Both the position numbers and the translations under genes were made by a program. From an uncultured Mailhella sp. (GTDB taxonomy: Bacteria; Desulfobacterota; Desulfovibrionia; Desulfovibrionales; Desulfovibrionaceae), in contig NZ_CAJJIC010000001.1 in NCBI RefSeq assembly GCF_905187505.1, forward strand, positions 24,264 through 88,263: a stretch of DNA of 64,000 nt, in the 5' to 3' direction. Shown piece by piece: positions 1 through 64,000 of this stretch (within the stretch, counting starts at the first letter, position 1; the number at the start of each line of letters is the position of its first letter). The notes under the pieces are model-generated. The model saw only the letters and a program-made list of their open reading frames with translations. It searched no databases and had not been told where the DNA came from.

Positions 1-234
1 AATGCTACGGCCGCGCCTGAAATGTCCGAAAGTTTTTACAGCGGACGTCCTTGCAGAAAAAAGGTCCCGGAGGCACCCTCATGAGACAGCGAGGAGGCCG
101 CCTTTCTTCCCGGGGCCGTCGGCGCAGGCGGAGCTTCACGCCGCCTCGTCGACTCCCTTCCTCGGACGGGGAGACCTGCGCATTCTTCTTTACTCTCCGC
201 CGGACGACGGTCTTGTGACTTGCGGCCGGCAGCA

Positions 235-268
235 TAAAAAACGGGCAGACGTTCCCGGAATCTGCCCG
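235..268 (-). terminator. Rho-independent terminator of the Smr-domain gene
   Basis: Inverted repeat CGGGCAGA (242-249) / TCTGCCCG (261-268) with an 11-nt loop. On the minus strand the stem is followed by a T-run (plus-strand A-run 236-241). It lies just past the stop at 287. Confidence 0.6.
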
Positions 269-286
269 CCATGAACACGCTTCGCA

Positions 287-1336
287 TCAGGAGTAAAGGT
301 CGGGATCCGACGGCATGACGTCCCAGCGGATCTTTCCGTAGCTCTTCTTGCGTCTGCGTATGAGCACATAGAAGGCTCCCGCGCCGCCGTCTTCCTGCTT
401 TGCGGTGCAGAAGGCCAGCACCACGCGCTTGAAGGGGTCCTGGGTAAGCCACTGCTGCACGCGGGAACGCAGCACGGGCACGCCGTTCACCGAATTGAGT
501 CCTCTGCCGGTGACGATGAGCACGGTTCTCGACCCTTTGTAGTAGGCATTGCGGAAGAAGCCCACCAGATTCTGGAAAGCCTGCTCGCAGTTGAGCCCGT
601 GCAGATCGATATGCGCTTCGGGGCTGAACTGACGGGACTGGAGCTGGGAAACAATCATGAGATCCAGCCCGACGACATGACCTTCGGCGTACTCCGCAGT
701 GCTCGCCACCGAAAATTCCACCTTGCCTTCCATGAAGTCCTGCAGAGGATGACGAGGATCCGTCACCGGCACGAGCGGAGGTTCGGGTTCCACAGGCACG
801 TCGCGCCCCTTGCCGTTGAGCGGCACCGTTCCCTTGATGGCGCTGAAGAAATCACGGCTGTCATCGGCATCCGCGCCCTTTCCGGCGGCCTCGGCCATGA
901 GCGCCGAGTCGTCGCGCCGACCTATGCGCGCGCCGGCAAGCGCCATGGCCGTCAGCGTGGCGGGTTCCTTTTCCTCCTCCGGCTCGGGCTTGGGCGCTTC
1001 CTGCGTCTTCCTTTCCGACTTTTTCTGCAAAAGCTTCTTCACGCCCTCATGTTCCAGCGCTCTGGCAAAGCTGTCGTTGTCGCCGTCCGAAACGCTTCCG
1101 GCGCGCTTTCCTGCCGCTCTGCCCTTCGGGGATTCAGGCGAAGACAGCACACGCACGTTTCCGCCCATGGCCTGCATGAAAAGCTGCTCATCGGCGTCCA
1201 GAGCGACGGCTTCGGCGTCCCTGTTCTTCACCACCGTTTTGGCACGGCGCTGCTTTTTCTCGTTGTCTCGTTCATTGCGGGAAGGAAAGTCCCGCGCATT
1301 CAGTCTGGAAAACGGATTGGAAGCATCTTTGCTCAT
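287..1336 (-). CDS. Smr/MutS2-type small-MutS-related domain protein
   Basis: C-terminal Smr domain: IDLHGLNCEQAFQNLVGFF...TVLIVTGRGLNS...PVLRSRVQQWL. Start taken at the internal MSKDASNPF (ATG at 1336) rather than the ORF-track start at 1411. Confidence 0.8.
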   Translation of the reverse strand: MSKDASNPFSRLNARDFPSRNERDNEKKQRRAKTVVKNRDAEAVALDADEQLFMQAMGGNVRVLSSPESPKGRAAGKRAGSVSDGDNDSFARALEHEGVKKLLQKKSERKTQEAPKPEPEEEKEPATLTAMALAGARIGRRDDSALMAEAAGKGADADDSRDFFSAIKGTVPLNGKGRDVPVEPEPPLVPVTDPRHPLQDFMEGKVEFSVASTAEYAEGHVVGLDLMIVSQLQSRQFSPEAHIDLHGLNCEQAFQNLVGFFRNAYYKGSRTVLIVTGRGLNSVNGVPVLRSRVQQWLTQDPFKRVVLAFCTAKQEDGGAGAFYVLIRRRKKSYGKIRWDVMPSDPDLYS

Positions 1337-1542
1337 GGGAAACCGCCTTGAAAATAGGAATTCATGCCGCTCGGGCCTGTCATGTTCTAAATACTCCTCG
1401 GGGAAATGCAAGAGGATGAGCTTCCCGACGCCCGGAAGAAGCGCCCCCCAAAGAAGGACGGAGGCTCCTCATCCCGCCTTTTTCCGCTCCGCAGGGCAGG
1501 CCGTCCGCAGAACGCCCGCCGGGCGGAATCCATTTAAAAAAC

Positions 1543-1572
1543 TTGGCAAACGGAACGGAAGCGACTATTAAT
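1543..1572 (+). promoter_or_regulatory. Sigma70-like promoter candidate upstream of purM
   Basis: TTGGCA (1543-1548), 17-nt spacer, TATTAA(T) (1566-1572), preceded by an A-rich tract. It lies about 140 nt upstream of the purM ATG. Confidence 0.4.
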
Positions 1573-1711
1573 ACGAGGCACCTGCACAAACGATTTCCCG
1601 GGGAAATGCCGCGCGCAAAAGCCCTTCACAGGCCTGCGCTGCGGGAGGCAGGAGCAAACGCAGGACGGCCCGACCGCAAAAGGCGGACGCCTTCAAACAG
1701 GAGATACGACC

Positions 1712-2764
1712 ATGAGCTTTTCCCGTTCCGACGCATACGCCTCCGCCGGCGTCGACATCACTGCCGCCAACGAACTGGTTTCCCGCATCAGGACCATGGT
1801 GGCCAGCACGCAGACCCACGGCGTCCTTTCGGACATAGGCGGCTTCGGCGGCCTGTTCCGTCCCGACATCACGGGCATGCAGGCTCCGGTTCTCGTGGCG
1901 GGCACCGACGGCGTGGGAACCAAGCTCAAGATGGCCTCCATGTTCAACAGACATGACACCGTGGGCATCGACCTTGTGGCCATGAGCGTGAACGACTGTC
2001 TGGTTCTCGGCGCAAAGCCCCTGTTCTTTCTTGACTACTTTTCCTGCGGCGAGCTGAACGTGGAGCAGGCGACCACCGTCGTCGGCGGCATCGTCGAGGG
2101 CTGCAAAATGAGCAACTGCACGCTGCTCGGCGGGGAAACGGCGGAAATGCCCGGCATGTACGCCAACGGAGACTATGACCTGGCGGGCTTCTGCGTGGGC
2201 ATCGTGGACGGACCGAACATCGTGGACGGCTCCACCATCAGCGTGGGCGACGTCATCATAGGCCTGGCCTCTTCCGGTCTCCACTCCAACGGTTTTTCCC
2301 TCGTGCGCAAGATCTTTGAAGAGAGCGGCGCAAGGCCCGACGACATCGTACCCGGCACCGACCGCACCTTTGCCGACGTGCTGCTCACGCCCACCGTCAT
2401 CTACGCCGATCAGGTGAAGTCCATCATGCGCGACCTGCCCATCAAGGGCATGGTCCACATCACGGGCGGCGGCTTCTACGACAGCATTCCCCGCGTGCTT
2501 TCGCCCTCCGTGTGCGCAAGCATCCGCTTCTCGAGCTGGGAACGTCCCGCCATCTTCAACTGGCTGAAGGAACAGGGAAATCTCACCTGGCCGGAAATGC
2601 TCCAGGTCTTCAACTGCGGCATAGGCTACATCATGATCACCGACCGCAACACGGCCGACGACATGCTCCCCCGCTTCAAGTCCATGAATACGGACGCGTG
2701 GGAAATAGGCACCATAGTCCGGCGCAAGGACAACCAGGAACAGGTGGAGATTTCCTTTGACTGA
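1712..2764 (+). CDS. purM: Phosphoribosylformylglycinamidine cyclo-ligase (AIR synthetase)
   Basis: 350 aa with a typical PurM N-terminus (YASAGVDITAAN...), DIGGFGG, GTDGVGTKL and full PurM-length architecture. AGGAGA RBS lies before the ATG. Confidence 0.95.
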   Translation: MSFSRSDAYASAGVDITAANELVSRIRTMVASTQTHGVLSDIGGFGGLFRPDITGMQAPVLVAGTDGVGTKLKMASMFNRHDTVGIDLVAMSVNDCLVLGAKPLFFLDYFSCGELNVEQATTVVGGIVEGCKMSNCTLLGGETAEMPGMYANGDYDLAGFCVGIVDGPNIVDGSTISVGDVIIGLASSGLHSNGFSLVRKIFEESGARPDDIVPGTDRTFADVLLTPTVIYADQVKSIMRDLPIKGMVHITGGGFYDSIPRVLSPSVCASIRFSSWERPAIFNWLKEQGNLTWPEMLQVFNCGIGYIMITDRNTADDMLPRFKSMNTDAWEIGTIVRRKDNQEQVEISFD

Positions 2765-3209
2765 TTTTCCCAAACCCTGTCGCTATGTGGTGAGCGCCTG
2801 CCTTGCGGGCACCCCCTGCCGTTATGACGGACGCTCGAACCTGCGCCCGGAAATCGCCGCGCTCGTGGAGAGCGGCGAGGCCGTGCCCGTGTGCCCCGAG
2901 GTCCTCGGAGGACTGCCCACGCCCCGCACGCCGAGCGAACGGCGGGGAGAGCGCGTCGTGTCCGCCGAGGGGGACGACGTCACGGGAGAATTCTCGGCCG
3001 GGGCCGAAGCTGCGCTCTACATTGCCGAGGAATGCGGCTGTTCGGCCGCCGTTCTCAAGGCCCGCTCTCCTTCCTGCGGATGCGGGCGCATTTACGACGG
3101 CACCTTCACCCACACGCTTGTCGACGGCGACGGACTCTTCGCCGCCCTTCTGCGCAAAAAGGGCTTCCAGCTCTTTACCGAAGAAACCTTCTCTGCGGAA
3201 AAGGCATGA
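2757..3209 (+). CDS. DUF523 (TudS-like, 2-thiouracil desulfurase family) protein
   Basis: VSACLAGTPCRYDG...PVCPEVLGGLPTPR...ARSPSCGCG matches the DUF523 Cys pattern. The track start is TTG at 2757, overlapping the purM stop. GTG at 2787 is an alternative start. Confidence 0.75.
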   Translation: MTDFPKPCRYVVSACLAGTPCRYDGRSNLRPEIAALVESGEAVPVCPEVLGGLPTPRTPSERRGERVVSAEGDDVTGEFSAGAEAALYIAEECGCSAAVLKARSPSCGCGRIYDGTFTHTLVDGDGLFAALLRKKGFQLFTEETFSAEKA

Positions 3210-4150
3210 AGCGCGGCGTTCTTCTGGTAGCCTACGGCTGCGGCAACATTCGCGGGGCTGCGGCCCTGCGTGCCGTGCAGGCCGCCACGCAGGCACGCTT
3301 CCACCTGCCCGTCCGCTGGGCGTTCACGTCCGAAGCCATGCGCCTCAGACTCGCAAGCTCCCGCACGAAGTCCGACTCCGTTCTCAAGGCTCTGAAGAGA
3401 ATGCGCTATGAGCGCTACACCCATGTCGCCGTGCAGCCTCTGCATCTCATCCCCGGCATGGAGTACGACGGGGTGGCCGCCGACTGCCGCGTCATAGCGG
3501 AAGAAGGCAGCATGACCGTCAGTCTCGGCCGGCCGCTTCTCTCCAGTCTCGATCCTGAAGACCCATGCGTGGCGCAGGCCGCCGGAACGCTTCTCAGACA
3601 CATTTCTCCCCTGCGCTCTTCCAGTGAGCCCGTGGTGTGCATGGCCCACGGCAGTCGTCATGAATGCGACATTCTCTATCGGCGCTGGGGCGATGCCGTG
3701 CGCGCGCAGGATCCGCACATTCATGTGGCGTGCATGGTCGGTTCCGGCATGGTTCGCCCCGACGAAGCCACGCTGGAATCGCCCGCCTTCGACGGGCTCG
3801 ACATGCTGCTGCCGCTGCTTTCCGCCGAAGCCGCCCCCAGCGGCCGGATCTGGCTTCTGCCGCTGCTTTCCGTGGTGGGACGACACACGCTGGAAGACAT
3901 GGCGGGCGCGTCCCCCTCATCATGGAAAAGCAGACTTGAAGCCGCGGGCTTCCGCGTACAGGCCGAGCTCAGGGGCCTTGCCGACGATCCCGCCTTCGTG
4001 GATCTGTGGCTGGACCGGCTGGATGCGGCACTTACCGCTCTGAACGCCGCTGCCGGAAACGCACGAGCCTCCCGCGCCGCGTCCGCCCAGTCTGTTTCCG
4101 CATCGAAACTCTTTTTTCCCGCTTTCTTTCCCTCATTCAAGGAGACTGCC
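3206..4150 (+). CDS. cbiK: Sirohydrochlorin cobaltochelatase CbiK-like domain. There is no in-frame stop; the ORF continues into the aminotransferase and ends at 5347.
   Basis: MKRGVLLVAYGCG..., VAVQPLHLIPGMEYD, VVCMAHGSRHE and LLSVVGRHTLEDMAG align by eye with Salmonella CbiK (LLVVSFGTS, IQSLHIINGDEY, FMGHGASHH, LVAGDHAINDMA). The ATG at 3206 overlaps the DUF523 stop (ATGA). The end coordinate is only the nucleotide before the internal ATG, not a stop codon. Confidence 0.6.
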
Positions 4151-5347
4151 ATGTCCGCTTCCGTTCTCAGCTCCGCCATGGAGCAAAATCTTTCTCAGGG
4201 ATCCATGATCCGGCGGATGTTTGAAGCCGGCATCGAGCTGCGCAAGAAATACGGCGACGACGCCGTGTGCGACTTCAGCCTCGGCAATCCCGACCTCGCT
4301 CCGCCCGCCGAAGCGGCCCGCGCCATGAGCGCCCTTGCCGCCCGTCTGTCCGAACCCGGCATTCTCGGCTACATGCCCAACGGCGGATTCGGCTGGGCTC
4401 GCGAAAAGCTGGCCGCATGGCTGAGCGACCAGCAGAAGACGCCCCTCAAGGCTCGGCACGTCATGCTCGGCTGCGGCGCGGCAGGCGTGATGAACGCCTT
4501 TTTCCACACCGTGCTCGAACCCGGCGACGAAGTGCTCACCGTGGCTCCCTTCTTCGGCGAATACCGCTTCTACGTGAGCAATCACGGCGGCACGCTGCAT
4601 CCTGTTCCCTGCCGGGCCGAAGACTTCGGTCCCGACGTGGAGGCCCTTGCCGCCGCCGTCACGCCCCGCACCCGCGCGCTCATCATCAACTCCCCCAACA
4701 ACCCCTCCGGAGCTGTCTACTCCAAAGAAGACATCATGAGCCTCGCCGCCATGCTGGAAGAAGCCTCGAAGCGCATCGGCCGCATCATCTATCTCGTGGC
4801 CGACGAACCCTACCGCTTCCTTGCCTACGACGGCATCGACGTGCCCGCCGCGCTGCCGCTCTACCGGCACAGCGTGGTCATCAGCTCCTTTGCCAAGAAC
4901 TACGGCATGGCCGGCGAACGCGTGGGCTACATCGCGGTCAATCCCGACATGGAAGATGCCGACAAGCTCATGGACGGCCTCATCTTCTCCAACCGCGTGC
5001 TCGGCTTCGTGAATCCGCCCGTGGTGGGTCAGTACCTCATGGCCGAATGCCTCGGCACCTCCACCGACGAGGCCCTCGCCATCTACACCTGCCGCCGCAA
5101 CAAGCTTGCCGCCATCCTCGCGGACGCAGGCTACGAATTCACGCCGCCCAGAGGCACGTTCTACTTCTTCCCCAAGGCCCCCGGCGGTGACGACAAGGGC
5201 CTCGTGGAACGCCTCACGAAGAATCTCGTGCTTGCGGTCCCGAGCTCCGGCTTCGGCTATCCCGGTTACATCCGTCTGTCCTTCGCCGTGGAAGACGCCG
5301 TCATCGAGCGTTCCGCCGAAGGCTTCCGCAAGGCACTGAAAGGCTGA
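4151..5347 (+). CDS. Class I/II pyridoxal-phosphate-dependent aminotransferase (AspC-like)
   Basis: FSLGNPDLAPP, INSPNNPSGAVY, SSFAKNYGMAGERVGY (PLP lysine) and IRLSFA. It has its own AAGGAG (4139-4144) 6 nt before the ATG at 4151, yet is in frame with the upstream CbiK-like ORF. Confidence 0.85.
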   Translation: MSASVLSSAMEQNLSQGSMIRRMFEAGIELRKKYGDDAVCDFSLGNPDLAPPAEAARAMSALAARLSEPGILGYMPNGGFGWAREKLAAWLSDQQKTPLKARHVMLGCGAAGVMNAFFHTVLEPGDEVLTVAPFFGEYRFYVSNHGGTLHPVPCRAEDFGPDVEALAAAVTPRTRALIINSPNNPSGAVYSKEDIMSLAAMLEEASKRIGRIIYLVADEPYRFLAYDGIDVPAALPLYRHSVVISSFAKNYGMAGERVGYIAVNPDMEDADKLMDGLIFSNRVLGFVNPPVVGQYLMAECLGTSTDEALAIYTCRRNKLAAILADAGYEFTPPRGTFYFFPKAPGGDDKGLVERLTKNLVLAVPSSGFGYPGYIRLSFAVEDAVIERSAEGFRKALKG

Positions 5348-5353
5348 TCTTCC

Positions 5354-5392
5354 CTGTCCGAAGGCGCATCATGCGTCTTCGGACAGCCTTTT
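5354..5392 (+). terminator. Rho-independent terminator after the aminotransferase
   Basis: CTGTCCGAAG...CTTCGGACAG hairpin (5354-5386) with inner CGCAT/ATGCG pairing, followed by CCTTTT. Confidence 0.65.
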
Positions 5393-5868
5393 CCCCCTTC
5401 CGCCGCATCCCCGCTCTTCCCGTCCGTTTCTCCGAGCTCGCGCCGCGTACGAAGCCCCCCCCTTCCACGGCACGCCCCGACTTTCTGCCCCTCTCATGCG
5501 CCGACAGCGAAGAGGATTCCCGAACCGTCCCTCTTTCTGAAGGCGCAAGCCCGAGTCCGCCGTTCTGACGGATAAAACACGCGGGAATCCCGGCCGCACC
5601 CTCAGGGACAACGCCTGACTTTTCAGTCGTTTTCCCCCTGCCGGAACGCCACGTACCGGTGCTTTTCGCGCCGCACCCGATGCCGCGTCGTCTCCCGCGA
5701 CGCCCGATCCGTCGACGACCGGCTCAGCACCGACATGGTGCCCCGGATCGCGACAAGGCTCGCCCTCTTCCCTGCAAACTTCATTCGTCTCTCCCCGACG
5801 TCCTCGAAGTCTTCCCTCAAACTTCCGCTTCACTCTTCGTCACACCGATCGTAAAAATACGTTTTCCA

Positions 5869-5960
5869 TTGACACGGCATCGTTTTTTTGGTTAATAAAT
5901 CAATTTTTAATTTATCATTAAGTAAATTTATTCTTGACTTTTTATCCGTTTTCAACGAAA
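5869..5960 (+). promoter_or_regulatory. AT-rich promoter/operator region upstream of recN
   Basis: TTGACA at 5869-5874 and TTGACT at 5934-5939 sit in a very AT-rich block containing repeated AATTTAT / TTAATAAAT-like words. I could not identify a known LexA box. Confidence 0.3.
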
Positions 5961-6008
5961 GATGTTGCTGTCGGGGACTGCCCGGTCAACCTTTTTTCTG
6001 GTGATACG

Positions 6009-7616
6009 ATGCTGGAATATCTGCGCATACGCGGTCTTGCGCTCATCGACGACATGGAGCTGGAGTTCGGCGACGGCATGAACGTGCTCACGGGTGAAAC
6101 CGGCGCCGGCAAGAGCTTCATTCTCAAGGCCATCAACTTCGTCCTCGGCGACCGGCTCACCACCGACATGGTGCGCCCCGGGCGCGACAAGGCGCAGGTG
6201 GAAGCGCTTTTCACGCGACGAGGCGCACAGGGAGAGGAAGAAGTGGTGCTTCGTCGCGAGCTTTCCGCCTCTTCCGGGCGCAGCCACTTTTTTCTCAACG
6301 GATCCCTCACCTCGCAGGATGCCGTGCGCGCGCTTCGTCCCGCGCTGCTCTTTCACGTCAGCCAGCACGGTCAGCAGCGGCTGCTTCAGCCCTCCTATCA
6401 GGCGTCGCTCATCGACTCCTTTCTTCCCGATCCGTCGCTGATCGGCCGCAAGGACGCGCTCGTGCGGGAGCTCAAAGAAGTGGCGGAACAGCGGCGCAGG
6501 CTTCTGGAGCGCATGGAAATGCTGAGCGAGAAGCGCGAGCTTCTGGAAATGCAGCAGAAGGAAATCGAACGCGTCGCCCCTGAGGAAGGCGAAGAAGAAC
6601 GCCTGGAAAAGGCCCGCGCGGAACTCAAGAACGTGGAGCACCTGCGTTCACAGTACGAGCAGGGGCTCGAGCTCATGCTCGGCGGCGAAGGAGGAGGCCT
6701 CTCCACGCTGCTCGGCGAGCTGGAACGCCTGCTCCATGCCCTCTCACAGGAAGACGAAAGCTTTTCTCCCTCGCTGGAATCTCTGATGAACTTCGAGGAG
6801 GAGGCCAGGGAGCTCACGCGGCGATTCCGCAGCACCCCCGCATCCGACGGCGAGTACGACCCGGACGAGCTTGAGGCAAGACTCTACGAGCTTTCCCAGC
6901 TCAAGCGCCGGATGCGCCGCAGCATACCCGAAATTCTGCGCCTGCGCGACGAAATCACCGAGAATCTTTCCTTTCTCGACGCCTGCGGACTGGATCTGCA
7001 CCGACTGGAAAAACAGGAACGCGAACTGGCCAAAAAACTTCATGCGACGCTTGAAGAATGCAACGCCCTGCGCAAGGACGCCGCTTCGCGCTTCTGCGCC
7101 GCGCTGGAAAAGGAACTGGCCGGACTCGGCTTTTCCGAGCGCGTTCACGTGGAGCCGGAACGCACGCCTCACGAACTGTGGCCGCAGGTGGAAGACAAGG
7201 TAAAGGTCATCTGCCCCGCCTGCATGGAAGACCGCTACCGTCTGCTCTGGGCACCGAATCCCGGACAGCGCCCCCAGCCTCTGGACAAGATTGCCTCGGG
7301 CGGCGAACTCTCCCGCTTCCTTCTCGCCGTGGTGGGCATACAGTCCACGAACGAAGACGCCACGCTCATTTTCGACGAAGTGGATGCCGGCGTGGGCGGC
7401 ATCACGCTGAACCGCGTTTCCGACCGTCTGAACGATCTTGCCTCGCGCCGTCAGCTTCTCATCATCACGCACTGGCCGCAGCTCGCGGCGCGGGCGGCCC
7501 AGCATTTTCAGGTATCCAAGGAAGTGCGCGGCGACGAAACGTTCACGCTCTGCCGCCCGCTGGATGCGAAAGCAAGAGAAACGGAACTTCGGAGAATGGC
7601 GGGCGAGGAAGGCTAA
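6009..7616 (+). CDS. recN: DNA repair protein RecN
   Basis: MLEYLRIRGLALIDDMELEFGDGMNVLTGETGAGKSFIL (Walker A), long coiled-coil middle, C-terminal ASGGELSRFLLA...LIFDEVDAGVGG. Start chosen at the ATG at 6009, not the track TTG at 5934. Confidence 0.93.
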   Translation: MLEYLRIRGLALIDDMELEFGDGMNVLTGETGAGKSFILKAINFVLGDRLTTDMVRPGRDKAQVEALFTRRGAQGEEEVVLRRELSASSGRSHFFLNGSLTSQDAVRALRPALLFHVSQHGQQRLLQPSYQASLIDSFLPDPSLIGRKDALVRELKEVAEQRRRLLERMEMLSEKRELLEMQQKEIERVAPEEGEEERLEKARAELKNVEHLRSQYEQGLELMLGGEGGGLSTLLGELERLLHALSQEDESFSPSLESLMNFEEEARELTRRFRSTPASDGEYDPDELEARLYELSQLKRRMRRSIPEILRLRDEITENLSFLDACGLDLHRLEKQERELAKKLHATLEECNALRKDAASRFCAALEKELAGLGFSERVHVEPERTPHELWPQVEDKVKVICPACMEDRYRLLWAPNPGQRPQPLDKIASGGELSRFLLAVVGIQSTNEDATLIFDEVDAGVGGITLNRVSDRLNDLASRRQLLIITHWPQLAARAAQHFQVSKEVRGDETFTLCRPLDAKARETELRRMAGEEG

Positions 7617-7838
7617 CGACAAAACTTTCCGGCACGGCCCGGCTCTGCGCAGGCTGCAGGCAGTCGCGGCCGTGCTGCGAGCGGGCGGGCAAACGGCGAA
7701 AAAGACGCCGGCCCTTCGTTGACAGGTGACTCACTGCCGCGAACGACAGACGCACGAACCAGGCGGCACACAGGTCTCGGCCGTGTCGCCCTGCCGCCGG
7801 AATGGAAGGCACGCTTCGCGTCCCCTGCTGACATCACC

Positions 7839-8315
7839 TCAGTCGTGATGATACGGCATGTTGCGGATCAGCGTTTCCGCCCGGTAAAGCTGCTCAAGGA
7901 GCACCACGCGGGCCAGCTCGTGCGGCAGGGTCTGCGGGCCCAGCGCCATGAGATGTCTCGCCTTCTCCCGCACGCTGTCGTGCAGGCCGAAAGGCCCTCC
8001 CACGATGAAGCACGGACGACGCGTCGCATCCGAGGACAGTCCTTCCAGAAACCGTGAGAAGTCCCGGGACGTCATGGAACGCCCCTTTTCATCGAGGCAT
8101 ATCACGATGTCCTGAGGGGCAAGGGCGGCGAGTATGCGCTTTCCTTCCTCCTCCACGCGCCTCGCGATCGGAAGCGCGGGATCGGAATCGCGGATGACGG
8201 TGTCCGTCACCTTCCTGAAGCGGGCAAGCCTTTCCAGATAATGGGCCGCCGCATCCTTCCAGAAAGGCGCATGCGGTCTGCCGACGGTCATGATTCGCAG
8301 GGGTTTCAAGCTCAT
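7839..8315 (-). CDS. rlmH: 23S rRNA (pseudouridine1915-N3)-methyltransferase RlmH
   Basis: SPOUT-type RlmH: LRIMTVGRPHAPF..., DEKGRSMTSRDFS, FIVGGPFGL, HELARVVLLEQLYRA. Start at the internal MSLKPLRI (8315). Confidence 0.9.
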   Translation of the reverse strand: MSLKPLRIMTVGRPHAPFWKDAAAHYLERLARFRKVTDTVIRDSDPALPIARRVEEEGKRILAALAPQDIVICLDEKGRSMTSRDFSRFLEGLSSDATRRPCFIVGGPFGLHDSVREKARHLMALGPQTLPHELARVVLLEQLYRAETLIRNMPYHHD

Positions 8316-8511
8316 GAGGCTCTTATAAGCGGAGCCTGCGCCGGAAGCAAGTCCAAGCTCCGCCCATGCCTCCCGTCTTCCGAAAGGGACAAGAAATTCT
8401 GCATCTGTCCGGTGCCGCTTTCGGGAACGGCGGTCGCCCGGAAGAACCATGAACTCGTCATGAGCCTTTCATCGCAGCATGATGAAAAAGGCAAAAACGG
8501 CGAAATGAGTC

Positions 8512-8542
8512 TTGACAGTTTCACAGCATCTTGAATAAGAAT
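8512..8542 (+). promoter_or_regulatory. Sigma70-like promoter candidate far upstream of yedF
   Basis: TTGACA (8512-8517), 18-nt spacer, TAAGAAT (8536-8542). It would give a leader of about 0.5 kb before the ATG at 9035. Confidence 0.3.
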
Positions 8543-9034
8543 CATGAAGTTGATGACAACATCCTGAATTTTTTTTCATCCGTGTCGCGCATCAGGCGCG
8601 CACGTTGGCCAAGCATACGTTGCCCGTTCAGCCATGATGACGTCCATGTACAAGATTCCCTTCACCTGACTCTCCCGCTTCTGTGACGGGAAGAGTTTCT
8701 TTCTTGGACATCAACGGTTCCGGCAGCGCTGATTGATTTAATTCCGATCTCGCCGCTTCGACGCTCTTTCCGGTCACCTGCCCGGAAGGAGCGTTTTTGT
8801 TGCGGACTCGCGACGACGCCTCTGTCCTTTCTTCCCGAAGCGACGGCTTCCCGGCACCAGACATGAAGAACCGATCGCCCGGCGTGCCCCCCCCCGGCCC
8901 GTCATCCCCGTTCTGCCGCAATGCGCCTGTCCGCAACGCCGTCTTCCCTTGCTCCGCATCCGCAAATCGTGCGGAGCATGTCCCAGAGATTCCGCATTCA
9001 TCATTCTTCACCTGCAACCCTTTTTGGAGGTCCC

Positions 9035-9637
9035 ATGTCCGTTTCTCTTGATTGCCGAGGCCTGGCCTGCCCTGAACCTGTCATACGCACCCGCGACGCT
9101 CTGAAAGATTCTCCCGACCTCGTTGAAGTCTGCGTGGACAACGTGCCCGCCACGGAAAACGTCAGTCGCTTCCTCGGCCGTTCCGGCTACGTCACGGACA
9201 TCAAAAAGACCGGCGACTCGGAATGGAAGGTCTGCGGCCGCAAGGCAGGCATCAACTGCGCCGAGGCCGAAGACATCATTGCCGAGGCTGGCCCCTCGCG
9301 CTCCGGCAAGACTCTGGTGATGCTCACCTCCGACGTCATCGGTTCCGGCAGCGACGAACTCGGCGCCAGACTCATGGCAAACTTCCTCGCTACGCTGCCC
9401 GAAATGAATGAGCTTTGGCGCATCGTCATGGTCAACGGCGGCGTGCGCCTCGCTTCCACGCCCGGCAAGGCTCTGGATGCCCTGAAGAAGCTGGAAGCGT
9501 CCGGCGTGAGCATCCTTGTGTGCGGCACCTGCCTTGAATTCTTCCACCTCACCGAGCAGAAGCAGGTCGGCGAAACCACCAACATGCTGGACATCGTCAC
9601 AAGTCTCGACCTTGCCGACAAGGTCATCCGTCCGTAA
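9035..9637 (+). CDS. yedF: YedF-type selenium/sulfur metabolism protein (TusA/SirA-like N-domain plus DsrE-like C-domain)
   Basis: LDCRGLACPEPV (the CPxP motif of TusA/SirA), then a DsrE-like half (LVMLTSDVIGSG...ILVCGTCL). About 200 aa. GGAGG lies 5 nt before the ATG at 9035. Confidence 0.8.
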   Translation: MSVSLDCRGLACPEPVIRTRDALKDSPDLVEVCVDNVPATENVSRFLGRSGYVTDIKKTGDSEWKVCGRKAGINCAEAEDIIAEAGPSRSGKTLVMLTSDVIGSGSDELGARLMANFLATLPEMNELWRIVMVNGGVRLASTPGKALDALKKLEASGVSILVCGTCLEFFHLTEQKQVGETTNMLDIVTSLDLADKVIRP

Positions 9638-9697
9638 CAGCATCCCGCCGTCGCGCCTCCATGCCGAGGCGCGACGCGGAAGAACAGGAGAAACATC

Positions 9698-10483
9698 ATG
9701 CCGGTGGCAGGCGTCGACGTAGGCTCGGTGGCCGCAAAAGCGGTCATTCTGGATGAACTCACCAACAACGTGCTGGCCCATGCGCTCGTGCCCACGGGCT
9801 GGAATCCCCGACAGGCAGGCGAAGACGCCCTTGACTGGGCATGCGCACAGGCCGGGGTGGACCGCCCGGCGCTGACGCGCGTCACGGGAACGGGCTACGG
9901 ACGCATAGCCCTGCCCTTTGCGGACAAAACCGTCACGGAAATCACCTGTCATGCTCTGGGGGCCGTGCATCTCTTTCCGGGCACCGGCGTCGTTCTGGAC
10001 ATCGGCGGCCAGGACAGCAAGGCCATTGCCGTAGATGCCGACGGATCGGTACAGGACTTCGTCATGAACGACAAGTGCGCTGCCGGAACAGGCCGCTTTC
10101 TTCAGGTGCTTTCCGGCATTCTGGGCATGGACGTTCAGGCTCTGGACGAGGCCGCGGGTCGGGGCAAGCCCGCGGACATTTCCAGCATGTGCGCCGTGTT
10201 TGCCGAAACGGAAATCGTCGGTCTGCTGGCGCAGGGCGTGAGTCCCGAAGACGTGGCCGCCGGAGTGTTCCGATCTCTGGCAAAACGCATGGTCTCGCTT
10301 TCCAGACGCATCGCCTGTCGCGGCGAGTACACCTTCACAGGCGGACTCGCCACGCTGCCGGCCTTTGCGCGCTGCCTGTCCTCGGAACTCGGCACCACCG
10401 TCAATGTGGCAAACGATCCTCAAAACACAGGCGCACTCGGCGCGGCGCTCATTGCCGCGCGCCTTGCTAAGGAGAACTCATGA
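9698..10483 (+). CDS. BcrAD/BadFG/HgdC-family ATPase activator (acyl-CoA dehydratase activase-type)
   Basis: ASKHA-fold motifs GVDVGSVAAKAV and DIGGQDSK, plus the bridging-cluster Cys contexts NDKCAAGTGRF and SSMCAVFAETE. AGGAG RBS. The stop overlaps the next start (ATGA). Confidence 0.9.
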   Translation: MPVAGVDVGSVAAKAVILDELTNNVLAHALVPTGWNPRQAGEDALDWACAQAGVDRPALTRVTGTGYGRIALPFADKTVTEITCHALGAVHLFPGTGVVLDIGGQDSKAIAVDADGSVQDFVMNDKCAAGTGRFLQVLSGILGMDVQALDEAAGRGKPADISSMCAVFAETEIVGLLAQGVSPEDVAAGVFRSLAKRMVSLSRRIACRGEYTFTGGLATLPAFARCLSSELGTTVNVANDPQNTGALGAALIAARLAKENS

Positions 10484-11613
10484 GCTATCCCAGCGTTGAA
10501 CGATTCAAGGACGTCACCGACCGCAACGTTCTGGCCCTTCAGGAAGCGAAGCAGGCCGGAGTGAAGGTAGTCGGTCAGTACTGCATATACTCCCCTCTGG
10601 AAATCGCCCTGGCGGCGGGTGCCGTCCCCGTTTCGCTGTGCGGCACGAAAAACGATTCCATTCCACCCGCGGAGAGCATTCTTCCGCGCTCGCTCTGTCC
10701 GCTCATCAAGAGCAGCTTCGGCTTTGCCCTTGAGGACAGCTGCCCGTACCTCGCCGCCTCCGACATCGTCGTTGCCGACACCACCTGCGACGGCAAAAAA
10801 AAGATGTTCGAGCTTTTGTCCGAACGCAAGAGCATGTTCATGCTCCAGCTTCCGCAGATTCAGAACGAGCCCGCGCTCGCGTACTGGAAGGGACAGTATG
10901 AGCGTCTCGTCCGGGAACTCGAGCTGCGCTTCGGCGTGGTCATAGGAGAAAAGGAGCTGCGCTCGGCCATACGCAAGGCCAACCGCTTCCGCCTCGCCCT
11001 CAAGAGCGTGCTCGACCTCGCGAAAAAAAAGCCCTCGCCGCTTTCCGGCATGCAGCTCATGGAAATCGCGCACCGTGCCTCCTTCGTGCCTGACTGGGAC
11101 AAGGCCACGGAACTGCTGGAAGACATGGCACGGGAAGTCGACGCTTCCGGCGAAAGCCCCTTCGCCGCCTCCGCGCCGCGCATTCTTCTTACCGGCGTGC
11201 CCGTGGGGCTCGGCTCCCACAAGGTAGTGAAGCTGCTGGAAGACTGCGGGGCAAGCGTCGTCTGCCTGGACAACTGCTCGTGCTACAAGAAGGTACGTCT
11301 CATGATCGATGAGAATGCCGATCCGCTGGATGCCCTTGCCTCCCGCTACCTCGACACGCCCTGTTCGGTCATGTCGCCCAATCCGAACCGCTACGCCGTG
11401 CTGGAAAATCTGGCCGCGGAATTCCGGGTCGACGCCGTGGTCGACCTCACCTGGCAGGGCTGCCAGACCTATGACGTGGAATCGTGGTCGGTCAAGAGAT
11501 TCGTCCGGGAGAAGCTGCATCTTCCCTTCCTGCAGATCGTCACCGACTACTCTCCTGCCGACACGGAGCAGCTCAAGGTCCGCGTGGAAGCCTTCCTTGA
11601 AATGCTCCGCTGA
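10480..11613 (+). CDS. 2-hydroxyacyl-CoA dehydratase / benzoyl-CoA reductase subunit-family protein; single subunit, double-cubane-cluster-protein-like
   Basis: 377 aa with family-typical Cys contexts (VSLCGTKND, RSLCPLIKSS, VVADTTCDGKKKMFE, CQTYD). Translationally coupled to the activator. No second subunit gene is present. Confidence 0.75.
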   Translation: MSYPSVERFKDVTDRNVLALQEAKQAGVKVVGQYCIYSPLEIALAAGAVPVSLCGTKNDSIPPAESILPRSLCPLIKSSFGFALEDSCPYLAASDIVVADTTCDGKKKMFELLSERKSMFMLQLPQIQNEPALAYWKGQYERLVRELELRFGVVIGEKELRSAIRKANRFRLALKSVLDLAKKKPSPLSGMQLMEIAHRASFVPDWDKATELLEDMAREVDASGESPFAASAPRILLTGVPVGLGSHKVVKLLEDCGASVVCLDNCSCYKKVRLMIDENADPLDALASRYLDTPCSVMSPNPNRYAVLENLAAEFRVDAVVDLTWQGCQTYDVESWSVKRFVREKLHLPFLQIVTDYSPADTEQLKVRVEAFLEMLR

Positions 11614-11633
11614 GGCAAGGAGCGCTTTTTCAT

Positions 11634-12416
11634 ATGCAGGACATCCGCATCAACCATCTGTCTTTCGGCTACAGTCCGGAACATCTTGTGCTGGACGACA
11701 TCGACCTCTCCATCGACACCGGGTCGTTCATCTGTCTGCTCGGCCCCTCCGGCTGCGGGAAAAGCACGTTTCTCCGTCTTCTGGCAGGACTTGAGCACCC
11801 CGTGAAGGGCGACATCACCATGAACGGCCGACGCATAGAAAAGCCCGGCCTCGACCGCGGCATGGTGTTTCAGGACTACGGACTCTTTCCGTGGATGACC
11901 ACGGGAGAAAACATCATGCTGGCGCTTGAGCAGCGTTTTCCCAGTGACGGAAAAAAACACTGGAAAGAAACGGCGCTTGAAAAAATACGCGACGTCGGAC
12001 TCGACGAGTCCGTGTTCGACAAGCTGCCCAAGGAGCTTTCAGGCGGCATGAAGCAGCGCTGCGCCATCGCCCGCGCCTTTGCCATTGATCCTCCCGTACT
12101 GCTCATGGACGAACCCTTCGGCGCGCTCGACGCCGTCACCCGGGCAAGACTTCAGGATCTCGTGCTCGAGCTGTGGGCCAGAACCGATCCCAAGAAGACC
12201 GTCTTCTTCGTCACCCACGACGTGGACGAGGCGCTGCTGCTCTCTAGCCGCATTCTTGTGTTCGGCCAGTCGCCGAGCAGGGTCATCTACGACTGCTCCA
12301 TACCGCCGGAAAAACGTCCCACGCGCGAAACGCAGTTCGACGACCTGGAAACGCTGAAACTGCGAAACACCCTCATCCATCAGATCAACCGTGACGTGAA
12401 CAGGCGCATGGCCTGA
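11634..12416 (+). CDS. ABC transporter ATP-binding protein (NitT/TauT family: nitrate/sulfonate/taurine type)
   Basis: Walker A GPSGCGKST, signature LSGGMKQR, Walker B LLMDEPFGALD, MVFQDYGLFPW typical of SsuB/TauB-like ATPases. Confidence 0.9.
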   Translation: MQDIRINHLSFGYSPEHLVLDDIDLSIDTGSFICLLGPSGCGKSTFLRLLAGLEHPVKGDITMNGRRIEKPGLDRGMVFQDYGLFPWMTTGENIMLALEQRFPSDGKKHWKETALEKIRDVGLDESVFDKLPKELSGGMKQRCAIARAFAIDPPVLLMDEPFGALDAVTRARLQDLVLELWARTDPKKTVFFVTHDVDEALLLSSRILVFGQSPSRVIYDCSIPPEKRPTRETQFDDLETLKLRNTLIHQINRDVNRRMA

Positions 12417-12446
12417 ACGCGTACAAATCATGCAAGGAGCCTACCC

Positions 12447-13481
12447 ATGAAAAAAATTCTCGTCTCAATGCTTACCGCCGCTCTGCTGACCTGCGGCACG
12501 GCCATGGCCCAGGACAAGCCCGAAGTGGACACCGTGCGCTGGGCCCGCGCCAACAGCGGCAACGTGCTCGTCACTCTTGCCAAGAACAACGGCTATCTCA
12601 AGGACGTGGGCATCAACGTCATTGAAATTCCGCTCAACTCCACCTCTGATGCCCTCACTGCCCTGAACGCCAAACAGGTCGACGTTACCTCCAACAACGG
12701 CACCAACAACCCTCTGCAGTTCATGGCCAAGGGCTCGGATTTCACCATCGTGGGCGGCTACATGCTCAAGGGCATGTACATCGTAGCCAAGAAGGGCACA
12801 GGCTGGCACGGCGTTTCCGACTTCATCGGCAAGAAGATCGCTGCGCCCAAAAGCCAGACATGGATCACCGGTCCCCTCATGTGGGCGGGGTACAACATCG
12901 ACGACGTGACCTGGCTCACCTACAGCACCAACAGCGACCGCCTCACCTCCGTCATCAAGGGTGAGGCCGACTACGCCAGCCTGAGCGGCGACCTTCTGTT
13001 CCGCGTGGGCAACATGAAGGATCAGCTGGAAATCGTGGTGTGGGCCGACCAGCTTCAGCCCAACTACGGCTGCTGCCGCATGAACATGAACAGCGACTTC
13101 GTAAAGGCCAACCCCAAGACGGTCAAACTGCTGCTCAAGGCTCTCATCCGCTCCGAGCAGTACCTTCTCTCCCATCCCGATGAAAGCGTGAAGATACTTG
13201 CCAGGGAACTGCATGCCAGCGAAGACTTCGTGGCCGCATATCTCAAGAATCCCAACTACCGTCCCAGTGTCGATCCCGTGCGCAACGCCGTAAAGGCCAC
13301 CTGGAAGATCATGATGGATACCGGTTTCCTGCCGGAGAGCGCCAGGAACTACGACCTCGACGCCCACATCAACGTGGATCTCTACAAGGCCGCTCTCGAT
13401 GAGCTCGTTGCGGAACGCTACAATGAAGATCCCGCGTTCTACGATGACCGTCTCGCCTTCTTCAAGGCCAACAACTTCTAA
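12447..13481 (+). CDS. ABC transporter periplasmic substrate-binding protein (NMT1/THI5/SsuA-like)
   Basis: Signal peptide MKKILVSMLTAALLTCGTAMAQ. Size and position sit between the ATPase and permease of a NitT/TauT system. Confidence 0.8.
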   Translation: MKKILVSMLTAALLTCGTAMAQDKPEVDTVRWARANSGNVLVTLAKNNGYLKDVGINVIEIPLNSTSDALTALNAKQVDVTSNNGTNNPLQFMAKGSDFTIVGGYMLKGMYIVAKKGTGWHGVSDFIGKKIAAPKSQTWITGPLMWAGYNIDDVTWLTYSTNSDRLTSVIKGEADYASLSGDLLFRVGNMKDQLEIVVWADQLQPNYGCCRMNMNSDFVKANPKTVKLLLKALIRSEQYLLSHPDESVKILARELHASEDFVAAYLKNPNYRPSVDPVRNAVKATWKIMMDTGFLPESARNYDLDAHINVDLYKAALDELVAERYNEDPAFYDDRLAFFKANNF

Positions 13482-13538
13482 TCCGTCGGGCCCGTCCTCC
13501 GGAAGGAACGACGGGCCCTTTCCTTTCAAGGAGCGTCT

Positions 13539-14300
13539 ATGGTCAGGTTTGTCACGTTCCTCAAGAAATACTGGATCACCATCCTCATCTATATAGGCAT
13601 CATTCTCGGCTACAAATACATTGCTGACACCAAGGCCTTCAACTCCTTTCTCTTTCCCCCCACGAGCGAAATAGGCGCCGCGTTTCTGAAGGACTGGAAG
13701 ACGCTTCTCATGAACATGCTCTATTCCTTCCAGCTCATGATTCCTTCCATCGTCATTGCCGTAGCCTTCGCCCTTTTTCTCGGAACGCTCATGGGCATGC
13801 ACAAAAAATTCCGGGAAGTCATACACCCTGTCATCTATTCCATCAGCGTCATTCCGGCCATTCTCATGTCGCCCTTCGCGCTGCTTCTTGCCCCGAACTT
13901 TCGCGCGGCCTCGCTGTTTCTCGTGGTCTACAACACCATATGGGCCACGCTCTTTGCCACCATCAACGGCATCATGACCATAGACAGGCGCTATCTCGAC
14001 AATGCCGCCACGCTGGAGCTTACGGGCTTCAAAAGAATGCGCAAGGTCATTCTTCCCGCAGCCATGCCGTCCATACTTTCCGGATTCATCACGTCCCTGC
14101 GCGGTTCCTTTCTGGTTCTCGTCTATGCCGAAATGTACGGCGCGGAATACGGCATGGGCTTCTACGTCAAAAAGTACACGGAATACGGCCTGTACGCGGA
14201 AGCCTGGTGCGGATTCGTATTCATGGTCATCGTGCTCGTCATTGTCATGCAGTTTTTTGAAAAGGCCAAAAACCGTCTGCTCAGATGGACGATTCACTAA
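13539..14300 (+). CDS. ABC transporter permease (SsuC/TauC-like)
   Basis: Polytopic hydrophobic 253-aa protein with an EAA-like loop (IDRRYLDNAATLELTGFKRMRKVILPAAMP). Confidence 0.85.
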   Translation: MVRFVTFLKKYWITILIYIGIILGYKYIADTKAFNSFLFPPTSEIGAAFLKDWKTLLMNMLYSFQLMIPSIVIAVAFALFLGTLMGMHKKFREVIHPVIYSISVIPAILMSPFALLLAPNFRAASLFLVVYNTIWATLFATINGIMTIDRRYLDNAATLELTGFKRMRKVILPAAMPSILSGFITSLRGSFLVLVYAEMYGAEYGMGFYVKKYTEYGLYAEAWCGFVFMVIVLVIVMQFFEKAKNRLLRWTIH

Positions 14301-14323
14301 GCCTGCACTTGGAGGTTGATTCT

Positions 14324-15505
14324 ATGAAGATAACCAGTGTCGACGTCATACTCATGGACATGCATCCTGCGGACAATCCCGGCTGGGCTCCCGTGCTCTG
14401 CCGCGTCTACACCGATGCCGGCATCTACGGCGACGGCGAGGCCGCGCTTGCCTACGGCAACGCGCACAGGGCCGCATTCGGCATGATTCAGGACTTTGCC
14501 AGAAGTATTCTCGGCATGGACCCGCTTGAAAACGAAGTCATCTGGGAAAAGCTCTACAAGTCCTCGTTTTGGGGACAGAACGGCGGTCCCGTGGTCTTTT
14601 CCGGCATATCGGCCCTCGATATTGCGCTGTGGGACATCAAGGGCAAACACTTCAACGTGCCCGTCTACACGCTTCTGGGCGGCAAAATGCGCGACAGTCT
14701 CAGATGCTACGCCTCGCAGCTCCAGTTCGGCTGGGATGACAGAAAGACTCCCGCAATCACCGTGGAAGACTACGCATCCAATGCCATGAAGGCCGTGCGC
14801 GAAGGCTACGACGCCATCAAGATAGACTTCTTCACCTTTGCCGAGGACGGACATCGTCTGAAGGCCGAGGAGACGACCCGCATTCTCACGCCGAAGAACT
14901 ACGACATGATAAAGCGCCGTCTCTCGGCCGTGCGCGAGGCCGTGGGCGAAGGTGTGGACATCATCATGGAAAACCATTCCTACATCGACGCGCAGGGCGC
15001 GGTTCAGCTCGGCCGTCTTGCGGAAGAATACGGCGTGCTCTACTTTGAGGAACCCTGCACTCCCACGCCCAAAATGAACAAGTTCGTGGCCGACCGCGTG
15101 TCCGTACCCATCAGTCAGGGCGAACGCATCTACACCCGCTGGGGCTACGCGCCCTATTTTGAAGACGGATCCATTCAGCTCATCCAGCCCGACATCGGCA
15201 ACTGCGGCGGCATAACGGAAACCAAAAAGGTCTGTGACCTCGCCCATATCTACGACGTGGGCGTGCAGGCGCACGTGTGCGCCTCCCCGCTCTCCACTGC
15301 AGCGGCACTGCATCTGGAAGCGGCCATTCCCAACTTCACCATTCACGAACAGCACGTCTACTGCCGCTACGACTACAACCGAAGGCTCTGCATTCACGAC
15401 TATCAGCCGGAAAACGGACGCTTCTCCATTCCCGACCTCCCGGGACTGGGAAACGAACTTTCCGAATACTGCTTTGCGCACGGCGAAGTCGTCACGGTAC
15501 GCTGA
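14324..15505 (+). CDS. Enolase-superfamily enzyme (mandelate racemase/muconate lactonizing family, acid-sugar-dehydratase-like)
   Basis: ALDIALWDIKGK, candidate metal ligands in AIKIDFF / IIMENHS / LYFEEP, then IQPDIGNCGGITE and VQAHVC. Start at MKITSVD (ATG 14324), with GGAGG at 14311-14315. Confidence 0.85.
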   Translation: MKITSVDVILMDMHPADNPGWAPVLCRVYTDAGIYGDGEAALAYGNAHRAAFGMIQDFARSILGMDPLENEVIWEKLYKSSFWGQNGGPVVFSGISALDIALWDIKGKHFNVPVYTLLGGKMRDSLRCYASQLQFGWDDRKTPAITVEDYASNAMKAVREGYDAIKIDFFTFAEDGHRLKAEETTRILTPKNYDMIKRRLSAVREAVGEGVDIIMENHSYIDAQGAVQLGRLAEEYGVLYFEEPCTPTPKMNKFVADRVSVPISQGERIYTRWGYAPYFEDGSIQLIQPDIGNCGGITETKKVCDLAHIYDVGVQAHVCASPLSTAAALHLEAAIPNFTIHEQHVYCRYDYNRRLCIHDYQPENGRFSIPDLPGLGNELSEYCFAHGEVVTVR

Positions 15506-15551
15506 CCGCAAATCGCCGCGGCTCGCACGTCTCGTGCGCGCCGCTTCCTCT

Positions 15552-15597
15552 GAGCGCCACAGGGAGCCCTGAATTTCCGGGGCTCCCTGTGGCGCTC
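15552..15597 (+). terminator. Strong stem-loop ending the yedF-to-enolase cluster
   Basis: Perfect 18-bp inverted repeat GAGCGCCACAGGGAGCCC / GGGCTCCCTGTGGCGCTC with a 10-nt loop. Only a weak T tract (TTCCCT) follows. Confidence 0.6.
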
Positions 15598-16023
15598 TTC
15601 CCTGAAGGCGCGAGCGCTGAAAAACTGTCGAGGCAGTAACGGCCACGGTCTCCGGCGCTGCCCAAGGCATTTTCCGTCATGCTTTCTCCTGCCCATCATC
15701 TCTTCCAGGAAGCAAAGGCGCGGTTCTTTACGGCCGGTTCGTTTTTGCGTTCTCATCCAGCGCCGTTTCTCCGGTCCGCCTTCTCCTCTCCCTTGCAAGT
15801 CATCAGGCGAACAGGTATGAAAAAAAGGAACGGTCTGACGTTTCCGCTTCAAAGCCGGACATTCCCGAAATCCCGCATTTCGGGGATCAGCCGTCCGGGC
15901 CTTTGGAAAAACCGTTTTTCCGCGCCCGGAAGGCGACGGCCGTTCCAGCCTCCGCCGGAACAGCGAACGCGGGATCGGTCATCCGTTCTGCGATCAGCCT
16001 TTACTGTTGCCACGGAGAAAAAT

Positions 16024-16680
16024 GTGACCCTTTCCCTTCAGGAAGCGGCCCGTCGCATAAAAGACGGAGGCCTGCTCCTTTATCCCACGGAAACCTTTTT
16101 CGGCATAGGATGCCGGGCCGACGACGATGCCGCCGTGCACCGCGTGTTCCGATGCAAAAAGCGTTCTCTTTCCATGCCGCTGCCCGTCATTCTGGACGAC
16201 GAAAGCCAGCTTGACCTTGTGGCCGTCCCCGGAAGCGACCTTACCGGAGACATCGCCGCTCTTGCCCGCTTCTGGCCCGGGCCTCTCACCCTGCTTCTGC
16301 CCGCAAAGGATGATCTTCCCGAGGCGCTCACCGGAGGTACCGGCAAAATCGCCGCACGGGTAAGCTCTCATCCCGCGGCCCGGGCTCTGGCCGGGCGCTG
16401 CGGCTTCCCCATCGTTTCGAGCAGCGCCAACATCAGCGGCAGAGCGGCCGTCACCCGCGCATCCGAGCTCGATCCGGAACTTCTTCAGTCTCTCGATCCT
16501 TCCACCGACGGCATTCTCGACGAGCCTCCCGCTCCCGGCGGCGGAGAAGCCAGCACCATCGTGGAACCTCTGGGGGAACGCCGCCTGCGCCTTCTGCGCG
16601 AAGGCGCCCTGCCCCTCTCCACCCTCGAACAGGCCGGGTTCACCATTCTGACTTCATCAGCTTCCGAGGTTCACGCATGA
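16024..16680 (+). CDS. tsaC: L-threonylcarbamoyladenylate synthase (TsaC/YrdC-type)
   Basis: LLLYPTETFFGIGC, SMPLPVIL, FWPGPLTLLL, RVSSHP, IVSSSANISG and STIVE. Start proposed at GTG 16024 after GGAGA. The track ORF extends to 15679 through non-homologous, proline-rich sequence. Confidence 0.7.
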   Translation: MTLSLQEAARRIKDGGLLLYPTETFFGIGCRADDDAAVHRVFRCKKRSLSMPLPVILDDESQLDLVAVPGSDLTGDIAALARFWPGPLTLLLPAKDDLPEALTGGTGKIAARVSSHPAARALAGRCGFPIVSSSANISGRAAVTRASELDPELLQSLDPSTDGILDEPPAPGGGEASTIVEPLGERRLRLLREGALPLSTLEQAGFTILTSSASEVHA

Positions 16681-17198
16681 ATCATCCCCGTTACTGCCCC
16701 TCCTGCGGCACGCTCGTGGTCCGCTACAGCAACCCCCTGCCCACCGCCGACGTCGTCATTCATGACGATGCGCGCGGCATCGTTCTCGTCCGGCGCAAAA
16801 ATCCGCCTCTCGGCATGGCGCTGCCCGGCGGCTTCATTGAGGAAGGCGAAAGCGCCGAACACGCCGCCGTCCGCGAGATGAAGGAAGAAACCGGCCTCGA
16901 CGTCACGCTGGAGGGCGTTCTCGGCGTGTACTCCTGGCCGCTGCGCGACATGCGCTGTCACACGCTCACCACGGTGTTCGTGGGCCGCAGCGAACACCCC
17001 GAAAATCTGCTTGCCGGCGACGATGCCGCCGACGCGGCCTTCTATCCTCTGGACGCGCTGCCCGAGCCGCTCTGCTTCGATCACGCCCGCATCATCGCCC
17101 ATTTCCGGGACTGGAAGGAAGGACGGAGGCCTCTTCTGCCCTGCGCCGAAGATCCCTCCCTCGAATACGGCGACATTCCCTACACCCGTCCCTTCTAG
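16677..17198 (+). CDS. NUDIX hydrolase
   Basis: Nudix box GGFIEEGESAEHAAVREMKEETGL. The start overlaps the tsaC stop (ATGA). Confidence 0.88.
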   Translation: MNHPRYCPSCGTLVVRYSNPLPTADVVIHDDARGIVLVRRKNPPLGMALPGGFIEEGESAEHAAVREMKEETGLDVTLEGVLGVYSWPLRDMRCHTLTTVFVGRSEHPENLLAGDDAADAAFYPLDALPEPLCFDHARIIAHFRDWKEGRRPLLPCAEDPSLEYGDIPYTRPF

Positions 17199-17212
17199 CC
17201 TTCGGAGAAATC

Positions 17213-17635
17213 ATGTTTCACTACGGCCGCACCCCGAGCGACGAACAGGACGTCTGGATCAAGGAGCATTTCCGCAGCCGCACCGCCGGAGCGGAATTCA
17301 TGCTGCCCTGGACCATCGACACCTGGTTCAGTACCGTGAGCGCGCTGAAATCGCTCTTCACCGCCGCGGAGCTGAAAACCATCATCGACGCGCACAAGAA
17401 CATCGTCATCGACACCTCGCACCTCAGGCTCACGCATCTGCTCATCCACGTCATGGAGCACTGCGACAGAAAGGAGCTCTACCAGAAGCACGGCAGCAGC
17501 CCGCGCAATCTGGAAACGAAGTTCCGCCATCTCGACGATGCGCAGGCCTCCGTGCTCATACTCTGGGCCTCTTCCTTCTGGCGCGGGCAGACCTGTTCCG
17601 CCCAGGCCATGGAAAAGTACATCGCCCCGAAATAA
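17213..17635 (+). CDS. Hypothetical protein (140 aa)
   Basis: Clean ORF 14 nt after the NUDIX gene, with balanced amino-acid composition unlike the shadow ORFs. I recognised no motif. Confidence 0.55.
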   Translation: MFHYGRTPSDEQDVWIKEHFRSRTAGAEFMLPWTIDTWFSTVSALKSLFTAAELKTIIDAHKNIVIDTSHLRLTHLLIHVMEHCDRKELYQKHGSSPRNLETKFRHLDDAQASVLILWASSFWRGQTCSAQAMEKYIAPK

Positions 17636-17738
17636 TTTCAGGACGCCTCCGGGCGCCACGATGCCCCTCACCCCTCATGCCGGCCGCGGGCAGATGCCGC
17701 GGCCCGGCTTTTCCCCGAACCCCGTCCAAGGACTTGCC

Positions 17739-18980
17739 ATGGCCGACTACGCCCGCAACCGAATGTTCTTTGCATCGAGCACCACCCTCATGCTCGTGGT
17801 GGCAGCCTACATGTCGTTCAGCCTGTTATGGCACGACCCCGTCCCCATGGGCTGGCGAATACCGCTCACCGTTCTGCTCTTCCTTGTTTCCCAGACCATC
17901 ACGGGCATGCGCGTGCTCATCACGTGGCGGCCGGACCTGCCGTTTTCGCTCATCCGGGCCGGGGGCTTCATCTCCTCGTCGTTCATGGTGCTCTCGTGGA
18001 TCGTCCTTCTGCGCGACGCGCTGCTGGCCCTCACCTTTGCCGTCTCCCTTTTCGTGCCGCAGATCGAAGGCGTGAAGGACGGCATGTTCTCCGTGCTTCT
18101 TTCTCCGGCTGCGGAATGGTCCATGTTCGGCGCAAGTCTTGTTGCGGCGGCCTTCGGCATGGCCCGGGCCCTGGTCGTGCCCTCCGTGAAAAGAGTCGAC
18201 GTTCCCCTGCAGGGACTTCCGAAGGATCTGGAAGGTCTGACCATCGCCCATCTGAGCGATCTGCACATCGGTTCCACCTTCACCGGGGCGTGGCTGGAAG
18301 AAGTGGTGCGCCGCACCAACGAACTCAACCCCGACTTCACGCTCATCACCGGAGACCTCGCCGACGGCCGGCCCGAACGCATAGGCAGCCTTCTGCGGCC
18401 CATCACCGAACTGCGCGCCCGTTTCGACGTCATCATCAGCGTGGGCAATCACGACTACTACTCAGGGCTTCGCCGATGGGTGGAAACCTGGCGGAGCTGG
18501 GGCATGACGGTACTGCTCAACGAGCATCGGACATATGAGGTGAACGGCAGAAACGTGGTCATCGCCGCCGTCACCGACCCCTGCGCCGTGCTCTTCCGCA
18601 GTCTCGACGAATCCATGGGCGCGCCCGATCCCCGCAAGGCGCTGGAAGGCGCGGGAGAAGGACTGAAAGTGCTCATGTCGCACCGCCCCGGACACGCGGA
18701 GCAGAACGCCGCCTTCGGCTGTCATCTCCAGCTTTCCGGGCATACGCACGGCGGACAGTTCTTCTTTCTTTTCCCCCTCGTATCGCGACTGAACGGCGGG
18801 TTCCGCTCAGGCCTTTACAAGGCCGGTTCCATGCCTCTCTACGTCAGTCCCGGCACGGGCATGTGGGGATACGTGCCCATGCGTCTCGGCGTGGGCGCGG
18901 AGATCACGCTGCTCACCCTGCGCCGCGCCGAGCCCGTCGTGCCGCAGAAGCCCACCTACAGAGGCAGGATAGGCGCCTGA
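17739..18980 (+). CDS. Membrane-anchored metallophosphoesterase (YkuE-like)
   Basis: N-terminal TM segments followed by IAHLSDLHIGS, ITGDLADG, VGNHDYY and LSGHTHGGQ. Start at MADYARN (17739) rather than the track start at 17538. Confidence 0.85.
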   Translation: MADYARNRMFFASSTTLMLVVAAYMSFSLLWHDPVPMGWRIPLTVLLFLVSQTITGMRVLITWRPDLPFSLIRAGGFISSSFMVLSWIVLLRDALLALTFAVSLFVPQIEGVKDGMFSVLLSPAAEWSMFGASLVAAAFGMARALVVPSVKRVDVPLQGLPKDLEGLTIAHLSDLHIGSTFTGAWLEEVVRRTNELNPDFTLITGDLADGRPERIGSLLRPITELRARFDVIISVGNHDYYSGLRRWVETWRSWGMTVLLNEHRTYEVNGRNVVIAAVTDPCAVLFRSLDESMGAPDPRKALEGAGEGLKVLMSHRPGHAEQNAAFGCHLQLSGHTHGGQFFFLFPLVSRLNGGFRSGLYKAGSMPLYVSPGTGMWGYVPMRLGVGAEITLLTLRRAEPVVPQKPTYRGRIGA

Positions 18981-19053
18981 CCCGCAAGAACGCTTCCCGC
19001 ATCCCAGCGCGGCATGAAAAGCAGGAAGGAATTCCTCCCGGCTTGAAACACAA

Positions 19054-19084
19054 ACGAGGCAGCCCGACGGGCTGCCTCGTTTTC
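19054..19084. terminator. Bidirectional intrinsic terminator between the convergent metallophosphoesterase and ettA genes
   Basis: ACGAGGCAGCCC-GAC-GGGCTGCCTCGT hairpin, followed by TTTTCTGTT on plus. A T-rich run follows on minus as well (plus-strand AAACACAAA upstream). Confidence 0.7.
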
Positions 19085-19133
19085 TGTTCAGAAAAAGGAA
19101 CGAAGGTCGCTTCTTCCCCCTGTGAAGCCGGGC

Positions 19134-20819
<1,686 letters not shown>

Positions 20820-21093
20820 AGCAGTTCCATGAAGTTTTTAGTCGCCCGTCAAGCCGAGCAACAGAATAATAGAACTCTTATCTTCTCAGAAGCCGGACAA
20901 CTTGTCCAGCAATAAAAGCGTACGCCTTCTGCCTCTTCAGAGAGACGGACGTAGGGGCCTTCCATGCGAACCGGCCGGAAGTCAGGTCCGCCGTCCTCCC
21001 GACGTTTCCGCACGCCCCGTGCCGCCTGAGGTCGCACCTTACGCATCATCCGCGCCGAACGCCCCGTCGAAGGCCTGAAAACGCTCCCGGGGA

Positions 21094-21122
21094 TTGACTT
21101 CGCTCTCCGGCAGGCCTATATT
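21094..21122 (+). promoter_or_regulatory. Sigma70-like promoter candidate of greA
   Basis: TTGACT (21094-21099), 17-nt spacer, TATATT (21117-21122), about 105 nt upstream of the greA ATG. Confidence 0.5.
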
Positions 21123-21229
21123 GCAAAGAAAGCATTTCCTGATGCCCCGCTTCTTTGGAAGTGACGACCTCTCTTTCAAGAAGTTGGGCCTCTTTTTTTG
21201 CATATCACTTTTGTTTGAAGGTACCTGCC

Positions 21230-21709
21230 ATGAGCACGCCTATTTCCGTACAGGGCTACAAGAAGCTGGAAAAAGAACTCGCAGAGCTCAAGAAAGAGCG
21301 TCCCATCGTCATTCAGGCCATCAAGGAAGCCCGCGAAGAGGGCGACCTCAAGGAAAATGCCGGTTACGACGCTGCCCGTGAGCGCCAGGGATTTCTGGAA
21401 GCCCGCATCAACTACATCGAGTCCCAGCTTCCTCAGTACACTGTCATCGACCTTGACACGCTCCACAGCGACAAGGTCATCTTTGGCGCTACCGTGCATG
21501 TGGTCGACGTGGACACCGACGAGGAACGCCAGTTCACCTTGCTTGGCCCCGACGAAGCCGACTTCGCCAAGGGCTCCATATCCATCAACTCTCCTGTGGG
21601 ACGCGCCCTCCTCGGTCATGAGGTCGGCGACGAAGTCACCATCGACATTCCCCGCGGCCGCGTGACCTACGAAATCACCGAGATCGAATTCCACGGCGTG
21701 CGCGACTAG
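21230..21709 (+). CDS. greA: Transcription elongation factor GreA
   Basis: ISVQGYKKLEKELAELK...AIKEAREEGDLKENAGYDAARERQ coiled-coil finger plus the C-terminal FKBP-like domain (ISINSPVGRALLGHEVGDEV). Confidence 0.95.
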   Translation: MSTPISVQGYKKLEKELAELKKERPIVIQAIKEAREEGDLKENAGYDAARERQGFLEARINYIESQLPQYTVIDLDTLHSDKVIFGATVHVVDVDTDEERQFTLLGPDEADFAKGSISINSPVGRALLGHEVGDEVTIDIPRGRVTYEITEIEFHGVRD

Positions 21710-21730
21710 GCGCCTGCGCCCGGCATTCCG

Positions 21731-21764
21731 AAAGGCCTCCGCTGCGCGGAGGCCTTTTCTTTTC
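21731..21764 (+). terminator. Rho-independent terminator of greA
   Basis: GGCCTCCGC-TGC-GCGGAGGCC hairpin (21734-21754), extended by AAA/TTT and followed by TTTTCTTTTCCC. Confidence 0.75.
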
Positions 21765-22007
21765 CCGCGTTTGCGCGATGAAAAGCGCTTATGCGCTCTG
21801 CCGCGCGTTCCGCAGGACAAGGGCGCAGAAGCCTGCCCGGGCCGCCCTTCGCAAGATGCCGCACGAAGGTTCTGGCCTGCCGTCCCTGAAACGCTCTCTT
21901 TCTTCGTCGTCGCTCCCCGGGCCATGACAAAAGCCCCGCAAAACTCTTCCTGCCGGAAAAGCTCTGCGGAGCCCGTATGCCGGAAACGTCGTCCCGTGAC
22001 GCAATCG

Positions 22008-23729
22008 TCAGACCAGCTTCCAGTCTCTTATGCGCACGTCCACGCTGGCCGCGCCGTTATACATGTCTATGCCGGGGCTGTAGGCAAGCAGAATGCGCCT
22101 GCCCTCAAGGTCGGCCGGAAACTGCTCGGCCTGCCTCCATGCCTTGGCCTGAAGCGTGATGCCGCAGCTTTCGTCGGCAAGTTCCAGAAGCACGTGATTC
22201 TTCTGCGGCCCGAAAATCTTGCGCCTTTTCACAAGCAGCGGCGGGGACTGGAACACAGGCTCGGGATTGCCCACGCCGAAAGGCTGCATCATCTCAAGTT
22301 CCTTGAGAAAAATAAAATTCGTCGCCGCCTTGAAATCAAGATTTCCGTCAATCATCTGCACGGCGGGCACGGGCGCGTCGCCAAGGGTCTCGCGCACCAC
22401 GCTCACGAAGCGGGAGCGAAACGATTCCAGATTTTCCGGCCGCACGCGCACGCCGGCGGCCATGCGGTGTCCGCCGTAGGAAAGCAGTTCTCCCGCGCAG
22501 CGGGCAAGTCCCGCATGCAGGTCGAATCCGCTGATGGAGCGTCCCGAGCCCTTCAGCGTGTCGCCGTCGGCACACAGCACGAGCGCAGGCTTGTGGTACT
22601 TCTCCACCAGACGCGAAGCCACAATGCCTATGACTCCCTGATTCCAGTCCCGTCCCGCAATGACCAGCGCAGGATCGTTCAGCGCGGCTTCGGCCTGCAC
22701 CATGGCCTCTTCGGTAATGCGCTCCTCTTCCTGACGGCGCTGCGTGTTGTAGCCGTCCAGCGTGCGAGCAAGATCCGCCGCGCTGTCGCAATCCCCGGCG
22801 CACAGAAGCGCCAGCGCCGTTTCCGCCGACGCCACGCGCCCGGCGGCATTGATGCGCGGGGCAAGGCTGAAGATGACCTGTCCCGCACCGAGACTGGCAA
22901 GCGGCGCGAATCCGCTCACCGCCTTGAGCTCGGAAATGCCGGGACGCTTCGCTTCGGCAATGACGAGCAGGCCGTTCTTCACCAGAATGCGGTTCTGTCC
23001 TTCCAGATCCACAAGATCGGCCAGCGTACCAAGCGCCACGAGATCCAGCGTGCGGCGCATGTCCATGCGCGGCGAGCCCGCCTCGGCGAGGCGTGCGTTG
23101 AGCTCGGCCATGAGAAAGAACGTGACGCCCACGCCCGCAAGGGAAGCGCAGGGACATTCCGCCAGCCTGGGATTGCACAATGCGGTCGCTTGCGGCAACG
23201 TTTCCGGCGGCAGATGATGGTCGGTGACCACCACGTCCATGCCGAGCTCTCTGGCCCTCGCGATGGCCGCCGCGTCGGAAATGCCGCAGTCCACGGTAAG
23301 CAGCATGGACGCGCCCGCTTCCGCAAGCGCCTCCACGCCCTTCGCGTTCATGCCGTAGCCTTCCTCCCGTCTGTCGGGCAAATGCCACAGCGCGTCGTAG
23401 CCGTGATGTCGCAGCACCTGAAGAGCAAGAGCCGTGCTCGTCACGCCGTCGGCGTCATAGTCGCCCCATATGGCAAGCTTTTTCCCGGCCAGCAGACCTT
23501 CCGCCAGTACGGAGGCTGCCTTTGCCATGCCCGGCCACAATGAAGGCCTGGCCAGATGACGAAGACCGGGAGAAAGATATTCCGCCAGCTCTTCCGGACT
23601 CTCCAGACCGCGCAGCCAGAGAATTTCGGCCAGGCGGGAAGAAATGCCGCAGCGCTCGGCCGCGTCGTGGAAGGAATCCGGGACGGCTCTGCCGTCCCTG
23701 CGGGTGCGGAATATCCAGTTCTTGCTCAT
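22008..23729 (-). CDS. recJ: Single-stranded-DNA-specific exonuclease RecJ
   Basis: DHH-family motifs (IWGDYDADGVTS, LLTVDCGIS, VVVTDHH) and DHHA1 (GGHRMAAG). 573 aa. Confidence 0.93.
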   Translation of the reverse strand: MSKNWIFRTRRDGRAVPDSFHDAAERCGISSRLAEILWLRGLESPEELAEYLSPGLRHLARPSLWPGMAKAASVLAEGLLAGKKLAIWGDYDADGVTSTALALQVLRHHGYDALWHLPDRREEGYGMNAKGVEALAEAGASMLLTVDCGISDAAAIARARELGMDVVVTDHHLPPETLPQATALCNPRLAECPCASLAGVGVTFFLMAELNARLAEAGSPRMDMRRTLDLVALGTLADLVDLEGQNRILVKNGLLVIAEAKRPGISELKAVSGFAPLASLGAGQVIFSLAPRINAAGRVASAETALALLCAGDCDSAADLARTLDGYNTQRRQEEERITEEAMVQAEAALNDPALVIAGRDWNQGVIGIVASRLVEKYHKPALVLCADGDTLKGSGRSISGFDLHAGLARCAGELLSYGGHRMAAGVRVRPENLESFRSRFVSVVRETLGDAPVPAVQMIDGNLDFKAATNFIFLKELEMMQPFGVGNPEPVFQSPPLLVKRRKIFGPQKNHVLLELADESCGITLQAKAWRQAEQFPADLEGRRILLAYSPGIDMYNGAASVDVRIRDWKLV

Positions 23730-23871
23730 AGTCCGTCCATGTCGGGTGTCGTCGTCTTTTGCCGAGCTCTCCCGTCGTCAGGGTTGAAGGGGCGCAGCGT
23801 GAAACGCCGCAAACGGCTCTTTCGCTCTTCTGCGTCGAAGCGTCATTCCCATGACGCCGGGCAGGAAAAGA

Positions 23872-24492
23872 CTAACCTCCGCAGATGCTCCGGGCAAGCT
23901 GGGGCTTGAGCGAAGGCTGAAGCGTGGAGGCCAGATAGAAGGAACGCAGCTGATCATAGGCACGGTCAAGGTCGTCGTTCACGATGATGGCGTCGAACCA
24001 GTGGCTGCTCATGATCTCGGTGCGCGCGTTGGAAAGACGGACACGAATGGCCTCCTCGCTGTCGGTGCCGCGGCCGCGCAGCCGCCTCTCGAGCTCCTCC
24101 ATGGACGGAGGCAGAATGAACACGAAGCGTGCTTCCGGCAGGGAAAGGGAAAGCTGCGCCGCGCCCTGAACGTCGATGTCGAAAAGCATGTCCCTGCCGA
24201 GCGCCAGTCTGTCGAGCACGGGCTGAAGGGGCGTGCCGTAGAAATTGCCGTGAACCTCGGCCCATTCGGCAAAATATCCCTGCCCGCGCCGCTGCACGAA
24301 GGTCTCACGATCGAGAAAAATGTAATCCACGCCGTCCTTCTCGGTGCCGCGGGGGGCCCTGGTCGTGCAGGAAATGGAAAACTCCAGAGGGAATTCCGCG
24401 GTCAGCCTGCTCACCAGCGTCGTCTTGCCCGCACCGGATGGCGCGCAGATGACGAAGGGAAGGCCGCGGCGCGGACCGAAATCATTGCTCAT
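23872..24492 (-). CDS. gmk: Guanylate kinase
   Basis: P-loop [28 protein letters not shown] and overall Gmk length. The start overlaps the remA stop. Confidence 0.93.
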
Positions 24493-24776
24493 ATATCATC
24501 CTCGTCTTCTTCGTCGGAGCCGTCGGCCCCGCCCTGCGAGGCGAAGCGCTGGCCCAGCGTGTCCGCAGAAATGGCGGACAGTATGACATGGTTGGAGTCG
24601 GTGACCAGAATGGCCCGCGTCTTGCGTCCCTGCGAAACGTCCACAAGACGGCCCTCCGCGCGGGCGTCGTCGCGAAGACGCCGCATGGGAGAGGAGAGCG
24701 GGTTCACTATGGCCACCACGCGAGAGGCCAGCACGTAGTTGCCGAACCCCACGTTGACAAGCTGCTGCCTTGCCAT
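24489..24776 (-). CDS. remA: RemA/DUF370 family regulator
   Basis: [73 protein letters not shown] aligns closely by eye with Bacillus RemA. Start at MARQQ (24776). Confidence 0.88.
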
Positions 24777-24778
24777 GA

Positions 24779-25657
24779 CTACTCCAGATTCTGCACCTGT
24801 TCGCGACACTTTTCCAGTTCGTTCTTGCAGTCCACCACGATGCGGGAGACCTGCGCGTCCTGGATCTTGTTGCCGCAGGTATTGATTTCGCGGAAGCTCT
24901 CCTGAAGCGTGAAGTCCAGCTTGCGCCCCGCATCCTCTCCGCTCTCCATGAGCGAGGCCAGACGCAGCAGATGAGAATGCAGGCGTATGAGTTCTTCCGT
25001 CACGTCCAGCTTGTCGGCCATGATGACCATTTCCTGAAGAAAGCGTCCTTCCTCAAGCTCGACGCCGAGATTGCTCATCATGTCGGAAAGGCGTTCGCGC
25101 ACCTGCTCGAACCTGGCGGCCTTCACCTCGGGCGCACGCTCCTCGATGGCGGAAACCCATTCGGCCATGCGGCCGAAGCGCACTTCAAGATCGCCCGCAA
25201 GCGCTGCGGCCTCCGTCTCGCGGGACTCGTTCCAGTCGGAAAGAGCGAATTCCAGTCCGAGGGCGAGGGGCTCGAAAAGCGCATCGTCGTCTTCCTCTCC
25301 CGCCGAGCTCCAGAGCACGGGAAGCTGCATGAGCGTCATGTAGTCCACCTCGAAAATGTCGCCTCTCGACGAGGCAAAGGCCTTCACGGCGTCCAGCATG
25401 GCCGCGGCCTGCGCGCTGTCGAAACTTGTGCGCTCTTCCCGGGAAAACTGAATGTTCAGCGTAAGTTCCACGCGACCGCGCGAGGCGAAGCGCCGCACGA
25501 TCTTTTCAAAGCGGGCCTCCATGTTGCGGGCCTGCGGGGGGAGCTTCCACTTGAGGTCGAGAAAGCGGCTGTTGACGCTGCGGATCTCCCAGGTCTGGAC
25601 CATGTCGCCGTTGTCCTGCTGAAAACGGCCGAAGCCCGTCATGCTGCGAAGCGGCAT
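24779..25657 (-). CDS. yicC: YicC/YloC family stress-induced protein
   Basis: [12 protein letters not shown]-terminus and C-terminal EINTCGNK...[18 protein letters not shown]. Sits in the conserved yicC-remA-gmk order. Confidence 0.88.
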
Positions 25658-25658
25658 A

Positions 25659-27005
25659 CTATTCTCCTGGTGGATGGTTCGTAAGGTCTTCTCCCCCTGC
25701 GGGGCGAACGATGATCAAATTTCCTTCCACGCGCACGGGAGAAACCCGGACAAGTTCATGCCCGCGCCTCGCCGCGCACGATTCGTCTTCCATGCGGCAG
25801 TCGGCATACCACTCGTTGTTGCCGTGTCTTGCGTCCGCGCTGTCGAACGCTACGGTCATGCCGGGCATGGCAAGCTGAGCCTGAAGAAACTTCCCGTGCT
25901 TTTCCGCCATGAGGGCTCGAACCCTCGCGGCGTGCTCCTGACGCACCTTTTTGGGGAGCTGATCCTTCAGTTCGGCCGCGCGCGTTCCGGGGCGCACGGA
26001 ATAGGGAAACACGTGGGCGTAGGTCATAGGCAGAGCGCGCAGCATCGCCAGCGTCTCTTCGGTCTCCTCTTCGGTTTCTCCGGGGAATCCCATGAGAATG
26101 TCGGCCCCGAGCCCCATCACCGGCCAGAAGCGGCGCATCTTCGCCACGGCGTCGGTCACGCTTTCCGGCGAATAGGGAGAACGCCCCATGCGACGCAGAA
26201 CGGCCATGCTGCCGCTCTGAAGAGAAAGGTGCAGATGCGGACACACCATGCGGCAGCCTTCCAGCGTTTCAAGGCATTCCGCCGCCGTCACCTGCGCAGG
26301 GTCCAGAGAGCTCAGGCGAAATCTCGCCCTGTCCCGCCACTCCGGTGAAAACTCCGCGTCCATGCGCCGAAGCAGCGTCCAGAAATTCCTTCCGTCTGCG
26401 CCGTCGGCGTGGAACTGACGCAGATTCACCCCGGAAATCATGATTTCCCGGTATCCGTTCTCAAGCAGCCGCCGCGTTTCGGCCAGAATGTCGTCCACCG
26501 GACGGCTGCGCGCCGGTCCGCGCGTGAGCGGGATGATGCAGTAGGCACAGCCCTGGGAACAGCCGTCCTGCACCTTGACCACGGGCCTCGCCCGACGGAA
26601 GGAGCGTATGGCAAAGGGCGCAAAGCGGGGCCTGCCCTCCTCCGCAACGGAAAAGTCCGTCATTTCCAGCGGATGCCCCCGCAGAAGCACGAACTTGTCC
26701 CTCTGCGGAATCACCGCGGCAACGCCGGGCAGCCTGAAATCCGCAGGTTCCGCCGAGGCTGCGCAGCCTGCGGCAAAAATGCGCGCTTCGGGGTTGAGAC
26801 GCCCGAGCTTTCTCGTCATCTGTCTTGCGTCGCTCACGGCTTCGGCCGTCACGGCGCAGGAATCCACAAGCATCACGTCCGCTTCGGCGGGGTCGTCGGT
26901 TTCCGTGCCGCCCAGACTCTGCCACCATTCCCGTATGGCCTGCGTTTCATACTGGTTCACACGGCAGCCGTAGGTGACGGCGTAAAATTTAAACGTCCTT
27001 TCCAT
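25659..27005 (-). CDS. mtaB: MiaB/MtaB-family radical SAM methylthiotransferase (MtaB-like)
   Basis: UPF0004 N-domain (YAVTYGCRVNQYETQ...VDSCAVT), radical SAM CSQGCAYCIIP, and a C-terminal TRAM-like region. Confidence 0.8.
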   Translation of the reverse strand: MERTFKFYAVTYGCRVNQYETQAIREWWQSLGGTETDDPAEADVMLVDSCAVTAEAVSDARQMTRKLGRLNPEARIFAAGCAASAEPADFRLPGVAAVIPQRDKFVLLRGHPLEMTDFSVAEEGRPRFAPFAIRSFRRARPVVKVQDGCSQGCAYCIIPLTRGPARSRPVDDILAETRRLLENGYREIMISGVNLRQFHADGADGRNFWTLLRRMDAEFSPEWRDRARFRLSSLDPAQVTAAECLETLEGCRMVCPHLHLSLQSGSMAVLRRMGRSPYSPESVTDAVAKMRRFWPVMGLGADILMGFPGETEEETEETLAMLRALPMTYAHVFPYSVRPGTRAAELKDQLPKKVRQEHAARVRALMAEKHGKFLQAQLAMPGMTVAFDSADARHGNNEWYADCRMEDESCAARRGHELVRVSPVRVEGNLIIVRPAGGEDLTNHPPGE

Positions 27006-27007
27006 GA

Positions 27008-28399
27008 TTACCGTCCGCCGATGATGGAATATCCGCGTATACGCTCAATAAGCAGTCCCTTCGGGTCGACATCGCCTCTCTCGCTGCCGGGCGCAAGTCC
27101 CGTGATCACGGCTCTGCCGAGAATGACGCGTCCCTCGCGTCCGTCGCGCAGTCTGCTGCGCACGCCCCAGATATCGTGGAAGAACACGGGTCTTCCGTCA
27201 AAGCGGCCCACGTAGAGCCCGATGTGGCCGGGCAGCCACAGAAGCGTGCGGAAGGGTTCGGCCCCGCGAAGTATGGCGTCCGCCTTGTTTTCGGCGGAAA
27301 GATCCTGAACGCTGTGAAAATCTCCGGCCTTTGCCTGCGCCGCGGAATTTCTGGGCAGCCATATGCCGAAGGGCGCGAACAGGTCGCGCATCATGGCCGA
27401 ACAGTCTCTGTTGCCGTACATGCCGCCCCAGCCGTAATTCTCGCCCATCATGCGGTCGCCTATGACGGCCACGGCCTGGGCGGAAAGCGGCTGCGGCATG
27501 GGCAGCACGCTCCCCTCTTCCACAAAGGCATGTGCCGCGGCCGCACGCCCGTCCGCACCGCGCACGGGCACAAGCACCGTCTGCCCGCTCATGGGCAGCA
27601 CCGTGCCTATGTCCGCCAGAGCGAGAAACGCGCCCGCCGAACGCAGGGAAACGCCTTCCCTCACCACGCAGCCCAGTAAAGCCGACTGCCACAGATTTTT
27701 AAACGACTCGTCCACGAAGGCCACGCTTCCGGCCTCCACCCAGCCCCAGGCCATGGGGCTCTGCACCAGAAGCCACGCACCGTCGCGGCTTGCGTGATGC
27801 ACCATGAGCGGCGTGCCTGCCGCCATGGAGCTCTGCTGGAAGTCGTCGAAGGGCCAGCCCTGCCCCGCGCCCTCGATTCTTGCAAAACGCGGCTTCACGG
27901 TAGGAGCGAGACGAAGATCGGCATGACGGACCACAATGGCCGCCCGGCGCTCCTGCGAAACGTCGTCCAGCGCGGCGTTGTATCTCATTTTCTCCCACGC
28001 CGCGTCGCTCCAGGGGCGCAGGTTCTCTGCGTAGCCGCGCCTGCCGGGAGCCCAGTTCAGCACGGCCTCAAATTCCCGCAGCGTGGCGCGGGACATCTTG
28101 CCCGCCTTCCAGGGCGCAAGGAAATTCCTGCGGAACTTCTGCATATCCGCTGCAGCTGCAGCCGACGAACGCAGAAGCGCGCTTCCGCCGGCCTTCTCGG
28201 CAAACACGGCAAGACTCTGGGGAATGGTCTGCACGTCCCGCACTTCGCCGGCCGCGTTCTGTTTCTGCTGCGGCACTTTGGGCTGACCGGCACAGCCGCC
28301 GGCAAGCACCGCCCCGGAGAGCACAAGCCCAAGAACGACGGCCTTCGCGCCGAAAAATTCCGTCAGCGTTCCGAGCGTCGGATGATGCACTGCTGTCAT
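27008..28399 (-). CDS. Lipoprotein with SH3b-like N-domains and a C-terminal NlpC/P60 (C40) peptidoglycan peptidase domain
   Basis: Lipobox LAGGC after a hydrophobic leader. NlpC/P60 catalytic context NRDCSAMMRDLF...LPGHIGLYVG. Start MTAVHH (28399) with GAGGAGA RBS; the ATGA overlaps the helicase stop. Confidence 0.8.
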   Translation of the reverse strand: MTAVHHPTLGTLTEFFGAKAVVLGLVLSGAVLAGGCAGQPKVPQQKQNAAGEVRDVQTIPQSLAVFAEKAGGSALLRSSAAAAADMQKFRRNFLAPWKAGKMSRATLREFEAVLNWAPGRRGYAENLRPWSDAAWEKMRYNAALDDVSQERRAAIVVRHADLRLAPTVKPRFARIEGAGQGWPFDDFQQSSMAAGTPLMVHHASRDGAWLLVQSPMAWGWVEAGSVAFVDESFKNLWQSALLGCVVREGVSLRSAGAFLALADIGTVLPMSGQTVLVPVRGADGRAAAAHAFVEEGSVLPMPQPLSAQAVAVIGDRMMGENYGWGGMYGNRDCSAMMRDLFAPFGIWLPRNSAAQAKAGDFHSVQDLSAENKADAILRGAEPFRTLLWLPGHIGLYVGRFDGRPVFFHDIWGVRSRLRDGREGRVILGRAVITGLAPGSERGDVDPKGLLIERIRGYSIIGGR

Positions 28400-30666
28400 G
28401 ATTTCTCCTCGTCCTTTCCCGCGCGGCGTCTGCCGGAGCCCACCTCGGGCAGCATGTCGGCATGCACCGAACCTTCGCTGCCGGCAAGCCTGTGCGCGAG
28501 CCAGGTGTAGCGTCTGCGGATATGATTGTTTTTCACCGCCATGGACAGCGCGCGCCATTCTCCCACCAGCACGACCATCTTTTTGCCGCGCGTCACGGCC
28601 GTATACAGCAGATTGCGCTGAAGGAGCATGTAGTGCTGCATCATGAGCGGAATGACCACCACGGGATACTCGCCGCCCTGCGACTTGTGTATGGAAATGG
28701 CGTAGGCGGGAACGAGCTCGTCCATCTCTTCCCAGAGATAGTTCACGTTGCGGTCGTCGAAACGGACGGTGACCTCGCGTTCCTCGGCATCCAGATAGAT
28801 GATGGTTCCGGTATCGCCGTTGAACACGTCCTTGTCATAGTTGTTGCGCACCTGCATGACCTTGTCGTTCAGGCGGAACTGCCGTTCTCCGCGCACCAGG
28901 GACGAAGGCTGCGGATTCACGGCGTCCTGAATGCGCCGGTTCAGGCTGTTCACGCCCACGGCGCCGCGCAGCATGGGCGAGAGCACCTGAATGTCCTCGG
29001 TATGGAAACCGAACTTGCGGGGAATGCGGTTTCTCACAAGATCGACCACAAGATCCGCGGCTGCCTCCGGGTCTTCCTGACGGAAGAAATAAAAGTCCGT
29101 CTTCTGCCCGGCCCGCTGATGCAGCTCCGGCAGACTGCCTCTGTTGATGAGGTGCGCGTTGCAGATGATGTCGCTCTGCGCCGCCTGACGGAACACTTCC
29201 AGAAGCTCGACCACGGGAACCACGCCGGAGGCGATGACGTCGCGCAGGACGTTGCCCGGCCCTACGGAAGGAAGCTGATTCACGTCGCCCACAAGAATGA
29301 AGGTGGCCCCCACGGGAGCGGCCTTCACCAGATGATACATGAGCATGGTGTCCATCATGGAGGCCTCGTCCACCACCAGAAGTCCGCAGGCGAGAGGATT
29401 GTTCTCGTTGCGGTTGAAGCCGTCCTCCGCCGGACTGTATTCCAGCAGACGATGTATGGTCTTGGCCTCCAGCCCGCTCGCCTCGGACATTCTCTTGGCG
29501 GCGCGGCCCGTTGGCGCGGCAAGGAGCACGCGTGCCTTGGCCTCCAGAAAAACCTTGATGATGGCGTTCAGGATGGTGGTCTTGCCCGTGCCGGGACCGC
29601 CGGTGAGCACCATGACCTTGGAGGATGCCGCGGTATACACGGCCTGCTTCTGCTCTTCTGCCAGCGTCATGGGCATGGAGTCTATGACCTTTCTCACGAG
29701 CTTCTTCGGCTCGGGAATGCGCACGGACTTCGGAGAGTGCAGGAGCCTCTGCATGTAGAAGGCTATTTTGGACTCGTAAACATAGTTGCGCGTAAGGTAC
29801 ACGCCCTCGTGATCTCCAAGATCCTCGATGACCACGCGCTCTTCCCGCTCCAGATCGACCACGGCCTCGTCGGCCATGTCCGCGGGAATGGAAAGCCTGG
29901 CCACGGCCTCTTCCACAAGAAGATTGCGAGGGTAGTAAATGTGCCCGTCCTCGGTGAGGCGCATGAGCAGGTAGAGCACGCCCGCCTCGGCGCGCAGCGG
30001 GCTCGACTCGTCGAAGCCGAGCTTGCGGGCAAGCGCATCCGCGGTGGTGAAGCCTATGCCGTGTATGTCCATGGCGAGGCGGTAGGGATTCTCGCGCACC
30101 ACGGCAAGGGCCTGCGCGCCGTACTGGCGATAGATGCGCACCGACATGTTGGCGGTCACGCCGTGGGGCTGAAGAAAGATCATGAGCTCGCGTATGCCCT
30201 GATGCTCCGCCCAGGAAGCCTTCATGGCCTCAAGGCGCTTCTTGCCGAATCTCGGCAGCTCCAGCATGCGGTCCGGATCGTGATCCATGACGTCGAGCGT
30301 GTCCGCGCCGAAATGCGACACGATGCGGTCGGCCCACTTGGGGCCTATGCCCTTGATGCAGCCGGAGGCAAGAAAGAGACGTATGCCCTCTTCCGTGGCC
30401 GGAAGTTCCTCCTCACAGGAGGTCATCTGAATCTGCCTGCCGAATTTAGGATGATTGATCCAGCGACCCTTCACGCGAAGACGGGCGCCGGGCTGAGGCG
30501 AGGACAGACTGCCCACGACCACCACCGGGTCTTCCCGCCCCTCGACACGGAGCCGGAATACCGTCCAGCCGTTTTCCTCGTTGTGAAAGACCACCCTCTC
30601 CAGAGTGCCGGAAAACTCCTCCGGCCTGTCGGTGTCTTCCGAGGCCAGCATATCCATCTGTTCCAT
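28396..30666 (-). CDS. recD2: RecD2-type SF1B ATP-dependent DNA helicase
   Basis: GGPGTGKTT (Walker A), LLVVDEASMMD, VGDVNQLPSVGPG, SIHKSQGGEYPVVV and TAVTRGKK, with N-terminal HhH-like repeats. Start at MEQMDM (30666). Confidence 0.88.
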   Translation of the reverse strand: MEQMDMLASEDTDRPEEFSGTLERVVFHNEENGWTVFRLRVEGREDPVVVVGSLSSPQPGARLRVKGRWINHPKFGRQIQMTSCEEELPATEEGIRLFLASGCIKGIGPKWADRIVSHFGADTLDVMDHDPDRMLELPRFGKKRLEAMKASWAEHQGIRELMIFLQPHGVTANMSVRIYRQYGAQALAVVRENPYRLAMDIHGIGFTTADALARKLGFDESSPLRAEAGVLYLLMRLTEDGHIYYPRNLLVEEAVARLSIPADMADEAVVDLEREERVVIEDLGDHEGVYLTRNYVYESKIAFYMQRLLHSPKSVRIPEPKKLVRKVIDSMPMTLAEEQKQAVYTAASSKVMVLTGGPGTGKTTILNAIIKVFLEAKARVLLAAPTGRAAKRMSEASGLEAKTIHRLLEYSPAEDGFNRNENNPLACGLLVVDEASMMDTMLMYHLVKAAPVGATFILVGDVNQLPSVGPGNVLRDVIASGVVPVVELLEVFRQAAQSDIICNAHLINRGSLPELHQRAGQKTDFYFFRQEDPEAAADLVVDLVRNRIPRKFGFHTEDIQVLSPMLRGAVGVNSLNRRIQDAVNPQPSSLVRGERQFRLNDKVMQVRNNYDKDVFNGDTGTIIYLDAEEREVTVRFDDRNVNYLWEEMDELVPAYAISIHKSQGGEYPVVVIPLMMQHYMLLQRNLLYTAVTRGKKMVVLVGEWRALSMAVKNNHIRRRYTWLAHRLAGSEGSVHADMLPEVGSGRRRAGKDEEKS

Positions 30667-30976
30667 GATTTTCGCCCGGGCCGCGTTATGAAAAAAGAAA
30701 AGCCGGGCAGCCCTCATGCCGGCCTCTTTACAACTCCCTTGATGTACTACTATAAACGTGAAATATCATCAAGGCAGGCTCCGTCGGATGCGCGTCATGC
30801 CAGCGCGCCTCCGGCACCGGTCCAGAGTCCGCCATCTTCCGTATGCCGCGCAAGAGCCCGGCATGCCTGTAATCCTCAGCAGTTCAGACTGCGTCGAAGC
30901 AGCCCGGAAGCGTCATGCCAGCGCCATGGGAAAGAGCGCGGCATGGTCTGGCTTTCCGTACTGTGAGGACAGTATG

Positions 30977-32149
30977 CCCGAATTTTCGAGGATAGACCGT
31001 CTGCCCCCCTACGCCTTCGCCGTGGTGGGAGAAATCAAGAAGCAGCTGCGTCAGCAGAACATCGACATCGTCGATCTTTCCATGGGCAACCCGGATCTGC
31101 CGACGCCCAAGTTCATCGTGGACAAGCTGTGCGAGGCCGCCCGCAAGCCCGTGAACCACCGCTACTCCGTCTCCCGGGGCATTCCCAACCTGCGCAAGGC
31201 CATATGCGACCTTTATGCCCGCCGCTACGACGTGCACCTCGACCCGGAAACGCAGGCCATAGCCACCATAGGTTCCAAGGAAGGGCTCGCCCATCTGTGC
31301 CTTGCCATGCTGAACCCCGGCGACGTGGTGTTTGCTCCGGACCCCACCTATCCCATCCATGTGTATGCCCCCGTCATCTGCGGGGCCGACGTGCGCCGCA
31401 TTCCCGTGGCGGAGGACCGCGACTTCTTTGAAGACCTGCTCACCGCCACCAGACAGACCTGGCCCAAGCCGAAGCTGCTCATCATAAGCTACCCGCAGAA
31501 TCCCACCACGCAGGTCGTGGACCTTCCGTTCTTCGAGCGCATTGTGGAATTCGCCAAGGAGCACAAGATGTGGGTCATCCACGACATGGCCTACGCCGAT
31601 TTGTGCTACGACGGCTACAAGGCGCCGAGCTTCCTGCAGGCCAAGGGCGCCGAAGACGTGGGCGTGGAGTTCTATTCCATGACCAAGGGGTATTCCATGG
31701 CCGGCTGGCGCATGGGCTTCTGCCTCGGCAACCGCGATCTCGTGCACATTCTCACCCGCATCAAGAGCTATCTCGACTACGGCATCTTCCAGCCCATCCA
31801 GATAGCCGCAACCGTGGCCCTCAACGCGCCGCGCGACGCCGTGGACAAGATCTGCGACGAGTACCGCAAGCGCCGCGACGTGCTCTGCGCGGGGCTCAAC
31901 CGCATAGGCTGGCCCATCACGCCGCCCAAAGCCACCATGTTCGCCTGGGGCCGCATTCCCGAACCCTTCCGTGCCATGGGCTCCATGGAGTTTTCCAAGC
32001 TTCTGCTGCAGAAGGCCCACGTGGCCGTGCAGCCCGGCATCGGCTTCGGACAGATGGGCGACGAATACGTGCGCTTTGCGCTCATTGAAAACCAGAAACG
32101 CACCAGACAGGCCCTTCAGGGCATCAAGAAGGTGCTTCAGGAAGGCTGA
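30977..32149 (+). CDS. Class I/II PLP-dependent aminotransferase (alanine/aspartate transaminase-like)
   Basis: [35 protein letters not shown] (PLP Lys) and VRFALIE. Start at MPEFSRID (30977). Confidence 0.85.
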
Positions 32150-32271
32150 TCATCACCAGACGGGGCGGACGGCAGAACGCGCACAGGCGCACGGTTCCGC
32201 CCGCTCCGGGCCGGTGTGAGGCGGCATCCGCCGTCTGACCGGCAGAACCTTTTTCCTCCTTTGGAGCTTGC

Positions 32272-33591
32272 ATGTCTCAGAACCTTTGCATCGGCATAGC
32301 CGGCCTCGGTACGGTCGGCAGCGGTCTCGTGGAAATGCTGCAAAAGAATCACGACGAAATTCTGCGCAGAACGGGCCGTGAAATCACGATCAAGGCGGTG
32401 GCCGTACACAATCTCGCCAAGAAGCGGGATCTGCCCGAAGGCATCGTTCTCACCGACAACGCCCTGTCCCTCGCCGACGATCCCGACATTCAGGTGGTCG
32501 TGGAGCTCATGGGCGGAACCACGGTGGCCAGAGAACTCATCATGCGCTCCATGGAAAACGGCAAGTCCGTCGTCACCGCCAACAAGGCGCTTCTGGCGGA
32601 ATACGGGCGGGAAATCTTCGCGCTTGCCTCAAGGAAGAACGTGGCCCTCGGCTACGAGGCCAGTTCCGCCGGAGCCATTCCCGTCATTCAGACCCTGCGC
32701 GACAGCCTTGCCGGCAACCACATCACGTCTGTGATGGGCATCTTGAACGGCACGTCCAACTACATACTCTCCGAAATGAACAGCCACGGCTTCGACTTTC
32801 CCACCGCGCTCAAGGAAGCCCAGGACCTCGGCCTTGCCGAAGCCGATCCCTCGCTGGACATCGACGGACAGGACGCCGCCCACAAGCTGGTTCTGCTCAT
32901 CCGCCTCGCATGGGGCGTGCATTACGATTTCTCGCAGCTCTCCATCGAGGGCATACGCGGCCTCAATCCTCTGGACATCCAGTTCGCCCGTGAGTTCGGC
33001 TACCGCATCAAGCTCATCGGACAGGCCCGCGACGAAAACGGCAAGATCGAAGCCGGCGTGTTCCCGGCGCTCGTGCACCACTCCATGCTGCTTGCCAGAG
33101 TGAACGGCGCGTACAACGCCGTGCGCATCGAAGGCAACGCCGTAGGCTCCCTGTTCCTGCACGGTCTCGGCGCGGGCAGCCGTCCTACGGCGAGCGCCGT
33201 GCTCGGCGACCTGCTGGCCCTTGCCCGCCGCGACAGCGTCCACAGCGCCGATGCCAACACCGGCTTCGTGCAGGAGCTGCCCGACGCAGAAATTCTGCCT
33301 TCCGACGAGGCGGAAAGCCCCTGGTACGTGCGCGCCACCGTGCGCGACACGCCCGGCGTTCTGCGCGACATCGCCACCGTGTTCGCCAAGGAAGGCATAA
33401 GCTTTGCCCAGCTCATCCAGAAGGCCGCCACAAGGGACGACTGCGTCTCGCTCGTGCTCATGACGCATGAAACCACCGGCCGGGCCATCAAGAAGGCCAC
33501 GCGCATCCTGCATGAAGACGGCACGCTGCTCGTGCCCGCCACCTGCTTCCGCATTCTTGCTTCCAGCGGCAACGAAGCCGAAGGCGCGTAA
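32272..33591 (+). CDS. hom: Homoserine dehydrogenase
   Basis: IGIAGLGTVGSG NAD-binding fold, central GILNGTSNYILS / DPSLDIDGQDAAHKL, and a C-terminal ACT domain. Confidence 0.93.
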   Translation: MSQNLCIGIAGLGTVGSGLVEMLQKNHDEILRRTGREITIKAVAVHNLAKKRDLPEGIVLTDNALSLADDPDIQVVVELMGGTTVARELIMRSMENGKSVVTANKALLAEYGREIFALASRKNVALGYEASSAGAIPVIQTLRDSLAGNHITSVMGILNGTSNYILSEMNSHGFDFPTALKEAQDLGLAEADPSLDIDGQDAAHKLVLLIRLAWGVHYDFSQLSIEGIRGLNPLDIQFAREFGYRIKLIGQARDENGKIEAGVFPALVHHSMLLARVNGAYNAVRIEGNAVGSLFLHGLGAGSRPTASAVLGDLLALARRDSVHSADANTGFVQELPDAEILPSDEAESPWYVRATVRDTPGVLRDIATVFAKEGISFAQLIQKAATRDDCVSLVLMTHETTGRAIKKATRILHEDGTLLVPATCFRILASSGNEAEGA

Positions 33592-33708
33592 CCTCATTCC
33601 GTCCGGACGAAGACCCTCCTCAAAAAGAACCTCGTCCCGGACGCGCCGTCCCCTGCCGAAAGATGCCGTCCTTCAAGTTTCACATCAACGTCAACCACCG
33701 AGGTTTTC

Positions 33709-34077
33709 ATGACTTTTTTTGATCACGTCCACCTCTGCTGCACCGACCTCGACGCCATGATCAACTTCTGGAAGCAGGCCTTCGGCGCTGAATTCGTGCG
33801 CTATCGCAAATTCGGAGGCGCCGACGGTGCGGTCGTCACGCTCTCCGGCGTTCAGATCTTCCTCAAGAAAATTCCCGAGGGCGCACCTCTGCCCGACGGC
33901 TCCGCCTGCGGAGTCAACCACCTGGGCATCCGCGTGGACGATCCCAACATCATGGCGGAAAAGCTCGTGAACGAATTCGGAGGAAAGCTGCTCAACAAGG
34001 CCAGCGACGACTGTTCCTTCGTCGCCGTGCCGCAGGGCGTCACCTTCGAGCTCATGCGCGTAGGCGCCGAAGTCTGA
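33709..34077 (+). CDS. VOC (glyoxalase/bleomycin-resistance/dioxygenase) family protein
   Basis: FDHVHLCCTDLDAMINFW... and VNHLGIRVDD. 122 aa. Confidence 0.8.
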   Translation: MTFFDHVHLCCTDLDAMINFWKQAFGAEFVRYRKFGGADGAVVTLSGVQIFLKKIPEGAPLPDGSACGVNHLGIRVDDPNIMAEKLVNEFGGKLLNKASDDCSFVAVPQGVTFELMRVGAEV

Positions 34078-34103
34078 GCTCTTCCTTTTCACTTTCTGAA
34101 GAA

Positions 34104-34142
34104 AAGAAGGCCTTTTTCTGCGTGAAAAAGGCCTTCTTCTTT
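34104..34142 (+). terminator. Rho-independent terminator after the VOC gene
   Basis: AAGAAGGCCTTTTTC-TGCGT-GAAAAAGGCCTTCTT perfect 15-bp stem, followed by CTTT. Confidence 0.7.
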
Positions 34143-34354
34143 ACAACTCCGGAACAGAACGACTCCCTTTTTTCTGCCTTTTCCCGTTCCTTCCGCCTTC
34201 CGCCGCAATCACGGAGAAAAGACCTGTTCTGATCCCGGCATTGCCGTGTTCTTCCCTTCGCGCGAACGCCGCTTTTTCAAGAACGCCGCAGCGGAAGACG
34301 ACAAAAAAACCGCTTCGCACATCACCCCGTTTTTCAGTCCTCACGGCCGTTCTC

Positions 34355-34383
34355 TTGACAGTCGTTTCCACTGAGGATAATGT
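34355..34383 (+). promoter_or_regulatory. Sigma70-like promoter of tRNA-Arg
   Basis: TTGACA (34355-34360), 17-nt spacer, TAATGT (34378-34383). The tRNA 5' end lies 11 nt downstream. Confidence 0.6.
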
Positions 34384-34393
34384 CTTCCCTCGT

Positions 34394-34470
<77 letters not shown>

Positions 34471-34483
34471 AGCATCAGCCTGA

Positions 34484-34516
34484 AAAGCGGTTCGGCGCAC
34501 AGCCGGGCCGCTTTTT
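34484..34516 (+). terminator. Terminator-like hairpin after tRNA-Arg
   Basis: AAAGCGG...CCGCTTT outer stem with inner CGGC/GCCG pairing, followed by TTTTT. Confidence 0.5.
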
Positions 34517-34734
34517 GCGTATGCATGCCATGCCGAAAGCCCACACAGAAGGCCAGCGGACTCAGCCTCGGTCAGCGCTCTGCCGCCACGGCATAAGTCT
34601 TCCCAGCCCTTTCGGGCATCTCCCCATCCCTGCGGCGTCTTCCTCAGGAGAATATTGCCTGACGAACTCATGCATGGTATGGGCATAGGCGTTGAACATT
34701 TTCTTTTCTTCACGGACAAGAGCGGGACAGCGAC

Positions 34735-36174
34735 ATGGTCAGAAAGGAAAAAGCCATCGACAGCTTTCAGGATAGAATCCGGGAAATTCCCGAAGCCCTC
34801 ACCGTCGTGGACCTGCCCGACTTCTTCGACTTCATCGACAACGCGCGCTTTGCCATCAACTTCGTCGATGAAAACGGCGTCATCATCTATGCCAACAAAG
34901 AAGCCAGAGAATCCCGCATCATTCCCGAGGAGTTCGTAGGACGCAGCCTCTATGATCTGAAAAAATACGGCATGATCCTGAATCCGGCAGCCATAAAGGT
35001 CATAGAGTCCGGCAAAGTGAACATCGGAGAGGTCACCCAGTACAGCGGCCGCACGTTCATGTCCATCACGGTGCCCGTCATAGACGACCAAAAAAGACTC
35101 GAGGGCGTCATGGCACTGACGTGCGACATCGCAGACGTGTATAACTTCATCATCGCGTCGTCCTCCAGGACACGGCATATCCAGGCCCCTCAAAGCTCCA
35201 CGTCCGAGCTGTTTCCTGACGCCGACGTCGTCATTGCCGAATCGTCGGAAATGAAGAACGTTCTGAAGCTGGTCGATAAGATAGCGCCCACCAGCGCTCC
35301 CGTGCTCATTCTCGGAGAGTCCGGCACCGGCAAGGAAGTGATGGCCAAGCTGATCCACAGCAAAAGCAGCCGCAGCAGGGAAAGACTGCTCGCGGTCAAC
35401 TGCGGCGCCATTCCGCCGGCGCTCATGGAATCGGAACTCTTCGGCTACGAAAAGGGAGCCTTTACGGGAGCATGGCGAAGCACTCCGGGCCTTTTTGAAG
35501 AGGCGGACGGCGGTACCCTCTTCCTCGACGAAATAGGAGATCTTGACCTTCAGCTTCAGGTCAAGCTGCTGCGCGTTCTTCAGGAAGGCAAATTCCGGCG
35601 CGTAGGCGGACGGAAGGACATGGACTGCCATGTGCGCATCATTGCGGCCACCAACAAAAATCTGCCTCTTCTCGTCAGGCAGGGACTGTTCCGCTCCGAT
35701 CTTTTCTACCGTCTGGACGTGTTTGCCCTTTCTCTCCCTCCACTGCGGGAGAGACGCCAGGACCTCATGAAGTTCATTCCCTTCTTTCTGGAAAAATACA
35801 ACAAGGCCTACGGATTCGCCCGCTACTTGACGAGCGATGCATGGACCCGGCTTCTTTCCTATGACTGGCCGGGCAATGTCAGAGAACTGAGCAACATGCT
35901 TGAACGGCTCGTCGTGCTGGCGGACAAAAATGAAATCGGCTCCGAAGACCTCGACAGGCATCTTCGACGCTCTTCACGCAAAAGCGAGAGCAGGCACATT
36001 CCGTCTCCTGACGACACCGAAACCATGACTCTCCCCGAAGCCACGGAAATTCTGGAAAGATCCATGATAGCCGACGCCCGCACAAAGTACGGAACGTGCC
36101 GGGCCATGGCCGATCATCTCGGCATCGATTTTTCCACGGTGGCCAGAAAGATGCGCAAATACGGCATACACTGA
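34735..36174 (+). CDS. Sigma54-dependent enhancer-binding transcriptional activator with an N-terminal PAS sensor (no receiver domain)
   Basis: PAS-like N-domain (FAINFVDENGVIIYANKEA...), AAA+ sigma54-interaction domain (GESGTGKEV, GAFTGA, LFLDEIGDL, RVIAATN), and C-terminal Fis-type HTH (MADHLGIDFSTVARKMRKYGI). Confidence 0.9.
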   Translation: MVRKEKAIDSFQDRIREIPEALTVVDLPDFFDFIDNARFAINFVDENGVIIYANKEARESRIIPEEFVGRSLYDLKKYGMILNPAAIKVIESGKVNIGEVTQYSGRTFMSITVPVIDDQKRLEGVMALTCDIADVYNFIIASSSRTRHIQAPQSSTSELFPDADVVIAESSEMKNVLKLVDKIAPTSAPVLILGESGTGKEVMAKLIHSKSSRSRERLLAVNCGAIPPALMESELFGYEKGAFTGAWRSTPGLFEEADGGTLFLDEIGDLDLQLQVKLLRVLQEGKFRRVGGRKDMDCHVRIIAATNKNLPLLVRQGLFRSDLFYRLDVFALSLPPLRERRQDLMKFIPFFLEKYNKAYGFARYLTSDAWTRLLSYDWPGNVRELSNMLERLVVLADKNEIGSEDLDRHLRRSSRKSESRHIPSPDDTETMTLPEATEILERSMIADARTKYGTCRAMADHLGIDFSTVARKMRKYGIH

Positions 36175-36463
36175 ATGGGCAGCCGCTTCATGACCGTCTC
36201 CGGGGCAGCCGCTCTGCATCCGTAAAAAGACCAGCGCGGCACTCTTCGAAATGATGCAGCCGGCTTCCTCTGTCCGCAGTCCGCACGACGCGCCCTTCTT
36301 CTTTTCTTCTTCCTTGAAAAACGCGGAGCTCGTCACGGCTTTTCCTCCGTGGCGACCTTTTATGCGCTCTTTGGAACAAAACACATAATATATTGTATTT
36401 ACTTATTTTTTAATAACTGAAAGAGAAAAATTTTCTTTGCTCAGACCGGATATGCAAAACGAC

Positions 36464-36480
36464 TGTGGCAAGAATCCACA
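36464..36480. promoter_or_regulatory. Candidate enhancer (UAS) dyad for the sigma54 activator
   Basis: TGTGGCAAGAATCCACA = TGT-N11-ACA, with arms TGTGG/CCACA, about 120-130 bp upstream of the -24 element. Its left half TGTGGCAA recurs as the reverse complement TTGCCACA at 36538-36545. Confidence 0.45.
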
Positions 36481-36505
36481 TCTATATGCCCGTATTTTCA
36501 CGTTT

Positions 36506-36523
36506 TGTGTTGTTTTTGCAACA
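36506..36523. promoter_or_regulatory. Second candidate enhancer dyad
   Basis: TGTGTTGTTTTTGCAACA (TGT-N12-ACA; inner arms TGTTG/CAACA). An AT-rich stretch (36555-36595) between the dyads and the promoter could bend DNA (IHF-like). Confidence 0.35.
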
Positions 36524-36596
36524 ATACGACGAGCATATTGCCACAAATCGTTTCTCCAAAATAAATTTTATTTTGAATTTCAATATATTATGCATA

Positions 36597-36612
36597 TGGC
36601 ACAAATATTGCT
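36597..36612 (+). promoter_or_regulatory. Sigma54 (-24/-12) promoter of the GRE operon
   Basis: TGGCAC-AAATA-TTGCT is an exact match to the TGGCAC-N5-TTGCW consensus. It lies about 45 nt upstream of the GRE ATG, which is preceded by AGGAGG (36647-36652). Confidence 0.85.
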
Positions 36613-36657
36613 TTCTTGGAGGGCATAGATCAGCAACCATCCCTCCAGGAGGATATC

Positions 36658-39174
36658 ATGGACACGTCATCCGCTTCCGTCAGCTACAGTCCCCAGGAAC
36701 AGGCCATAGCCTCAGGCAGCTATGTAGGCAACGAAAAGAATTCTCCGTGTCATTCGCGCTTCCAGAAGATCTTCAAGCGCTGCTTTGCCAACATGGTGCC
36801 CTATGTGGACGTGAACCGGGCAAAATACTTCACCGAATCCATGAAGGAAACGGAAGGAGAGCCTCTTGTTCTGCGCTACGCCCTTGCCATGAAGCATCTT
36901 GCGGAAAACCTGCCCGTGTACATCGAGGAAGACCAGCTTCTTGTCGGCCGCGTCGGCACCGACAAGGGACGCTACGGGCTTCTGTACCCCGAAATCATAG
37001 GCGACATCATGGGAGAAGGGCTGGAAGCCGCCCGCAAGAATCTGAGCTCTCCGCTGCACATCGACGATGACGATCTCTGCTTCGTCAAGGAAGAACTCGT
37101 ACCCTACTGGAAGGACAGAGCCTTCCATAAAAAGCTCATCCAGTCCATTCCGAAGGAACTCAGAAAGTTCACCTATGCCACGCCTGACGGCAGCGTGCCC
37201 CGTCCCTACGTGGGAGAACAGGCATCCATGAACGGCTGCCTCCAGTGGGTGCCCGACTACGAAAAGATCATCCGCAGGGGGGCTGCCGCCATACGCAGAG
37301 AAGCGGAGGAACGTCTGGCCCTTCTGGACAGAAACAATGCGAAGGAACTGTGGGAAAAGGAATTTTTCCTCAAGGCCATGATGACCATATGCGATGCGCT
37401 TGTGACCTGGGCGAAACGTCATGCCCGTGCCGCCCGCAGTCTGGCCGCATCGGAACAGGATCCCGTCCGTCGCGCCGAACTTGAGAACATTGCTGAAAAC
37501 TGCGAAAGAGTTCCCGAATATCCGGCAGAAACGTTCCATCAGGCCATGCAGTCCATGTGGTTTGTCCAGAGCATGATCAGACTGGAGCGCTGCGTAGGCT
37601 TCATGCTCGGCAACGGCCGCATGGATCAGTACCTCTACCCCTACTACAAGGCCGACGTGGAAGCCGGACGTCTGACCGATGACCAGGTGCTGGAACTTCT
37701 GGACTGTCTGTGGCTCCAGGAAGCGCAGTTTCTCAACCTGCCCGTTTCCGCCCAGTCCGCCACTCAGCACGAAGGCTACGCCCACTGGGAAGCCGCAACC
37801 GTGGGAGGCCAGACCCGCGACGGAGAGGATGCCACCAACGAACTGAGCTACCTCATACTCCGCTCGCGCAGGGAATGCCCGCTGCAGCAGCCCGACCTGG
37901 CAGCCCGCATACACGCCCGCTCTCCCGAAGCCTTCCTCTGGGCCGTCGCGGAAACGGTCAAGGTCGGCCAGGGCTTTCCCAAGCTGTACAACGACGAGGA
38001 AATCATTCCCCTGCATCTGGCCAAGGGCGCGCCGCTGCTCGACATCATGGACTACTGTGCTTCCGGCTGCACGGAAATCCGCATGCCCAACGTGGATTCG
38101 TACACGAGCCCATGCACACAGACCAACTGCACGGCCGCGGTGGAAACCACGCTGTTCAACGGCCGACTGAAAAGCTGCGGCGAAGAGCTTTTCTCTCTGG
38201 AAACGGGGGATCCCTGCGGATTCTGCAGCTGGGAGGAGTTCTGGAATGCATTCAAAAAGCAGATTCAGTTCATGATGCGCTACGCCCTTTTCCTGCAGTA
38301 CCAGATTCAGGAGCAGCGCGGTCAGAGCTATGCCGCTCCCATGGAGGACGCGCTTCATGACAAGGCCTTCGCCGCCTGCATGGATCTCGACACCCCCCGC
38401 AGCATTCCCGGCACGCTCGATCTGGGCTTCGTGGAATGCATAGGCTTTGCCACCGCCGTGGATTCTCTTGCGGCCGTCAAGCAGTTTGTCTTCGACGAGA
38501 AGGTTTTCACCATGCGTGAGCTGCTGGATGCTCTGGAATGCAACTTTGAAGGCAAGGAACACATCCGGCGCATTCTTCGTTCCGGCCACTGCTACGGCAA
38601 CAACGATCCCTACGCCGACAGCATAGGACGCGACATCGAAGCGGCATGTCAGGAAGTTCTTACCCAGAACTTCAAAAATACCGGCGTGCATCTGGATCTG
38701 CGCATGGTAAGCATTACGGCCAACATTCCCTTCGGCCGCATACTGGCGGCCTCTCCCAACGGACGTCTTGCCGGCATGCCCGTGTCCGACGGCTCATCGG
38801 CCTCTCAGGGCATGGACGTCAGCGGTCCCACGGCGGTGCTGCTGTCCAACTTCCACAGCAAGAACTGGGCCTCCACGTCGCGCGCGGCAAGACTGCTCAA
38901 CATCAAGTTCACGCCCGGCGCCGTGGCCGGCGACGAGGGAACCCGCAGGCTCATAGGCTTCTTCCGGGCCTTCTGCGATCTCAAGCTCTGGCATGTGCAG
39001 TTCAACGTCATCAATCAGAAGACCCTGCTGGCCGCCCAAAAGGATCCCCAGAAGTACCGCAACCTCATGGTGCGCGTGGCAGGATACAGCGCCTACTTCG
39101 TGGAGCTTTCCACCGCGCTGCAGAACGACATCATTTCCCGCAACGCCCATGACGACTTCGGAGCCGGACGATGA
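36658..39174 (+). CDS. Glycyl radical enzyme (PFL2/glycerol-dehydratase-like eliminase class), substrate unknown
   Basis: 838 aa from the ATG at 36658. C-terminal glycyl radical motif MVRVAGYSAYFVEL (Gly codon 39082-39084, residue 809). Thiyl loop YCASGCTEIRMP with Cys471-x-Glu473 (TGC at 38068-38070). Confidence 0.92.
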   Translation: MDTSSASVSYSPQEQAIASGSYVGNEKNSPCHSRFQKIFKRCFANMVPYVDVNRAKYFTESMKETEGEPLVLRYALAMKHLAENLPVYIEEDQLLVGRVGTDKGRYGLLYPEIIGDIMGEGLEAARKNLSSPLHIDDDDLCFVKEELVPYWKDRAFHKKLIQSIPKELRKFTYATPDGSVPRPYVGEQASMNGCLQWVPDYEKIIRRGAAAIRREAEERLALLDRNNAKELWEKEFFLKAMMTICDALVTWAKRHARAARSLAASEQDPVRRAELENIAENCERVPEYPAETFHQAMQSMWFVQSMIRLERCVGFMLGNGRMDQYLYPYYKADVEAGRLTDDQVLELLDCLWLQEAQFLNLPVSAQSATQHEGYAHWEAATVGGQTRDGEDATNELSYLILRSRRECPLQQPDLAARIHARSPEAFLWAVAETVKVGQGFPKLYNDEEIIPLHLAKGAPLLDIMDYCASGCTEIRMPNVDSYTSPCTQTNCTAAVETTLFNGRLKSCGEELFSLETGDPCGFCSWEEFWNAFKKQIQFMMRYALFLQYQIQEQRGQSYAAPMEDALHDKAFAACMDLDTPRSIPGTLDLGFVECIGFATAVDSLAAVKQFVFDEKVFTMRELLDALECNFEGKEHIRRILRSGHCYGNNDPYADSIGRDIEAACQEVLTQNFKNTGVHLDLRMVSITANIPFGRILAASPNGRLAGMPVSDGSSASQGMDVSGPTAVLLSNFHSKNWASTSRAARLLNIKFTPGAVAGDEGTRRLIGFFRAFCDLKLWHVQFNVINQKTLLAAQKDPQKYRNLMVRVAGYSAYFVELSTALQNDIISRNAHDDFGAGR

Positions 39175-40079
39175 CCGACGAAAAGACGAGCGGGATCATC
39201 TTCAACGTACAGAAGTTCTCCGTCCATGACGGCGAGGGGATAAGAACGCTCGTCTTTTTCAAGGGGTGTCCGCTCAGGTGCCGCTGGTGCAGCAATCCCG
39301 AATCCCAGAGCAGCCTGATGGAGCTTTCCTGGACCGAACAGGACTGCCTGCACTGCGGAACCTGCAGCAGGGTATGCTCCCGGGGAGCCGTCCGTCCTGC
39401 TGATGACGGCTCCCCCGTGGTGGACCGGAAGACGTGCCGCCCGGAACCGTCATGCCTGTGCACCCGGGCCTGTCCCGGAGGTGCGCTCGGCATCTACGGC
39501 AAAACCGTGACCGCCGGAGAAGTGCTTCACCGGATTCTCGAGGACCAGATTTTCTATGTACGCTCGGGAGGCGGCATGACGCTGGGCGGCGGCGAACCGC
39601 TGCATCAGCCGGAGTTCGCCCTTGCGGTTCTCCGTCTGGCCGGACAGGCGAGAATACGCACCAACATCGAAACCTGCGGTCATGTTTCCACCGAAGTCAT
39701 GCTGGCGGCAGCCGGTCTGCTCGACTCCATGTTCATGGACATAAAATGCCTGGATTCGGCAAGGCACAGGCAGTGGACGGGAACCGGCAACGAGCTGATT
39801 CTGAAAAACTTCGTCCGTGTGCGCGAGGCCTTTCCCCGCCTGCCGATGACCATACGCACACCTGTCATTCCCGGATTCAACGACAACGCGCGCGACATAG
39901 AAGACATCGCCCGCTTCGTCAAAAGGTTCGACAACGTGCGCTACGAGCTTCTGCCCTATCACCGGTACGGGGAGCAGAAATACCGCATGCTCGGACGCAT
40001 TCCCGGCATGGGCGAGGCAACCCTGTCGGATGAGAGGTTCCGGGAGCTGCGGGACCTGGCCGAACACCTTCCTCTGTAA
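39171..40079 (+). CDS. Glycyl radical enzyme activating enzyme (radical SAM)
   Basis: FKGCPLRCRWCSNPES (CX3CX2C) plus a ferredoxin-like insert with CLHCGTCSRVC and C..SCLCTRACP. The ATGA overlaps the GRE stop. Confidence 0.92.
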   Translation: MTDEKTSGIIFNVQKFSVHDGEGIRTLVFFKGCPLRCRWCSNPESQSSLMELSWTEQDCLHCGTCSRVCSRGAVRPADDGSPVVDRKTCRPEPSCLCTRACPGGALGIYGKTVTAGEVLHRILEDQIFYVRSGGGMTLGGGEPLHQPEFALAVLRLAGQARIRTNIETCGHVSTEVMLAAAGLLDSMFMDIKCLDSARHRQWTGTGNELILKNFVRVREAFPRLPMTIRTPVIPGFNDNARDIEDIARFVKRFDNVRYELLPYHRYGEQKYRMLGRIPGMGEATLSDERFRELRDLAEHLPL

Positions 40080-40107
40080 CGACAATCAGCATCCGCGAGG
40101 AAACCTC

Positions 40108-40713
40108 ATGTATGTGGTAGCATTCAACGGCAGTCCGAGAAAGACCGGCAACACGTCCATGCTGTTGCGCCGCTGTCTGGACATTCTGGAAAAAGAAGGC
40201 ATGGAAACAAGACTCATTCAGGTGGGCGGGACCGGCATTCACGGATGCCGTGCCTGCATGGCATACAGAAAAAACAATCTGGAACGCTGCGTCTTCAATG
40301 ACGACCCGCTCAATGAATGGCTGGAAGAAATGAAAAGGGCCGACGGCATACTTCTCGGCTCTCCCACGTATTTCTGGTCGCTCACGCCGGAAATGAAGGC
40401 CCTCATCGACCGAGCCGGCTTCATTGCCCGCGGAGCCCTGCGCCGCGGCGACGCGCGCTGTCTTTTCAGCGACAAGGTGGGCGCGGCGATTTCCGCCTAT
40501 TATCGTTCCGGCTCCATCCACACCATTCAGGCCATGCAGGCCTTCTTCCTGACCACGGGCATGATCGTGCCCGGCAGCGTGTACTGGCCGCAGGCCATGG
40601 ACGCCTCAAACGGCGCCATGCCTCACGGCGCGGACAAGGATGCCGACGGACTGCACTATGTGGACGAGCTCGGAAACGCTCTGGTCCGCCTTCTGAAAAA
40701 GCTTTGCGGCTGA
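40108..40713 (+). CDS. Flavodoxin-fold NAD(P)H-dependent FMN reductase-family protein (iron-sulfur-flavoprotein-like)
   Basis: VVAFNGSPRKTGNTS, ILLGSPTYFWSLT, and a partial Cys cluster GCRACMAYRKNNLERC. GAGG lies before the ATG at 40108. Confidence 0.75.
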   Translation: MYVVAFNGSPRKTGNTSMLLRRCLDILEKEGMETRLIQVGGTGIHGCRACMAYRKNNLERCVFNDDPLNEWLEEMKRADGILLGSPTYFWSLTPEMKALIDRAGFIARGALRRGDARCLFSDKVGAAISAYYRSGSIHTIQAMQAFFLTTGMIVPGSVYWPQAMDASNGAMPHGADKDADGLHYVDELGNALVRLLKKLCG

Positions 40714-42150
40714 ATGGAGACCGCCATGAATAAAAACCTTTCCTATGCCCTTCACAGCGCCGCCGTACTGGCGTTCATGTTTCTTTTTCAGTTCCTGCCT
40801 CCCGTAGCTCCGCTCACGAGCGTCAGCATGCAGGTCATCGGCGTCTTCATCGGCGTCATCTACGGCTGGGTCAACGTCGGCCTGGCGTGGCCCTCTCTGC
40901 TCGGCGTGGTGGCTCTGGGCTGCACGGACTATATGCCCATGACCACCGTGCTGCAGACGGCCTTCGGCACGCAGACGCTGGTCATGATACTCTCCCTGCT
41001 TCTTCTGGCAGCCTTCGTTCAGCAGGCCGATCTTACGGGAGTCATCCTCGACTGGCTGCTCGGCATGAAAAGCGCGCGCGGCAAGCCCTTTCTCACGCTG
41101 TTCTATTTTCTCATGGCCGGATTCCTTGCCGCACTTCTTTCCCAGAGCATCGCCGTCTTCGTCATCTTCCTCGAACTGTTCAAGGACCTCATGAAAAAAA
41201 CGGGAATAAAGCCATACTCTTCCGCCGTTCCCGCCTTTTTCGTAGGCATGGGCTTCTCCCTGTCCTTCGGGGACTCCGCCCTGCCCTTCAAAGGCAGCGG
41301 CATTGTGGCCATAGGCGCCTATCAGGCCATCACCGGCGAAAGCATGAATCTGGTGCACTTCGTCCTGTTCTGCATGCCCCTGAGCGTGCTCGGCATTGCT
41401 GCCTACGTGCTTTTCTGCAAATACTGCATGAAGGTCGACCTCTCGCCGCTCAAAAACTACGTTCACGTCAAGGAGAACGTCACTCTTTCCCTGAAAAAGA
41501 AAGTCGCCCTCGTCGGCGTGGTGGGCACGCTGCTCTTCCTGCTGCTGCCCGGCGTCGTTCCGCCCTCCTCTTCGCTGCACGACGTATTCGGCATACTCGG
41601 ACTCGGCGGGCTCTCCCTGCTGCTGCTTGCCGTGCTCTTCATCATCCGTGTGGAAGGCGAACCGCTCATCGACGTGGGCAAGATCGCTCCGTTCTTTCCC
41701 TGGAACGTGTTTTTCATTCTGGTGGTGCTGTTCCCGCTGGCCAACGCCATCTCCTCCGACGTCGTCGGCCTCAACGCCATCATTTCCTCCGGCGTTTCCG
41801 CGCTGCTGAACAACATGCCCACGGCTCTCATCATGGCCACGGTCATCTTTCTTGCCGCCTACATCACCAACTTTGCCAACAACATGGTCATATGCGCGCT
41901 GTTCGTGACCATTGTCTGCTTCATCAGAGACAGCCTTCCCATTCATCCGGAAATTCTGTCCTACCTTGTGGTGCTGAGCAGCAGCCTTTCCATGTTCTTC
42001 CCCGCGGCCAATCCCATCAACGCCATCATCTTCGGACAGCGGGACTGCGTTTCCTTCCGTCAGGAATTCACGCACGGCTTCATCTGCTGTTCGTTCCTGT
42101 GCTGCGTGCTTCTGGTTTCCGGTTATGTCTGGAGCCGCATCGTTTTCTGA
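40714..42150 (+). CDS. Polytopic permease, ion-transporter-superfamily (SLC13/DASS-like) by eye
   Basis: 478 aa and highly hydrophobic, with two-repeat architecture and hairpin-like LSQSIAVFV / ANNMVICALF segments where DASS carriers have SNT-type motifs. The start immediately follows the upstream stop. Confidence 0.6.
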   Translation: METAMNKNLSYALHSAAVLAFMFLFQFLPPVAPLTSVSMQVIGVFIGVIYGWVNVGLAWPSLLGVVALGCTDYMPMTTVLQTAFGTQTLVMILSLLLLAAFVQQADLTGVILDWLLGMKSARGKPFLTLFYFLMAGFLAALLSQSIAVFVIFLELFKDLMKKTGIKPYSSAVPAFFVGMGFSLSFGDSALPFKGSGIVAIGAYQAITGESMNLVHFVLFCMPLSVLGIAAYVLFCKYCMKVDLSPLKNYVHVKENVTLSLKKKVALVGVVGTLLFLLLPGVVPPSSSLHDVFGILGLGGLSLLLLAVLFIIRVEGEPLIDVGKIAPFFPWNVFFILVVLFPLANAISSDVVGLNAIISSGVSALLNNMPTALIMATVIFLAAYITNFANNMVICALFVTIVCFIRDSLPIHPEILSYLVVLSSSLSMFFPAANPINAIIFGQRDCVSFRQEFTHGFICCSFLCCVLLVSGYVWSRIVF

Positions 42151-42180
42151 TCCGCTCTCACTTTTTCATAAGGACATCAC

Positions 42181-43038
42181 ATGAACATCTTTGATTTTCG
42201 CCTGCGTCCTCCCTACCGGAGCTTCACCCGGCTGGGCATATATTCCCCCGTCTGCAATGAAACCGCTCCCCAGAAGCATCACGGCATCCCCAGCCGGGCC
42301 GCCGGAGAAAAATCCATGGAGCTCTTCTGGAAGGAAATGGCTTCGGCCGGCATCAGGAAGGGCGTGGCCATAGGCCGTCAGGTGCCCGACGATACCGCCT
42401 CGGTCTCCAACGACGACATACACGCCCTCGCCATGGAATACCCCGACAAGATCATTCCCTTCGGCAGTCTCGACGTATCCCGAGGCATAGCGGCAACCAT
42501 GGACGAACTGGAGCGCTGCATGGAGCTCGGCTTCCGGGGATTTGCCATGGAACCCGCCTACTGCATGCCTCCGCGCCATGCGGACGCCAACGTGCTCTAT
42601 CCCATCTACGCCCGCTGCGAAAAGGCACACCTTCCCGTCGTGCTCACCATGAGCTTCTTTCAGGGGAATCTCGACTTCTCCGATCCCACGGCCGTGCAGC
42701 ACGTGGCAAACGATTTTCCCGAGCTCCAGATCGTACTGGCCCACGGCTGCTATCCCTGGATTCCCCATGTCTTCAACGTCTGTCTGGTCTGTCCCAATGT
42801 CTGGCTGCTCCCTGACCTTTACATGCTGAACCCGGACACGCCCGGCAACGGTATGTACGGCGAAGCCATGCGCTGGCTTGACGGAGAAAGAATACTGTTC
42901 GGTTCCGCCTATCCCTGCTACAACATGGAACAGGCCGTCCGTGACGTGGACCGATTCGGCTTTTCGGAAGAACACAAGGAAAAATTCTTCCACGGCAACG
43001 CGGAAAAGCTGCTGGGCGCCGATCTTGTGAACGGCTAG
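42181..43038 (+). CDS. Amidohydrolase_2-fold (COG2159-like) protein with non-canonical metal-ligand positions
   Basis: Overall pattern IFDFRLRP...VLAHGCYPW...ERILFGSAYP resembles the iDxHxH...aHxG.pw...lfGSDyP layout of the ACMSD/LigI family, but with R-x-R in place of H-x-H and Ala in place of the terminal Asp. Confidence 0.7.
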   Translation: MNIFDFRLRPPYRSFTRLGIYSPVCNETAPQKHHGIPSRAAGEKSMELFWKEMASAGIRKGVAIGRQVPDDTASVSNDDIHALAMEYPDKIIPFGSLDVSRGIAATMDELERCMELGFRGFAMEPAYCMPPRHADANVLYPIYARCEKAHLPVVLTMSFFQGNLDFSDPTAVQHVANDFPELQIVLAHGCYPWIPHVFNVCLVCPNVWLLPDLYMLNPDTPGNGMYGEAMRWLDGERILFGSAYPCYNMEQAVRDVDRFGFSEEHKEKFFHGNAEKLLGADLVNG

Positions 43039-43107
43039 CATCCATTATCGGATCTGTGCCTTTCGAGGCGCATCTTCGGATCGCCGGCTTTTCGTCCGGC
43101 AGGCAAA

Positions 43108-43143
43108 GGCGACACGGGCTTCCCCTGGCCCGCGTCGCCTTTT
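43108..43143 (+). terminator. Rho-independent terminator of the GRE operon
   Basis: GGCGACACGGGC / GCCCGCGTCGCC 12-bp stem (one mismatch), 8-nt loop, followed by TTTTGCG. Confidence 0.7.
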
Positions 43144-43256
43144 GCGTCATGCCGGACCTCCGGCCCGGCAAGCGGAAGAAAGCGGACGTTGCCTTCCTTC
43201 CCGGGACGGGCTAGGGTGGAGGAAAGCGCACGGCCCATTGCCCGCCGAAGGAGGAT

Positions 43257-43565
43257 ATGTTCTTGCTTTACCCCATGTTCATACAGCGTCGGCTTTTCGG
43301 AGGGCTTGCCGGAGAACTGCCCGATTTTCCCGGCTGCGTTCCCGAGGGAGATACCATGGATGAACTCATGGAAAACGTGCAGGAGGCCGCAGGTCTCTGG
43401 ATGGAAGAGCAGAACATGACGATGCTGCCCGAACCTTCCTGTCCCGGGGAAGACGCCGACGGCTGCCCGCCTCTTCTCGTGGAAATAACGTTTCCGTCTC
43501 AGCACCGCCCGGGCGACAAACGCCCTGCGCCCTCCCCGGAAAACGGCGCTTCCTGCTCGTTGTGA
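43257..43565 (+). CDS. HicB-like antitoxin-family protein (orphan, possibly degenerate)
   Basis: YPMFIQRRLFGGLAGELPDFPGCVPEGDTMDELMENVQEAAGLWMEE...LPEPS matches the HicB/UPF0150 core (vPdlPGC..qGdT.eEa..n..eAi). The C-terminus is low-complexity. The AAGGAGG sits only 2 nt from the ATG, so TTG at 43263 is an alternative start. Confidence 0.45.
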   Translation: MFLLYPMFIQRRLFGGLAGELPDFPGCVPEGDTMDELMENVQEAAGLWMEEQNMTMLPEPSCPGEDADGCPPLLVEITFPSQHRPGDKRPAPSPENGASCSL

Positions 43566-43665
43566 ACGCCCGCAGCTTTTCCGGCGCGAAGTCTCTGTCT
43601 CTTTCCTCATGCTGCCGTGCTTCTCACAAGTCCTTGCGGCATGACGGTTCCAGCAGGCACGGTTC

Positions 43666-44682
43666 ATGAAATTCATCCATCTTTCCCACGGCTCTCTCGA
43701 CTGGGCCCCTGAGCTCATCGTCCGCTGGACGGACGCGGCCGCCCGTTCCGGCAGACCGGATCCCTTCAGCTGCACCCCGGCATGGCAGCTTGCCTTTCAC
43801 GACGCCTTCGCACCGTCAAGAAGGCTGTTCATCCAAGAGAAGGGAAAAAACGTTATCGCCTTTGCCGAGCTTGCTCTTCTGTCCGGTCAGATCATTCTCG
43901 TGCCCGTAGAATCGCACTGGATTTCGGCAAGTCCCCTGCTGGGGCCGGAAGCCGACGAACTTTTCGCCGAAGCCCTGCCCTTCATCACCCGGGAATGCGG
44001 GGGACACCCGCCCTGCTTTCTTCTCAGCGGCATGGAAAAAAACTGTGAACTCTTCCGCCGCCTCTTTCTCCGCTTCTCCCCGCAGTTCCGATTTCTGAAG
44101 CAGCCCGTCTCTCTTCAGCGCAGCGCCTCGCTGCAGGGAGGAATGGACGGCTATCTTTCCAGACGCTCCGGCAACTTCCGCTCAAAAATGAAAAAAGCCC
44201 GCAGAAGGGCTGCGGACAACGGCGTCGTCTTTGAACGCATCGTGCCTTCCGGCACAGAGGAAGCCGACGCCGTCTATGCGCGCATGGTCTCCGTGGAGGA
44301 AAAGAGCTGGAAGGGAAAAGGCCGCTGCGGCATGACGGAACATCCCTCACTGGAATTCTACCACGCCATGATGCGGCGTCTTGCCGCATATCGGGGCGGG
44401 AGGGTCATGTTCGCCATGCATGAGGGCAAGGACATCGGCTTCATTTTCGGAGGCATGGCCGGTTCCTGCTACCGCGGACAGCAGTTCAGCTATGATGCGG
44501 ACTGGAAGGCCTTTTCCATAGGTGATCTGCTTCAGCTCAACCAGCTTCTCTGGCTGTGCGAGGAGGGAGCCGTCCGTTACGACATGGGCATGAGCGATCA
44601 TCCTTCCATGGCCTACAAGACGCACTGGGCGGAAATGGAACTCTCCCTTCATGCCTGCCTGCTTCTTCCCGTGCGTGTCTGA
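43666..44682 (+). CDS. GNAT-fold acetyltransferase (CelD/BioF2-like, Acetyltransf_6-type)
   Basis: 338 aa. EEKSWKGKG, GKDIGFIFGG and IGDLLQLNQLLWLCEEGAVRYDMG are typical of this family. Confidence 0.7.
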   Translation: MKFIHLSHGSLDWAPELIVRWTDAAARSGRPDPFSCTPAWQLAFHDAFAPSRRLFIQEKGKNVIAFAELALLSGQIILVPVESHWISASPLLGPEADELFAEALPFITRECGGHPPCFLLSGMEKNCELFRRLFLRFSPQFRFLKQPVSLQRSASLQGGMDGYLSRRSGNFRSKMKKARRRAADNGVVFERIVPSGTEEADAVYARMVSVEEKSWKGKGRCGMTEHPSLEFYHAMMRRLAAYRGGRVMFAMHEGKDIGFIFGGMAGSCYRGQQFSYDADWKAFSIGDLLQLNQLLWLCEEGAVRYDMGMSDHPSMAYKTHWAEMELSLHACLLLPVRV

Positions 44683-44971
44683 ACTCGTCCGCCCCTTCTG
44701 GCCGGCCTGCAGCATCAACGCGTTTCTCCTTATTTTTCCCCGGCAGAGGCTCAGACATCATGGCGTTCTTTCTCTTTTTTCTCTACACTCGGCATGAAAA
44801 AGATCCTCTGCCGGAATCGCTCAGGCTGCGCCCGTGAAGCCGCACTCTCCGCAGAGAGCAGAACAGGGCACGAAAACACGTCGATTCCGCCGCAGACCTC
44901 TCTTTCCGTCGCAGGCACAACGCGTCACAAGTACACGGTCCCGGAACTCTCTTTCCTCATGGAGGCTGTCC

Positions 44972-45736
44972 ATGAAAAAATGGCTCATCGCTCTGGCCAC
45001 TCTGGTCATCCTGCTGATTGCAGGCGTCATCATTCTCTTTTTCTCTCTCAATTCCATCGTGGAAAAGGCCGTGAACACGGAAGGTCCGAAGATTACGGGC
45101 ACCGCCGTGCATCTGGACAAGGCCGATCTTTCCCTCTTCTCCGGCAAAGGCGTGTTCAGCGGCTTCTCCGTAGGCAACCCCGCGGGCTTCAGCGGCAGTC
45201 ATGCCGCAACGGTGGACTCCATTGCCGTGGCGCTTGACACAGGCTCCGTGTTCAAGGATGTCGTCATCGTGCGCAACGTGACCGTCGACGGCCCGGAACT
45301 TGTCTACGAGCTCGGCAAGAACACCAGCAACTTCGACGTCATCCTGAAAAACGTCCGGGAGTACGCCGACAGGAACGAAAACAAGGAATCCGGCACATCC
45401 GCCTCTTCCGGCAAGACCGACGACGCCTCGAAAAAGAAGGTCATCATCGACGAACTTGTCATACGCAACGCGAAGGCCACGCTCCTTGTGCCCCTTCTCA
45501 AGGTCACCGTCCACGTTCCGCTGCCTGAAATCCGCATGACCGACATCGGCCGCAAGGAATCCGGCGCCAGCTTCGCGAAGGCCGCCCTCCTCGTGGCCAC
45601 GGAAGTCTCCCGCACACTGGCCGAAGCGACGGCGGAGCAGACGAAGAACCTGGGCTCCACGCTGCTCAAGGATGGCGACAAGGCCGGCGACAAGGCAAAG
45701 AACCTGCTGAAGGAAGGACTCAAACTGTTCAAGTAG
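44972..45736 (+). CDS. Membrane-anchored protein of unknown function (AsmA/DUF748-like by eye)
   Basis: N-terminal TM anchor MKKWLIALATLVILLIAGVIILFF, a beta-rich body and a Lys-rich tail. GGAGG (44961-44965) lies before the ATG at 44972. Confidence 0.6.
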   Translation: MKKWLIALATLVILLIAGVIILFFSLNSIVEKAVNTEGPKITGTAVHLDKADLSLFSGKGVFSGFSVGNPAGFSGSHAATVDSIAVALDTGSVFKDVVIVRNVTVDGPELVYELGKNTSNFDVILKNVREYADRNENKESGTSASSGKTDDASKKKVIIDELVIRNAKATLLVPLLKVTVHVPLPEIRMTDIGRKESGASFAKAALLVATEVSRTLAEATAEQTKNLGSTLLKDGDKAGDKAKNLLKEGLKLFK

Positions 45737-46034
45737 CGCCTCCTGCCGCCGAAAAGCGGCTGAACGCGATATCCGACCGTCCGCATCATGATGCGGACGG
45801 TCTTTTTCATGGTTTCCACTCCTTCCGGTCAGCGCGTAAGGCGCACCCCTTCAGCGCCACGAAGCACGAAGCCTTCCGTAAGGACGCCGCCCCCCCGTCC
45901 CATCTTCTTTTGCTCCGATCCTCAGGCTCAGGGCGGAAAAGACCGGCTCCCGCATCTTGCCATGAGAAAGGCTGTGGACTAGCATGGCTCTACCCATGCC
46001 GCCGCGCATGATCACCCTGTTTCCCCGCATTGCC

Positions 46035-47213
46035 ATGAACTACAGAAAAATTCTGCTTCTTTCCCTCGGTCATCTGTCCTGCGATCTCAACTCTCACGCC
46101 CTTCCCGCCCTGCTGCCCTATCTGGCGGCGGCGCACGGCTTCGACTATCAGACCTGCGGCTTTCTGGCCTTTGCCTATTCCGCCGTGGCTTCCCTGGTTC
46201 AGCCGGGACTCGGGCTTCTGGCCGACAGAATAGCCCGGGGCTGGTTCATTCCTCTCGGCATTCTCATGGCCGCCACGGGCATAGGCGCCACAGGCTTTCT
46301 CTCCAATGAATACGCCATGTTCCTTTCCCTGGTCGTCGGAGGCATAGGCGCGGCTGTCTTCCACCCCGAAGCGGCGCGCTACGCCAACATCGTTTCCGGC
46401 GACCGCAAGGGCGTCGGCCTCAGCATCTTTTCCGTGGGCGGCAACGGCGGCATGCTCATGGGACCGGTCATCGTCATGCTGGCCGTAGGCGGCGTGCCCA
46501 TGGGAGACTTTACCCTCGGAGGCTTCGGCCTGCACGGCACGGCGGCCTTCTGTCTGCTCGGTCTCGTCATGGCCTCCCTGCTCTTCTGGCGCGTGTCCGC
46601 CTGGGACATGGCGGCAAGGACTCCCAAGGTCCTGAGCGGCAGCGCGGGAGCTTCCAATGAATGGGGATCGTTCGGCATACTGTCCGGCTGCCTGCTCACC
46701 CGCATGGGCCTTACCGTGGCCTTCACCACCTATCTGCCCCTCTACTGGCAGGGCGTGTTTCACGCCTCCGCCGCCACGGGCAACCTCATGCTCGTTCTCT
46801 TTTCCGTGTTCGGGGTGGCCAGCAACCTCACCGGAGGCGCGGCCGCCGATCGCTGGGGCTTTCGCCGCATCATACGCTGGGCGTCCTTCCTCTCCCTGCC
46901 CATACTGGCCGTCTTTCCTCTGGTGACAAGCCCGTGGCTGGCCGGTCTTCTGCTCGCGCCGCTGGCCATTGCCCTGTTCGCCCCGTTCAGCTCCATGGTC
47001 GTGCTTGGGCAGCGCTATCTTTCCAAGAACATGGGATTCGCCTCAGGCATCACGCTCGGCGTGGCCGTGAGCGTGGGCGGGATGTTCGCTCCCGTTCTCG
47101 GCTGGGCTGCCGACGCGTGGGGAGGACTCGCCCCCGCCATGCATCTGCTCACGCCTCTCGCCGTCATCGGCGCAGTATGTGCGTGCTTTTTGAGGGAACC
47201 GAAGAACGCCTGA
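46035..47213 (+). CDS. MFS transporter
   Basis: About 12 hydrophobic segments with MFS motif-A-like GLLADRIARG. Start at MNYRKILL (46035). Confidence 0.85.
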   Translation: MNYRKILLLSLGHLSCDLNSHALPALLPYLAAAHGFDYQTCGFLAFAYSAVASLVQPGLGLLADRIARGWFIPLGILMAATGIGATGFLSNEYAMFLSLVVGGIGAAVFHPEAARYANIVSGDRKGVGLSIFSVGGNGGMLMGPVIVMLAVGGVPMGDFTLGGFGLHGTAAFCLLGLVMASLLFWRVSAWDMAARTPKVLSGSAGASNEWGSFGILSGCLLTRMGLTVAFTTYLPLYWQGVFHASAATGNLMLVLFSVFGVASNLTGGAAADRWGFRRIIRWASFLSLPILAVFPLVTSPWLAGLLLAPLAIALFAPFSSMVVLGQRYLSKNMGFASGITLGVAVSVGGMFAPVLGWAADAWGGLAPAMHLLTPLAVIGAVCACFLREPKNA

Positions 47214-47288
47214 AAAGAAAAGCTTTCAGGTGCTCCGGCATCCGCTGCCGCAACATACGCAGACGAAACGCATCGGAAATCATGACGA

Positions 47289-47335
47289 AACGCCCGTCCG
47301 TTTTTTTCCCCCAAAGAAAACAACGGACGGGCGTT
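47289..47335. terminator. Bidirectional terminator between the convergent MFS and Lon-like genes
   Basis: AACGCCCGTCCGTT / AACGGACGGGCGTT perfect 14-bp stem. The loop region can extend the pairing (TTTTC/GAAAA). Confidence 0.6.
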
Positions 47336-47432
47336 GTTCATGATGATACCGGAAGTTCACGCAAGGAGGCCACTTCAAAAGAAGCGCCTGAGACCTTGTC
47401 GGACCGCTCGGTCAGCGCGAAAAACTTCCGTG

Positions 47433-49883
47433 TCAGGGATGCGTTCTGCGCCTCCTGGTCTTGAAACTGTGCTCGGCCAGCCAGCCGAACTCACTCAGGC
47501 GCTCGTCGACCTTGCAGAACAGGGTGTCCTTCGGGAAGGACCCGTCCTTGCGGCGGCGTCCCGCGGGAATGCCGGTCAGAAGTTCCATGGCCTCGGCAAT
47601 GTGCGTCACGGGATAGATGGAAAACTTTCCGTCGCGCACGGCATTGACCACCTTTTCGTCCAGCATGAGATGTTCCACGTTGTCGCGCGGCAGAATGACT
47701 CCCTGCTCGCCCGTGAGACCTCTGCGGGAGCACAGCTCGAAAAAGCCCTCTATCTTGCGCGTCACGCCGCCCACGGCCATGATCTGTCCGGACTGGCTCA
47801 CCGCGCCGGTAAAGGCCAGAGAAAGCCGGATGGGAACCTCGGAAATGGCGGAAAGCAGCGCCGCCAGCTCCGCACCCGAGGCGGAATCTCCCTCAATGCC
47901 GCTGTAGCTCTGCTCGAAGCAGAGACTGCCGGAAAGCACCAGCGGCTTGTTGTGCGCGAACTGCGAGGCAAGATAGCTTTTGAGGATCATCATGGCCTTG
48001 GTGTGGATGGGGCCGCCGAGCTCCGCCTCGCGCTCAAGATCGATGATGCCGCCGTGCCCCACTCCCACGGTGCAGGAAATCTGATGCGGCAGACCGAATT
48101 CATAGTCTCCGCTCGTGGTGACGGCAAGGCCGTTGACGCAGCCGACTTCCGCTCCCGAGGTGCGCAGCTTGATGACGTCCCTGTCGTATTCCTCCATGAA
48201 GAGTTCCTCGACAAGATCCGAACGATGCCGTCTTGCCCGCAGCGCCTCGTCGAGACTGGCCTTGTCCACCATGGACTTGCCGGCCATGGACGCCATGGCC
48301 GACGCCTCGATGAGCGTCTCGCGCATGAGAGGGAAGCGCAGGGAAAGCTTTCGATGATCCTCGCACAGTTCCGAGCCGTGATCCACCAGACCGGCCAGGG
48401 CCTCGCGGTCGAAGGGCAGCAGGTCGGCCTCGTCCATGATGCGGGCGAGCTGGCAGAGCCAGGAACGGACGGACGGGGCCGTGCGCTCGGTTTCCGAAGC
48501 CATCTGTGCCTTGATCTTGAACTGCTTGGCAAAACGCTCGTCGCGCTCAAGGAGCATTTCGTAAAGCTCATCCTCGCCCACGAGCACCACCTTGAGATTG
48601 AGCGGCATGGGCTCGGGCTCTATGCCCTTCACACGGGAGGTGTCGTTGAAGTCCGGGTCCTCGATGCGGGCCACGCCGGAACGCAGAGCGCGCATGAGTC
48701 CTTCCCATGCGGGACCGTTCGCCAGAAGGTCGTTGACGTGCAGGATGAGATAGCCGCCGTTGGCGCGGTGCAGGGAGCCGGCCTTGATGAGCGTGAAATC
48801 CGTGACCAGCGCGCCCATTTCCGATTCTCTCTCCACGCAGCCGAGCAGGTTGCCGTAGGTGGGGTGATCCTCCACCACCACGGGCGCGCCGTGCATTCCG
48901 CCGTTGTCCACAAGCACGTTGACGCTGTAGCGGTACAGATCCGGCTCCTGCGGGGACGCGTTTTCCCCATGGGGAAGAACGGCAGGGCCGTCCTTGGGCA
49001 GAAACAGATCCAGGTGTTCCAGCACATCGGCACGAAGGTCGTCGAAAAAGGCGCGCAGCTCGTCGGTCTTCTCTTCGCAGCCGCACACGCGGCAGGCTCG
49101 GACGGCCACAGGCTCCACCAGTCGGTTCAGCAGGTACTCCGCGGCTTCGCGTTCAAGCTGCTGCTCCTTCTTCTGAAAGCTTTTCTCAAGCTCGCCCATC
49201 TTTCGGACGAAGGGAGCCATGCTCTGCAAAAGCTGATCAGCACGGCGCTTGAACTCCTTCCTTTCCAGAGCGTCCAGAAGCGCGACTTCCTCATCGCTCA
49301 GACGCCTGCCTTCCTTCATGGGAAAAAGCGAAAGCGAGCCCTGCTCCTCGGCCTCAAGGGCAAAGCCCTTTTCTTCGGCCATGCGCTCAAGTTCCTTCAC
49401 CATGCCCGAGCGCTTTTCGCGAAACTCCTCGCGTCCGGCGCGGCGTTTGCGCAAAAAGGCATCGGAATCCAGCCTCGCGGGCAGATCCTCGCGCATTTGC
49501 CGCAGGGCGTCCGCCAGGGAATCGCGCAGCTGTCCGCCCTGCCCGGCCGGAAGCTGAATGAGCACGGGTCTGTCTTCGTCCTTGAAGTTGTTGACGTAGA
49601 TGACGTCCGGCGGCGTGGCCTCCCTGCGAGCCAGGGGCTCAAGAAAGTCGCACAGCATATAGGTCCGGCCGAGATCGGGAGAACCGGCCAGATAGACGTT
49701 GTAGCCGGAGTTGCGTATGTGCACGGCCAGTTCCAGCGCGGCCAGCGCCCTGGGCTGAGCCGGACGGCGTCGGCCACCGCGGGGAATGGCGCGACTGTCC
49801 TCCCACGGGATGCGCTCCGCAGGCCAGGAAGGATGCAGCTTTTCCGCAGGCAGCGGCGCAACGAGATGAAGCGCAGGACTCAT
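47433..49883 (-). CDS. Lon-like (S16) protease with an AAA-like N-terminal domain
   Basis: C-terminal Lon proteolytic domain ([18 protein letters not shown]... Ser; [11 protein letters not shown] Lys). N-terminal AAA-like region with GSPDLGRT, i.e. Arg where Walker A has Lys. 816 aa. Confidence 0.85.
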
Positions 49884-50824
49884 GCCTTCTCCTCTTCTCC
49901 GTCATAAAGCTCGGCAAGAATGCGGTCGGCGCCTCTGCCGAGCAGCTCTTCGGCAAGGGCACGGCCCATGCGCTCCGCCTCTTCCAGCGAGGCGCTCGAG
50001 CGCAGAGAGCCGCGTATCACCGTTTTGCCGTCCACGCCGGCCACCAGGGCGTCCAGCGTCAGCTCTTCTCCGCAAAGCCCGGCGTGGGCCGCAATGGGCA
50101 CCTGACAGCCTCCGTCGAGGCGACGAAGGAACGCGCGCTCGGCGGAAACGCACAGGCGCGTGGGACGATGCTCCAGAAAGGCGAGAAGTTCATGCAGATC
50201 TTCCCTGTCCTCCCTCATTTCCACGCCGAGAGCGCCCTGTCCCACGGCGGGCAGCATGGCGGGCGGCACAAGATCTTCCTGCCACGTTGCCGAAAGGCCG
50301 AGGCGCTTCACTCCGGCACGGGCAAGAATGATGGCGTCATACTGCCCTTCCTTCATCTTGCGCAGACGGGTTTCCACGTTGCCGCGCAGCATGTCCACGC
50401 GGATGTCGGGGCGCAGGGCCAGAACCTGCGCCTGTCTGCGCAGGGAGCTCGTTCCCAGCACGGCACCGGCAGGAAGAGCGGAAAGCGAGGCATAGTTTTC
50501 GGAAAGAAAAAGATCGGTGCAGATTTCCCGCTCCGGCACGGCACCGAGCACAAGTCCCTCGGGCAGCACCATGGGAACGTCCTTCATGCTGTGCACCGCG
50601 ATGTCCGCCGCGCCGGAAAGCAGCGCTTCCTCGATTTCCTTGACGAACAGACCCTTGCCGCCCACCTTGGCCAGCGGCACGTCGAGAATGACGTCGCCCT
50701 TGGTCTTGAGCACGAGCAGCTCGACCTCAAGGCCGGCATGATGCGCCAGAAGGCGTTCCCTGATATGTTCCGCCTGCCACAGCGCAAGCTTGCTTCCCCG
50801 CGTGGCGATGATGATTTTTTTCAT
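49880..50824 (-). CDS. hemC: Hydroxymethylbilane synthase (porphobilinogen deaminase)
   Basis: [20 protein letters not shown]..., [21 protein letters not shown] and LRGNVETRL. The stop overlaps the Lon-like start (ATGA). Confidence 0.93.
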
Positions 50825-51268
50825 ATAAACTCCAGAGTTGCCGGAACCGGCGGGCATGAAGCCCAGCCGGACCCTTTCGTCGCCCTGAGAGGCTCGAGGC
50901 TCCCTTGTCGGGAAACGGCATGATGAACGAGGATTCCGAAAACGCCGGGCACGGCACGGACGCTTCGCCAGAAAAAGCGTGAAGATTCTGTACGACCGCA
51001 ACGCAGGAACACGCGCCGAAGGCTCCCTGGAAAGGGAAGGCCACGCAGCGAAGGGACGTTCCCTTTCCGGCAGAGACCTTTCGACCATGCCTGCGAAAGC
51101 GTTCCCGCGCGGCGCGGAAACGACGATGCGTCGCGCCTCATGCGGCCGAAGGCTCCCTTGAAAAAGAAAAATCATGAGCGCGACCTTGACGGATCACGCC
51201 CATGGAACCCCTTATGAAAACAAGGAAAGCGGTAACGGGGAGCGCCCGCGAAGGCTCTCCCGCACACC

Positions 51269-51508
51269 TTAGTGACCGCAGCTTGCGCAGTTTCCGCCGG
51301 AGCAGCCGGCGCAGCCGCCGCCCGAGGCCGGAGCGGACGAAAGATCGAAGGAATCGGGCGTGCCGTCCGCAAGTCGGCAGGAGCAGCGCGAAATCATCTT
51401 TTCCGTTTCCGTGGAATGGCACTTGGGGCAGGAAGGCTTTTCATCGCCGAAGACGAGATCTTCAAACGTATGGTTGCAGGCCTTGCAGCGGTATTCATAG
51501 ATAGGCAT
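51269..51508 (-). CDS. FmdB-family zinc-ribbon protein
   Basis: MPIYEYRCKACNHTFE...CPKCHS (CxxC...CxxC) and a Gly/Cys-rich tail. Confidence 0.85.
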   Translation of the reverse strand: MPIYEYRCKACNHTFEDLVFGDEKPSCPKCHSTETEKMISRCSCRLADGTPDSFDLSSAPASGGGCAGCSGGNCASCGH

Positions 51509-51513
51509 GGATA

Positions 51514-52131
51514 TCAGGCTCCTTTCGGGTTCTCATCGCTGAGGGCCCGGACATTTTCAAAAAGATAGTAGTCGACAAGCTGACACATGAGGTGCATGCA
51601 CGCCTCGTGCATTTCCTGAATGAGCGGCGTGTGTCCGTGAGGCACGTCGAGCAGATAGTCGCACATGGACGCCATGCGGCCCCCGCCCTTTCCGGTCAGT
51701 CCGACGACCGTCATGCCCGCAGCACGGGCGGTCTCTATGGCTTTTATGACGTTGACGCTTCCGCCCGAGGTGGAAAAGGCCACCAGCACGTCTCCGGGAC
51801 GTCCGAGTCCGGAAACCTGGCGGGAAAACACTTCCTCGTAGCCGTAGTCGTTGCCCACGGCCGTGAGCGTGGACGTGTCCACCGTAAGGGCCACGGCCGG
51901 AAGCGACGGCCGCTCCATGAGAAACCGTCCCAGGAGTTCGCCGGTCATGTGCTGGGCGTCGGCGGCGCTTCCTCCGTTGCCGCAGACAAGAATCTTTCCC
52001 CCGGCGGCAAGGCAGCGGGCCATGCTGCGGGAAGCGGCGTCAAGAACGGGAGCGACATCCGCAAGGAAGGTTCGGCGCAGTCGCGCGCCTTCCTCGGCGT
52101 GTTCCTGTATGATTTCAAGAGCTGTTTTCAT
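51514..52131 (-). CDS. gmhA: SIS-domain phosphoheptose isomerase (GmhA/DiaA-like)
   Basis: CGNGGSAADAQHMTGEL, TAVGNDYGYEEVF and AFSTSGGSVNV. Confidence 0.8.
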   Translation of the reverse strand: MKTALEIIQEHAEEGARLRRTFLADVAPVLDAASRSMARCLAAGGKILVCGNGGSAADAQHMTGELLGRFLMERPSLPAVALTVDTSTLTAVGNDYGYEEVFSRQVSGLGRPGDVLVAFSTSGGSVNVIKAIETARAAGMTVVGLTGKGGGRMASMCDYLLDVPHGHTPLIQEMHEACMHLMCQLVDYYLFENVRALSDENPKGA

Positions 52132-52538
52132 GATGCTCCATGATGCTTGGCATAAGCGGCGGCAGCCGCGAGTTTACGAACAAGGAACCATACCCCAAAG
52201 CGACGGGGCTGACAATGGCCGGAATTGTTGCCGAACCGGCGGAAACAGGATGCGTTCCGTGCTCAGAAGATAACTCCGTCTCCGGCTTCGGCAAGGGGAA
52301 GAAGCGGCCTTTTTCCGGCAATGCGCCTCTTTCTCTGCGCCCTGCGCACCTGCCGCGACGGCTGGCACGCCCCCTCTGCAGAAGGCCTGACACGGGACGT
52401 CCGTTTCATTTTTCCGTTGCGCGGGATTGTTCTTTAGAGTACAAGACTCCCATGCCCCGGACTGTCTTCATCCCGGCGCACGTTTTATTCCGCCTTCCGC
52501 TCTGCGGCACGCGCCGGGAGGCCCTCAAAGGACATTCC

Positions 52539-53414
52539 ATGCATCCCATCTCGCGTCTTCTCATTCTTCACAAGGACAATCCTCAGCCGGAAAACGCCGG
52601 TCGGGAACTGCTCTCCTGGCTGAAGGCACGCCATGTGGACGGCATTCTGCTTTCCGCCGGAGCCGATGCCATCACCATGCGGGCCGAAGCCGCTGCAAGC
52701 GACGCCGTGCTCGTGCTCGGCGGCGACGGCACCATGGTGGGCGTGGCGCGCCGTCTGGCAGGCATACGCACGCCGCTTGCGGGCATGAATTTCGGGCGCG
52801 TGGGATTTCTGGCATCCCTGCCCGCCGAGGGCTGGGAAAAGCCGCTTGCCGACATGATTCTGGGGCGATGGGAACTTGAACGCCATCTCACGCTGCGCTG
52901 GCGCATTCTGAGACGGGAGGGAAACGACCTTCATCCCCGAAGCGAAGGCGTGGCCATCAACGACGTGGTCACCGCCCACGGCGTCGTGGCCCGCGCCGTC
53001 TCCCTGAGTCTCACCATAGACGACGTGCATTTCAGCACGCTGCGCTGCGACGGCGTCATCGTGTCCACGCCGCTCGGCTCCACCGCGTACACGGCTTCCG
53101 CCGGGGGGCCTCTCACCATGCCCTCCATGAATGCCCAGCTCGTCACCCCCATCTGTCCCTTTGCCGGCGGCTTTCCGCCCATCGCCCTGCCCGCCGCTTC
53201 GCGCATACGACTTGAAGCCTGCCGTCACGGCGATCAGGTGCTTCTGTCCGTGGACGGTCAGGAGAATCTTCCGCTGGATTTCGGCGACGTTCTGGAAATC
53301 CAGGGCGTGCCCGACCAGCTTTACATGCTGGTGAGCGACACAAGCTGGTATCTGCGCCGCCTCATCGACCGGGGCATCGTCACTTCGGGACCGGGCAGAA
53401 GAGAAAGCCTCTGA
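52539..53414 (+). CDS. nadK: NAD kinase
   Basis: VLVLGGDGTMV (GGDG), NFGRVGFL, INDVV, DGVIVSTPLGSTAYTASAGGP. Start at MHPISR (52539); the upstream part of the track ORF is non-homologous. Confidence 0.92.
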   Translation: MHPISRLLILHKDNPQPENAGRELLSWLKARHVDGILLSAGADAITMRAEAAASDAVLVLGGDGTMVGVARRLAGIRTPLAGMNFGRVGFLASLPAEGWEKPLADMILGRWELERHLTLRWRILRREGNDLHPRSEGVAINDVVTAHGVVARAVSLSLTIDDVHFSTLRCDGVIVSTPLGSTAYTASAGGPLTMPSMNAQLVTPICPFAGGFPPIALPAASRIRLEACRHGDQVLLSVDGQENLPLDFGDVLEIQGVPDQLYMLVSDTSWYLRRLIDRGIVTSGPGRRESL

Positions 53415-53656
53415 GAGCACGCAGGCAGGTTCCGGACGCCGGTGCCTCGCCATCACGGCGAAACGTAACGCCGGAAACGTGTTTGCCTTCCGCCGACGCC
53501 GCATTTGCGGAACGGACGACTCCCGCTTCGTCGGCTCCTCTCCGCACTGCGGCCGAACGTCCGGGTTGCGCTTGAGCCTCGCCGTTTTTAATGATAGGAG
53601 TACAGATTCCTCCGCCCGGGAGGCTTTGTTTATCCGCTATCATCAGGGAGTACCCC

Positions 53657-55093
53657 ATGTCCGCATACGAGGCTGTCATCGGCCTGGAAGTGCACGTGCA
53701 CCTGGCCACTGCCAGCAAGCTTTTCTGTTCCTGCCCCAATTCCTTCGGCGACGAGCCCAACACCAATGTCTGCGAAGTTTGCGCCGGAATGCCCGGCGTT
53801 CTGCCCGTGCTCAACCGCAAGGCCGTGGAATACGCCTCGCGCATGGCGCTCGCCATCCACGCGACCATCAATCAGCGCTCTCAGTTCGCCCGGAAAAACT
53901 ATTTCTACCCCGACATGCCCAAGGACTACCAGATTTCGCAGTTCGAGCTTCCCCTCTGCGAGCACGGCTGGCTCGACATCACGGTCAACGGGGAAAAGCG
54001 CCGCATCGGCATCACCCGCATCCACATGGAAGACGACGCGGGCAAGAACATCCATCCTCAGGGCGAAAATTTCAGCTATGTTGACCTCAACCGGGCCGGT
54101 ACGCCTCTCATCGAAATCGTGAGCGAGCCGGATCTGCGCAGCGCGGAAGAAGCCGTGGCCTACCTCAAGAAACTGCATGCCATGGTGGTGAGCCTCGGCA
54201 TCAGCAACGGCAACATGGAGGAAGGCTGCTTCCGCTGCGACGCCAACGTGTCCATACGTCCCCGCGGGGAAAAGAAGCTCGGCACCCGCACGGAACTGAA
54301 GAACCTCAATTCCTTCCGCAACGTGCAGCGCGCCATCGAGTTTGAAATCGCAAGACAGTCCGATCTGCTCGACGACGGCGAGGAAGTGATTCAGGAAACC
54401 CGCCTCTACGACGCCGCCCGCAACCTTACCGCGCCCATGCGCAGCAAGGAGGACGCGCAGGACTACCGCTATTTTCCCGATCCCGACCTGCTCCCGGTGG
54501 TCATCACCGACGAGGAGCTCGCCGAATGGGCGGCCACGCAGCCGGAACTTCCCGAAGCCCGCATGGCCCGCTACATGGGCGACTTTCAGCTTCCCGAACA
54601 GGATGCCGAGCAGCTCTGCTCCGATCCGCACCTTGCCGTGCTTTTTGAAAAGGCCTGCAACATCTGCTCTCAGCCCAAAAAGGTGGCCAACATCATGCTC
54701 GGCATGATGATGCGCGAGGTCAATCAGAGCGGCATAAGCACCGCCGACATCAAAATTTCTCCCGAAGCCCTGGCCGAGCTTGTCGCCATCATCGGCAACG
54801 GCACCATTTCCGCCAAGATTGCGGCCGACATTTTCCCCGAGCTCATGAAGGGCGAGATCATGCCCGCCGAGCTCGTCAAGGCCCGCGGACTCGTGCAGGT
54901 GTCCGACACCGGCGCCATCGACGCCGCCGTGCAGAAGGTTCTCGCCGCGCATCCCGCCGAAGCGGAAGCGTACAGAGGCGGCAAGACCAAGCTCATCAGC
55001 TTCTTCGTGGGACAGGTCATGCGCGAAATGCGAGGCAAGGCCAACCCCGCCATGGTCAACGAAGCGCTCGCCCGCTTCCTCGGCCAGGCGTAG
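53657..55093 (+). CDS. gatB: Asp-tRNA(Asn)/Glu-tRNA(Gln) amidotransferase subunit B
   Basis: [13 protein letters not shown]...[31 protein letters not shown], and a C-terminal YqeY-like tail [16 protein letters not shown]. Confidence 0.95.
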
Positions 55094-55161
55094 AAGACTC
55101 TCACGTCACGGCGCTCCCCCGTCGGAGCGCCTCAACCCGACACACGGTTTTCCCTATCGCC

Positions 55162-57810
55162 ATGAGCAACAACGACTGGAACAACGATAACGGACTCGAC
55201 AGGCTCGATTTAGGCACGCCCGCCCGCGGCAGAAGAAAAAAGTCCTCCGAACCGGTCATGGAAGACGAGTCGGACAGCGAACTTCTGTCGCTGGACGCCG
55301 ATCCCCGGGGAGGCCGCAGAAAACGCCGCAGAAAGCGCGGGTTCTTCGGCACGCTTCTGTATCTTTTCGGCACGCTCGTGCTGCTCGGAGCCCTCGGTGC
55401 GGCGGCAGGCGGGTACATGATCTACCAGTGGGTTGCCGACGATTTGCCGAGCTTCAGCAAGATCGCCGACTACCGGCCTCCGCTCGTGACCACCGTCCTT
55501 GCGCGCGACGGCAGTCTCATAGGCCAGCTTTATCACGAACGGCGCTTCCTCGTCACGCTCGACCAGCTGCCCAAGGTGGTGCCTCAGGCCTTTCTCGCCG
55601 TGGAGGACGATCAGTTCTACAATCATCCCGGCGTGGACATCAAGGCCATCATCCGCGCGGCCATAGCCAACTTCCAGCACGGCTCCACCCGGCAGGGCGG
55701 AAGCACCATCACGCAGCAGGTGGTCAAGCGTCTCATGCTCACGCCGGAAAAGAGCTACGAACGCAAGATCAAGGAAGCCATTCTTGCCTACCGTCTGGAA
55801 AAGCAGCTCAGCAAGGATGAAATACTCACCCTCTACATCAACCAGATTTTCCTCGGCAACAATGCCTACGGCGTCGAAGCCGCCGCGCGCGTGTACTTTG
55901 CCAAGAACGCCAAGGACCTCACCATAGCCGAAGCCGCGCTCATCGCCGGTCTCGGCCAGTCGCCTTCGGCCTACAATCCCTACCGCAATCCCGAAGCCGC
56001 TCAGAACCGTCAGCATCACGTGCTCCGCCGTCTTCGCGACCTCGGCTGGATAAGCGACGCCGAATACGACGAAGCCATCAATCAGAAGCTCGAATACAAG
56101 GCCATGCCCTCTTCCAACCCTGACGGAGCGTGGTATCTTGAAGAAGTGCGCCGCCTGCTCGTTGACATGTTCTCGGAAGAGAACTGCAAGAAGAACGGCT
56201 ACGACTTCGGCATCTACGGCGAAGACGCCGTGTACGAGCTCGGCCTCACCGTGCACACCGCCATGGATCCTCTGCAGCAGAAGGCTGCCAACGAAGGCCT
56301 GCGCCACGGTCTGGAAGACGCCACCAAGCGTCACGGCTGGCTTGGCCCCGTAAAGCACCTCGAACCGTCGGAATACACGGATTTTCTTAAGAAAAAGGAC
56401 TTCCAGCTCTCCGATCTCGACGACGACGGCTGGGCTCTCGCCCTCGTGACCGGCGTGAGCAAGTCCGGCGCCGACGTGCTTTTGTCTGAAACGCAGCGCG
56501 GATACGTGAACGTGCGCACCATGAACTGGGCGCGCAAGCCCAACAAGCGCGTGGCCGGATCGGTCACGGCCGTGGTCATGCGCGATGCCACGCGCGTGGT
56601 CAAGCCGGGCGACGTCATATGGGTTTCCCGAGACCAGACTCCGGCCTCTTCCCAGAAGCAGAAGAAAACCTCCAATGGCGCGCAGTCCCAGAAGAACGCA
56701 CAAAACGCCGCCTCCCGCACCAGCGAGCCGGTCATAGCCCTGCGTTTGCAGCAATACCCCGACGTGCAGGGAGCCATGGTGTCCATCGAACCGGAAAACG
56801 GCGACGTGGTGGCCATGGTGGGCGGCTACTCCTTCGGCAGTTCCGGTTCGCAGTTCAACCGCGTCACGCAGGCACAGCGTCAGCCGGGCTCGTCATTCAA
56901 GCCCATCGTCTACTCGGCCGCGCTGGACAACGGCTTCACTCCGGCGTCCATGCTGCTCGACGCGCCCATCATTCTCATCGACAAGTGGACCAAGAAGGCC
57001 TGGCGTCCCGGCAACGACGACGGCAAGTTCGACGGCCCCATGCCTCTGTACCGGGCGCTGGCCCGTTCGCGCAACCTCTGCACCGTCCGCGTGGCGCAGC
57101 AGATGGGCGTGGAACACATCATTGCCCGGGCCAAGGCTCTGCGCCTTACGCCTGATTTTCCCGCCACGCTTTCCATCAGCCTCGGCGCCGTGGCCGTTTC
57201 GCCGCTCAACCTCGCGCAGGCATACACGGCCTTTGCCAACGGCGGCAAGGTGAGCTCCCCGCGCTTCATCACCAGCATTCAGGGGCCCTGGGGCAACACC
57301 ATCTACGAAAGTCAGCCCGAATCCGTGCAGGCCATCACGCCGCAGAACGCCTATGTCATGTCCAAGCTTCTCGAGGGCGTGGTCAACTTCGGCACCGGCG
57401 GCAAGGCCCGCGTGCTCGGACGTCCCCTCGGCGGCAAGACCGGCACCACCAACGACGAAAACGACGCGTGGTTCATCGGCATAACGCCCTATCTCGTCAC
57501 CGCAACCTACATAGGCTACGATCAGCTTCAGCCCATGGGACGCGGAGAAACAGGCTCCGGAGCGGCGCTTCCCGCCTACATCTACTATGCGAAGGAGGCA
57601 CTGAAAGCCTATCCGCCGGACGATTTCCCGAAGCCCGACGGCATCGTGTTCGCCGACGCCGGCGGCATGAGCATGCCCTTCATCGAAGGCACGGAACCCG
57701 GAACCGGCTACGGGATCGACGCCCTCGACGGCGAGGTTGATCCCGAGCTCGCTCAGCAGGCCGCCGAACAGGCCCAGCAGGGTGAGGATCTTCTGAAGGA
57801 CATGTTCTGA
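55162..57810 (+). CDS. mrcA: Class A penicillin-binding protein (PBP1A; transglycosylase plus transpeptidase)
   Basis: GT51 motifs AVEDDQFYNHPGVD and RQGGSTITQQ. Transpeptidase motifs GSSFKP (SxxK), SRN and KTGTT. TM anchor LFGTLVLLGALGAAAGG. Confidence 0.92.
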   Translation: MSNNDWNNDNGLDRLDLGTPARGRRKKSSEPVMEDESDSELLSLDADPRGGRRKRRRKRGFFGTLLYLFGTLVLLGALGAAAGGYMIYQWVADDLPSFSKIADYRPPLVTTVLARDGSLIGQLYHERRFLVTLDQLPKVVPQAFLAVEDDQFYNHPGVDIKAIIRAAIANFQHGSTRQGGSTITQQVVKRLMLTPEKSYERKIKEAILAYRLEKQLSKDEILTLYINQIFLGNNAYGVEAAARVYFAKNAKDLTIAEAALIAGLGQSPSAYNPYRNPEAAQNRQHHVLRRLRDLGWISDAEYDEAINQKLEYKAMPSSNPDGAWYLEEVRRLLVDMFSEENCKKNGYDFGIYGEDAVYELGLTVHTAMDPLQQKAANEGLRHGLEDATKRHGWLGPVKHLEPSEYTDFLKKKDFQLSDLDDDGWALALVTGVSKSGADVLLSETQRGYVNVRTMNWARKPNKRVAGSVTAVVMRDATRVVKPGDVIWVSRDQTPASSQKQKKTSNGAQSQKNAQNAASRTSEPVIALRLQQYPDVQGAMVSIEPENGDVVAMVGGYSFGSSGSQFNRVTQAQRQPGSSFKPIVYSAALDNGFTPASMLLDAPIILIDKWTKKAWRPGNDDGKFDGPMPLYRALARSRNLCTVRVAQQMGVEHIIARAKALRLTPDFPATLSISLGAVAVSPLNLAQAYTAFANGGKVSSPRFITSIQGPWGNTIYESQPESVQAITPQNAYVMSKLLEGVVNFGTGGKARVLGRPLGGKTGTTNDENDAWFIGITPYLVTATYIGYDQLQPMGRGETGSGAALPAYIYYAKEALKAYPPDDFPKPDGIVFADAGGMSMPFIEGTEPGTGYGIDALDGEVDPELAQQAAEQAQQGEDLLKDMF

Positions 57811-57865
57811 CGGAAGACTGCGTGCGGGATCTGTCCCGGACAGACGCCGCTGATTGAAATTCCGT

Positions 57866-57918
57866 CCGTCATGCGGCCGGGACCAGCCCGGGGACTTCCG
57901 GGTCCGGCCGCATGACGG
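57866..57918. repeat. Long imperfect inverted repeat downstream of the PBP gene
   Basis: CCGTCATGCGGCCGGGACC ... GGTCCGGCCGCATGACGG, about 18 bp with one bulge and a 15-nt loop. No T tract follows. Confidence 0.5.
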
Positions 57919-58058
57919 ATTCATGTCAACATAAAAAGGCTGGGGGGTACCCCTTCCCGTCTTTTTGACCCGCCCGGTTCCCAGCCGCGGTGGCCGGGGC
58001 CATTCCCCACAGGCGGGTTTTTTTGCCTTCAGCTTGCGGCACCGCCGCAGGAGCATAT

Positions 58059-58238
58059 ATGGAAAAACTGGAACGTGAAATCATGCAGGTGAGCAAGGAA
58101 ATCGCGGTGAAGTTCATTGAGTCGCAGCGCCTTTCTCCCAGCAACTTTGAAGAAATCTTCCCTTCCATCTACCGCGTGGTCATGGACACGGCCCTGAAGG
58201 GCAGGGAAAAGCTTGAACAGGAAGGAGACGCACAATGA
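58059..58238 (+). CDS. Small hypothetical protein (59 aa)
   Basis: MEKLEREIMQVSKEIAVKFIE... with a GGAG RBS. The stop overlaps the ubiE start (ATGA). No recognisable motif. Confidence 0.5.
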   Translation: MEKLEREIMQVSKEIAVKFIESQRLSPSNFEEIFPSIYRVVMDTALKGREKLEQEGDAQ

Positions 58239-59059
58239 GCCAGAACACTTCCGGAGATGAGAATCTCCGCAAGGAACAGACGGGTGAAGCGTCGGGCGGC
58301 ATCGCGCAGTCCGCTTCCGAAGGGAGCTCCGCGGACGGCGCTTCCGGCAAGGGCCCCGGCGATGAACATACCCGCAACGTGTCTGAAATGTTCGGCCGCA
58401 TGACCCCGTGGTATGACCTTCAGAACCGCGTGTTCAGCCTTTTCCTCGACTGCTGGTGGCGTCGCAATCTCGTGCGCTCCGTGGTGCCCGGCCCCACGAA
58501 CACGGTCATCGACATGGCGGCGGGCACGCTCGACGTCACGCTTGCGCTCATCCGCCGCTATCCCGAGCTGCGCGTCTATGCCACCGACATCTGCGAACCC
58601 ATGCTCCGCTACGGCGAAGAGCATAAGATGCGGGCGGGCGAGCGCTCCCGCGTGACCACCATGGTGGCCGATGCCCGCAACATGCCCCTGCCGGACGGCT
58701 GCGCCGACGCCGTGACCATCGCCTTCGGCATCCGCAACGTGCGCCCCCGCATGGATGCCCTGCGCGAAATGCACCGTCTGCTCGTGCCCGGAGGCAGAGC
58801 CTGCATACTGGAATTTGCTCCCGTGTCCACGCCTCTGTTCGGTCCGTGCTATCACTGGTATCTGCGTCACGTCATGCCCAAGCTTGCCGGCCTTGTCAGT
58901 CACTCCACCTCGGCCTATGACTACTTTGCCGGCACCATCGAAAACTTTCCGAAACCCGCGGCGTTCAGCGACGAACTGCGCGAGGCGGGCTTCGCCTTTG
59001 TTCAGCACATCCCCTTCACGCTGGGCGTCGCCAACCTCCACATCGCCGTGCGCGGCTGA
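58235..59059 (+). CDS. ubiE: Demethylmenaquinone / ubiquinone-type C-methyltransferase (UbiE/MenG family)
   Basis: VSEMFGRMTPWYDLQN, DMAAGTLDV (SAM motif I), ITIAFGIRNV and LVPGGRACILEF. It carries a low-complexity N-terminal extension of about 45 aa. Confidence 0.88.
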   Translation: MSQNTSGDENLRKEQTGEASGGIAQSASEGSSADGASGKGPGDEHTRNVSEMFGRMTPWYDLQNRVFSLFLDCWWRRNLVRSVVPGPTNTVIDMAAGTLDVTLALIRRYPELRVYATDICEPMLRYGEEHKMRAGERSRVTTMVADARNMPLPDGCADAVTIAFGIRNVRPRMDALREMHRLLVPGGRACILEFAPVSTPLFGPCYHWYLRHVMPKLAGLVSHSTSAYDYFAGTIENFPKPAAFSDELREAGFAFVQHIPFTLGVANLHIAVRG

Positions 59060-59089
59060 GGCGCGTCCCGCTTTCTTTCGGAGTCTGTC

Positions 59090-60193
59090 ATGTCATTAAG
59101 TCTGGGAATCGTCGGTCTGCCCAACGTGGGCAAGTCCACTCTTTTCAACGCGCTCACCAAGGCGCAGAACGCCGAAGCCGCCAACTACCCCTTCTGCACC
59201 ATCGAACCAAACAAGGCCACCGTGGCCGTGCCCGACAAGAGAGTCGACGCGCTTACCGATCTCGTGAAGCCTGCCAAGACCATCTATGCCACCGTGGACT
59301 TCGTGGACATCGCCGGTCTCGTGCGCGGCGCAAGCAAGGGTGAAGGCCTCGGCAATCAGTTTCTTGCCAACATCCGCGAGTGTGCCGCCATTGTGGAAGT
59401 GGTGCGCTGCTTCGACGATGAAAACATCGCGCATGTGGACGGCAGCGTCGATCCGCTGCGCGACGTGGACACCATTGAAACCGAACTTCTTCTCGCCGAT
59501 CTCGACACGGCGGAAAAGCGCCTCGACACGCTGAAAAAGAAATCGAAATTCGACAAGGAAATGCAGAAGGCCCAGCCCGTACTGGAAGCGCTGGTGGCCC
59601 ATCTTGGCGAAGGCAAGAGCGGCTCCACCTTCGAGGTGCCCGAACTCAACGAGCCCTTCAAGCAGGTCTGGCGCGAGCTCTCCCTGCTCACGGCCAAAAA
59701 GTTCATCTACTGCGCCAACGTCGACGAGGCCGGTCTTGAAGAAGACAACGATCACGTGAAGGCACTGCGCTCTCTGGCGGAAGCCAGAGGATGCGGCATG
59801 GTGAAGATATGCGCCCGTCTCGAAGAAGAACTTCAGGGACTCTCCGACGCCGAACAGGCGGAAATGCTGGAATCCTACGGCATCAAGGAGAGCGGCCTTG
59901 AGAACATCATCCGCATGGGCTACCACACCCTCGGGCTTGCCAGCTTCCTTACCGCCGGTCCCAAGGAAGTGCGTGCCTGGACGTTCCGCCAGGGCTGGAA
60001 GGCTCCGCAGGCTGCAGGCGTCATCCATACCGACTTTGAAAAAGGCTTCATCCGCGCCGAAGTCATCAGCTACGAAGACTACATGAAGTACAAGTCCGAA
60101 GCGGCCTGCCGCTCCGCCGGCGTGCTCCGAGTGGAAGGCAAGGACTATGTCGTCAAGGACGGCGACATGATGAACTTCCTCTTCAACGTGTAG
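59090..60193 (+). CDS. ychF: Ribosome-binding redox-regulated ATPase YchF
   Basis: [48 protein letters not shown], and C-terminal TGS/YchF FIRAEV...[18 protein letters not shown]. Confidence 0.95.
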
Positions 60194-60229
60194 GCTTTCT
60201 GTTCACTGTCTAACCTTCAGGAGGAAGTG

Positions 60230-61303
60230 ATGCCTACACTGTGCAAGGTCTCACAGGATCCTCTTATATTCCACAGCTATAATTTCGGTCATATCTACAC
60301 GCCCGTAAAGCAGCTGGCTCCCTACATACGAAAGGGCAAGAACATTCACATTGTTCTTACCATTAATATGTCCATACGCCCGCAGAAAAAGATCGAACGA
60401 CTTGCTGAGGAATATCATAAATATGCCAGACAGTATCCGTGGATCATAGTGACCGTGCTGGCAAACGAACCGGAAGAACTTGAACTGCTTCGAGCTCACG
60501 GCGTTCGTTCCGAACTGTGCAACCAGAACTGTCTCATTGACGAGCGCTGCTACACGATACGGCAGGTGGAAAAAAAGTATGACGCCATCTCCAATTCACG
60601 CATGGCGCCATATAAGCGACTGGAACTGTTGAGCAGGGTGGAAAACTGCGCCCTGCTCACCTACTTCCTCGATCCTTCCGACTATGAATACGAAAAGCTC
60701 ATTCTCCCCCATGCTGGAGGAGAGAGCGCCGCGTGTCCCAATCTCATCTGTCCGCAGTTCGACGGAAAAGCATGGCAGTGGTTCGACAACGACAAAATCT
60801 GCGAAATGCTCTCCGCCAGCCGATGCGGCATCATTGCCTCTGCTCAGGAAGGCGCATGCTTTGCCGCGGTTGAATACCTGCTCTGCGGTCTGCCCGTGGT
60901 CACGACACCCAATATCGGAGGCCGCGACGCCATGTTCGACAAGGACTACGTCATATGGGCCGATCCTGATCCCGACGCCATCGCCGAAGCGGTGAAAAAG
61001 GCCATGGCTCTTCCCATCACGCCTCAGGAAATACGGAGCCGAACCATAGCAAAAATGCGGAAGGGACGGGAAATCTACTGCGGCATACTGGACGCCATCG
61101 CCAGAGAGGAAGGCGTTGAACGTCACTTCCTGGCAGACTGGGACTCCTTCTACGTCAACAAGATGATGAATAACCTGTCCGAAAAAGAAGCCGTCAGCTA
61201 TCTCAATGCTTCCGGCGTCGAAACGCATTACAGTCTGCTCCATCGCCTTCACAACCTGCATCGGGCATTCAAGCATTACCTGAAGTATCGTTCCATGAAG
61301 TAA
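60230..61303 (+). CDS. Glycosyltransferase-like protein (GT-B / GT4-like C-terminal half), visibly lower GC than its neighbours
   Basis: EGACFAAVEYLLCGLPVVTTPNIGG resembles the E-x7-E / GlPVV motif of GT-B enzymes. AGGAGG (60219-60224) lies before the ATG at 60230. Many A/T-ending codons. Confidence 0.6.
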   Translation: MPTLCKVSQDPLIFHSYNFGHIYTPVKQLAPYIRKGKNIHIVLTINMSIRPQKKIERLAEEYHKYARQYPWIIVTVLANEPEELELLRAHGVRSELCNQNCLIDERCYTIRQVEKKYDAISNSRMAPYKRLELLSRVENCALLTYFLDPSDYEYEKLILPHAGGESAACPNLICPQFDGKAWQWFDNDKICEMLSASRCGIIASAQEGACFAAVEYLLCGLPVVTTPNIGGRDAMFDKDYVIWADPDPDAIAEAVKKAMALPITPQEIRSRTIAKMRKGREIYCGILDAIAREEGVERHFLADWDSFYVNKMMNNLSEKEAVSYLNASGVETHYSLLHRLHNLHRAFKHYLKYRSMK

Positions 61304-61323
61304 TCCGACATGGAAAAACAGAA

Positions 61324-61361
61324 GCGCCCCTGAGCTTGCCGTGAGTCTCAGGGGCGCTTTG
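61324..61361. terminator. Intrinsic terminator after the glycosyltransferase-like gene
   Basis: GCGCCCCTGAG / CTCAGGGGCGC perfect 11-bp stem with a 12-nt loop, followed by TTTGT. T-rich on the opposite strand as well. Confidence 0.75.
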
Positions 61362-61590
61362 TCATCTTCCGCCGTTGCTCCGGGTCCGACGTCCCGCGAC
61401 CGACCGGCAGCACGCGCATCGTCCTTGTCCGCCGCCACGTCAGCGCGGCAAAACGTTCCGCCCCCAAAGACTCTTTTCCTGGCCTTCATCAAGAGCGGCG
61501 TCTCTCCTGCCGCCGTCCTCCCCCCGTGGCAGTCCCCTCTTCTCAGTCCACACCTTCTGTGTCGGAAGAACGCCGGACTCTAACGACGAA

Positions 61591-61624
61591 AAACAAAGGG
61601 AACGACATGTCGTTCCCTTTGTTT
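61591..61624. terminator. Perfect 34-nt palindrome; terminator of the TerB/DUF533-like gene
   Basis: AAACAAAGGGAACGAC-AT-GTCGTTCCCTTTGTTT. It lies 10 nt beyond the minus-strand stop at 61635, and a T-rich run follows on both strands. Confidence 0.75.
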
Positions 61625-61634
61625 GTTTCATCCG

Positions 61635-62339
61635 TTATCCGGGCAGTAACTGCTGTCTGGCCTGCGAGACTTCCTGTTCAAGCGTCGCCCTGCGCGCCTC
61701 GGAAAGATGCAAGGCACGGGCCAGCCCGTCGAGATAGCTTTTTTCCATGAAATGATCCACGTCCACGATAAGGCAGGAAAGCCGATACAGATCCTCTGCC
61801 TGTTCGGGCGAGCGGACCTCCGCCGCCAGCCTTGACGGATCAATGGGTTCGGTCATCAGAGCATTCATGACGGCGGTCATGCTCTGTCCGGGAAACATCT
61901 GTTCAACAAGCCTGAGAATGCGTCCCTGCTCCGTGGCGTCGACATGGCCGTCCGCCCTCGCCGTATAGACCATGGCGCGAAGCATGAGCATGGCCGTGGC
62001 GTCAGGGGTTGCCGCCACGGAGGCTCCCGCAGAAACGGAAGGCAGCGCCGAGGTTCTCTCTCCACCGCCATGCTCGCTCCGGCTCTGCTCTCTGCCCTGA
62101 CTCCATTTCTGATAAAAGTTCCAGGCAACGGCCCCCGCGCCGACAAGCGCGGCGTCCTTCAGCACGCTTTTGGAAACGAATCCGCCGATCAGCGCGCCGA
62201 GCGCTCCGGCTCCAAGCAGACCTCCCAGGCCGCCGGGCGCCTGGCTCGTTGCGTCGGACGCGGCGTTTCTGGCCTTATCCGCAAAGGTACCGAGTGCAGA
62301 CTTGAGTTCTGAGGAATTCAGGATATCAAACAGCGACAT
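61635..62339 (-). CDS. TerB-fold / DUF533 (YebE-like) family protein
   Basis: Gly-rich membrane-proximal segment GGLGGLLGAGALGALIGGF..., and a C-terminal TerB-like domain (AMVYTARADGHVDATEQ...). Confidence 0.7.
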   Translation of the reverse strand: MSLFDILNSSELKSALGTFADKARNAASDATSQAPGGLGGLLGAGALGALIGGFVSKSVLKDAALVGAGAVAWNFYQKWSQGREQSRSEHGGGERTSALPSVSAGASVAATPDATAMLMLRAMVYTARADGHVDATEQGRILRLVEQMFPGQSMTAVMNALMTEPIDPSRLAAEVRSPEQAEDLYRLSCLIVDVDHFMEKSYLDGLARALHLSEARRATLEQEVSQARQQLLPG

Positions 62340-62447
62340 GAAAAACTCCTTGAAAAGCTTCGGGTATCGTATGATACACAGATACGTGATTCGTCTGTGA
62401 AGTCAACAGGAAAAGTCTTTCATATTGTTTCGTTATGTTTCCCGAGC

Positions 62448-63890
62448 TCAGATATAGGGACTCATCAGCCAGCAGACGGAATCAAAAAGACATGAGGCAA
62501 GACTCATTCTTTCATAATCCTGCGGAGTCATTCTGCGGGAACGCGAAAGTATCTCGTCTGCATAGGAGGAAAGCTCCTTTTGAAACTCAGGGTCCGCAGC
62601 CTCCACATTGAGCTCAAAGTTAAGAAAAAGACTGCGCGGATCAAGGTTGGCCGACCCGAACAGGGCATACCAGTCATCCACCAGAAGAAGCTTGGTATGA
62701 GCAAACGGCGGCGGCTGATACCAGATGCGTACTCCCATGCCCGCAAGCTGCCGCTGATAGCGACGGGAGGCATGATGCACATAGAAAAGGTTGTTTTTGG
62801 CAGGCAGGATGATGTCCACGCGCACGCCGCGCTGCACGGCGGCAACAAGCGTCCCCGACAGCTCACGGGGAGGAATGAAGTACGGCGTGAATATGGTCAC
62901 GCGATGCCTTGCGGAAGATATCACCCCGCACAAAAGCTGATGAATGTTTTCCCGCTGCCTTCCAAGTCCGTCGAACACCAGCCGGCAATGGGAATTCCCG
63001 GCTTCCTCCGGCTCCACGCCGGAAGGAGGCGTGGGCAGCTTGGAAACAAAGGCCCAGTCCATGAGAAAGGCTTCCTGAAGTCTGGCCGCCACGGGCCCGG
63101 TGCAGCGAAAATGGATATCCTGCACGCGGCCTCGCTTCGGCAGGGACACAAGATGATGGTCGCCTATGTTCATGCCGCCGGTAAAGGCGACATTGCCGTC
63201 ACAGGCCAGCACCTTTCGATGCGTGCGCAGATTGATGGCGAACATGGGAGGCCACAGACGGGGAGGCAAAAACATCTGTACCTTCACCCCTCGTGCGGCG
63301 AGCCTGCGCCAGGGCTTGCGCAGGGAATAGATCATGCCGCCGAATCCGTCCACAATGAGCCTGACGTCGACGCCCCGCTCCGCCGCCTCGCCGAGGGCCT
63401 CGGCAAAGGCGCGTCCCGTCTCGTCGCCTTTGAATATATAGGTGGAAAGGCATACCATGTGCCGGGCCCGGCGTATGGCATCCAGCATGGCCGGATAGGC
63501 CTCTTCGCCGTTTTTCAGAAGTTCCAGCCTGTTGCCGCGCATCATGGGCCGGCCGGTGATGGCCCTTCCTACGCGCAATGCCTCCCAATCCCCGGGGAGA
63601 TTGACATCTTCCTCCGCATTCAGGCGACGATCCAGCACGCGATCCGAGGAATCCTGCCTTCGTGAAGCCTCGTCAAGAAGGCGCCCTGCAAGGCTGTCGG
63701 CCCGGCTGATGCCGAACAGAGAATAGGCCAGACTTCCCAGAAAAGGCAGCAGCATGACGCTGGCCACCCAGGCAAGCGCCGACTGAGGATCCTTTTTATG
63801 AAGGAGCGCATGCACGGCACAGCAAAGCGCCCATACAAAGCCCAGCACGGCGAACAGCGCGCCGAACACGACCAGAGTCAACGATTCCAT
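62448..63890 (-). CDS. cls: Cardiolipin synthase (PLD superfamily)
   Basis: Two N-terminal TM helices and two HKD motifs (HRKVLACDGNVAFTGGMN and HTKLLLVDDWYALFGSAN). Confidence 0.92.
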   Translation of the reverse strand: MESLTLVVFGALFAVLGFVWALCCAVHALLHKKDPQSALAWVASVMLLPFLGSLAYSLFGISRADSLAGRLLDEASRRQDSSDRVLDRRLNAEEDVNLPGDWEALRVGRAITGRPMMRGNRLELLKNGEEAYPAMLDAIRRARHMVCLSTYIFKGDETGRAFAEALGEAAERGVDVRLIVDGFGGMIYSLRKPWRRLAARGVKVQMFLPPRLWPPMFAINLRTHRKVLACDGNVAFTGGMNIGDHHLVSLPKRGRVQDIHFRCTGPVAARLQEAFLMDWAFVSKLPTPPSGVEPEEAGNSHCRLVFDGLGRQRENIHQLLCGVISSARHRVTIFTPYFIPPRELSGTLVAAVQRGVRVDIILPAKNNLFYVHHASRRYQRQLAGMGVRIWYQPPPFAHTKLLLVDDWYALFGSANLDPRSLFLNFELNVEAADPEFQKELSSYADEILSRSRRMTPQDYERMSLASCLFDSVCWLMSPYI

Positions 63891-64000
63891 GATCCCTTTT
63901 TCCTTTTACAGAAGGCGAGGCACAAACGGCGAAATGTCGGCCGAGCCCGTCCGCCGCACCTGATCCCCGGACAGAGCGCAGCAGTAAGACCAGAAAACAA

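Follow-up and report, generated by a model that had tools for sequence, protein, structure and literature searches.

A YedF and double-cubane cluster protein module joined with an ABC importer and an enolase-superfamily gene in Mailhella and other bacteria

It was found that seven genes of a Mailhella species (Desulfovibrionaceae), a sulfite-respiring gut bacterium, constitute one operon. The operon joins YedF and a double-cubane cluster protein (DCCP) with its reductase (DCCP-R) to a NitT/TauT-type ABC importer and an enolase-superfamily enzyme. The linkage of these modules recurs across phyla. The DCCP-selenium link and the YedF/activase/HGD-D link are already published (PMC5322559; 10.1101/2022.07.06.499078; PMC10418091), while the literature searched gave no report of a link of DCCP to this importer, with its invariant Cys-Cys motif, and to the present enolase clade. 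The features of the window (the whole 64-kb stretch of DNA analyzed) are as follows.

8500-9034, plus strand: leader; contains a candidate promoter and a regulatory block that is conserved when aligned to a second Mailhella species
8634-8669, plus strand: mini-ORF of 11 codons (MMTSMYKIPFT), conserved in the second Mailhella species
8668-8800, plus strand: alternative RNA structures (terminator scan, RNA folds)
9035-9637, plus strand: gene 1, YedF with TusA and DsrE-like domains, 200 aa (TIGR03527; Pfam TusA, DsrE)
9698-10483, plus strand: gene 2, predicted DCCP-R, 261 aa (PF01869, TIGR00241)
10480-11613, plus strand: gene 3, DCCP family, 377 aa (NF040772)
11634-12416, plus strand: gene 4, ABC ATPase of NitT/TauT type, 260 aa (PF00005)
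12447-13481, plus strand: gene 5, periplasmic binding protein with NMT1/SsuA/THI5 fold (PF09084)
13539-14300, plus strand: gene 6, ABC permease, 253 aa (PF00528)
14324-15505, plus strand: gene 7, enolase-superfamily, galactonate-dehydratase-like protein, 393 aa (MR_MLE_N, MR_MLE_C)
15552-15597, plus strand: perfect 18-bp stem with a 10-nt loop (arms 15552-15569 and 15580-15597)

Operon architecture and flanking elements

The preliminary description had reported seven tightly spaced same-strand genes with ribosome-binding sites (RBSs), and all of the ORFs were re-found on the plus strand at 9035-15505. The gaps from gene 1 to gene 7 are 60, −4, 20, 30, 57, and 23 nt, the negative value being the ATGA overlap of genes 2 and 3 at 10480-10483, and in every case a GGAG/AGGAG-like site precedes the ATG by 5-10 nt. 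The start of gene 7 is most likely 14324 rather than 14285, since an RBS precedes 14324 and all homologues begin with MKIT. No terminator-like site was found inside the cluster on the plus strand by a terminator scan, and no in-frame TGA was noted across the seven continuous ORFs. An assembly artifact is excluded because the layout is identical on six metagenome contigs from this species. A second Mailhella species has the same seven genes at the same chromosomal place with about 90% identity.

The leader had been described as gene-free over about 0.6 kb. None of its ORFs matches a family, but a conserved hairpin and the 11-codon mini-ORF are present. A candidate −35 element (TTGACA) lies at 8512-8517, TTGACAG being conserved in the second Mailhella species, while a scan of the leader with the sigma-70 consensus found no promoter. 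Between about 8625 and 8810 the two species align in a conserved block, and an Rfam search of the leader gave no match. The mini-ORF, which lacks a clear Shine-Dalgarno site, has a counterpart reading MMMSMFKLPFT in L177; with two distinct sequences in all, it is a candidate Met-rich leader peptide. RNA folds place a first stem at 8668-8678/8685-8696, with one two-sided change between the two Mailhella species, and a possible antiterminator pairing of 8687-8696 with 8763-8772. A conserved terminator-like hairpin (8759-8772/8781-8794) is followed by a U-run (8796-8800). These terminator/antiterminator alternatives probably control operon expression. At the other end, the 18-bp perfect stem-loop reported earlier is a real inverted repeat standing 46 nt past the gene 7 stop codon. 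A 115-nt stretch around it has a folding energy of −76 kcal/mol, with a z-score of −8.3 relative to shuffled sequences. There is no U-tract after the stem, and the hairpin is not conserved in the second Mailhella species (L177). It is likely a 3′ end or a stabilizer.

Protein families encoded in the operon

The four module assignments made earlier hold at the family level in Pfam and NCBIfam. Gene 1 scores 200.8 bits against TIGR03527 (cutoff 110) and has the motifs CPEP (residue 12) and CGTC (residue 163); it is thus predicted to encode a selenium-associated sulfurtransferase-like protein. Gene 2 (PF01869, 197.5 bits; TIGR00241, 247.6 bits, cutoff 125.4) has the motifs KCAAGTG (Cys127) and CAVFAE (Cys165) at a spacing of 38 residues, and the corresponding cysteines of a known DCCP-R are C115 and C152 (PMC9351452). 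By these signatures, its product is a predicted HgdC/BcrAD-type ATPase carrying a [4Fe-4S] cluster, the reductase for DCCP.

The partner of gene 2 had been called dehydratase-like. The placement of gene 3 in the HGD-D family stands, but the protein is a DCCP (467.2 bits against NF040772, cutoff 350) and not a 2-hydroxyacyl-CoA dehydratase. It matches PDB 7YYL/6ENO with an E value of about 1e-72, and Cys35, 54, 73, 88, 103, 266, 295, and 328 are invariant among nine homologues, which makes it a putative [8Fe-9S] reductase. The adjacent and translationally coupled genes 2 and 3 belong to the same two families as the DCCP/DCCP-R pair of Carboxydothermus hydrogenoformans (6ENO, 7YYL; Jeoung and Dobbek 2018, 2022); all conserved cysteines of DCCP and both cluster Cys motifs of DCCP-R are kept. 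The N terminus of gene 3 is about 45 residues shorter than that of C. hydrogenoformans DCCP, and its Cys spacings are X18, X162, and X28, versus X19, X166-170, and X32-34 in published DCCPs. Unlike the C. hydrogenoformans pair, the Mailhella pair stands among genes for YedF, an importer, and an enolase-superfamily enzyme. The only demonstrated substrates of DCCP are acetylene, hydrazine, and azide (PMC9351452). As for selenium, 955 of 970 DCCPs occur in SelD-containing genomes (10.1101/2022.07.06.499078), and STRING ties YedF to an activase and an HGD subunit (PMC5322559 Table 1). DCCP and Mar divide in mlp clusters as they do around the enolase orthologues described below: DCCP keeps company with selenium genes, and Mar with those for sulfur (PMC10418091).

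The importer components fall below the cutoffs of named families. The best NCBIfam matches of gene 4 are ntrCD, SaoA, and TauB, all under their cutoffs, and gene 5 reaches 90.8 bits against SsuA_fam (cutoff 163.5). The AlphaFold model of gene 5 has a pLDDT of 92, and its nearest structures (THI5, SsuA, ThiY, NrtA, and TauA) share at most 20% identity with it and bind very different ligands. A Y-G-C-C-R motif (Cys209-Cys210) is invariant in 28 homologues of gene 5, down to 40% identity. Gene 7 likewise scores 239.9 bits against PRK14017 (cutoff 311) and below the cutoffs for DgoD, ManD, and gluconate dehydratase. The structures closest to it (2O56, 2OX4, and 2GL5) were deposited under names that assign no function. 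K166, D168, E216, H218, E242, E267, D290, and H317 are invariant. Compared with the acid-sugar dehydratase operons (DgoD, ManD, GudD), gene 7 has the same fold, similar acid/base and metal-ligand positions, and co-location with an uptake system; unlike in those operons, the transporter is of the sulfonate/nitrate type, and genes for a kinase or an aldolase that would process a 2-keto-3-deoxy product are absent from the cluster.

Recurrence of the linkage and comparison with known loci

Is this juxtaposition unique to one genome? According to the preliminary description, uniqueness together with separate conservation of each module elsewhere would speak against a functional unit. It is not: in at least four more architectures from other phyla, each with its own gene order, a DCCP-family gene lies beside an orthologous enolase gene or ABC-enolase cassette. 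Among the matches listed, enolase orthologues with at least 64% identity fall into 11 distinct architectures, a small number, and 5 of the 11 include a DCCP-family gene. As a control, the neighborhoods of enolase paralogues with less than 64% identity were examined (152 loci, 2.18 Mb), and none of them carries DCCP, activase, or YedF. The recurrent DCCP/cassette neighborhoods belong to Firmicutes and a Coriobacteriia-like lineage, and their gene orders differ. L015-17 has the order DCCP, ABC-enolase cassette, DCCP, activase, GT4, SelD, YedF, and cysteine desulfurase (selenocysteine-lyase-like), whereas L093/L174 has YedE+TusA, the cassette, PucR, a DCCP::PucR fusion, DCCP, and activase. A DCCP::PucR fusion also adjoins the enolase gene in L013 and L014, the full ABC cassette being present in L013 only. 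In L179, a different CC-motif NMT1-type ABC system lies directly 5′ of activase-DCCP. On the other hand, the modules also occur alone: L007-9 and L180 have the cassette without any DCCP within 10 kb, and L178 and L181 have activase-DCCP without cassette or YedF.

The genes around other enolase orthologues are consistent with the sulfur or selenium connection suggested earlier. In C. ljungdahlii, the context is selA-selB-tRNA-Sec, an aminotransferase, and MetNIQ; nitrogenase-like genes, putatively Mar-type by context, accompany Cys_Met_Meta_PP and PALP genes in L011 and an aminotransferase in L013; and L180 has rhodanese and DedA genes. Together with YedF, YedE+TusA, SelD, and cysteine desulfurase, these genes support that part of the earlier suggestion, while the substrate and the chemistry are my inference. 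A 66%-identical enolase lies in an ordinary sugar-acid locus (LacI, GH4, TRAP transporter; L182), and therefore the enzyme clade by itself is not tied to sulfur or selenium.

Outside Mailhella, the closest relatives of genes 4-7 (69-81% identity) are found in Synergistaceae (the binding protein; the enolase match is named Fretibacterium) and on the Firmicutes-like contig L007, while DCCP relatives at 69-73% identity are found within Desulfovibrionaceae only. Since the closest relatives of genes 4-7 are foreign, those of DCCP are in-family, and the GC content of genes 4-7 is lower, these four genes look like a horizontally acquired cassette, and the activase-DCCP pair, here preceded by YedF, looks ancestral.

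Three known systems resemble the Mailhella cluster in part. The selenocysteine-assisted organometallic (SAO) locus (Haft and Gwadz, 10.1101/2022.07.06.499078) shares with it a Cys-Cys NMT1-type binding protein, a NitT/TauT-like ABC transporter, and a DsrE-like protein, and DCCP genes are often adjacent to it. Genes 6, 4, and 5 have SaoP, SaoA, and SaoX, respectively, among their top NCBIfam hits, but the scores are far under the cutoffs (78 vs 295, 212 vs 360, and 38 vs 300 bits). The MerB-like SaoL, SaoB, SaoC, SaoE, and SaoT are absent from the Mailhella cluster, and the enolase-superfamily gene is no part of SAO. The MarBHDK loci encode methylthio-alkane reductase, which performs nitrogenase-like C-S cleavage for methionine salvage. 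They likewise combine an ATP-driven low-potential metallocluster reductase with flanking sulfonate-type ABC transporters and nearby sulfur-assimilation genes (PMC10418091; 10.64898/2026.08.20.746119), and NifH/D/K-like genes adjoin the enolase orthologues in L011 and L013. In contrast, Mailhella has DCCP (with an ASKHA-type ATPase and an [8Fe-9S] cluster) instead of a NifHDK-type enzyme, and C-S cleavage, the activity of MarBHDK, is for DCCP a proposal only. In the YedF/YedE/SelD/selenocysteine-lyase loci (Lin et al. 2015, Slackia heliotrinireducens), YedF (TIGR03527) adjoins an activase and an HGD-D protein; L015-17 reproduces this locus and holds the ABC-enolase cassette as well (PMC5322559 Table 1). 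Importer and enolase genes are not among the STRING partners in that table, and a term search did not find them in the text (PMC5322559). Unlike those loci, the Mailhella window has no SelD, YedE, selenocysteine lyase, or DUF3343 gene within its 64 kb; SelA and SelB genes are absent from it as well.

Proposed mechanism and alternatives

I tentatively propose that the operon serves the uptake of a sulfur- or selenium-containing organic acid, its β-elimination and ATP-driven reduction, and the transfer of the released element to YedF. The SsuA/TauA-like importer would take up a small anionic organic acid bearing sulfur or selenium. The enolase-superfamily enzyme would abstract the α-proton and eliminate the β-substituent, giving a 2-oxo acid. 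DCCP-R would feed ATP-energized low-potential electrons to DCCP, which may perform a difficult reduction of the imported compound or its product, such as C-S or C-Se cleavage, in parallel with the nitrogenase-like methylthio-alkane reductases. The YedF cysteines may accept the released sulfur or selenium and pass it to methionine/cysteine or selenophosphate metabolism. The families, the operon-like packing, and the recurrent linkage across phyla are observed; from them I infer the substrate class, the sequence of the reactions, and what DCCP and YedF do.

The operon might instead serve carbon and energy catabolism, the cassette importing and dehydrating an acid-sugar-like carboxylate, DCCP reducing the 2-oxo-3-deoxy acid so formed, an energetically demanding step, and the YedF/selenium genes serving DCCP (e.g., with a bridging sulfide or a selenide for the double-cubane cluster) rather than receiving a product. 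Gene 7 keeps the full galactonate-dehydratase-type set of acidic and His residues, the 66% orthologue mentioned above sits in a sugar-acid locus, L180 adjoins hexuronate genes, and CdaR/PucR-type regulators and glycerate kinase lie near the cassette in L013, L014, and L174. A selenium-bridged cofactor was also listed as a formal possibility by Haft and Gwadz (10.1101/2022.07.06.499078, section 24). This reading is nevertheless doubtful: where DCCP is absent, the enolase gene repeatedly has genes for aminotransferase, Cys/Met PLP enzymes, MetNIQ, and nitrogenase-like proteins next to it, sulfur-relay genes adjoin the DCCP-free cassette in L180, and the importer is of the sulfonate/nitrate family, not a sugar-acid family. 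It is unlikely that a selenium-linked YedF/DCCP-R/DCCP module and a mobile ABC-enolase cassette for acid uptake lie together by chance, the cassette having landed downstream and being read through with no shared pathway. Each unit does occur alone, genes 4-7 look horizontally acquired, and a transposase adjoins the cassette in L174, but the adjacency arose anew, independently, in other phyla and with at least four other gene orders, whereas none of the 152 control loci shows it. Furthermore, DCCP::PucR fusion regulators directly adjoin the cassette, and the 20-nt gap between genes 3 and 4 has an RBS and no hairpin.

Acquisition of inorganic selenite or sulfite, with capture of selenite (or another thiol-reactive oxyanion) by the Cys-Cys binding protein, reduction to selenide by DCCP with ATP-energized electrons, delivery through YedF to SelD, and the enolase as a passenger, is distinctly improbable. 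In its favor, the two neighboring cysteines are invariant, small oxyanions such as nitrate and bicarbonate are bound by members of the NitT/TauT family, YedF and DCCP are both selenium-linked (10.1101/2022.07.06.499078), and DCCP reduces small nitrogenase-type substrates (PMC9351452). However, the CC motif is also present in binding proteins without a nearby DCCP (L007, L026, L180), and no partner of this binding-protein family is as constant as the enolase gene, a point in favor of an organic acid. A system of activator and radical dehydratase with a CoA thioester as its substrate is scarcely credible, even though Pfam assigns genes 2 and 3 to BcrAD_BadFG and HGD-D, respectively. 2-Hydroxyacyl-CoA dehydratases and benzoyl-CoA reductases require two different subunits, but the cluster has a single HGD-D gene and no CoA transferase or ligase. 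The scores contradict it too: HadC reaches 97.5 bits against a cutoff of 700, BzdN and BcrC/B are far under theirs, and the double-cubane model is passed. The same pairing in unrelated gut bacteria is a concrete lead to the role of this ATP-driven iron-sulfur reductase.

Composition of the seven-gene cluster

The seven genes are packed in an operon-like manner, with a conserved leader upstream. The elements are listed below in order of position.

Genes of the cluster and the mini-ORF of its leader
8634-8669, plus strand: leader mini-ORF of 11 codons (MMTSMYKIPFT in the window, MMMSMFKLPFT in L177, a second Mailhella species)
9035-9637, plus strand: gene 1, YedF (TIGR03527; CPEP and CGTC motifs)
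9698-10483, plus strand: gene 2, HgdC/BcrAD-type ATPase or activase (TIGR00241; two cluster-cysteine motifs)
10480-11613, plus strand: gene 3, double-cubane cluster protein (DCCP) family member (NF040772; 7YYL/6ENO match; conserved cysteines)
11634-12416, plus strand: gene 4, ORF for part of a NitT/TauT-type ABC importer (below all curated equivalog cutoffs)
12447-13481, plus strand: gene 5, ORF for the binding protein of the importer (below all curated equivalog cutoffs)
13539-14300, plus strand: gene 6, ORF for a further importer part (below all curated equivalog cutoffs)
14285-15505 (ORF; start 14324), plus strand: gene 7, enolase-superfamily enzyme, galactonate-dehydratase-like (family models, structures)

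The intergenic gaps are, in order, 60, -4 (an ATGA overlap), 20, 30, 57, and 23 nt, and a GGAG-type site lies 5-10 nt before every start codon. The ORF listing, the gaps, and these sites confirmed the preliminary description of seven tightly spaced plus-strand genes, each with a ribosome-binding site. The most likely start of gene 7 is 14324, since a ribosome-binding site precedes the ATG there and MKIT opens all homologues. Six metagenome contigs, independent of one another and from the same species, show this layout too. As for the stem-loop described as closing the cluster, the 18-bp inverted repeat downstream of gene 7 (15552-15597) is perfect and folds far better than shuffled sequence (z = -8.3). 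Since it lacks a U-tract and is not kept in the other Mailhella species of the two-species comparison, it is likely a 3'-end hairpin rather than a proven terminator.

Gene 1 scored 200.8 bits against TIGR03527, the model of the selenium-metabolism YedF (cutoff 110). It has a TusA domain at the N-terminus (residues 5-70) and a DsrE-like domain at the C-terminus (residues 110-198) in Pfam, with the YedF motifs CPEP (residue 12) and CGTC (residue 163). TusA and DsrE proteins bear sulfur or selenium on cysteines. Gene 2 scored 247.6 bits against TIGR00241 (cutoff 125.4), carries Cys127 in KCAAGTG and Cys165 in CAVFAE, and, overlapping gene 3, lies where the cognate HgdC-type ATPase gene stands alongside DCCP. 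Gene 3 scored 467.2 bits against NF040772 (cutoff 350) and matched the DCCP structures 7YYL/6ENO with an E-value of about 1e-72. Its Cys35, 54, 73, 103, 266, 295, and 328, the seven putative ligands of the cluster, together with Cys88, align with the cysteines of these structures and are invariant in nine homologues, while their spacings are off the published DCCP motif by 1-6 residues. By scores and motifs, genes 2 and 3 belong to the DCCP-R and DCCP families, respectively, gene 1 encodes a YedF of the TIGR03527 type, and the gene 3 product is a putative [8Fe-9S] cluster protein. Its homologues at 90-97% identity were named Mailhella by their sources, and the organism here is a Mailhella species.

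The ATP-driven reductase pair was read correctly in the preliminary description, but the partner of the ATPase, called dehydratase-like there, is a DCCP and not a 2-hydroxyacyl-CoA dehydratase. The cluster has a single HGD-D gene, while 2-hydroxyacyl-CoA dehydratases and benzoyl-CoA reductases require two different subunits, and the family-specific scores of gene 3 are below the cutoffs (HadC 97.5 vs 700, BzdN 51.8 vs 453.8, BcrC 32.1 vs 421). It is known that DCCP-R hydrolyses ATP to drive electrons into the double-cubane cluster, where acetylene, hydrazine, and azide are reduced; the DCCP structure was solved in 2018, and in the papers searched the physiological substrate was still given as unknown in 2022 (PMC9351452). 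DCCP has been tied to selenium by comparative genomics, which offers no pathway (10.1101/2022.07.06.499078). SelD is absent within the 64-kb window, where the sequence of an AIRS-domain gene (1712-2764) points to PurM. A tblastn analysis of the window for SelD, SelA, SelB, YedE, selenocysteine-lyase-like, NifHDK-like, PucR, and DUF169 proteins gave nothing relevant. After purM lies a 2-thiouracil desulfurase-family gene (PF04463, 2757-3209), followed by a long ORF at 2891-5347 that encodes a CbiK-like domain fused to a class I/II aminotransferase domain; this fusion has 713-716 residues in called genes of three other loci (L001-L003).

The importer genes 4-6 fell below every curated equivalog cutoff, including those of the Sao, Ssu, Tau, and Ntr models. 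Membership in the selenocysteine-assisted organometallic (SAO) system was rejected on the scores of SaoA (212 vs 360), SaoP (78 vs 295), and SaoX (38 vs 300) and on the lack of a MerB-like gene (SaoL) in the cluster. The binding protein was also rejected as SsuA or TauA (TIGR01728, 90.8 vs 163.5); it shares only the fold with SsuA, TauA, THI5, ThiY, NrtA, and CmpA, with an identity of 20% or less. A fold search with its confident AlphaFold model (pLDDT 92) gave family-level matches only, from which the ligand was not readable. Its Y-G-C-C-R motif (Cys209-Cys210; window 13071-13076) is invariant in homologues down to 40% identity. The Cys-Cys pair occupies the same alignment column in an unrelated DCCP-linked binding protein of the Desulfovibrionaceae locus L179 and in a 27%-identical binding protein beside an enolase paralogue in L026. 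A CCCFC motif is present in THI5, which shares the fold of the binding protein. An invariant Y-x-C-C-R motif was seen in the binding proteins accompanying DCCP or this enolase clade in L179, L026, L007, L013, L015, L174, and L180, and the pair is absent from both NMT1-type binding proteins of the Fusobacteriaceae locus L011. A Cys-Cys motif is present in SaoX and is rare among binding proteins (Haft and Gwadz, 10.1101/2022.07.06.499078).

Gene 7 has an N-terminal cap (PF02746, 54.7 bits) and a C-terminal barrel (PF13378, 193.5 bits), and matched PDB 2O56 with an E-value of 1e-129. The deposited names of the nearest structures, 2O56, 2OX4, and 2GL5, give no function, and a function was not found in a literature search on these and 4E6M. 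DgoD (PRK14017, 239.9 vs 311), ManD (217 vs 750), and gluconate dehydratase (188 vs 550) were each rejected on scores below the cutoffs. Across 23 homologues, E216-N-H218, E242, E267, D290, and H317 do not vary; from the motif positions in DgoD and ManD, they may correspond to the three acidic metal ligands, the x-His acid, and the His-Asp base of the mandelate racemase subgroup. The dehydratases of the enolase superfamily act by removing the alpha-proton from a carboxylate and expelling a beta leaving group, and the conserved residues are consistent with such chemistry. Judging from the scores on which the membership tests failed, the cluster is not an SAO, nitrogenase-like methylthio-alkane reductase (Mar), DgoD, ManD, SsuA, or TauA operon.

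A block at about 8625-8810, between the divergent rlmH and yedF genes, is conserved in the alignment of the two Mailhella species. It contains the mini-ORF, which has three or four Met codons among its first five; a clear Shine-Dalgarno site was not seen before it. The pairing of a stem at 8668-8696 is kept through a two-sided change between the species. A terminator-like hairpin with a U-run follows at 8759-8800, about 240 nt before yedF. In RNA folds, GGGAAGAGUU (8687-8696) has the terminator's 5' arm as an alternative partner, and the leader has mutually exclusive stems. As a candidate lead from two distinct sequences only, the leader may be a methionine-responsive attenuator in which ribosomes act through the Met codons, which would fit a methionine or sulfur-salvage role. 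No riboswitch or other known RNA was found at Rfam gathering thresholds in the leader or in related loci, nor at E-values up to 5 in the leader. A small frame on the minus strand (MSKKETLPVTE...HGRHHG), running from 8711 down to 8628, is conserved as well, which weakens the attenuator reading. A sigma-70 consensus scan found no promoter in 8000-16500, and the operon has no sigma-54 site nearby. A perfect sigma-54 consensus occurs only once in the window (TGGCACAAATATTGCT, 36597-36612), in a lower-GC stretch at 34000-38000 (0.55 vs about 0.62), which is bordered by tRNA-Arg(CCT) at 34394-34470 and may be a genomic island.

Recurrence of the DCCP linkage across phyla

Is this gene combination peculiar to one genome? 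In the second Mailhella species, the same seven genes have the same neighbours, and the proteins are 81-94% identical. In other Desulfovibrionaceae, activase-DCCP orthologues (69-73% identity) stand alone in L178 and L181 and are preceded by a different NMT1-type ABC system in L179; neither yedF nor the enolase gene lies beside the pair in any of these three loci. The closest relatives of genes 4-7 outside Mailhella (69-81% identity, same gene order) were found in Synergistaceae and in a Firmicutes-like contig, L007. The GC content of genes 4-7 is lower than that of genes 1-3. From this foreign affinity and the lower GC, I infer that a mobile four-gene cassette joined downstream of an ancestral DCCP pair.

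Outside Mailhella, the following loci carry a DCCP-family gene around an orthologous enolase gene.

DCCP-carrying loci around enolase orthologues
L015-17, Coriobacteriia-like: ModABC-like genes, DCCP, ABC ATPase, binding protein, permease, enolase, DCCP, activase, GT4 glycosyltransferase, SelD, YedF, cysteine desulfurase (selenocysteine-lyase type)
L093/L174/L175, abundant gut Firmicute: YedE and TusA, cassette, PucR, 715-aa DCCP::PucR fusion, stand-alone DCCP, activase
L013: full ABC cassette before enolase, DCCP::PucR fusion beside enolase
L014: DCCP::PucR fusion beside enolase, without the full ABC cassette

The DCCP, SelD, YedF, and cysteine desulfurase of L015-17 are above the curated NCBIfam cutoffs. 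The matches listed in genome and metagenome scans by enolase alignment were mostly distant paralogues; they provided few orthologous loci and a useful negative control. Among the matches listed, a DCCP-family gene is present in five of the 11 distinct architectures around enolase orthologues of at least 64% identity, and in none of the 152 loci (2.18 Mb) around more distant paralogues. Since, in addition, DCCP is reported in fewer than 5% of genomes (10.1101/2022.07.06.499078), it is very unlikely that DCCP and the cassette are adjacent by chance. The cassette also occurs without a DCCP nearby in L007-9, where it lies between ribF and rpsO, and in the Synergistaceae locus L180, and thus the link is frequent but not obligatory. 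The juxtaposition, first described from one genome, is therefore not unique, as it recurs in the Mailhella sister species and, in other gene orders, in other phyla.

The association of YedF, activase, and HGD-D and the co-occurrence of DCCP with SelD were published earlier (PMC5322559; 10.1101/2022.07.06.499078; PMC10418091). A recurrent link of DCCP to this Cys-Cys importer family or to this enolase clade was not found in the papers searched. No paper bringing together an enolase-superfamily or mandelate racemase gene and selenium genes, 2-hydroxyacyl-CoA dehydratase, or Mar turned up in literature searches, and the words "enolase", "racemase", and "mandelate" are absent from the three most relevant papers.

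Neighbours of the enolase gene and fused regulators

In the absence of DCCP, sulfur amino acid genes or a different ATP-driven reductase are often found next to the enolase gene. The Fusobacteriaceae locus L011 has an M20 peptidase, a Cys_Met_Meta_PP enzyme, three PALP enzymes, an aminotransferase, and two nitrogenase-component-1-like genes; L013 also has NifH/D/K-like genes. The Clostridium ljungdahlii locus L010 has selA-selB-tRNA-Sec, an aminotransferase, and MetNIQ, and the neighbours in L180 encode a rhodanese, a transglutaminase-like protein, and DedA proteins. The split around the enolase gene, DCCP with selenium genes versus nitrogenase-like genes with sulfur genes, mirrors the type I mlp clusters, for which a role in methyl-selenide recycling or methionine salvage was proposed (PMC10418091). 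Mar loci are reported to be flanked by sulfonate-type transporters (10.64898/2026.08.20.746119).

In four loci, DCCP::PucR fusions of 715-723 residues were observed (L174 12400-14547, L093 12400-14553, L013 4759-6912, L014 483-2654). A full DCCP domain is fused to a PucR-type helix-turn-helix; the L174 fusion, the one scored, has 495 bits against NF040772, and the eight conserved cysteines are kept in L174, L013, and L014. The fusion gene always adjoins the enolase gene, and in L013, L093/L174, and L014 it also adjoins a gene for a second PucR-family regulator. The domain composition suggests a transcription factor with the double-cubane cluster domain as the sensor. Such fusion regulators were not found in the papers searched. 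In L015, a GT4 glycosyltransferase gene (13351-14628) separates the DCCP activase from selD-yedF-cysteine desulfurase; its position beside selenophosphate synthetase recalls, I presume, the selenosugar synthase SenB of selenoneine biosynthesis. L015, L016, and L017 (contigs of 59-81 kb) are closely similar, with small indels only in the compared stretch, and their records are labelled Ruminococcus sp., Coriobacteriaceae bacterium, and Treponemataceae bacterium. This conflict reflects either bin contamination or very recent transfer. In a Desulfovibrio sp. (L173, 491-2540), a DUF169 gene stands immediately before a 68% enolase orthologue. Lin et al. 2015 (PMC5322559) list DUF169 as a STRING partner of the selenium-linked YedE.

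A possible route of chalcogen salvage

What might the cluster do? I tentatively favour import, beta-elimination, and ATP-driven reduction of a sulfur- or selenium-bearing organic acid, with the chalcogen delivered to YedF. The SsuA/TauA-fold importer would take up the anionic acid, the enolase-superfamily enzyme would perform the beta-elimination, and DCCP with ATP-driven reduction would act afterwards, passing the chalcogen to YedF. The 2-oxo acid product may be transaminated, e.g., to methionine, as suggested by the aminotransferase frequently found beside the enolase gene elsewhere. A bolder version, for which the chances are rather slim, makes DCCP the catalytic core of an undescribed pathway of anaerobic chalcogen salvage. 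The Cys-Cys importer would bring in an organosulfur or organoselenium acid, the enolase-superfamily enzyme would give a 2-oxo acid, DCCP with ATP would split the C-S or C-Se bond, and YedF would deliver the released sulfur or selenium to the synthesis of methionine or selenophosphate. The proposed cleavage would be a counterpart of that by Mar.

A purely chalcogen-directed reading is countered by a 66% enolase orthologue whose neighbours (LacI, GH4, a TRAP transporter) mark a plain sugar-acid locus. An acid-sugar catabolic route, with the selenium genes serving DCCP's own cofactor, accordingly deserves attention, though I hold it to be rather doubtful. Chance adjacency of two units, which would make the cluster an ordinary mosaic operon linked by genomic proximity only, is improbable, the comparison of orthologous with paralogous loci standing against it. 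Uptake and reduction of inorganic selenite or sulfite is more improbable still, and a CoA-ester dehydratase, contradicted by the family scores of gene 3, is hardly conceivable.

If the chalcogen-salvage reading with DCCP as the catalytic core is true, it would give the first physiological DCCP substrate and explain the near-universal co-occurrence with SelD. The cross-phylum link of DCCP to one importer family and one enolase clade narrows the search to a few purifiable proteins, and what the binding protein binds would identify the substrate. Since the organisms are gut anaerobes and Mailhella is an organosulfonate-respiring sister genus of Bilophila (PMC13219744), the pathway could bear on the competition for sulfur and selenium in the gut.

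Follow-up and report, generated by a model that had tools for sequence, protein, structure and literature searches.

Which compound does a glycyl radical enzyme (GRE) act on when its gene neighbourhood is assigned to no characterised pathway? This question is raised by a locus of an uncultured Mailhella sp., a sulfide producer of the gut, which we analysed within a stretch of 64,000 nt (GCF_905187505.1 NZ_CAJJIC010000001.1:24264-88263; the window). A preliminary description had listed a gene for an enhancer-binding protein (EBP), a sigma-54 promoter and five further genes in the same direction, closed by a clear terminator. All of these were found, with small corrections, and the proposal of a substrate-inducible, sigma-54/EBP-controlled anaerobic module around a GRE 1,2-eliminase with a CxE motif is supported by the results presented here.

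Operon organization and conservation

All features lie on the plus strand. The first gene (34735..36174) encodes a sigma-54 EBP of 479 aa with Pfam matches to PAS_10, Sigma54_activat (230 bits), AAA_lid_14 and HTH_50 and with a GAFTGA motif in its translation. It is followed by a putative terminator-like hairpin (36330..36355; 9-bp stem with 6 GC pairs and a T-rich tail in a consensus scan) and by a region of candidate upstream activator sites (36460..36560) that consists of TGTGG/CCACA-type palindromes and a CCACAAA repeat; in an alignment, TTGTGG...CCACAA blocks of this region were kept in the window and in the related loci L001, L002, L008 and L097. The sigma-54 promoter (36597..36611; -24 TGGCAC, -12 TTGC) matches TGGCAC-N5-TTGC, which occurs once in the window compared with 0.21 occurrences expected by chance; taken by itself, a single match is weak evidence. 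An identical -24/-12 element recurs, however, in L001, L002, L003, L008 and the HpsG-like locus L088, in each case 58-67 nt 5′ of the start of the GRE gene, and all orthologous loci retain a sigma-54 promoter. The -24 GG and -12 GC with the right spacing, the conservation among orthologues and the EBP with GAFTGA together predict a sigma-54 operon.

The GRE gene (36658..39174; 838 aa) starts with an ATG 3′ of AGGAGG, and its stop is overlapped by 4 nt by the gene of a radical-SAM GRE-activating enzyme (39171..40079; 302 aa). A flavodoxin-fold FMN_red family flavoprotein (40108..40713; 201 aa), a CitMHS/SLC13-like permease of the ion-transporter superfamily (40714..42150; 478 aa) and a non-canonical Amidohydro_2 TIM-barrel protein (42181..43038; 285 aa) follow, and an intrinsic terminator hairpin at about 43103..43147 (-41.2 kcal/mol, z = -6.8, then UUUUG) closes the operon. 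For the flavoprotein, the ATG at 40108, 3′ of GAGGAAA, is the most likely start because the resulting 201 aa match the length of its relatives; a start at 40030, overlapping the activase gene, is unlikely. The flanks hold housekeeping genes, and no gene for a sulfite reductase, TauE, an aldehyde dehydrogenase or a microcompartment component was found in the window.

The preliminary description had suggested a check of the gene order in other genomes. The six-gene order is retained in L001, L002, L003 and L097 despite differing flanks, and at least five independent contigs whose GREs are 74-90% identical preserve both this order and the promoter. Orthologous EBPs, 82% identical in L001 and 60% in L003, are encoded at the equivalent place. 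Against L003, a 74% relative by its GRE, dN/dS ranged from 0.08 to 0.36 for all six genes, indicating purifying selection. A chance juxtaposition or a decaying remnant, which nothing was found to favour, is ruled out by this synteny and selection. Annotation places the relatives in uncultured Mailhella or Bilophila, genera that together form a group known to respire organosulfonates (PMC13219744).

Phylogenetic placement of the GRE

The GRE matches the Pfam families PF02901 (PFL-like, 532 bits) and PF01228 (Gly_radical, 91 bits) and carries the features of the superfamily, namely RVAGYSA with Gly809, SGCTE with Cys471 and an adjacent activase with CX3CX2C. Its Cys471-Thr-Glu473 aligns with Cys468/Glu470 of IslA and corresponds to the CxE motif of GRE 1,2-eliminases, in which the Glu serves as the general base for the hydroxyl of the substrate; Cys471, Glu473 and Gly809 are the catalytic residues that had already been named. 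The best PDB matches are IseG (2.4e-292), HpsG and IslA (range 2e-292 to 3e-278), and the NCBIfam model NF048011 scores 1164 bits (cut-off 1000). The earlier view that neither the GRE nor its partners resemble anything known is not supported: the GRE belongs to the IslA/IseG/HpsG family.

Its end-to-end identity to IslA, IseG and HpsG is 49-53%, compared with 61-73% among those three, and thus lies below the about 60% or more at which sequences cluster with characterised C-S lyases in the published sequence-similarity network. The nearest representative in an exhaustive 50%-cluster library is P0008 (60%); the full-length representatives that come next share 46-47% with the GRE. Its scores stay below the cut-offs of the curated equivalogs for HpfG (NF048009; 410/1000), CutC (520/1050), HypD (507/1100), IAD (368/1100), HPAD (276/1150) and PFL (80/994). 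The clade was monophyletic in 50/50 bootstraps, as was its union with a sister clade from Mailhella massiliensis. By sequence, the GRE is a member of the IslA/IseG/HpsG sulfonate C-S lyase family and an orthologue of no characterised enzyme, and its clade is rare and well supported in Mailhella/Bilophila-like gut Desulfovibrionaceae. Neither outcome that the preliminary description had named as a refutation was observed: the GRE falls outside the characterised clade and lacks a key substrate-binding residue, and no assignment of the neighbourhood was found in papers or libraries, in agreement with the original statement that this gene set is assigned to no characterised pathway.

Automatic annotation implies that the GRE is an isofunctional isethionate or (2S)-DHPS sulfite-lyase paralogue of IslA, IseG or HpsG that works with another transporter. 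The NF048011 score above the cut-off, the name '(2S)-3-sulfopropanediol dehydratase' borne by relatives in UniRef/NCBI, an Ile at IslA position 682 as in HpsG and accessory genes in common with an HpsG-orthologue locus all speak for this possibility. However, NF048011 does not discriminate between substrates, the GRE scores about 350 bits under the true members (IslA 1504, IseG 1556, HpsG 1510), and its identity to these enzymes is lower than that among them. The substrate pocket bears on the same point.

The substrate pocket

Our reading of the pocket relies on alignment positions and on what has been published about the structures of IslA and IseG. The residues of this region are Asn192, Gln196, Phe315, His371, Trp377, Gln488, Arg682, Val684 and Ile686. 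In C-S lyases, two Arg and one Gln anchor the sulfonate (IslA Arg189, Gln193 and Arg678), a set that is kept in the IseG network cluster and essential in IslA (PMC6453916, PMC8473560, PMC13450708), where Arg189 is reported to be catalytically essential (PMC13450708, PMC8473560). This anchor is incomplete in the window GRE: the Gln and the second Arg are kept and the first Arg is lost. The position of Arg189 is occupied by Asn in the window GRE and P0001-4 and by Ile in the 74% relatives P0005-7, and Arg is kept in 117/117 other close homologues examined. Four further positions of the pocket region are changed in the clade. In the window GRE, relative to IslA, Arg189 is replaced by Asn, Thr312 by Phe, Asn368 by His, Tyr485 by Gln and Phe682 by Ile. 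Retained are Gln193, Arg678, Trp374 and Val680, the last two of which are particular to the C-S lyase family.

Given this remodelled pocket, neither isethionate nor DHPS is likely to be the substrate. An isofunctional paralogue is quite unlikely given the loss of the essential Arg, the differences at positions 312, 368 and 485 (and at 682 compared with IslA and IseG), and an EBP sensor domain unrelated to those of HpsG-like and IslA-like loci, from whose EBPs the whole protein differs at 36% identity and the sensor domain at about 30% or beyond alignment. Other Mailhella records hold Arg-containing paralogues (L090), which fits divergent specificity.

With Arg189 lost, sulfonate binding, or sulfite as leaving group, might fail. 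The clade might comprise C-O dehydratases or other eliminases acting on a sulfonated or carboxylated diol or hydroxy acid, comparable to HpfG versus HpsG, with the carbonyl sulfonate or acid processed further and no sulfite formed; loss of one sulfonate-anchoring Arg could turn the substrate. HpfG, the DHPS dehydratase of the HpfGHDE pathway, is a GRE eliminase on a C3 sulfonate, and the sister-clade locus L094 (TRAP-GRE-AE-SDR-TauE), with its SDR and TauE-type exporter, resembles the reduce-and-export logic of HpfG, HpfD and an exporter (PMC11489063). The modelled Amidohydro_2 protein is also structurally nearest to the hydratase/decarboxylase class, which acts on carboxylates. Nevertheless, all characterised members of the nearest family are C-S lyases (PMC13450708), the equivalents of Arg678, Gln193, Trp374 and Val680 are kept, and neither a reductase or dehydrogenase nor an exporter that would handle a sulfonated product is encoded in the window operon. 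HpfG itself belongs to a different GRE clade, its model staying far below the cut-off, and we regard such a change of chemistry as unlikely.

Activase, permease and related loci

The activase carries CX3CX2C (CPLRCRWC) and a ferredoxin-like insert and scores 333 bits against TIGR02494 (cut-off 174) and 392 against the HpsH equivalog, under its cut-off of 430. The permease passes the Pfam model CitMHS (41.3 bits, cut-off 31.9). With 38 bits it does not reach the cut-off of 198.6 of the curated DASS family TIGR00785, so that 'SLC13/DASS-like' is a loose label, and in the PDB it matches VcINDY and SLC13 proteins weakly (1e-5 to 1e-8). It is presumed to import the substrate. A 53% homologue lies directly 3′ of another GRE and activase, together with TauE, in L095/L096. 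L095 and L134 represent uncharacterised GRE loci of gut and environmental anaerobes that draw on the accessory toolkit of the window operon; in L134, a DFRxRP-type Amidohydro_2 protein (35% identical) is encoded directly 5′ of GRE-AE-TRAP. The GREs of these loci are only 41-42% identical to that of the window, with Ser/Ala at position 189, Asn at 193 and Lys at 678, and their other partners are MBL-fold proteins, Zn-ADH, TauE and cupin.

The C-S lyase family had been excluded for want of TRAP and sulfite genes, an argument undone by the recurrence of the same partners in its loci. One parallel is L088, the locus of an orthologue of HpsG, which is the (2S)-DHPS sulfolyase of Bilophila wadsworthia (HpsG/HpsH, 6LON). 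L088 shares with the window the GRE-AE-Amidohydro_2 order, a sigma-54 EBP and the -24/-12 promoter at equal distance from the GRE start. Its accessory proteins are highly similar to those of the window (Amidohydro_2 75%, truncated flavoprotein 81%), whereas the parts that would determine specificity are not (GRE 52%, activase 49%, EBP 36%), and a TRAP transporter (HpsKLM type) stands in place of the DASS-like permease. HpsG, 51-52% identical to the window GRE, keeps the Arg and has Ala at 312 and Tyr at 485.

IslA (B. wadsworthia, 7KQ3) and IseG (Desulfovibrio vulgaris, 5YMR) resemble the window GRE in family, in the Cys loop with the CxE Glu and in the Gly loop, and stem from hosts of the same Desulfovibrionaceae group. 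Sigma-54 EBPs flank IslA-type as well as HpsG-like loci, and IslA clusters also encode a DFRxRP-type Amidohydro_2 protein. The window operon differs from them in having a CitMHS-like permease and a flavoprotein, and it lacks genes for a microcompartment shell, an aldehyde dehydrogenase, PTA and a TRAP transporter.

Flavoprotein and Amidohydro_2 protein

The flavoprotein (Pfam FMN_red, 101 bits) is 82% identical to its counterpart in L001 and 46% to that in L003. Next to its HpsG orthologue, L088 has a truncated copy with 81% identity, and a 48% relative is found in the GRE-free locus L108. The last protein of the operon belongs to the TIM-barrel family PF04909 (Amidohydro_2, 112 bits). Its AlphaFold model (pLDDT 92.7) was most similar in a Foldseek search to 3IRS (BB4693; TM 0.90) and matched the ACMSD/LigI/LigJ class at a TM of about 0.65. 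This class of PF04909 is defined by the strand-1 HxH and the strand-8 Asp, which bind metal or act as catalytic base. Both are missing throughout the subfamily in alignments inspected by eye, where DFRLRPP replaces HxH and GSAYP replaces GSDxP; Asp5, Arg7, Arg9, Arg66, Asp135, His188 and Asp212 are invariant. BB4693 of Bordetella bronchiseptica (3IRS/3K4W), also the top sequence match (9e-53), likewise has DFRLRPP at the N-terminus and GxAYP where the strand-8 Asp would be expected. However, it is only about 34% identical, comes from an aerobic beta-proteobacterium and is itself uncharacterised.

Members of this subfamily are neighbours of the HpsG orthologue in L088/L100 (75% identical) and, in Mailhella (L090), of another lyase that contains the Arg; they also close IslA microcompartment clusters (L006), as in the B. 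wadsworthia cluster at locus 00649 (PMC8667426). The flavoprotein and the Amidohydro_2 protein might be GRE helpers rather than metabolic enzymes, the former a dedicated reductant for the activase clusters, the latter clearing carbonyl-bisulfite adducts or another by-product shared by all C-S lyases. PFL-AE is physiologically reduced by flavodoxin (PMC13450708), across loci with different GREs the two proteins diverge far less than the GREs, the Amidohydro_2 protein is found with at least four GRE types, and its three invariant Arg suggest an anion site. This helper role is nevertheless somewhat unlikely: L108 has a pair of this kind with an MFS transporter and an SDR and without any GRE, many Amidohydro_2 relatives lie beside ene-reductase-like flavoenzymes (FadH/BaiCD-like) in loci without a GRE, and a D. 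piger-type locus has no such Amidohydro_2 protein. In view of these GRE-free occurrences, the presence of the two proteins is no proof of sulfonate chemistry, and we propose that they are accessory enzymes not bound to one substrate, which might process the product as originally suggested.

Proposed function of the module

We give an even chance to an inducible module that imports a small anionic organosulfonate and cleaves it by radical chemistry to supply sulfite for respiration. The PAS-domain EBP would sense the substrate or a derivative and activate the promoter at 36597, the permease would take up the small anionic compound, and the activase would place the radical on Gly809. By the chemistry of IslA and HpsG, a thiyl radical at Cys471 would abstract a hydrogen from the hydroxyl-bearing carbon, Glu473 would deprotonate the hydroxyl and the adjacent C-S bond would break, yielding a carbonyl compound and, presumably, sulfite that enters dissimilatory sulfite reduction. 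As judged from the alignment and the published work on IslA and IseG, only Arg682 and Gln196 would remain of the anion site, perhaps aided by the new His371 and Gln488, and Phe315 may fill the space beside the lost arginine. The roles of the accessory proteins in the module are inferred.

The organosulfonate reading agrees with IseG, HpsG and IslA as nearest solved relatives, the retained pocket residues, the host group and the sulfonate-linked neighbours of related loci, and also with the distinct lineage, the accessory proteins common to the HpsG-orthologue locus, the conserved promoter, the synteny and the purifying selection. Against it stand the loss of Arg189, the lack of sulfite-handling genes in the window, the GRE-free accessory pairs and the weak DASS assignment.

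A radical elimination new among GREs, with the flavoprotein and the non-canonical Amidohydro_2 protein as a new two-enzyme unit, appears rather improbable. In one version, a dianionic sulfonate, for example 3-sulfopropionate or 3-sulfolactate, would enter via the SLC13-like permease and be metabolised independently of CoA; desaturation and hydration would lead to a hydroxy-sulfonate, which would be cleaved to pyruvate and sulfite. Respiration of 3-sulfopropionate has been reported for B. wadsworthia, its pathway not being known (PMC11489063), and this version, if true, would supply the missing route. In another version the leaving group would be other than sulfite, for example a sulfate ester, which the loss of the anchoring Arg would fit.

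Conclusions

Gut Desulfovibrionaceae form hydrogen sulfide from sulfonates of the diet and the host by means of sulfite-releasing GREs, a chemistry for which a June 2026 review counts only two substrates, isethionate and DHPS, and three enzymes. The recurrent Amidohydro_2 partner of IslA-type, HpsG-like and related GRE loci is flagged here. Since the annotation model does not discriminate between substrates, counts of hpsG/islA homologues in Mailhella may lump different activities. The natural replacement of an essential Arg is relevant to the binding of the leaving group in this family. With its own sensor, transporter and conserved operon, the clade is a ready target in the search for another substrate that feeds H2S formation in the gut.

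Architecture and conservation of the operon

The gene of the sigma-54 enhancer-binding protein (EBP; 34735-36174, + strand), which carries PAS, Sigma54_activat, AAA_lid and HTH_50 domains in Pfam, is followed by genes for the glycyl radical enzyme (GRE; 36658-39174, +, 838 aa; PFL-like and Gly_radical domains), its radical-SAM activase (39171-40079, +) and, after the activase, an FMN_red flavoprotein, a CitMHS-type permease and an Amidohydro_2 (PF04909) protein, all six closely packed on the + strand. The start of the GRE was corrected to the ATG at 36658 behind AGGAGG, which gives the 838 aa, and for the flavoprotein the most likely start is the ATG at 40108 behind GAGGAAA, which gives 201 aa, a length as in its relatives. 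The motif TGGCAC-N5-TTGC occurs once in the window with 0.21 matches expected by chance, and this lone match is weak evidence for a promoter. Four orthologous loci and one locus of an HpsG orthologue (HpsG-like locus) have the same -24/-12 element at a distance of 58-67 nt before the GRE start, and it is preceded by palindromic TTGTGG/CCACAA blocks that are likewise conserved. The inventory of the preliminary description, comprising regulator gene, promoter, five co-directional, tightly spaced genes and terminator, is borne out by the Pfam assignments, by the retention of the -24/-12 element in relatives and by a terminator hairpin with a fold energy of -41 kcal/mol (z = -6.8).

Conservation of the gene order in other genomes had been proposed as a check, and the six-gene order recurs in the loci L001, L002 (GRE 89% identity) and L003 (GRE 74%) despite different flanking genes; the operon part is also present on the metagenome contig L097 and partially on contig L101, labelled as human gut. 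Measured against L003, each of the six genes shows purifying selection (dN/dS 0.08-0.36, with synonymous sites saturated). The flanks of the module consist of housekeeping genes and differ from those in L001 and L002: upstream an aminotransferase, homoserine dehydrogenase, GreA, YicC and a MiaB-like gene, downstream HemC, NAD kinase, GatB and PBP1. A search of the window for Dsr, TauE, aldehyde dehydrogenase and microcompartment shell genes found none. The GC content of the module (0.55-0.60, flanks 0.61-0.64) is only slightly lower and not decisive as a signal of horizontal transfer. Just upstream of the EBP gene, a glyoxalase-fold protein is encoded (33709-34077, +), and since L001 and L002 lack it at the matching position, a connection with the operon is improbable. 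Just past the terminator follow a 102-aa ORF (43257-43565, +), by eye a candidate HicB-antitoxin-like protein, an Acetyltransf_6 (FemAB-like GNAT) protein (43666-44682, +) and, at 45984-47213, an MFS transporter.

Family placement and rarity of the GRE

Among solved structures, the window GRE is closest to the three sulfonate C-S lyases characterised so far, namely the isethionate sulfite-lyases IseG (5YMR; 2.4e-292) and IslA (7KQ3) and the (2S)-DHPS sulfolyase HpsG (6LON), while CutC, glycerol dehydratase and HypD rank behind them at 1e-157 or weaker. The window GRE shares 49-53% identity with these three, compared with 61-73% among themselves. It scores 1164 against the cut-off of 1000 of the NCBIfam 'HpsG' model NF048011 (1141-1178 for the protein and its clade), and close relatives therefore bear the name '(2S)-3-sulfopropanediol dehydratase' in databases. 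NF048011 is typed as an equivalog for that function, yet IslA (1504) and IseG (1556) score as high as HpsG (1510), so the model does not tell substrates apart; as the literature moreover treats HpsG as a sulfolyase and not a dehydratase, automatic names across the IslA/IseG/HpsG family are unreliable. The earlier statement that the module matches no characterised GRE pathway is thus not tenable for the family; it stands for the gene set, which no paper or library searched assigns to a characterised pathway, and for the GRE, which falls outside the characterised clade and lacks the sulfonate arginine described below.

Close homologues are rare. A search of 5.8 billion sequences returned only seven clusters with identities of 73-90% and two with 60%, with the bulk at ≤57%. 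When 1.84 billion representatives at 50% identity were searched exhaustively, P0008 from Mailhella massiliensis matched at 60%, followed by full-length representatives at 46-47%. Among 185,579 species-representative genomes, a single one, of an uncultured Mailhella sp., contained a close homologue. In a neighbour-joining tree, the window clade and its grouping with the P0008 sister clade were each recovered in 50/50 bootstraps; the Arg-containing remainder was monophyletic in only 21/50, and the rooting is therefore uncertain. Two other IslA-like GREs, P0072 and P0078, have both sulfonate arginines, but CxC or CxS instead of the CxE general-base motif.

Substitutions at the sulfonate-pocket positions

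In the published structures, the sulfonate site consists of two arginines and a glutamine (IslA Arg189, Gln193 and Arg678), which are conserved across the IseG cluster and, according to a 2026 review, catalytically essential in IslA (PMC6453916, PMC8473560, PMC13450708). The first arginine, kept in all 117 other close homologues examined, corresponds to Asn192 in the window GRE, to Ile in the relatives at 74% identity and to Asn in the sister clade. In the window clade, Thr312 (IslA numbering), at whose position isethionate makes a van der Waals contact in IseG (PMC6453916), is replaced by Phe or Tyr, Asn368 by His, Tyr485 by Gln and Phe682 by Ile, the latter as in HpsG, whose pocket residues were drawn from the 2026 review. 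Gln193, Arg678, Trp374, Val680, the CxE glutamate and the radical glycine are kept, and our numbering of Cys471, Glu473 and Gly809 agrees with that given previously. From the alignment, His371 and Gln488 may act in place of the lost arginine. The anchor of two arginines and a glutamine, one defining feature of the C-S lyases, is incomplete in the window GRE, which may therefore be said to work like these enzymes but not be filed as one.

Although its nearest characterised relatives are isethionate and DHPS lyases, the replacements at aligned pocket positions make an isofunctional lyase for either compound appear quite unlikely. A switch to C-O or another elimination, without sulfite release, was weighed between the lost Arg189 and the retained partner residues and is considered unlikely. 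The best-supported reading, to which we give about an even chance, is a sulfite-lyase acting on a new substrate, most probably an organosulfonate distinct from isethionate and DHPS. The PAS-containing EBP would sense this substrate and switch on the sigma-54 promoter, and the permease would bring in the small anionic compound. The activated GRE would carry out a radical 1,2-elimination of the IslA/HpsG type, in which the Cys471 thiyl radical would take a hydrogen from the carbinol carbon, Glu473 would deprotonate the hydroxyl and the leaving group, presumably sulfite, would depart from the neighbouring carbon and feed respiration. 3-Sulfolactate is chemically attractive, because the dianion suits an SLC13-like carrier and the elimination would give pyruvate; no result here singles it out.

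Accessory proteins and related loci

Throughout the Amidohydro_2 subfamily, DFRLRPP stands in place of the HxH motif and GSAYP in place of the strand-8 Asp motif, and Asp5, Arg7, Arg9, Arg66, Asp135, His188 and Asp212 are invariant; judged by these motifs, the window protein is a non-canonical member. In structure, only the uncharacterised BB4693 comes close to it (3IRS; 9e-53; TM 0.90), of which the literature searched contained no mention, followed by the decarboxylase/hydratase class at a TM of about 0.65. A link to metallo bile-salt hydrolases was rejected, since the 2026 Bilophila enzymes are 101-kDa Amidohydro_3 and not PF04909 proteins.

Members of the subfamily are found right behind an HpsG orthologue and its activase (L088/L100; GRE 78-79% to 6LON, Amidohydro_2 75% to that of the window), behind another Arg-containing lyase in Mailhella (L090/L091; 53%), at the margin of an IslA-type microcompartment cluster (L006/L007; 30%, same DFRxRP motif) and ahead of a further uncharacterised GRE clade (L129 and L134-136; 35%). 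A 'predicted amidohydrolase' (locus 00649) also closes the islAB microcompartment cluster of B. wadsworthia, uncommented by Burrichter et al. (PMC8667426). Sigma-54 EBPs flank HpsG-like and IslA-like loci as well, and an N-terminally truncated, 81% identical copy of the flavoprotein lies divergently beside the HpsG orthologue in L088. The partners, previously taken as foreign to known GRE pathways, thus recur in part at HpsG-like and IslA-type loci (Amidohydro_2, flavoprotein and EBP). Between L088 and the window, the GRE (52%), activase (49%) and EBP (36%, sensor unrelated) diverge and the transporter is replaced (TRAP in L088, CitMHS-like in the window), whereas the accessory Amidohydro_2 and flavoprotein are 75-81% identical, which suggests that they act independently of the particular substrate.

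A helper role of these two proteins for the GRE, which is compatible with a sulfite-lyase on a new substrate, is fairly unlikely. Against pure GRE helpers speak the GRE-free locus L108, in which the Amidohydro_2/FMN_red pair is accompanied by an MFS transporter and an SDR and thus exists as a unit outside GRE loci, and the many Amidohydro_2 relatives at 33-37% that adjoin FadH/BaiCD-like Fe-S flavoenzymes and an EBP. Nor is Amidohydro_2 universal in C-S lyase loci, as in the Desulfovibrio piger-type locus its place is taken by an Amidohydro_3 and a second GRE.

In L108 (2515-7902), the order is Amidohydro_2, MFS sugar-type transporter, FMN_red (48% to that of the window), second Amidohydro_2, SDR and Crp-type regulator. 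DFRxRP-type Amidohydro_2 proteins (at about 10001 in most) are paired with the FadH/BaiCD-like flavoenzyme (OYE and Pyr_redox_2) in L111, L116, L118, L130, L154, L161 and L092, and such loci often carry a sigma-54 EBP too. L092 (Clostridia; no GRE) was rejected as a sulfonate cluster, its two TPP enzymes scoring 330 and 295 against Xsc cut-offs of 676. No GRE was detected in L102, which has an Amidohydro_2 at 77%. The D. piger-type locus (L177:1245-13469 and L178) encodes an EBP, an activase, a GRE of 810 aa, an Amidohydro_3 (548 aa), an MFS protein, a GRE of 830 aa (cluster P0093, 768 members) and an activase; the 810-aa GRE, possibly a non-canonical radical enzyme, has only a faint glycine-radical domain match.

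In Mailhella massiliensis, the locus of the sister clade contains Crp, TRAP, GRE, activase, SDR and TauE genes, and its solute-binding protein is 24-29% identical to those of HpsG-like and IslA-like loci. A permease homologue (53%) directly follows another GRE and activase in L095 (6501-16860) and L096, which share one arrangement from a ~2.5-Mb genome: GRE (822 aa), activase, SLC13-like permease, MBL-fold protein, then a 492-aa protein of no known function, Zn-ADH, TauE, a cupin and a second MBL-fold protein. This GRE has Ser189, Asn193 and Lys678 at the aligned IslA positions and falls under every NCBIfam cut-off; the permease of this locus (P0347) is listed in 160 blocks of the sequence collection, and the arrangement looks like another uncharacterised, apparently common GRE locus.

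Significance

Mailhella clusters with two organosulfonate respirers, Bilophila and Taurinivorans, and hpsGH/islAB homologues were counted in 75% of Mailhella genomes, with clades not separated (PMC13219744). According to a June 2026 review, the characterised C-S-cleaving GREs are IslA, IseG and HpsG only, and entire GRE clades still lack validation (PMC13450708), so that an uncharacterised clade is not surprising in itself; relatives of the GRE family and of most partners are already known. Worth specialist attention are the natural replacement of an essential substrate-binding arginine within the sulfonate-lyase lineage, the recurrence of an Amidohydro_2 partner common to IslA-type and HpsG-like loci, and the fact that these gut sulfidogens have a dedicated and conserved operon with its own sensor and transporter.
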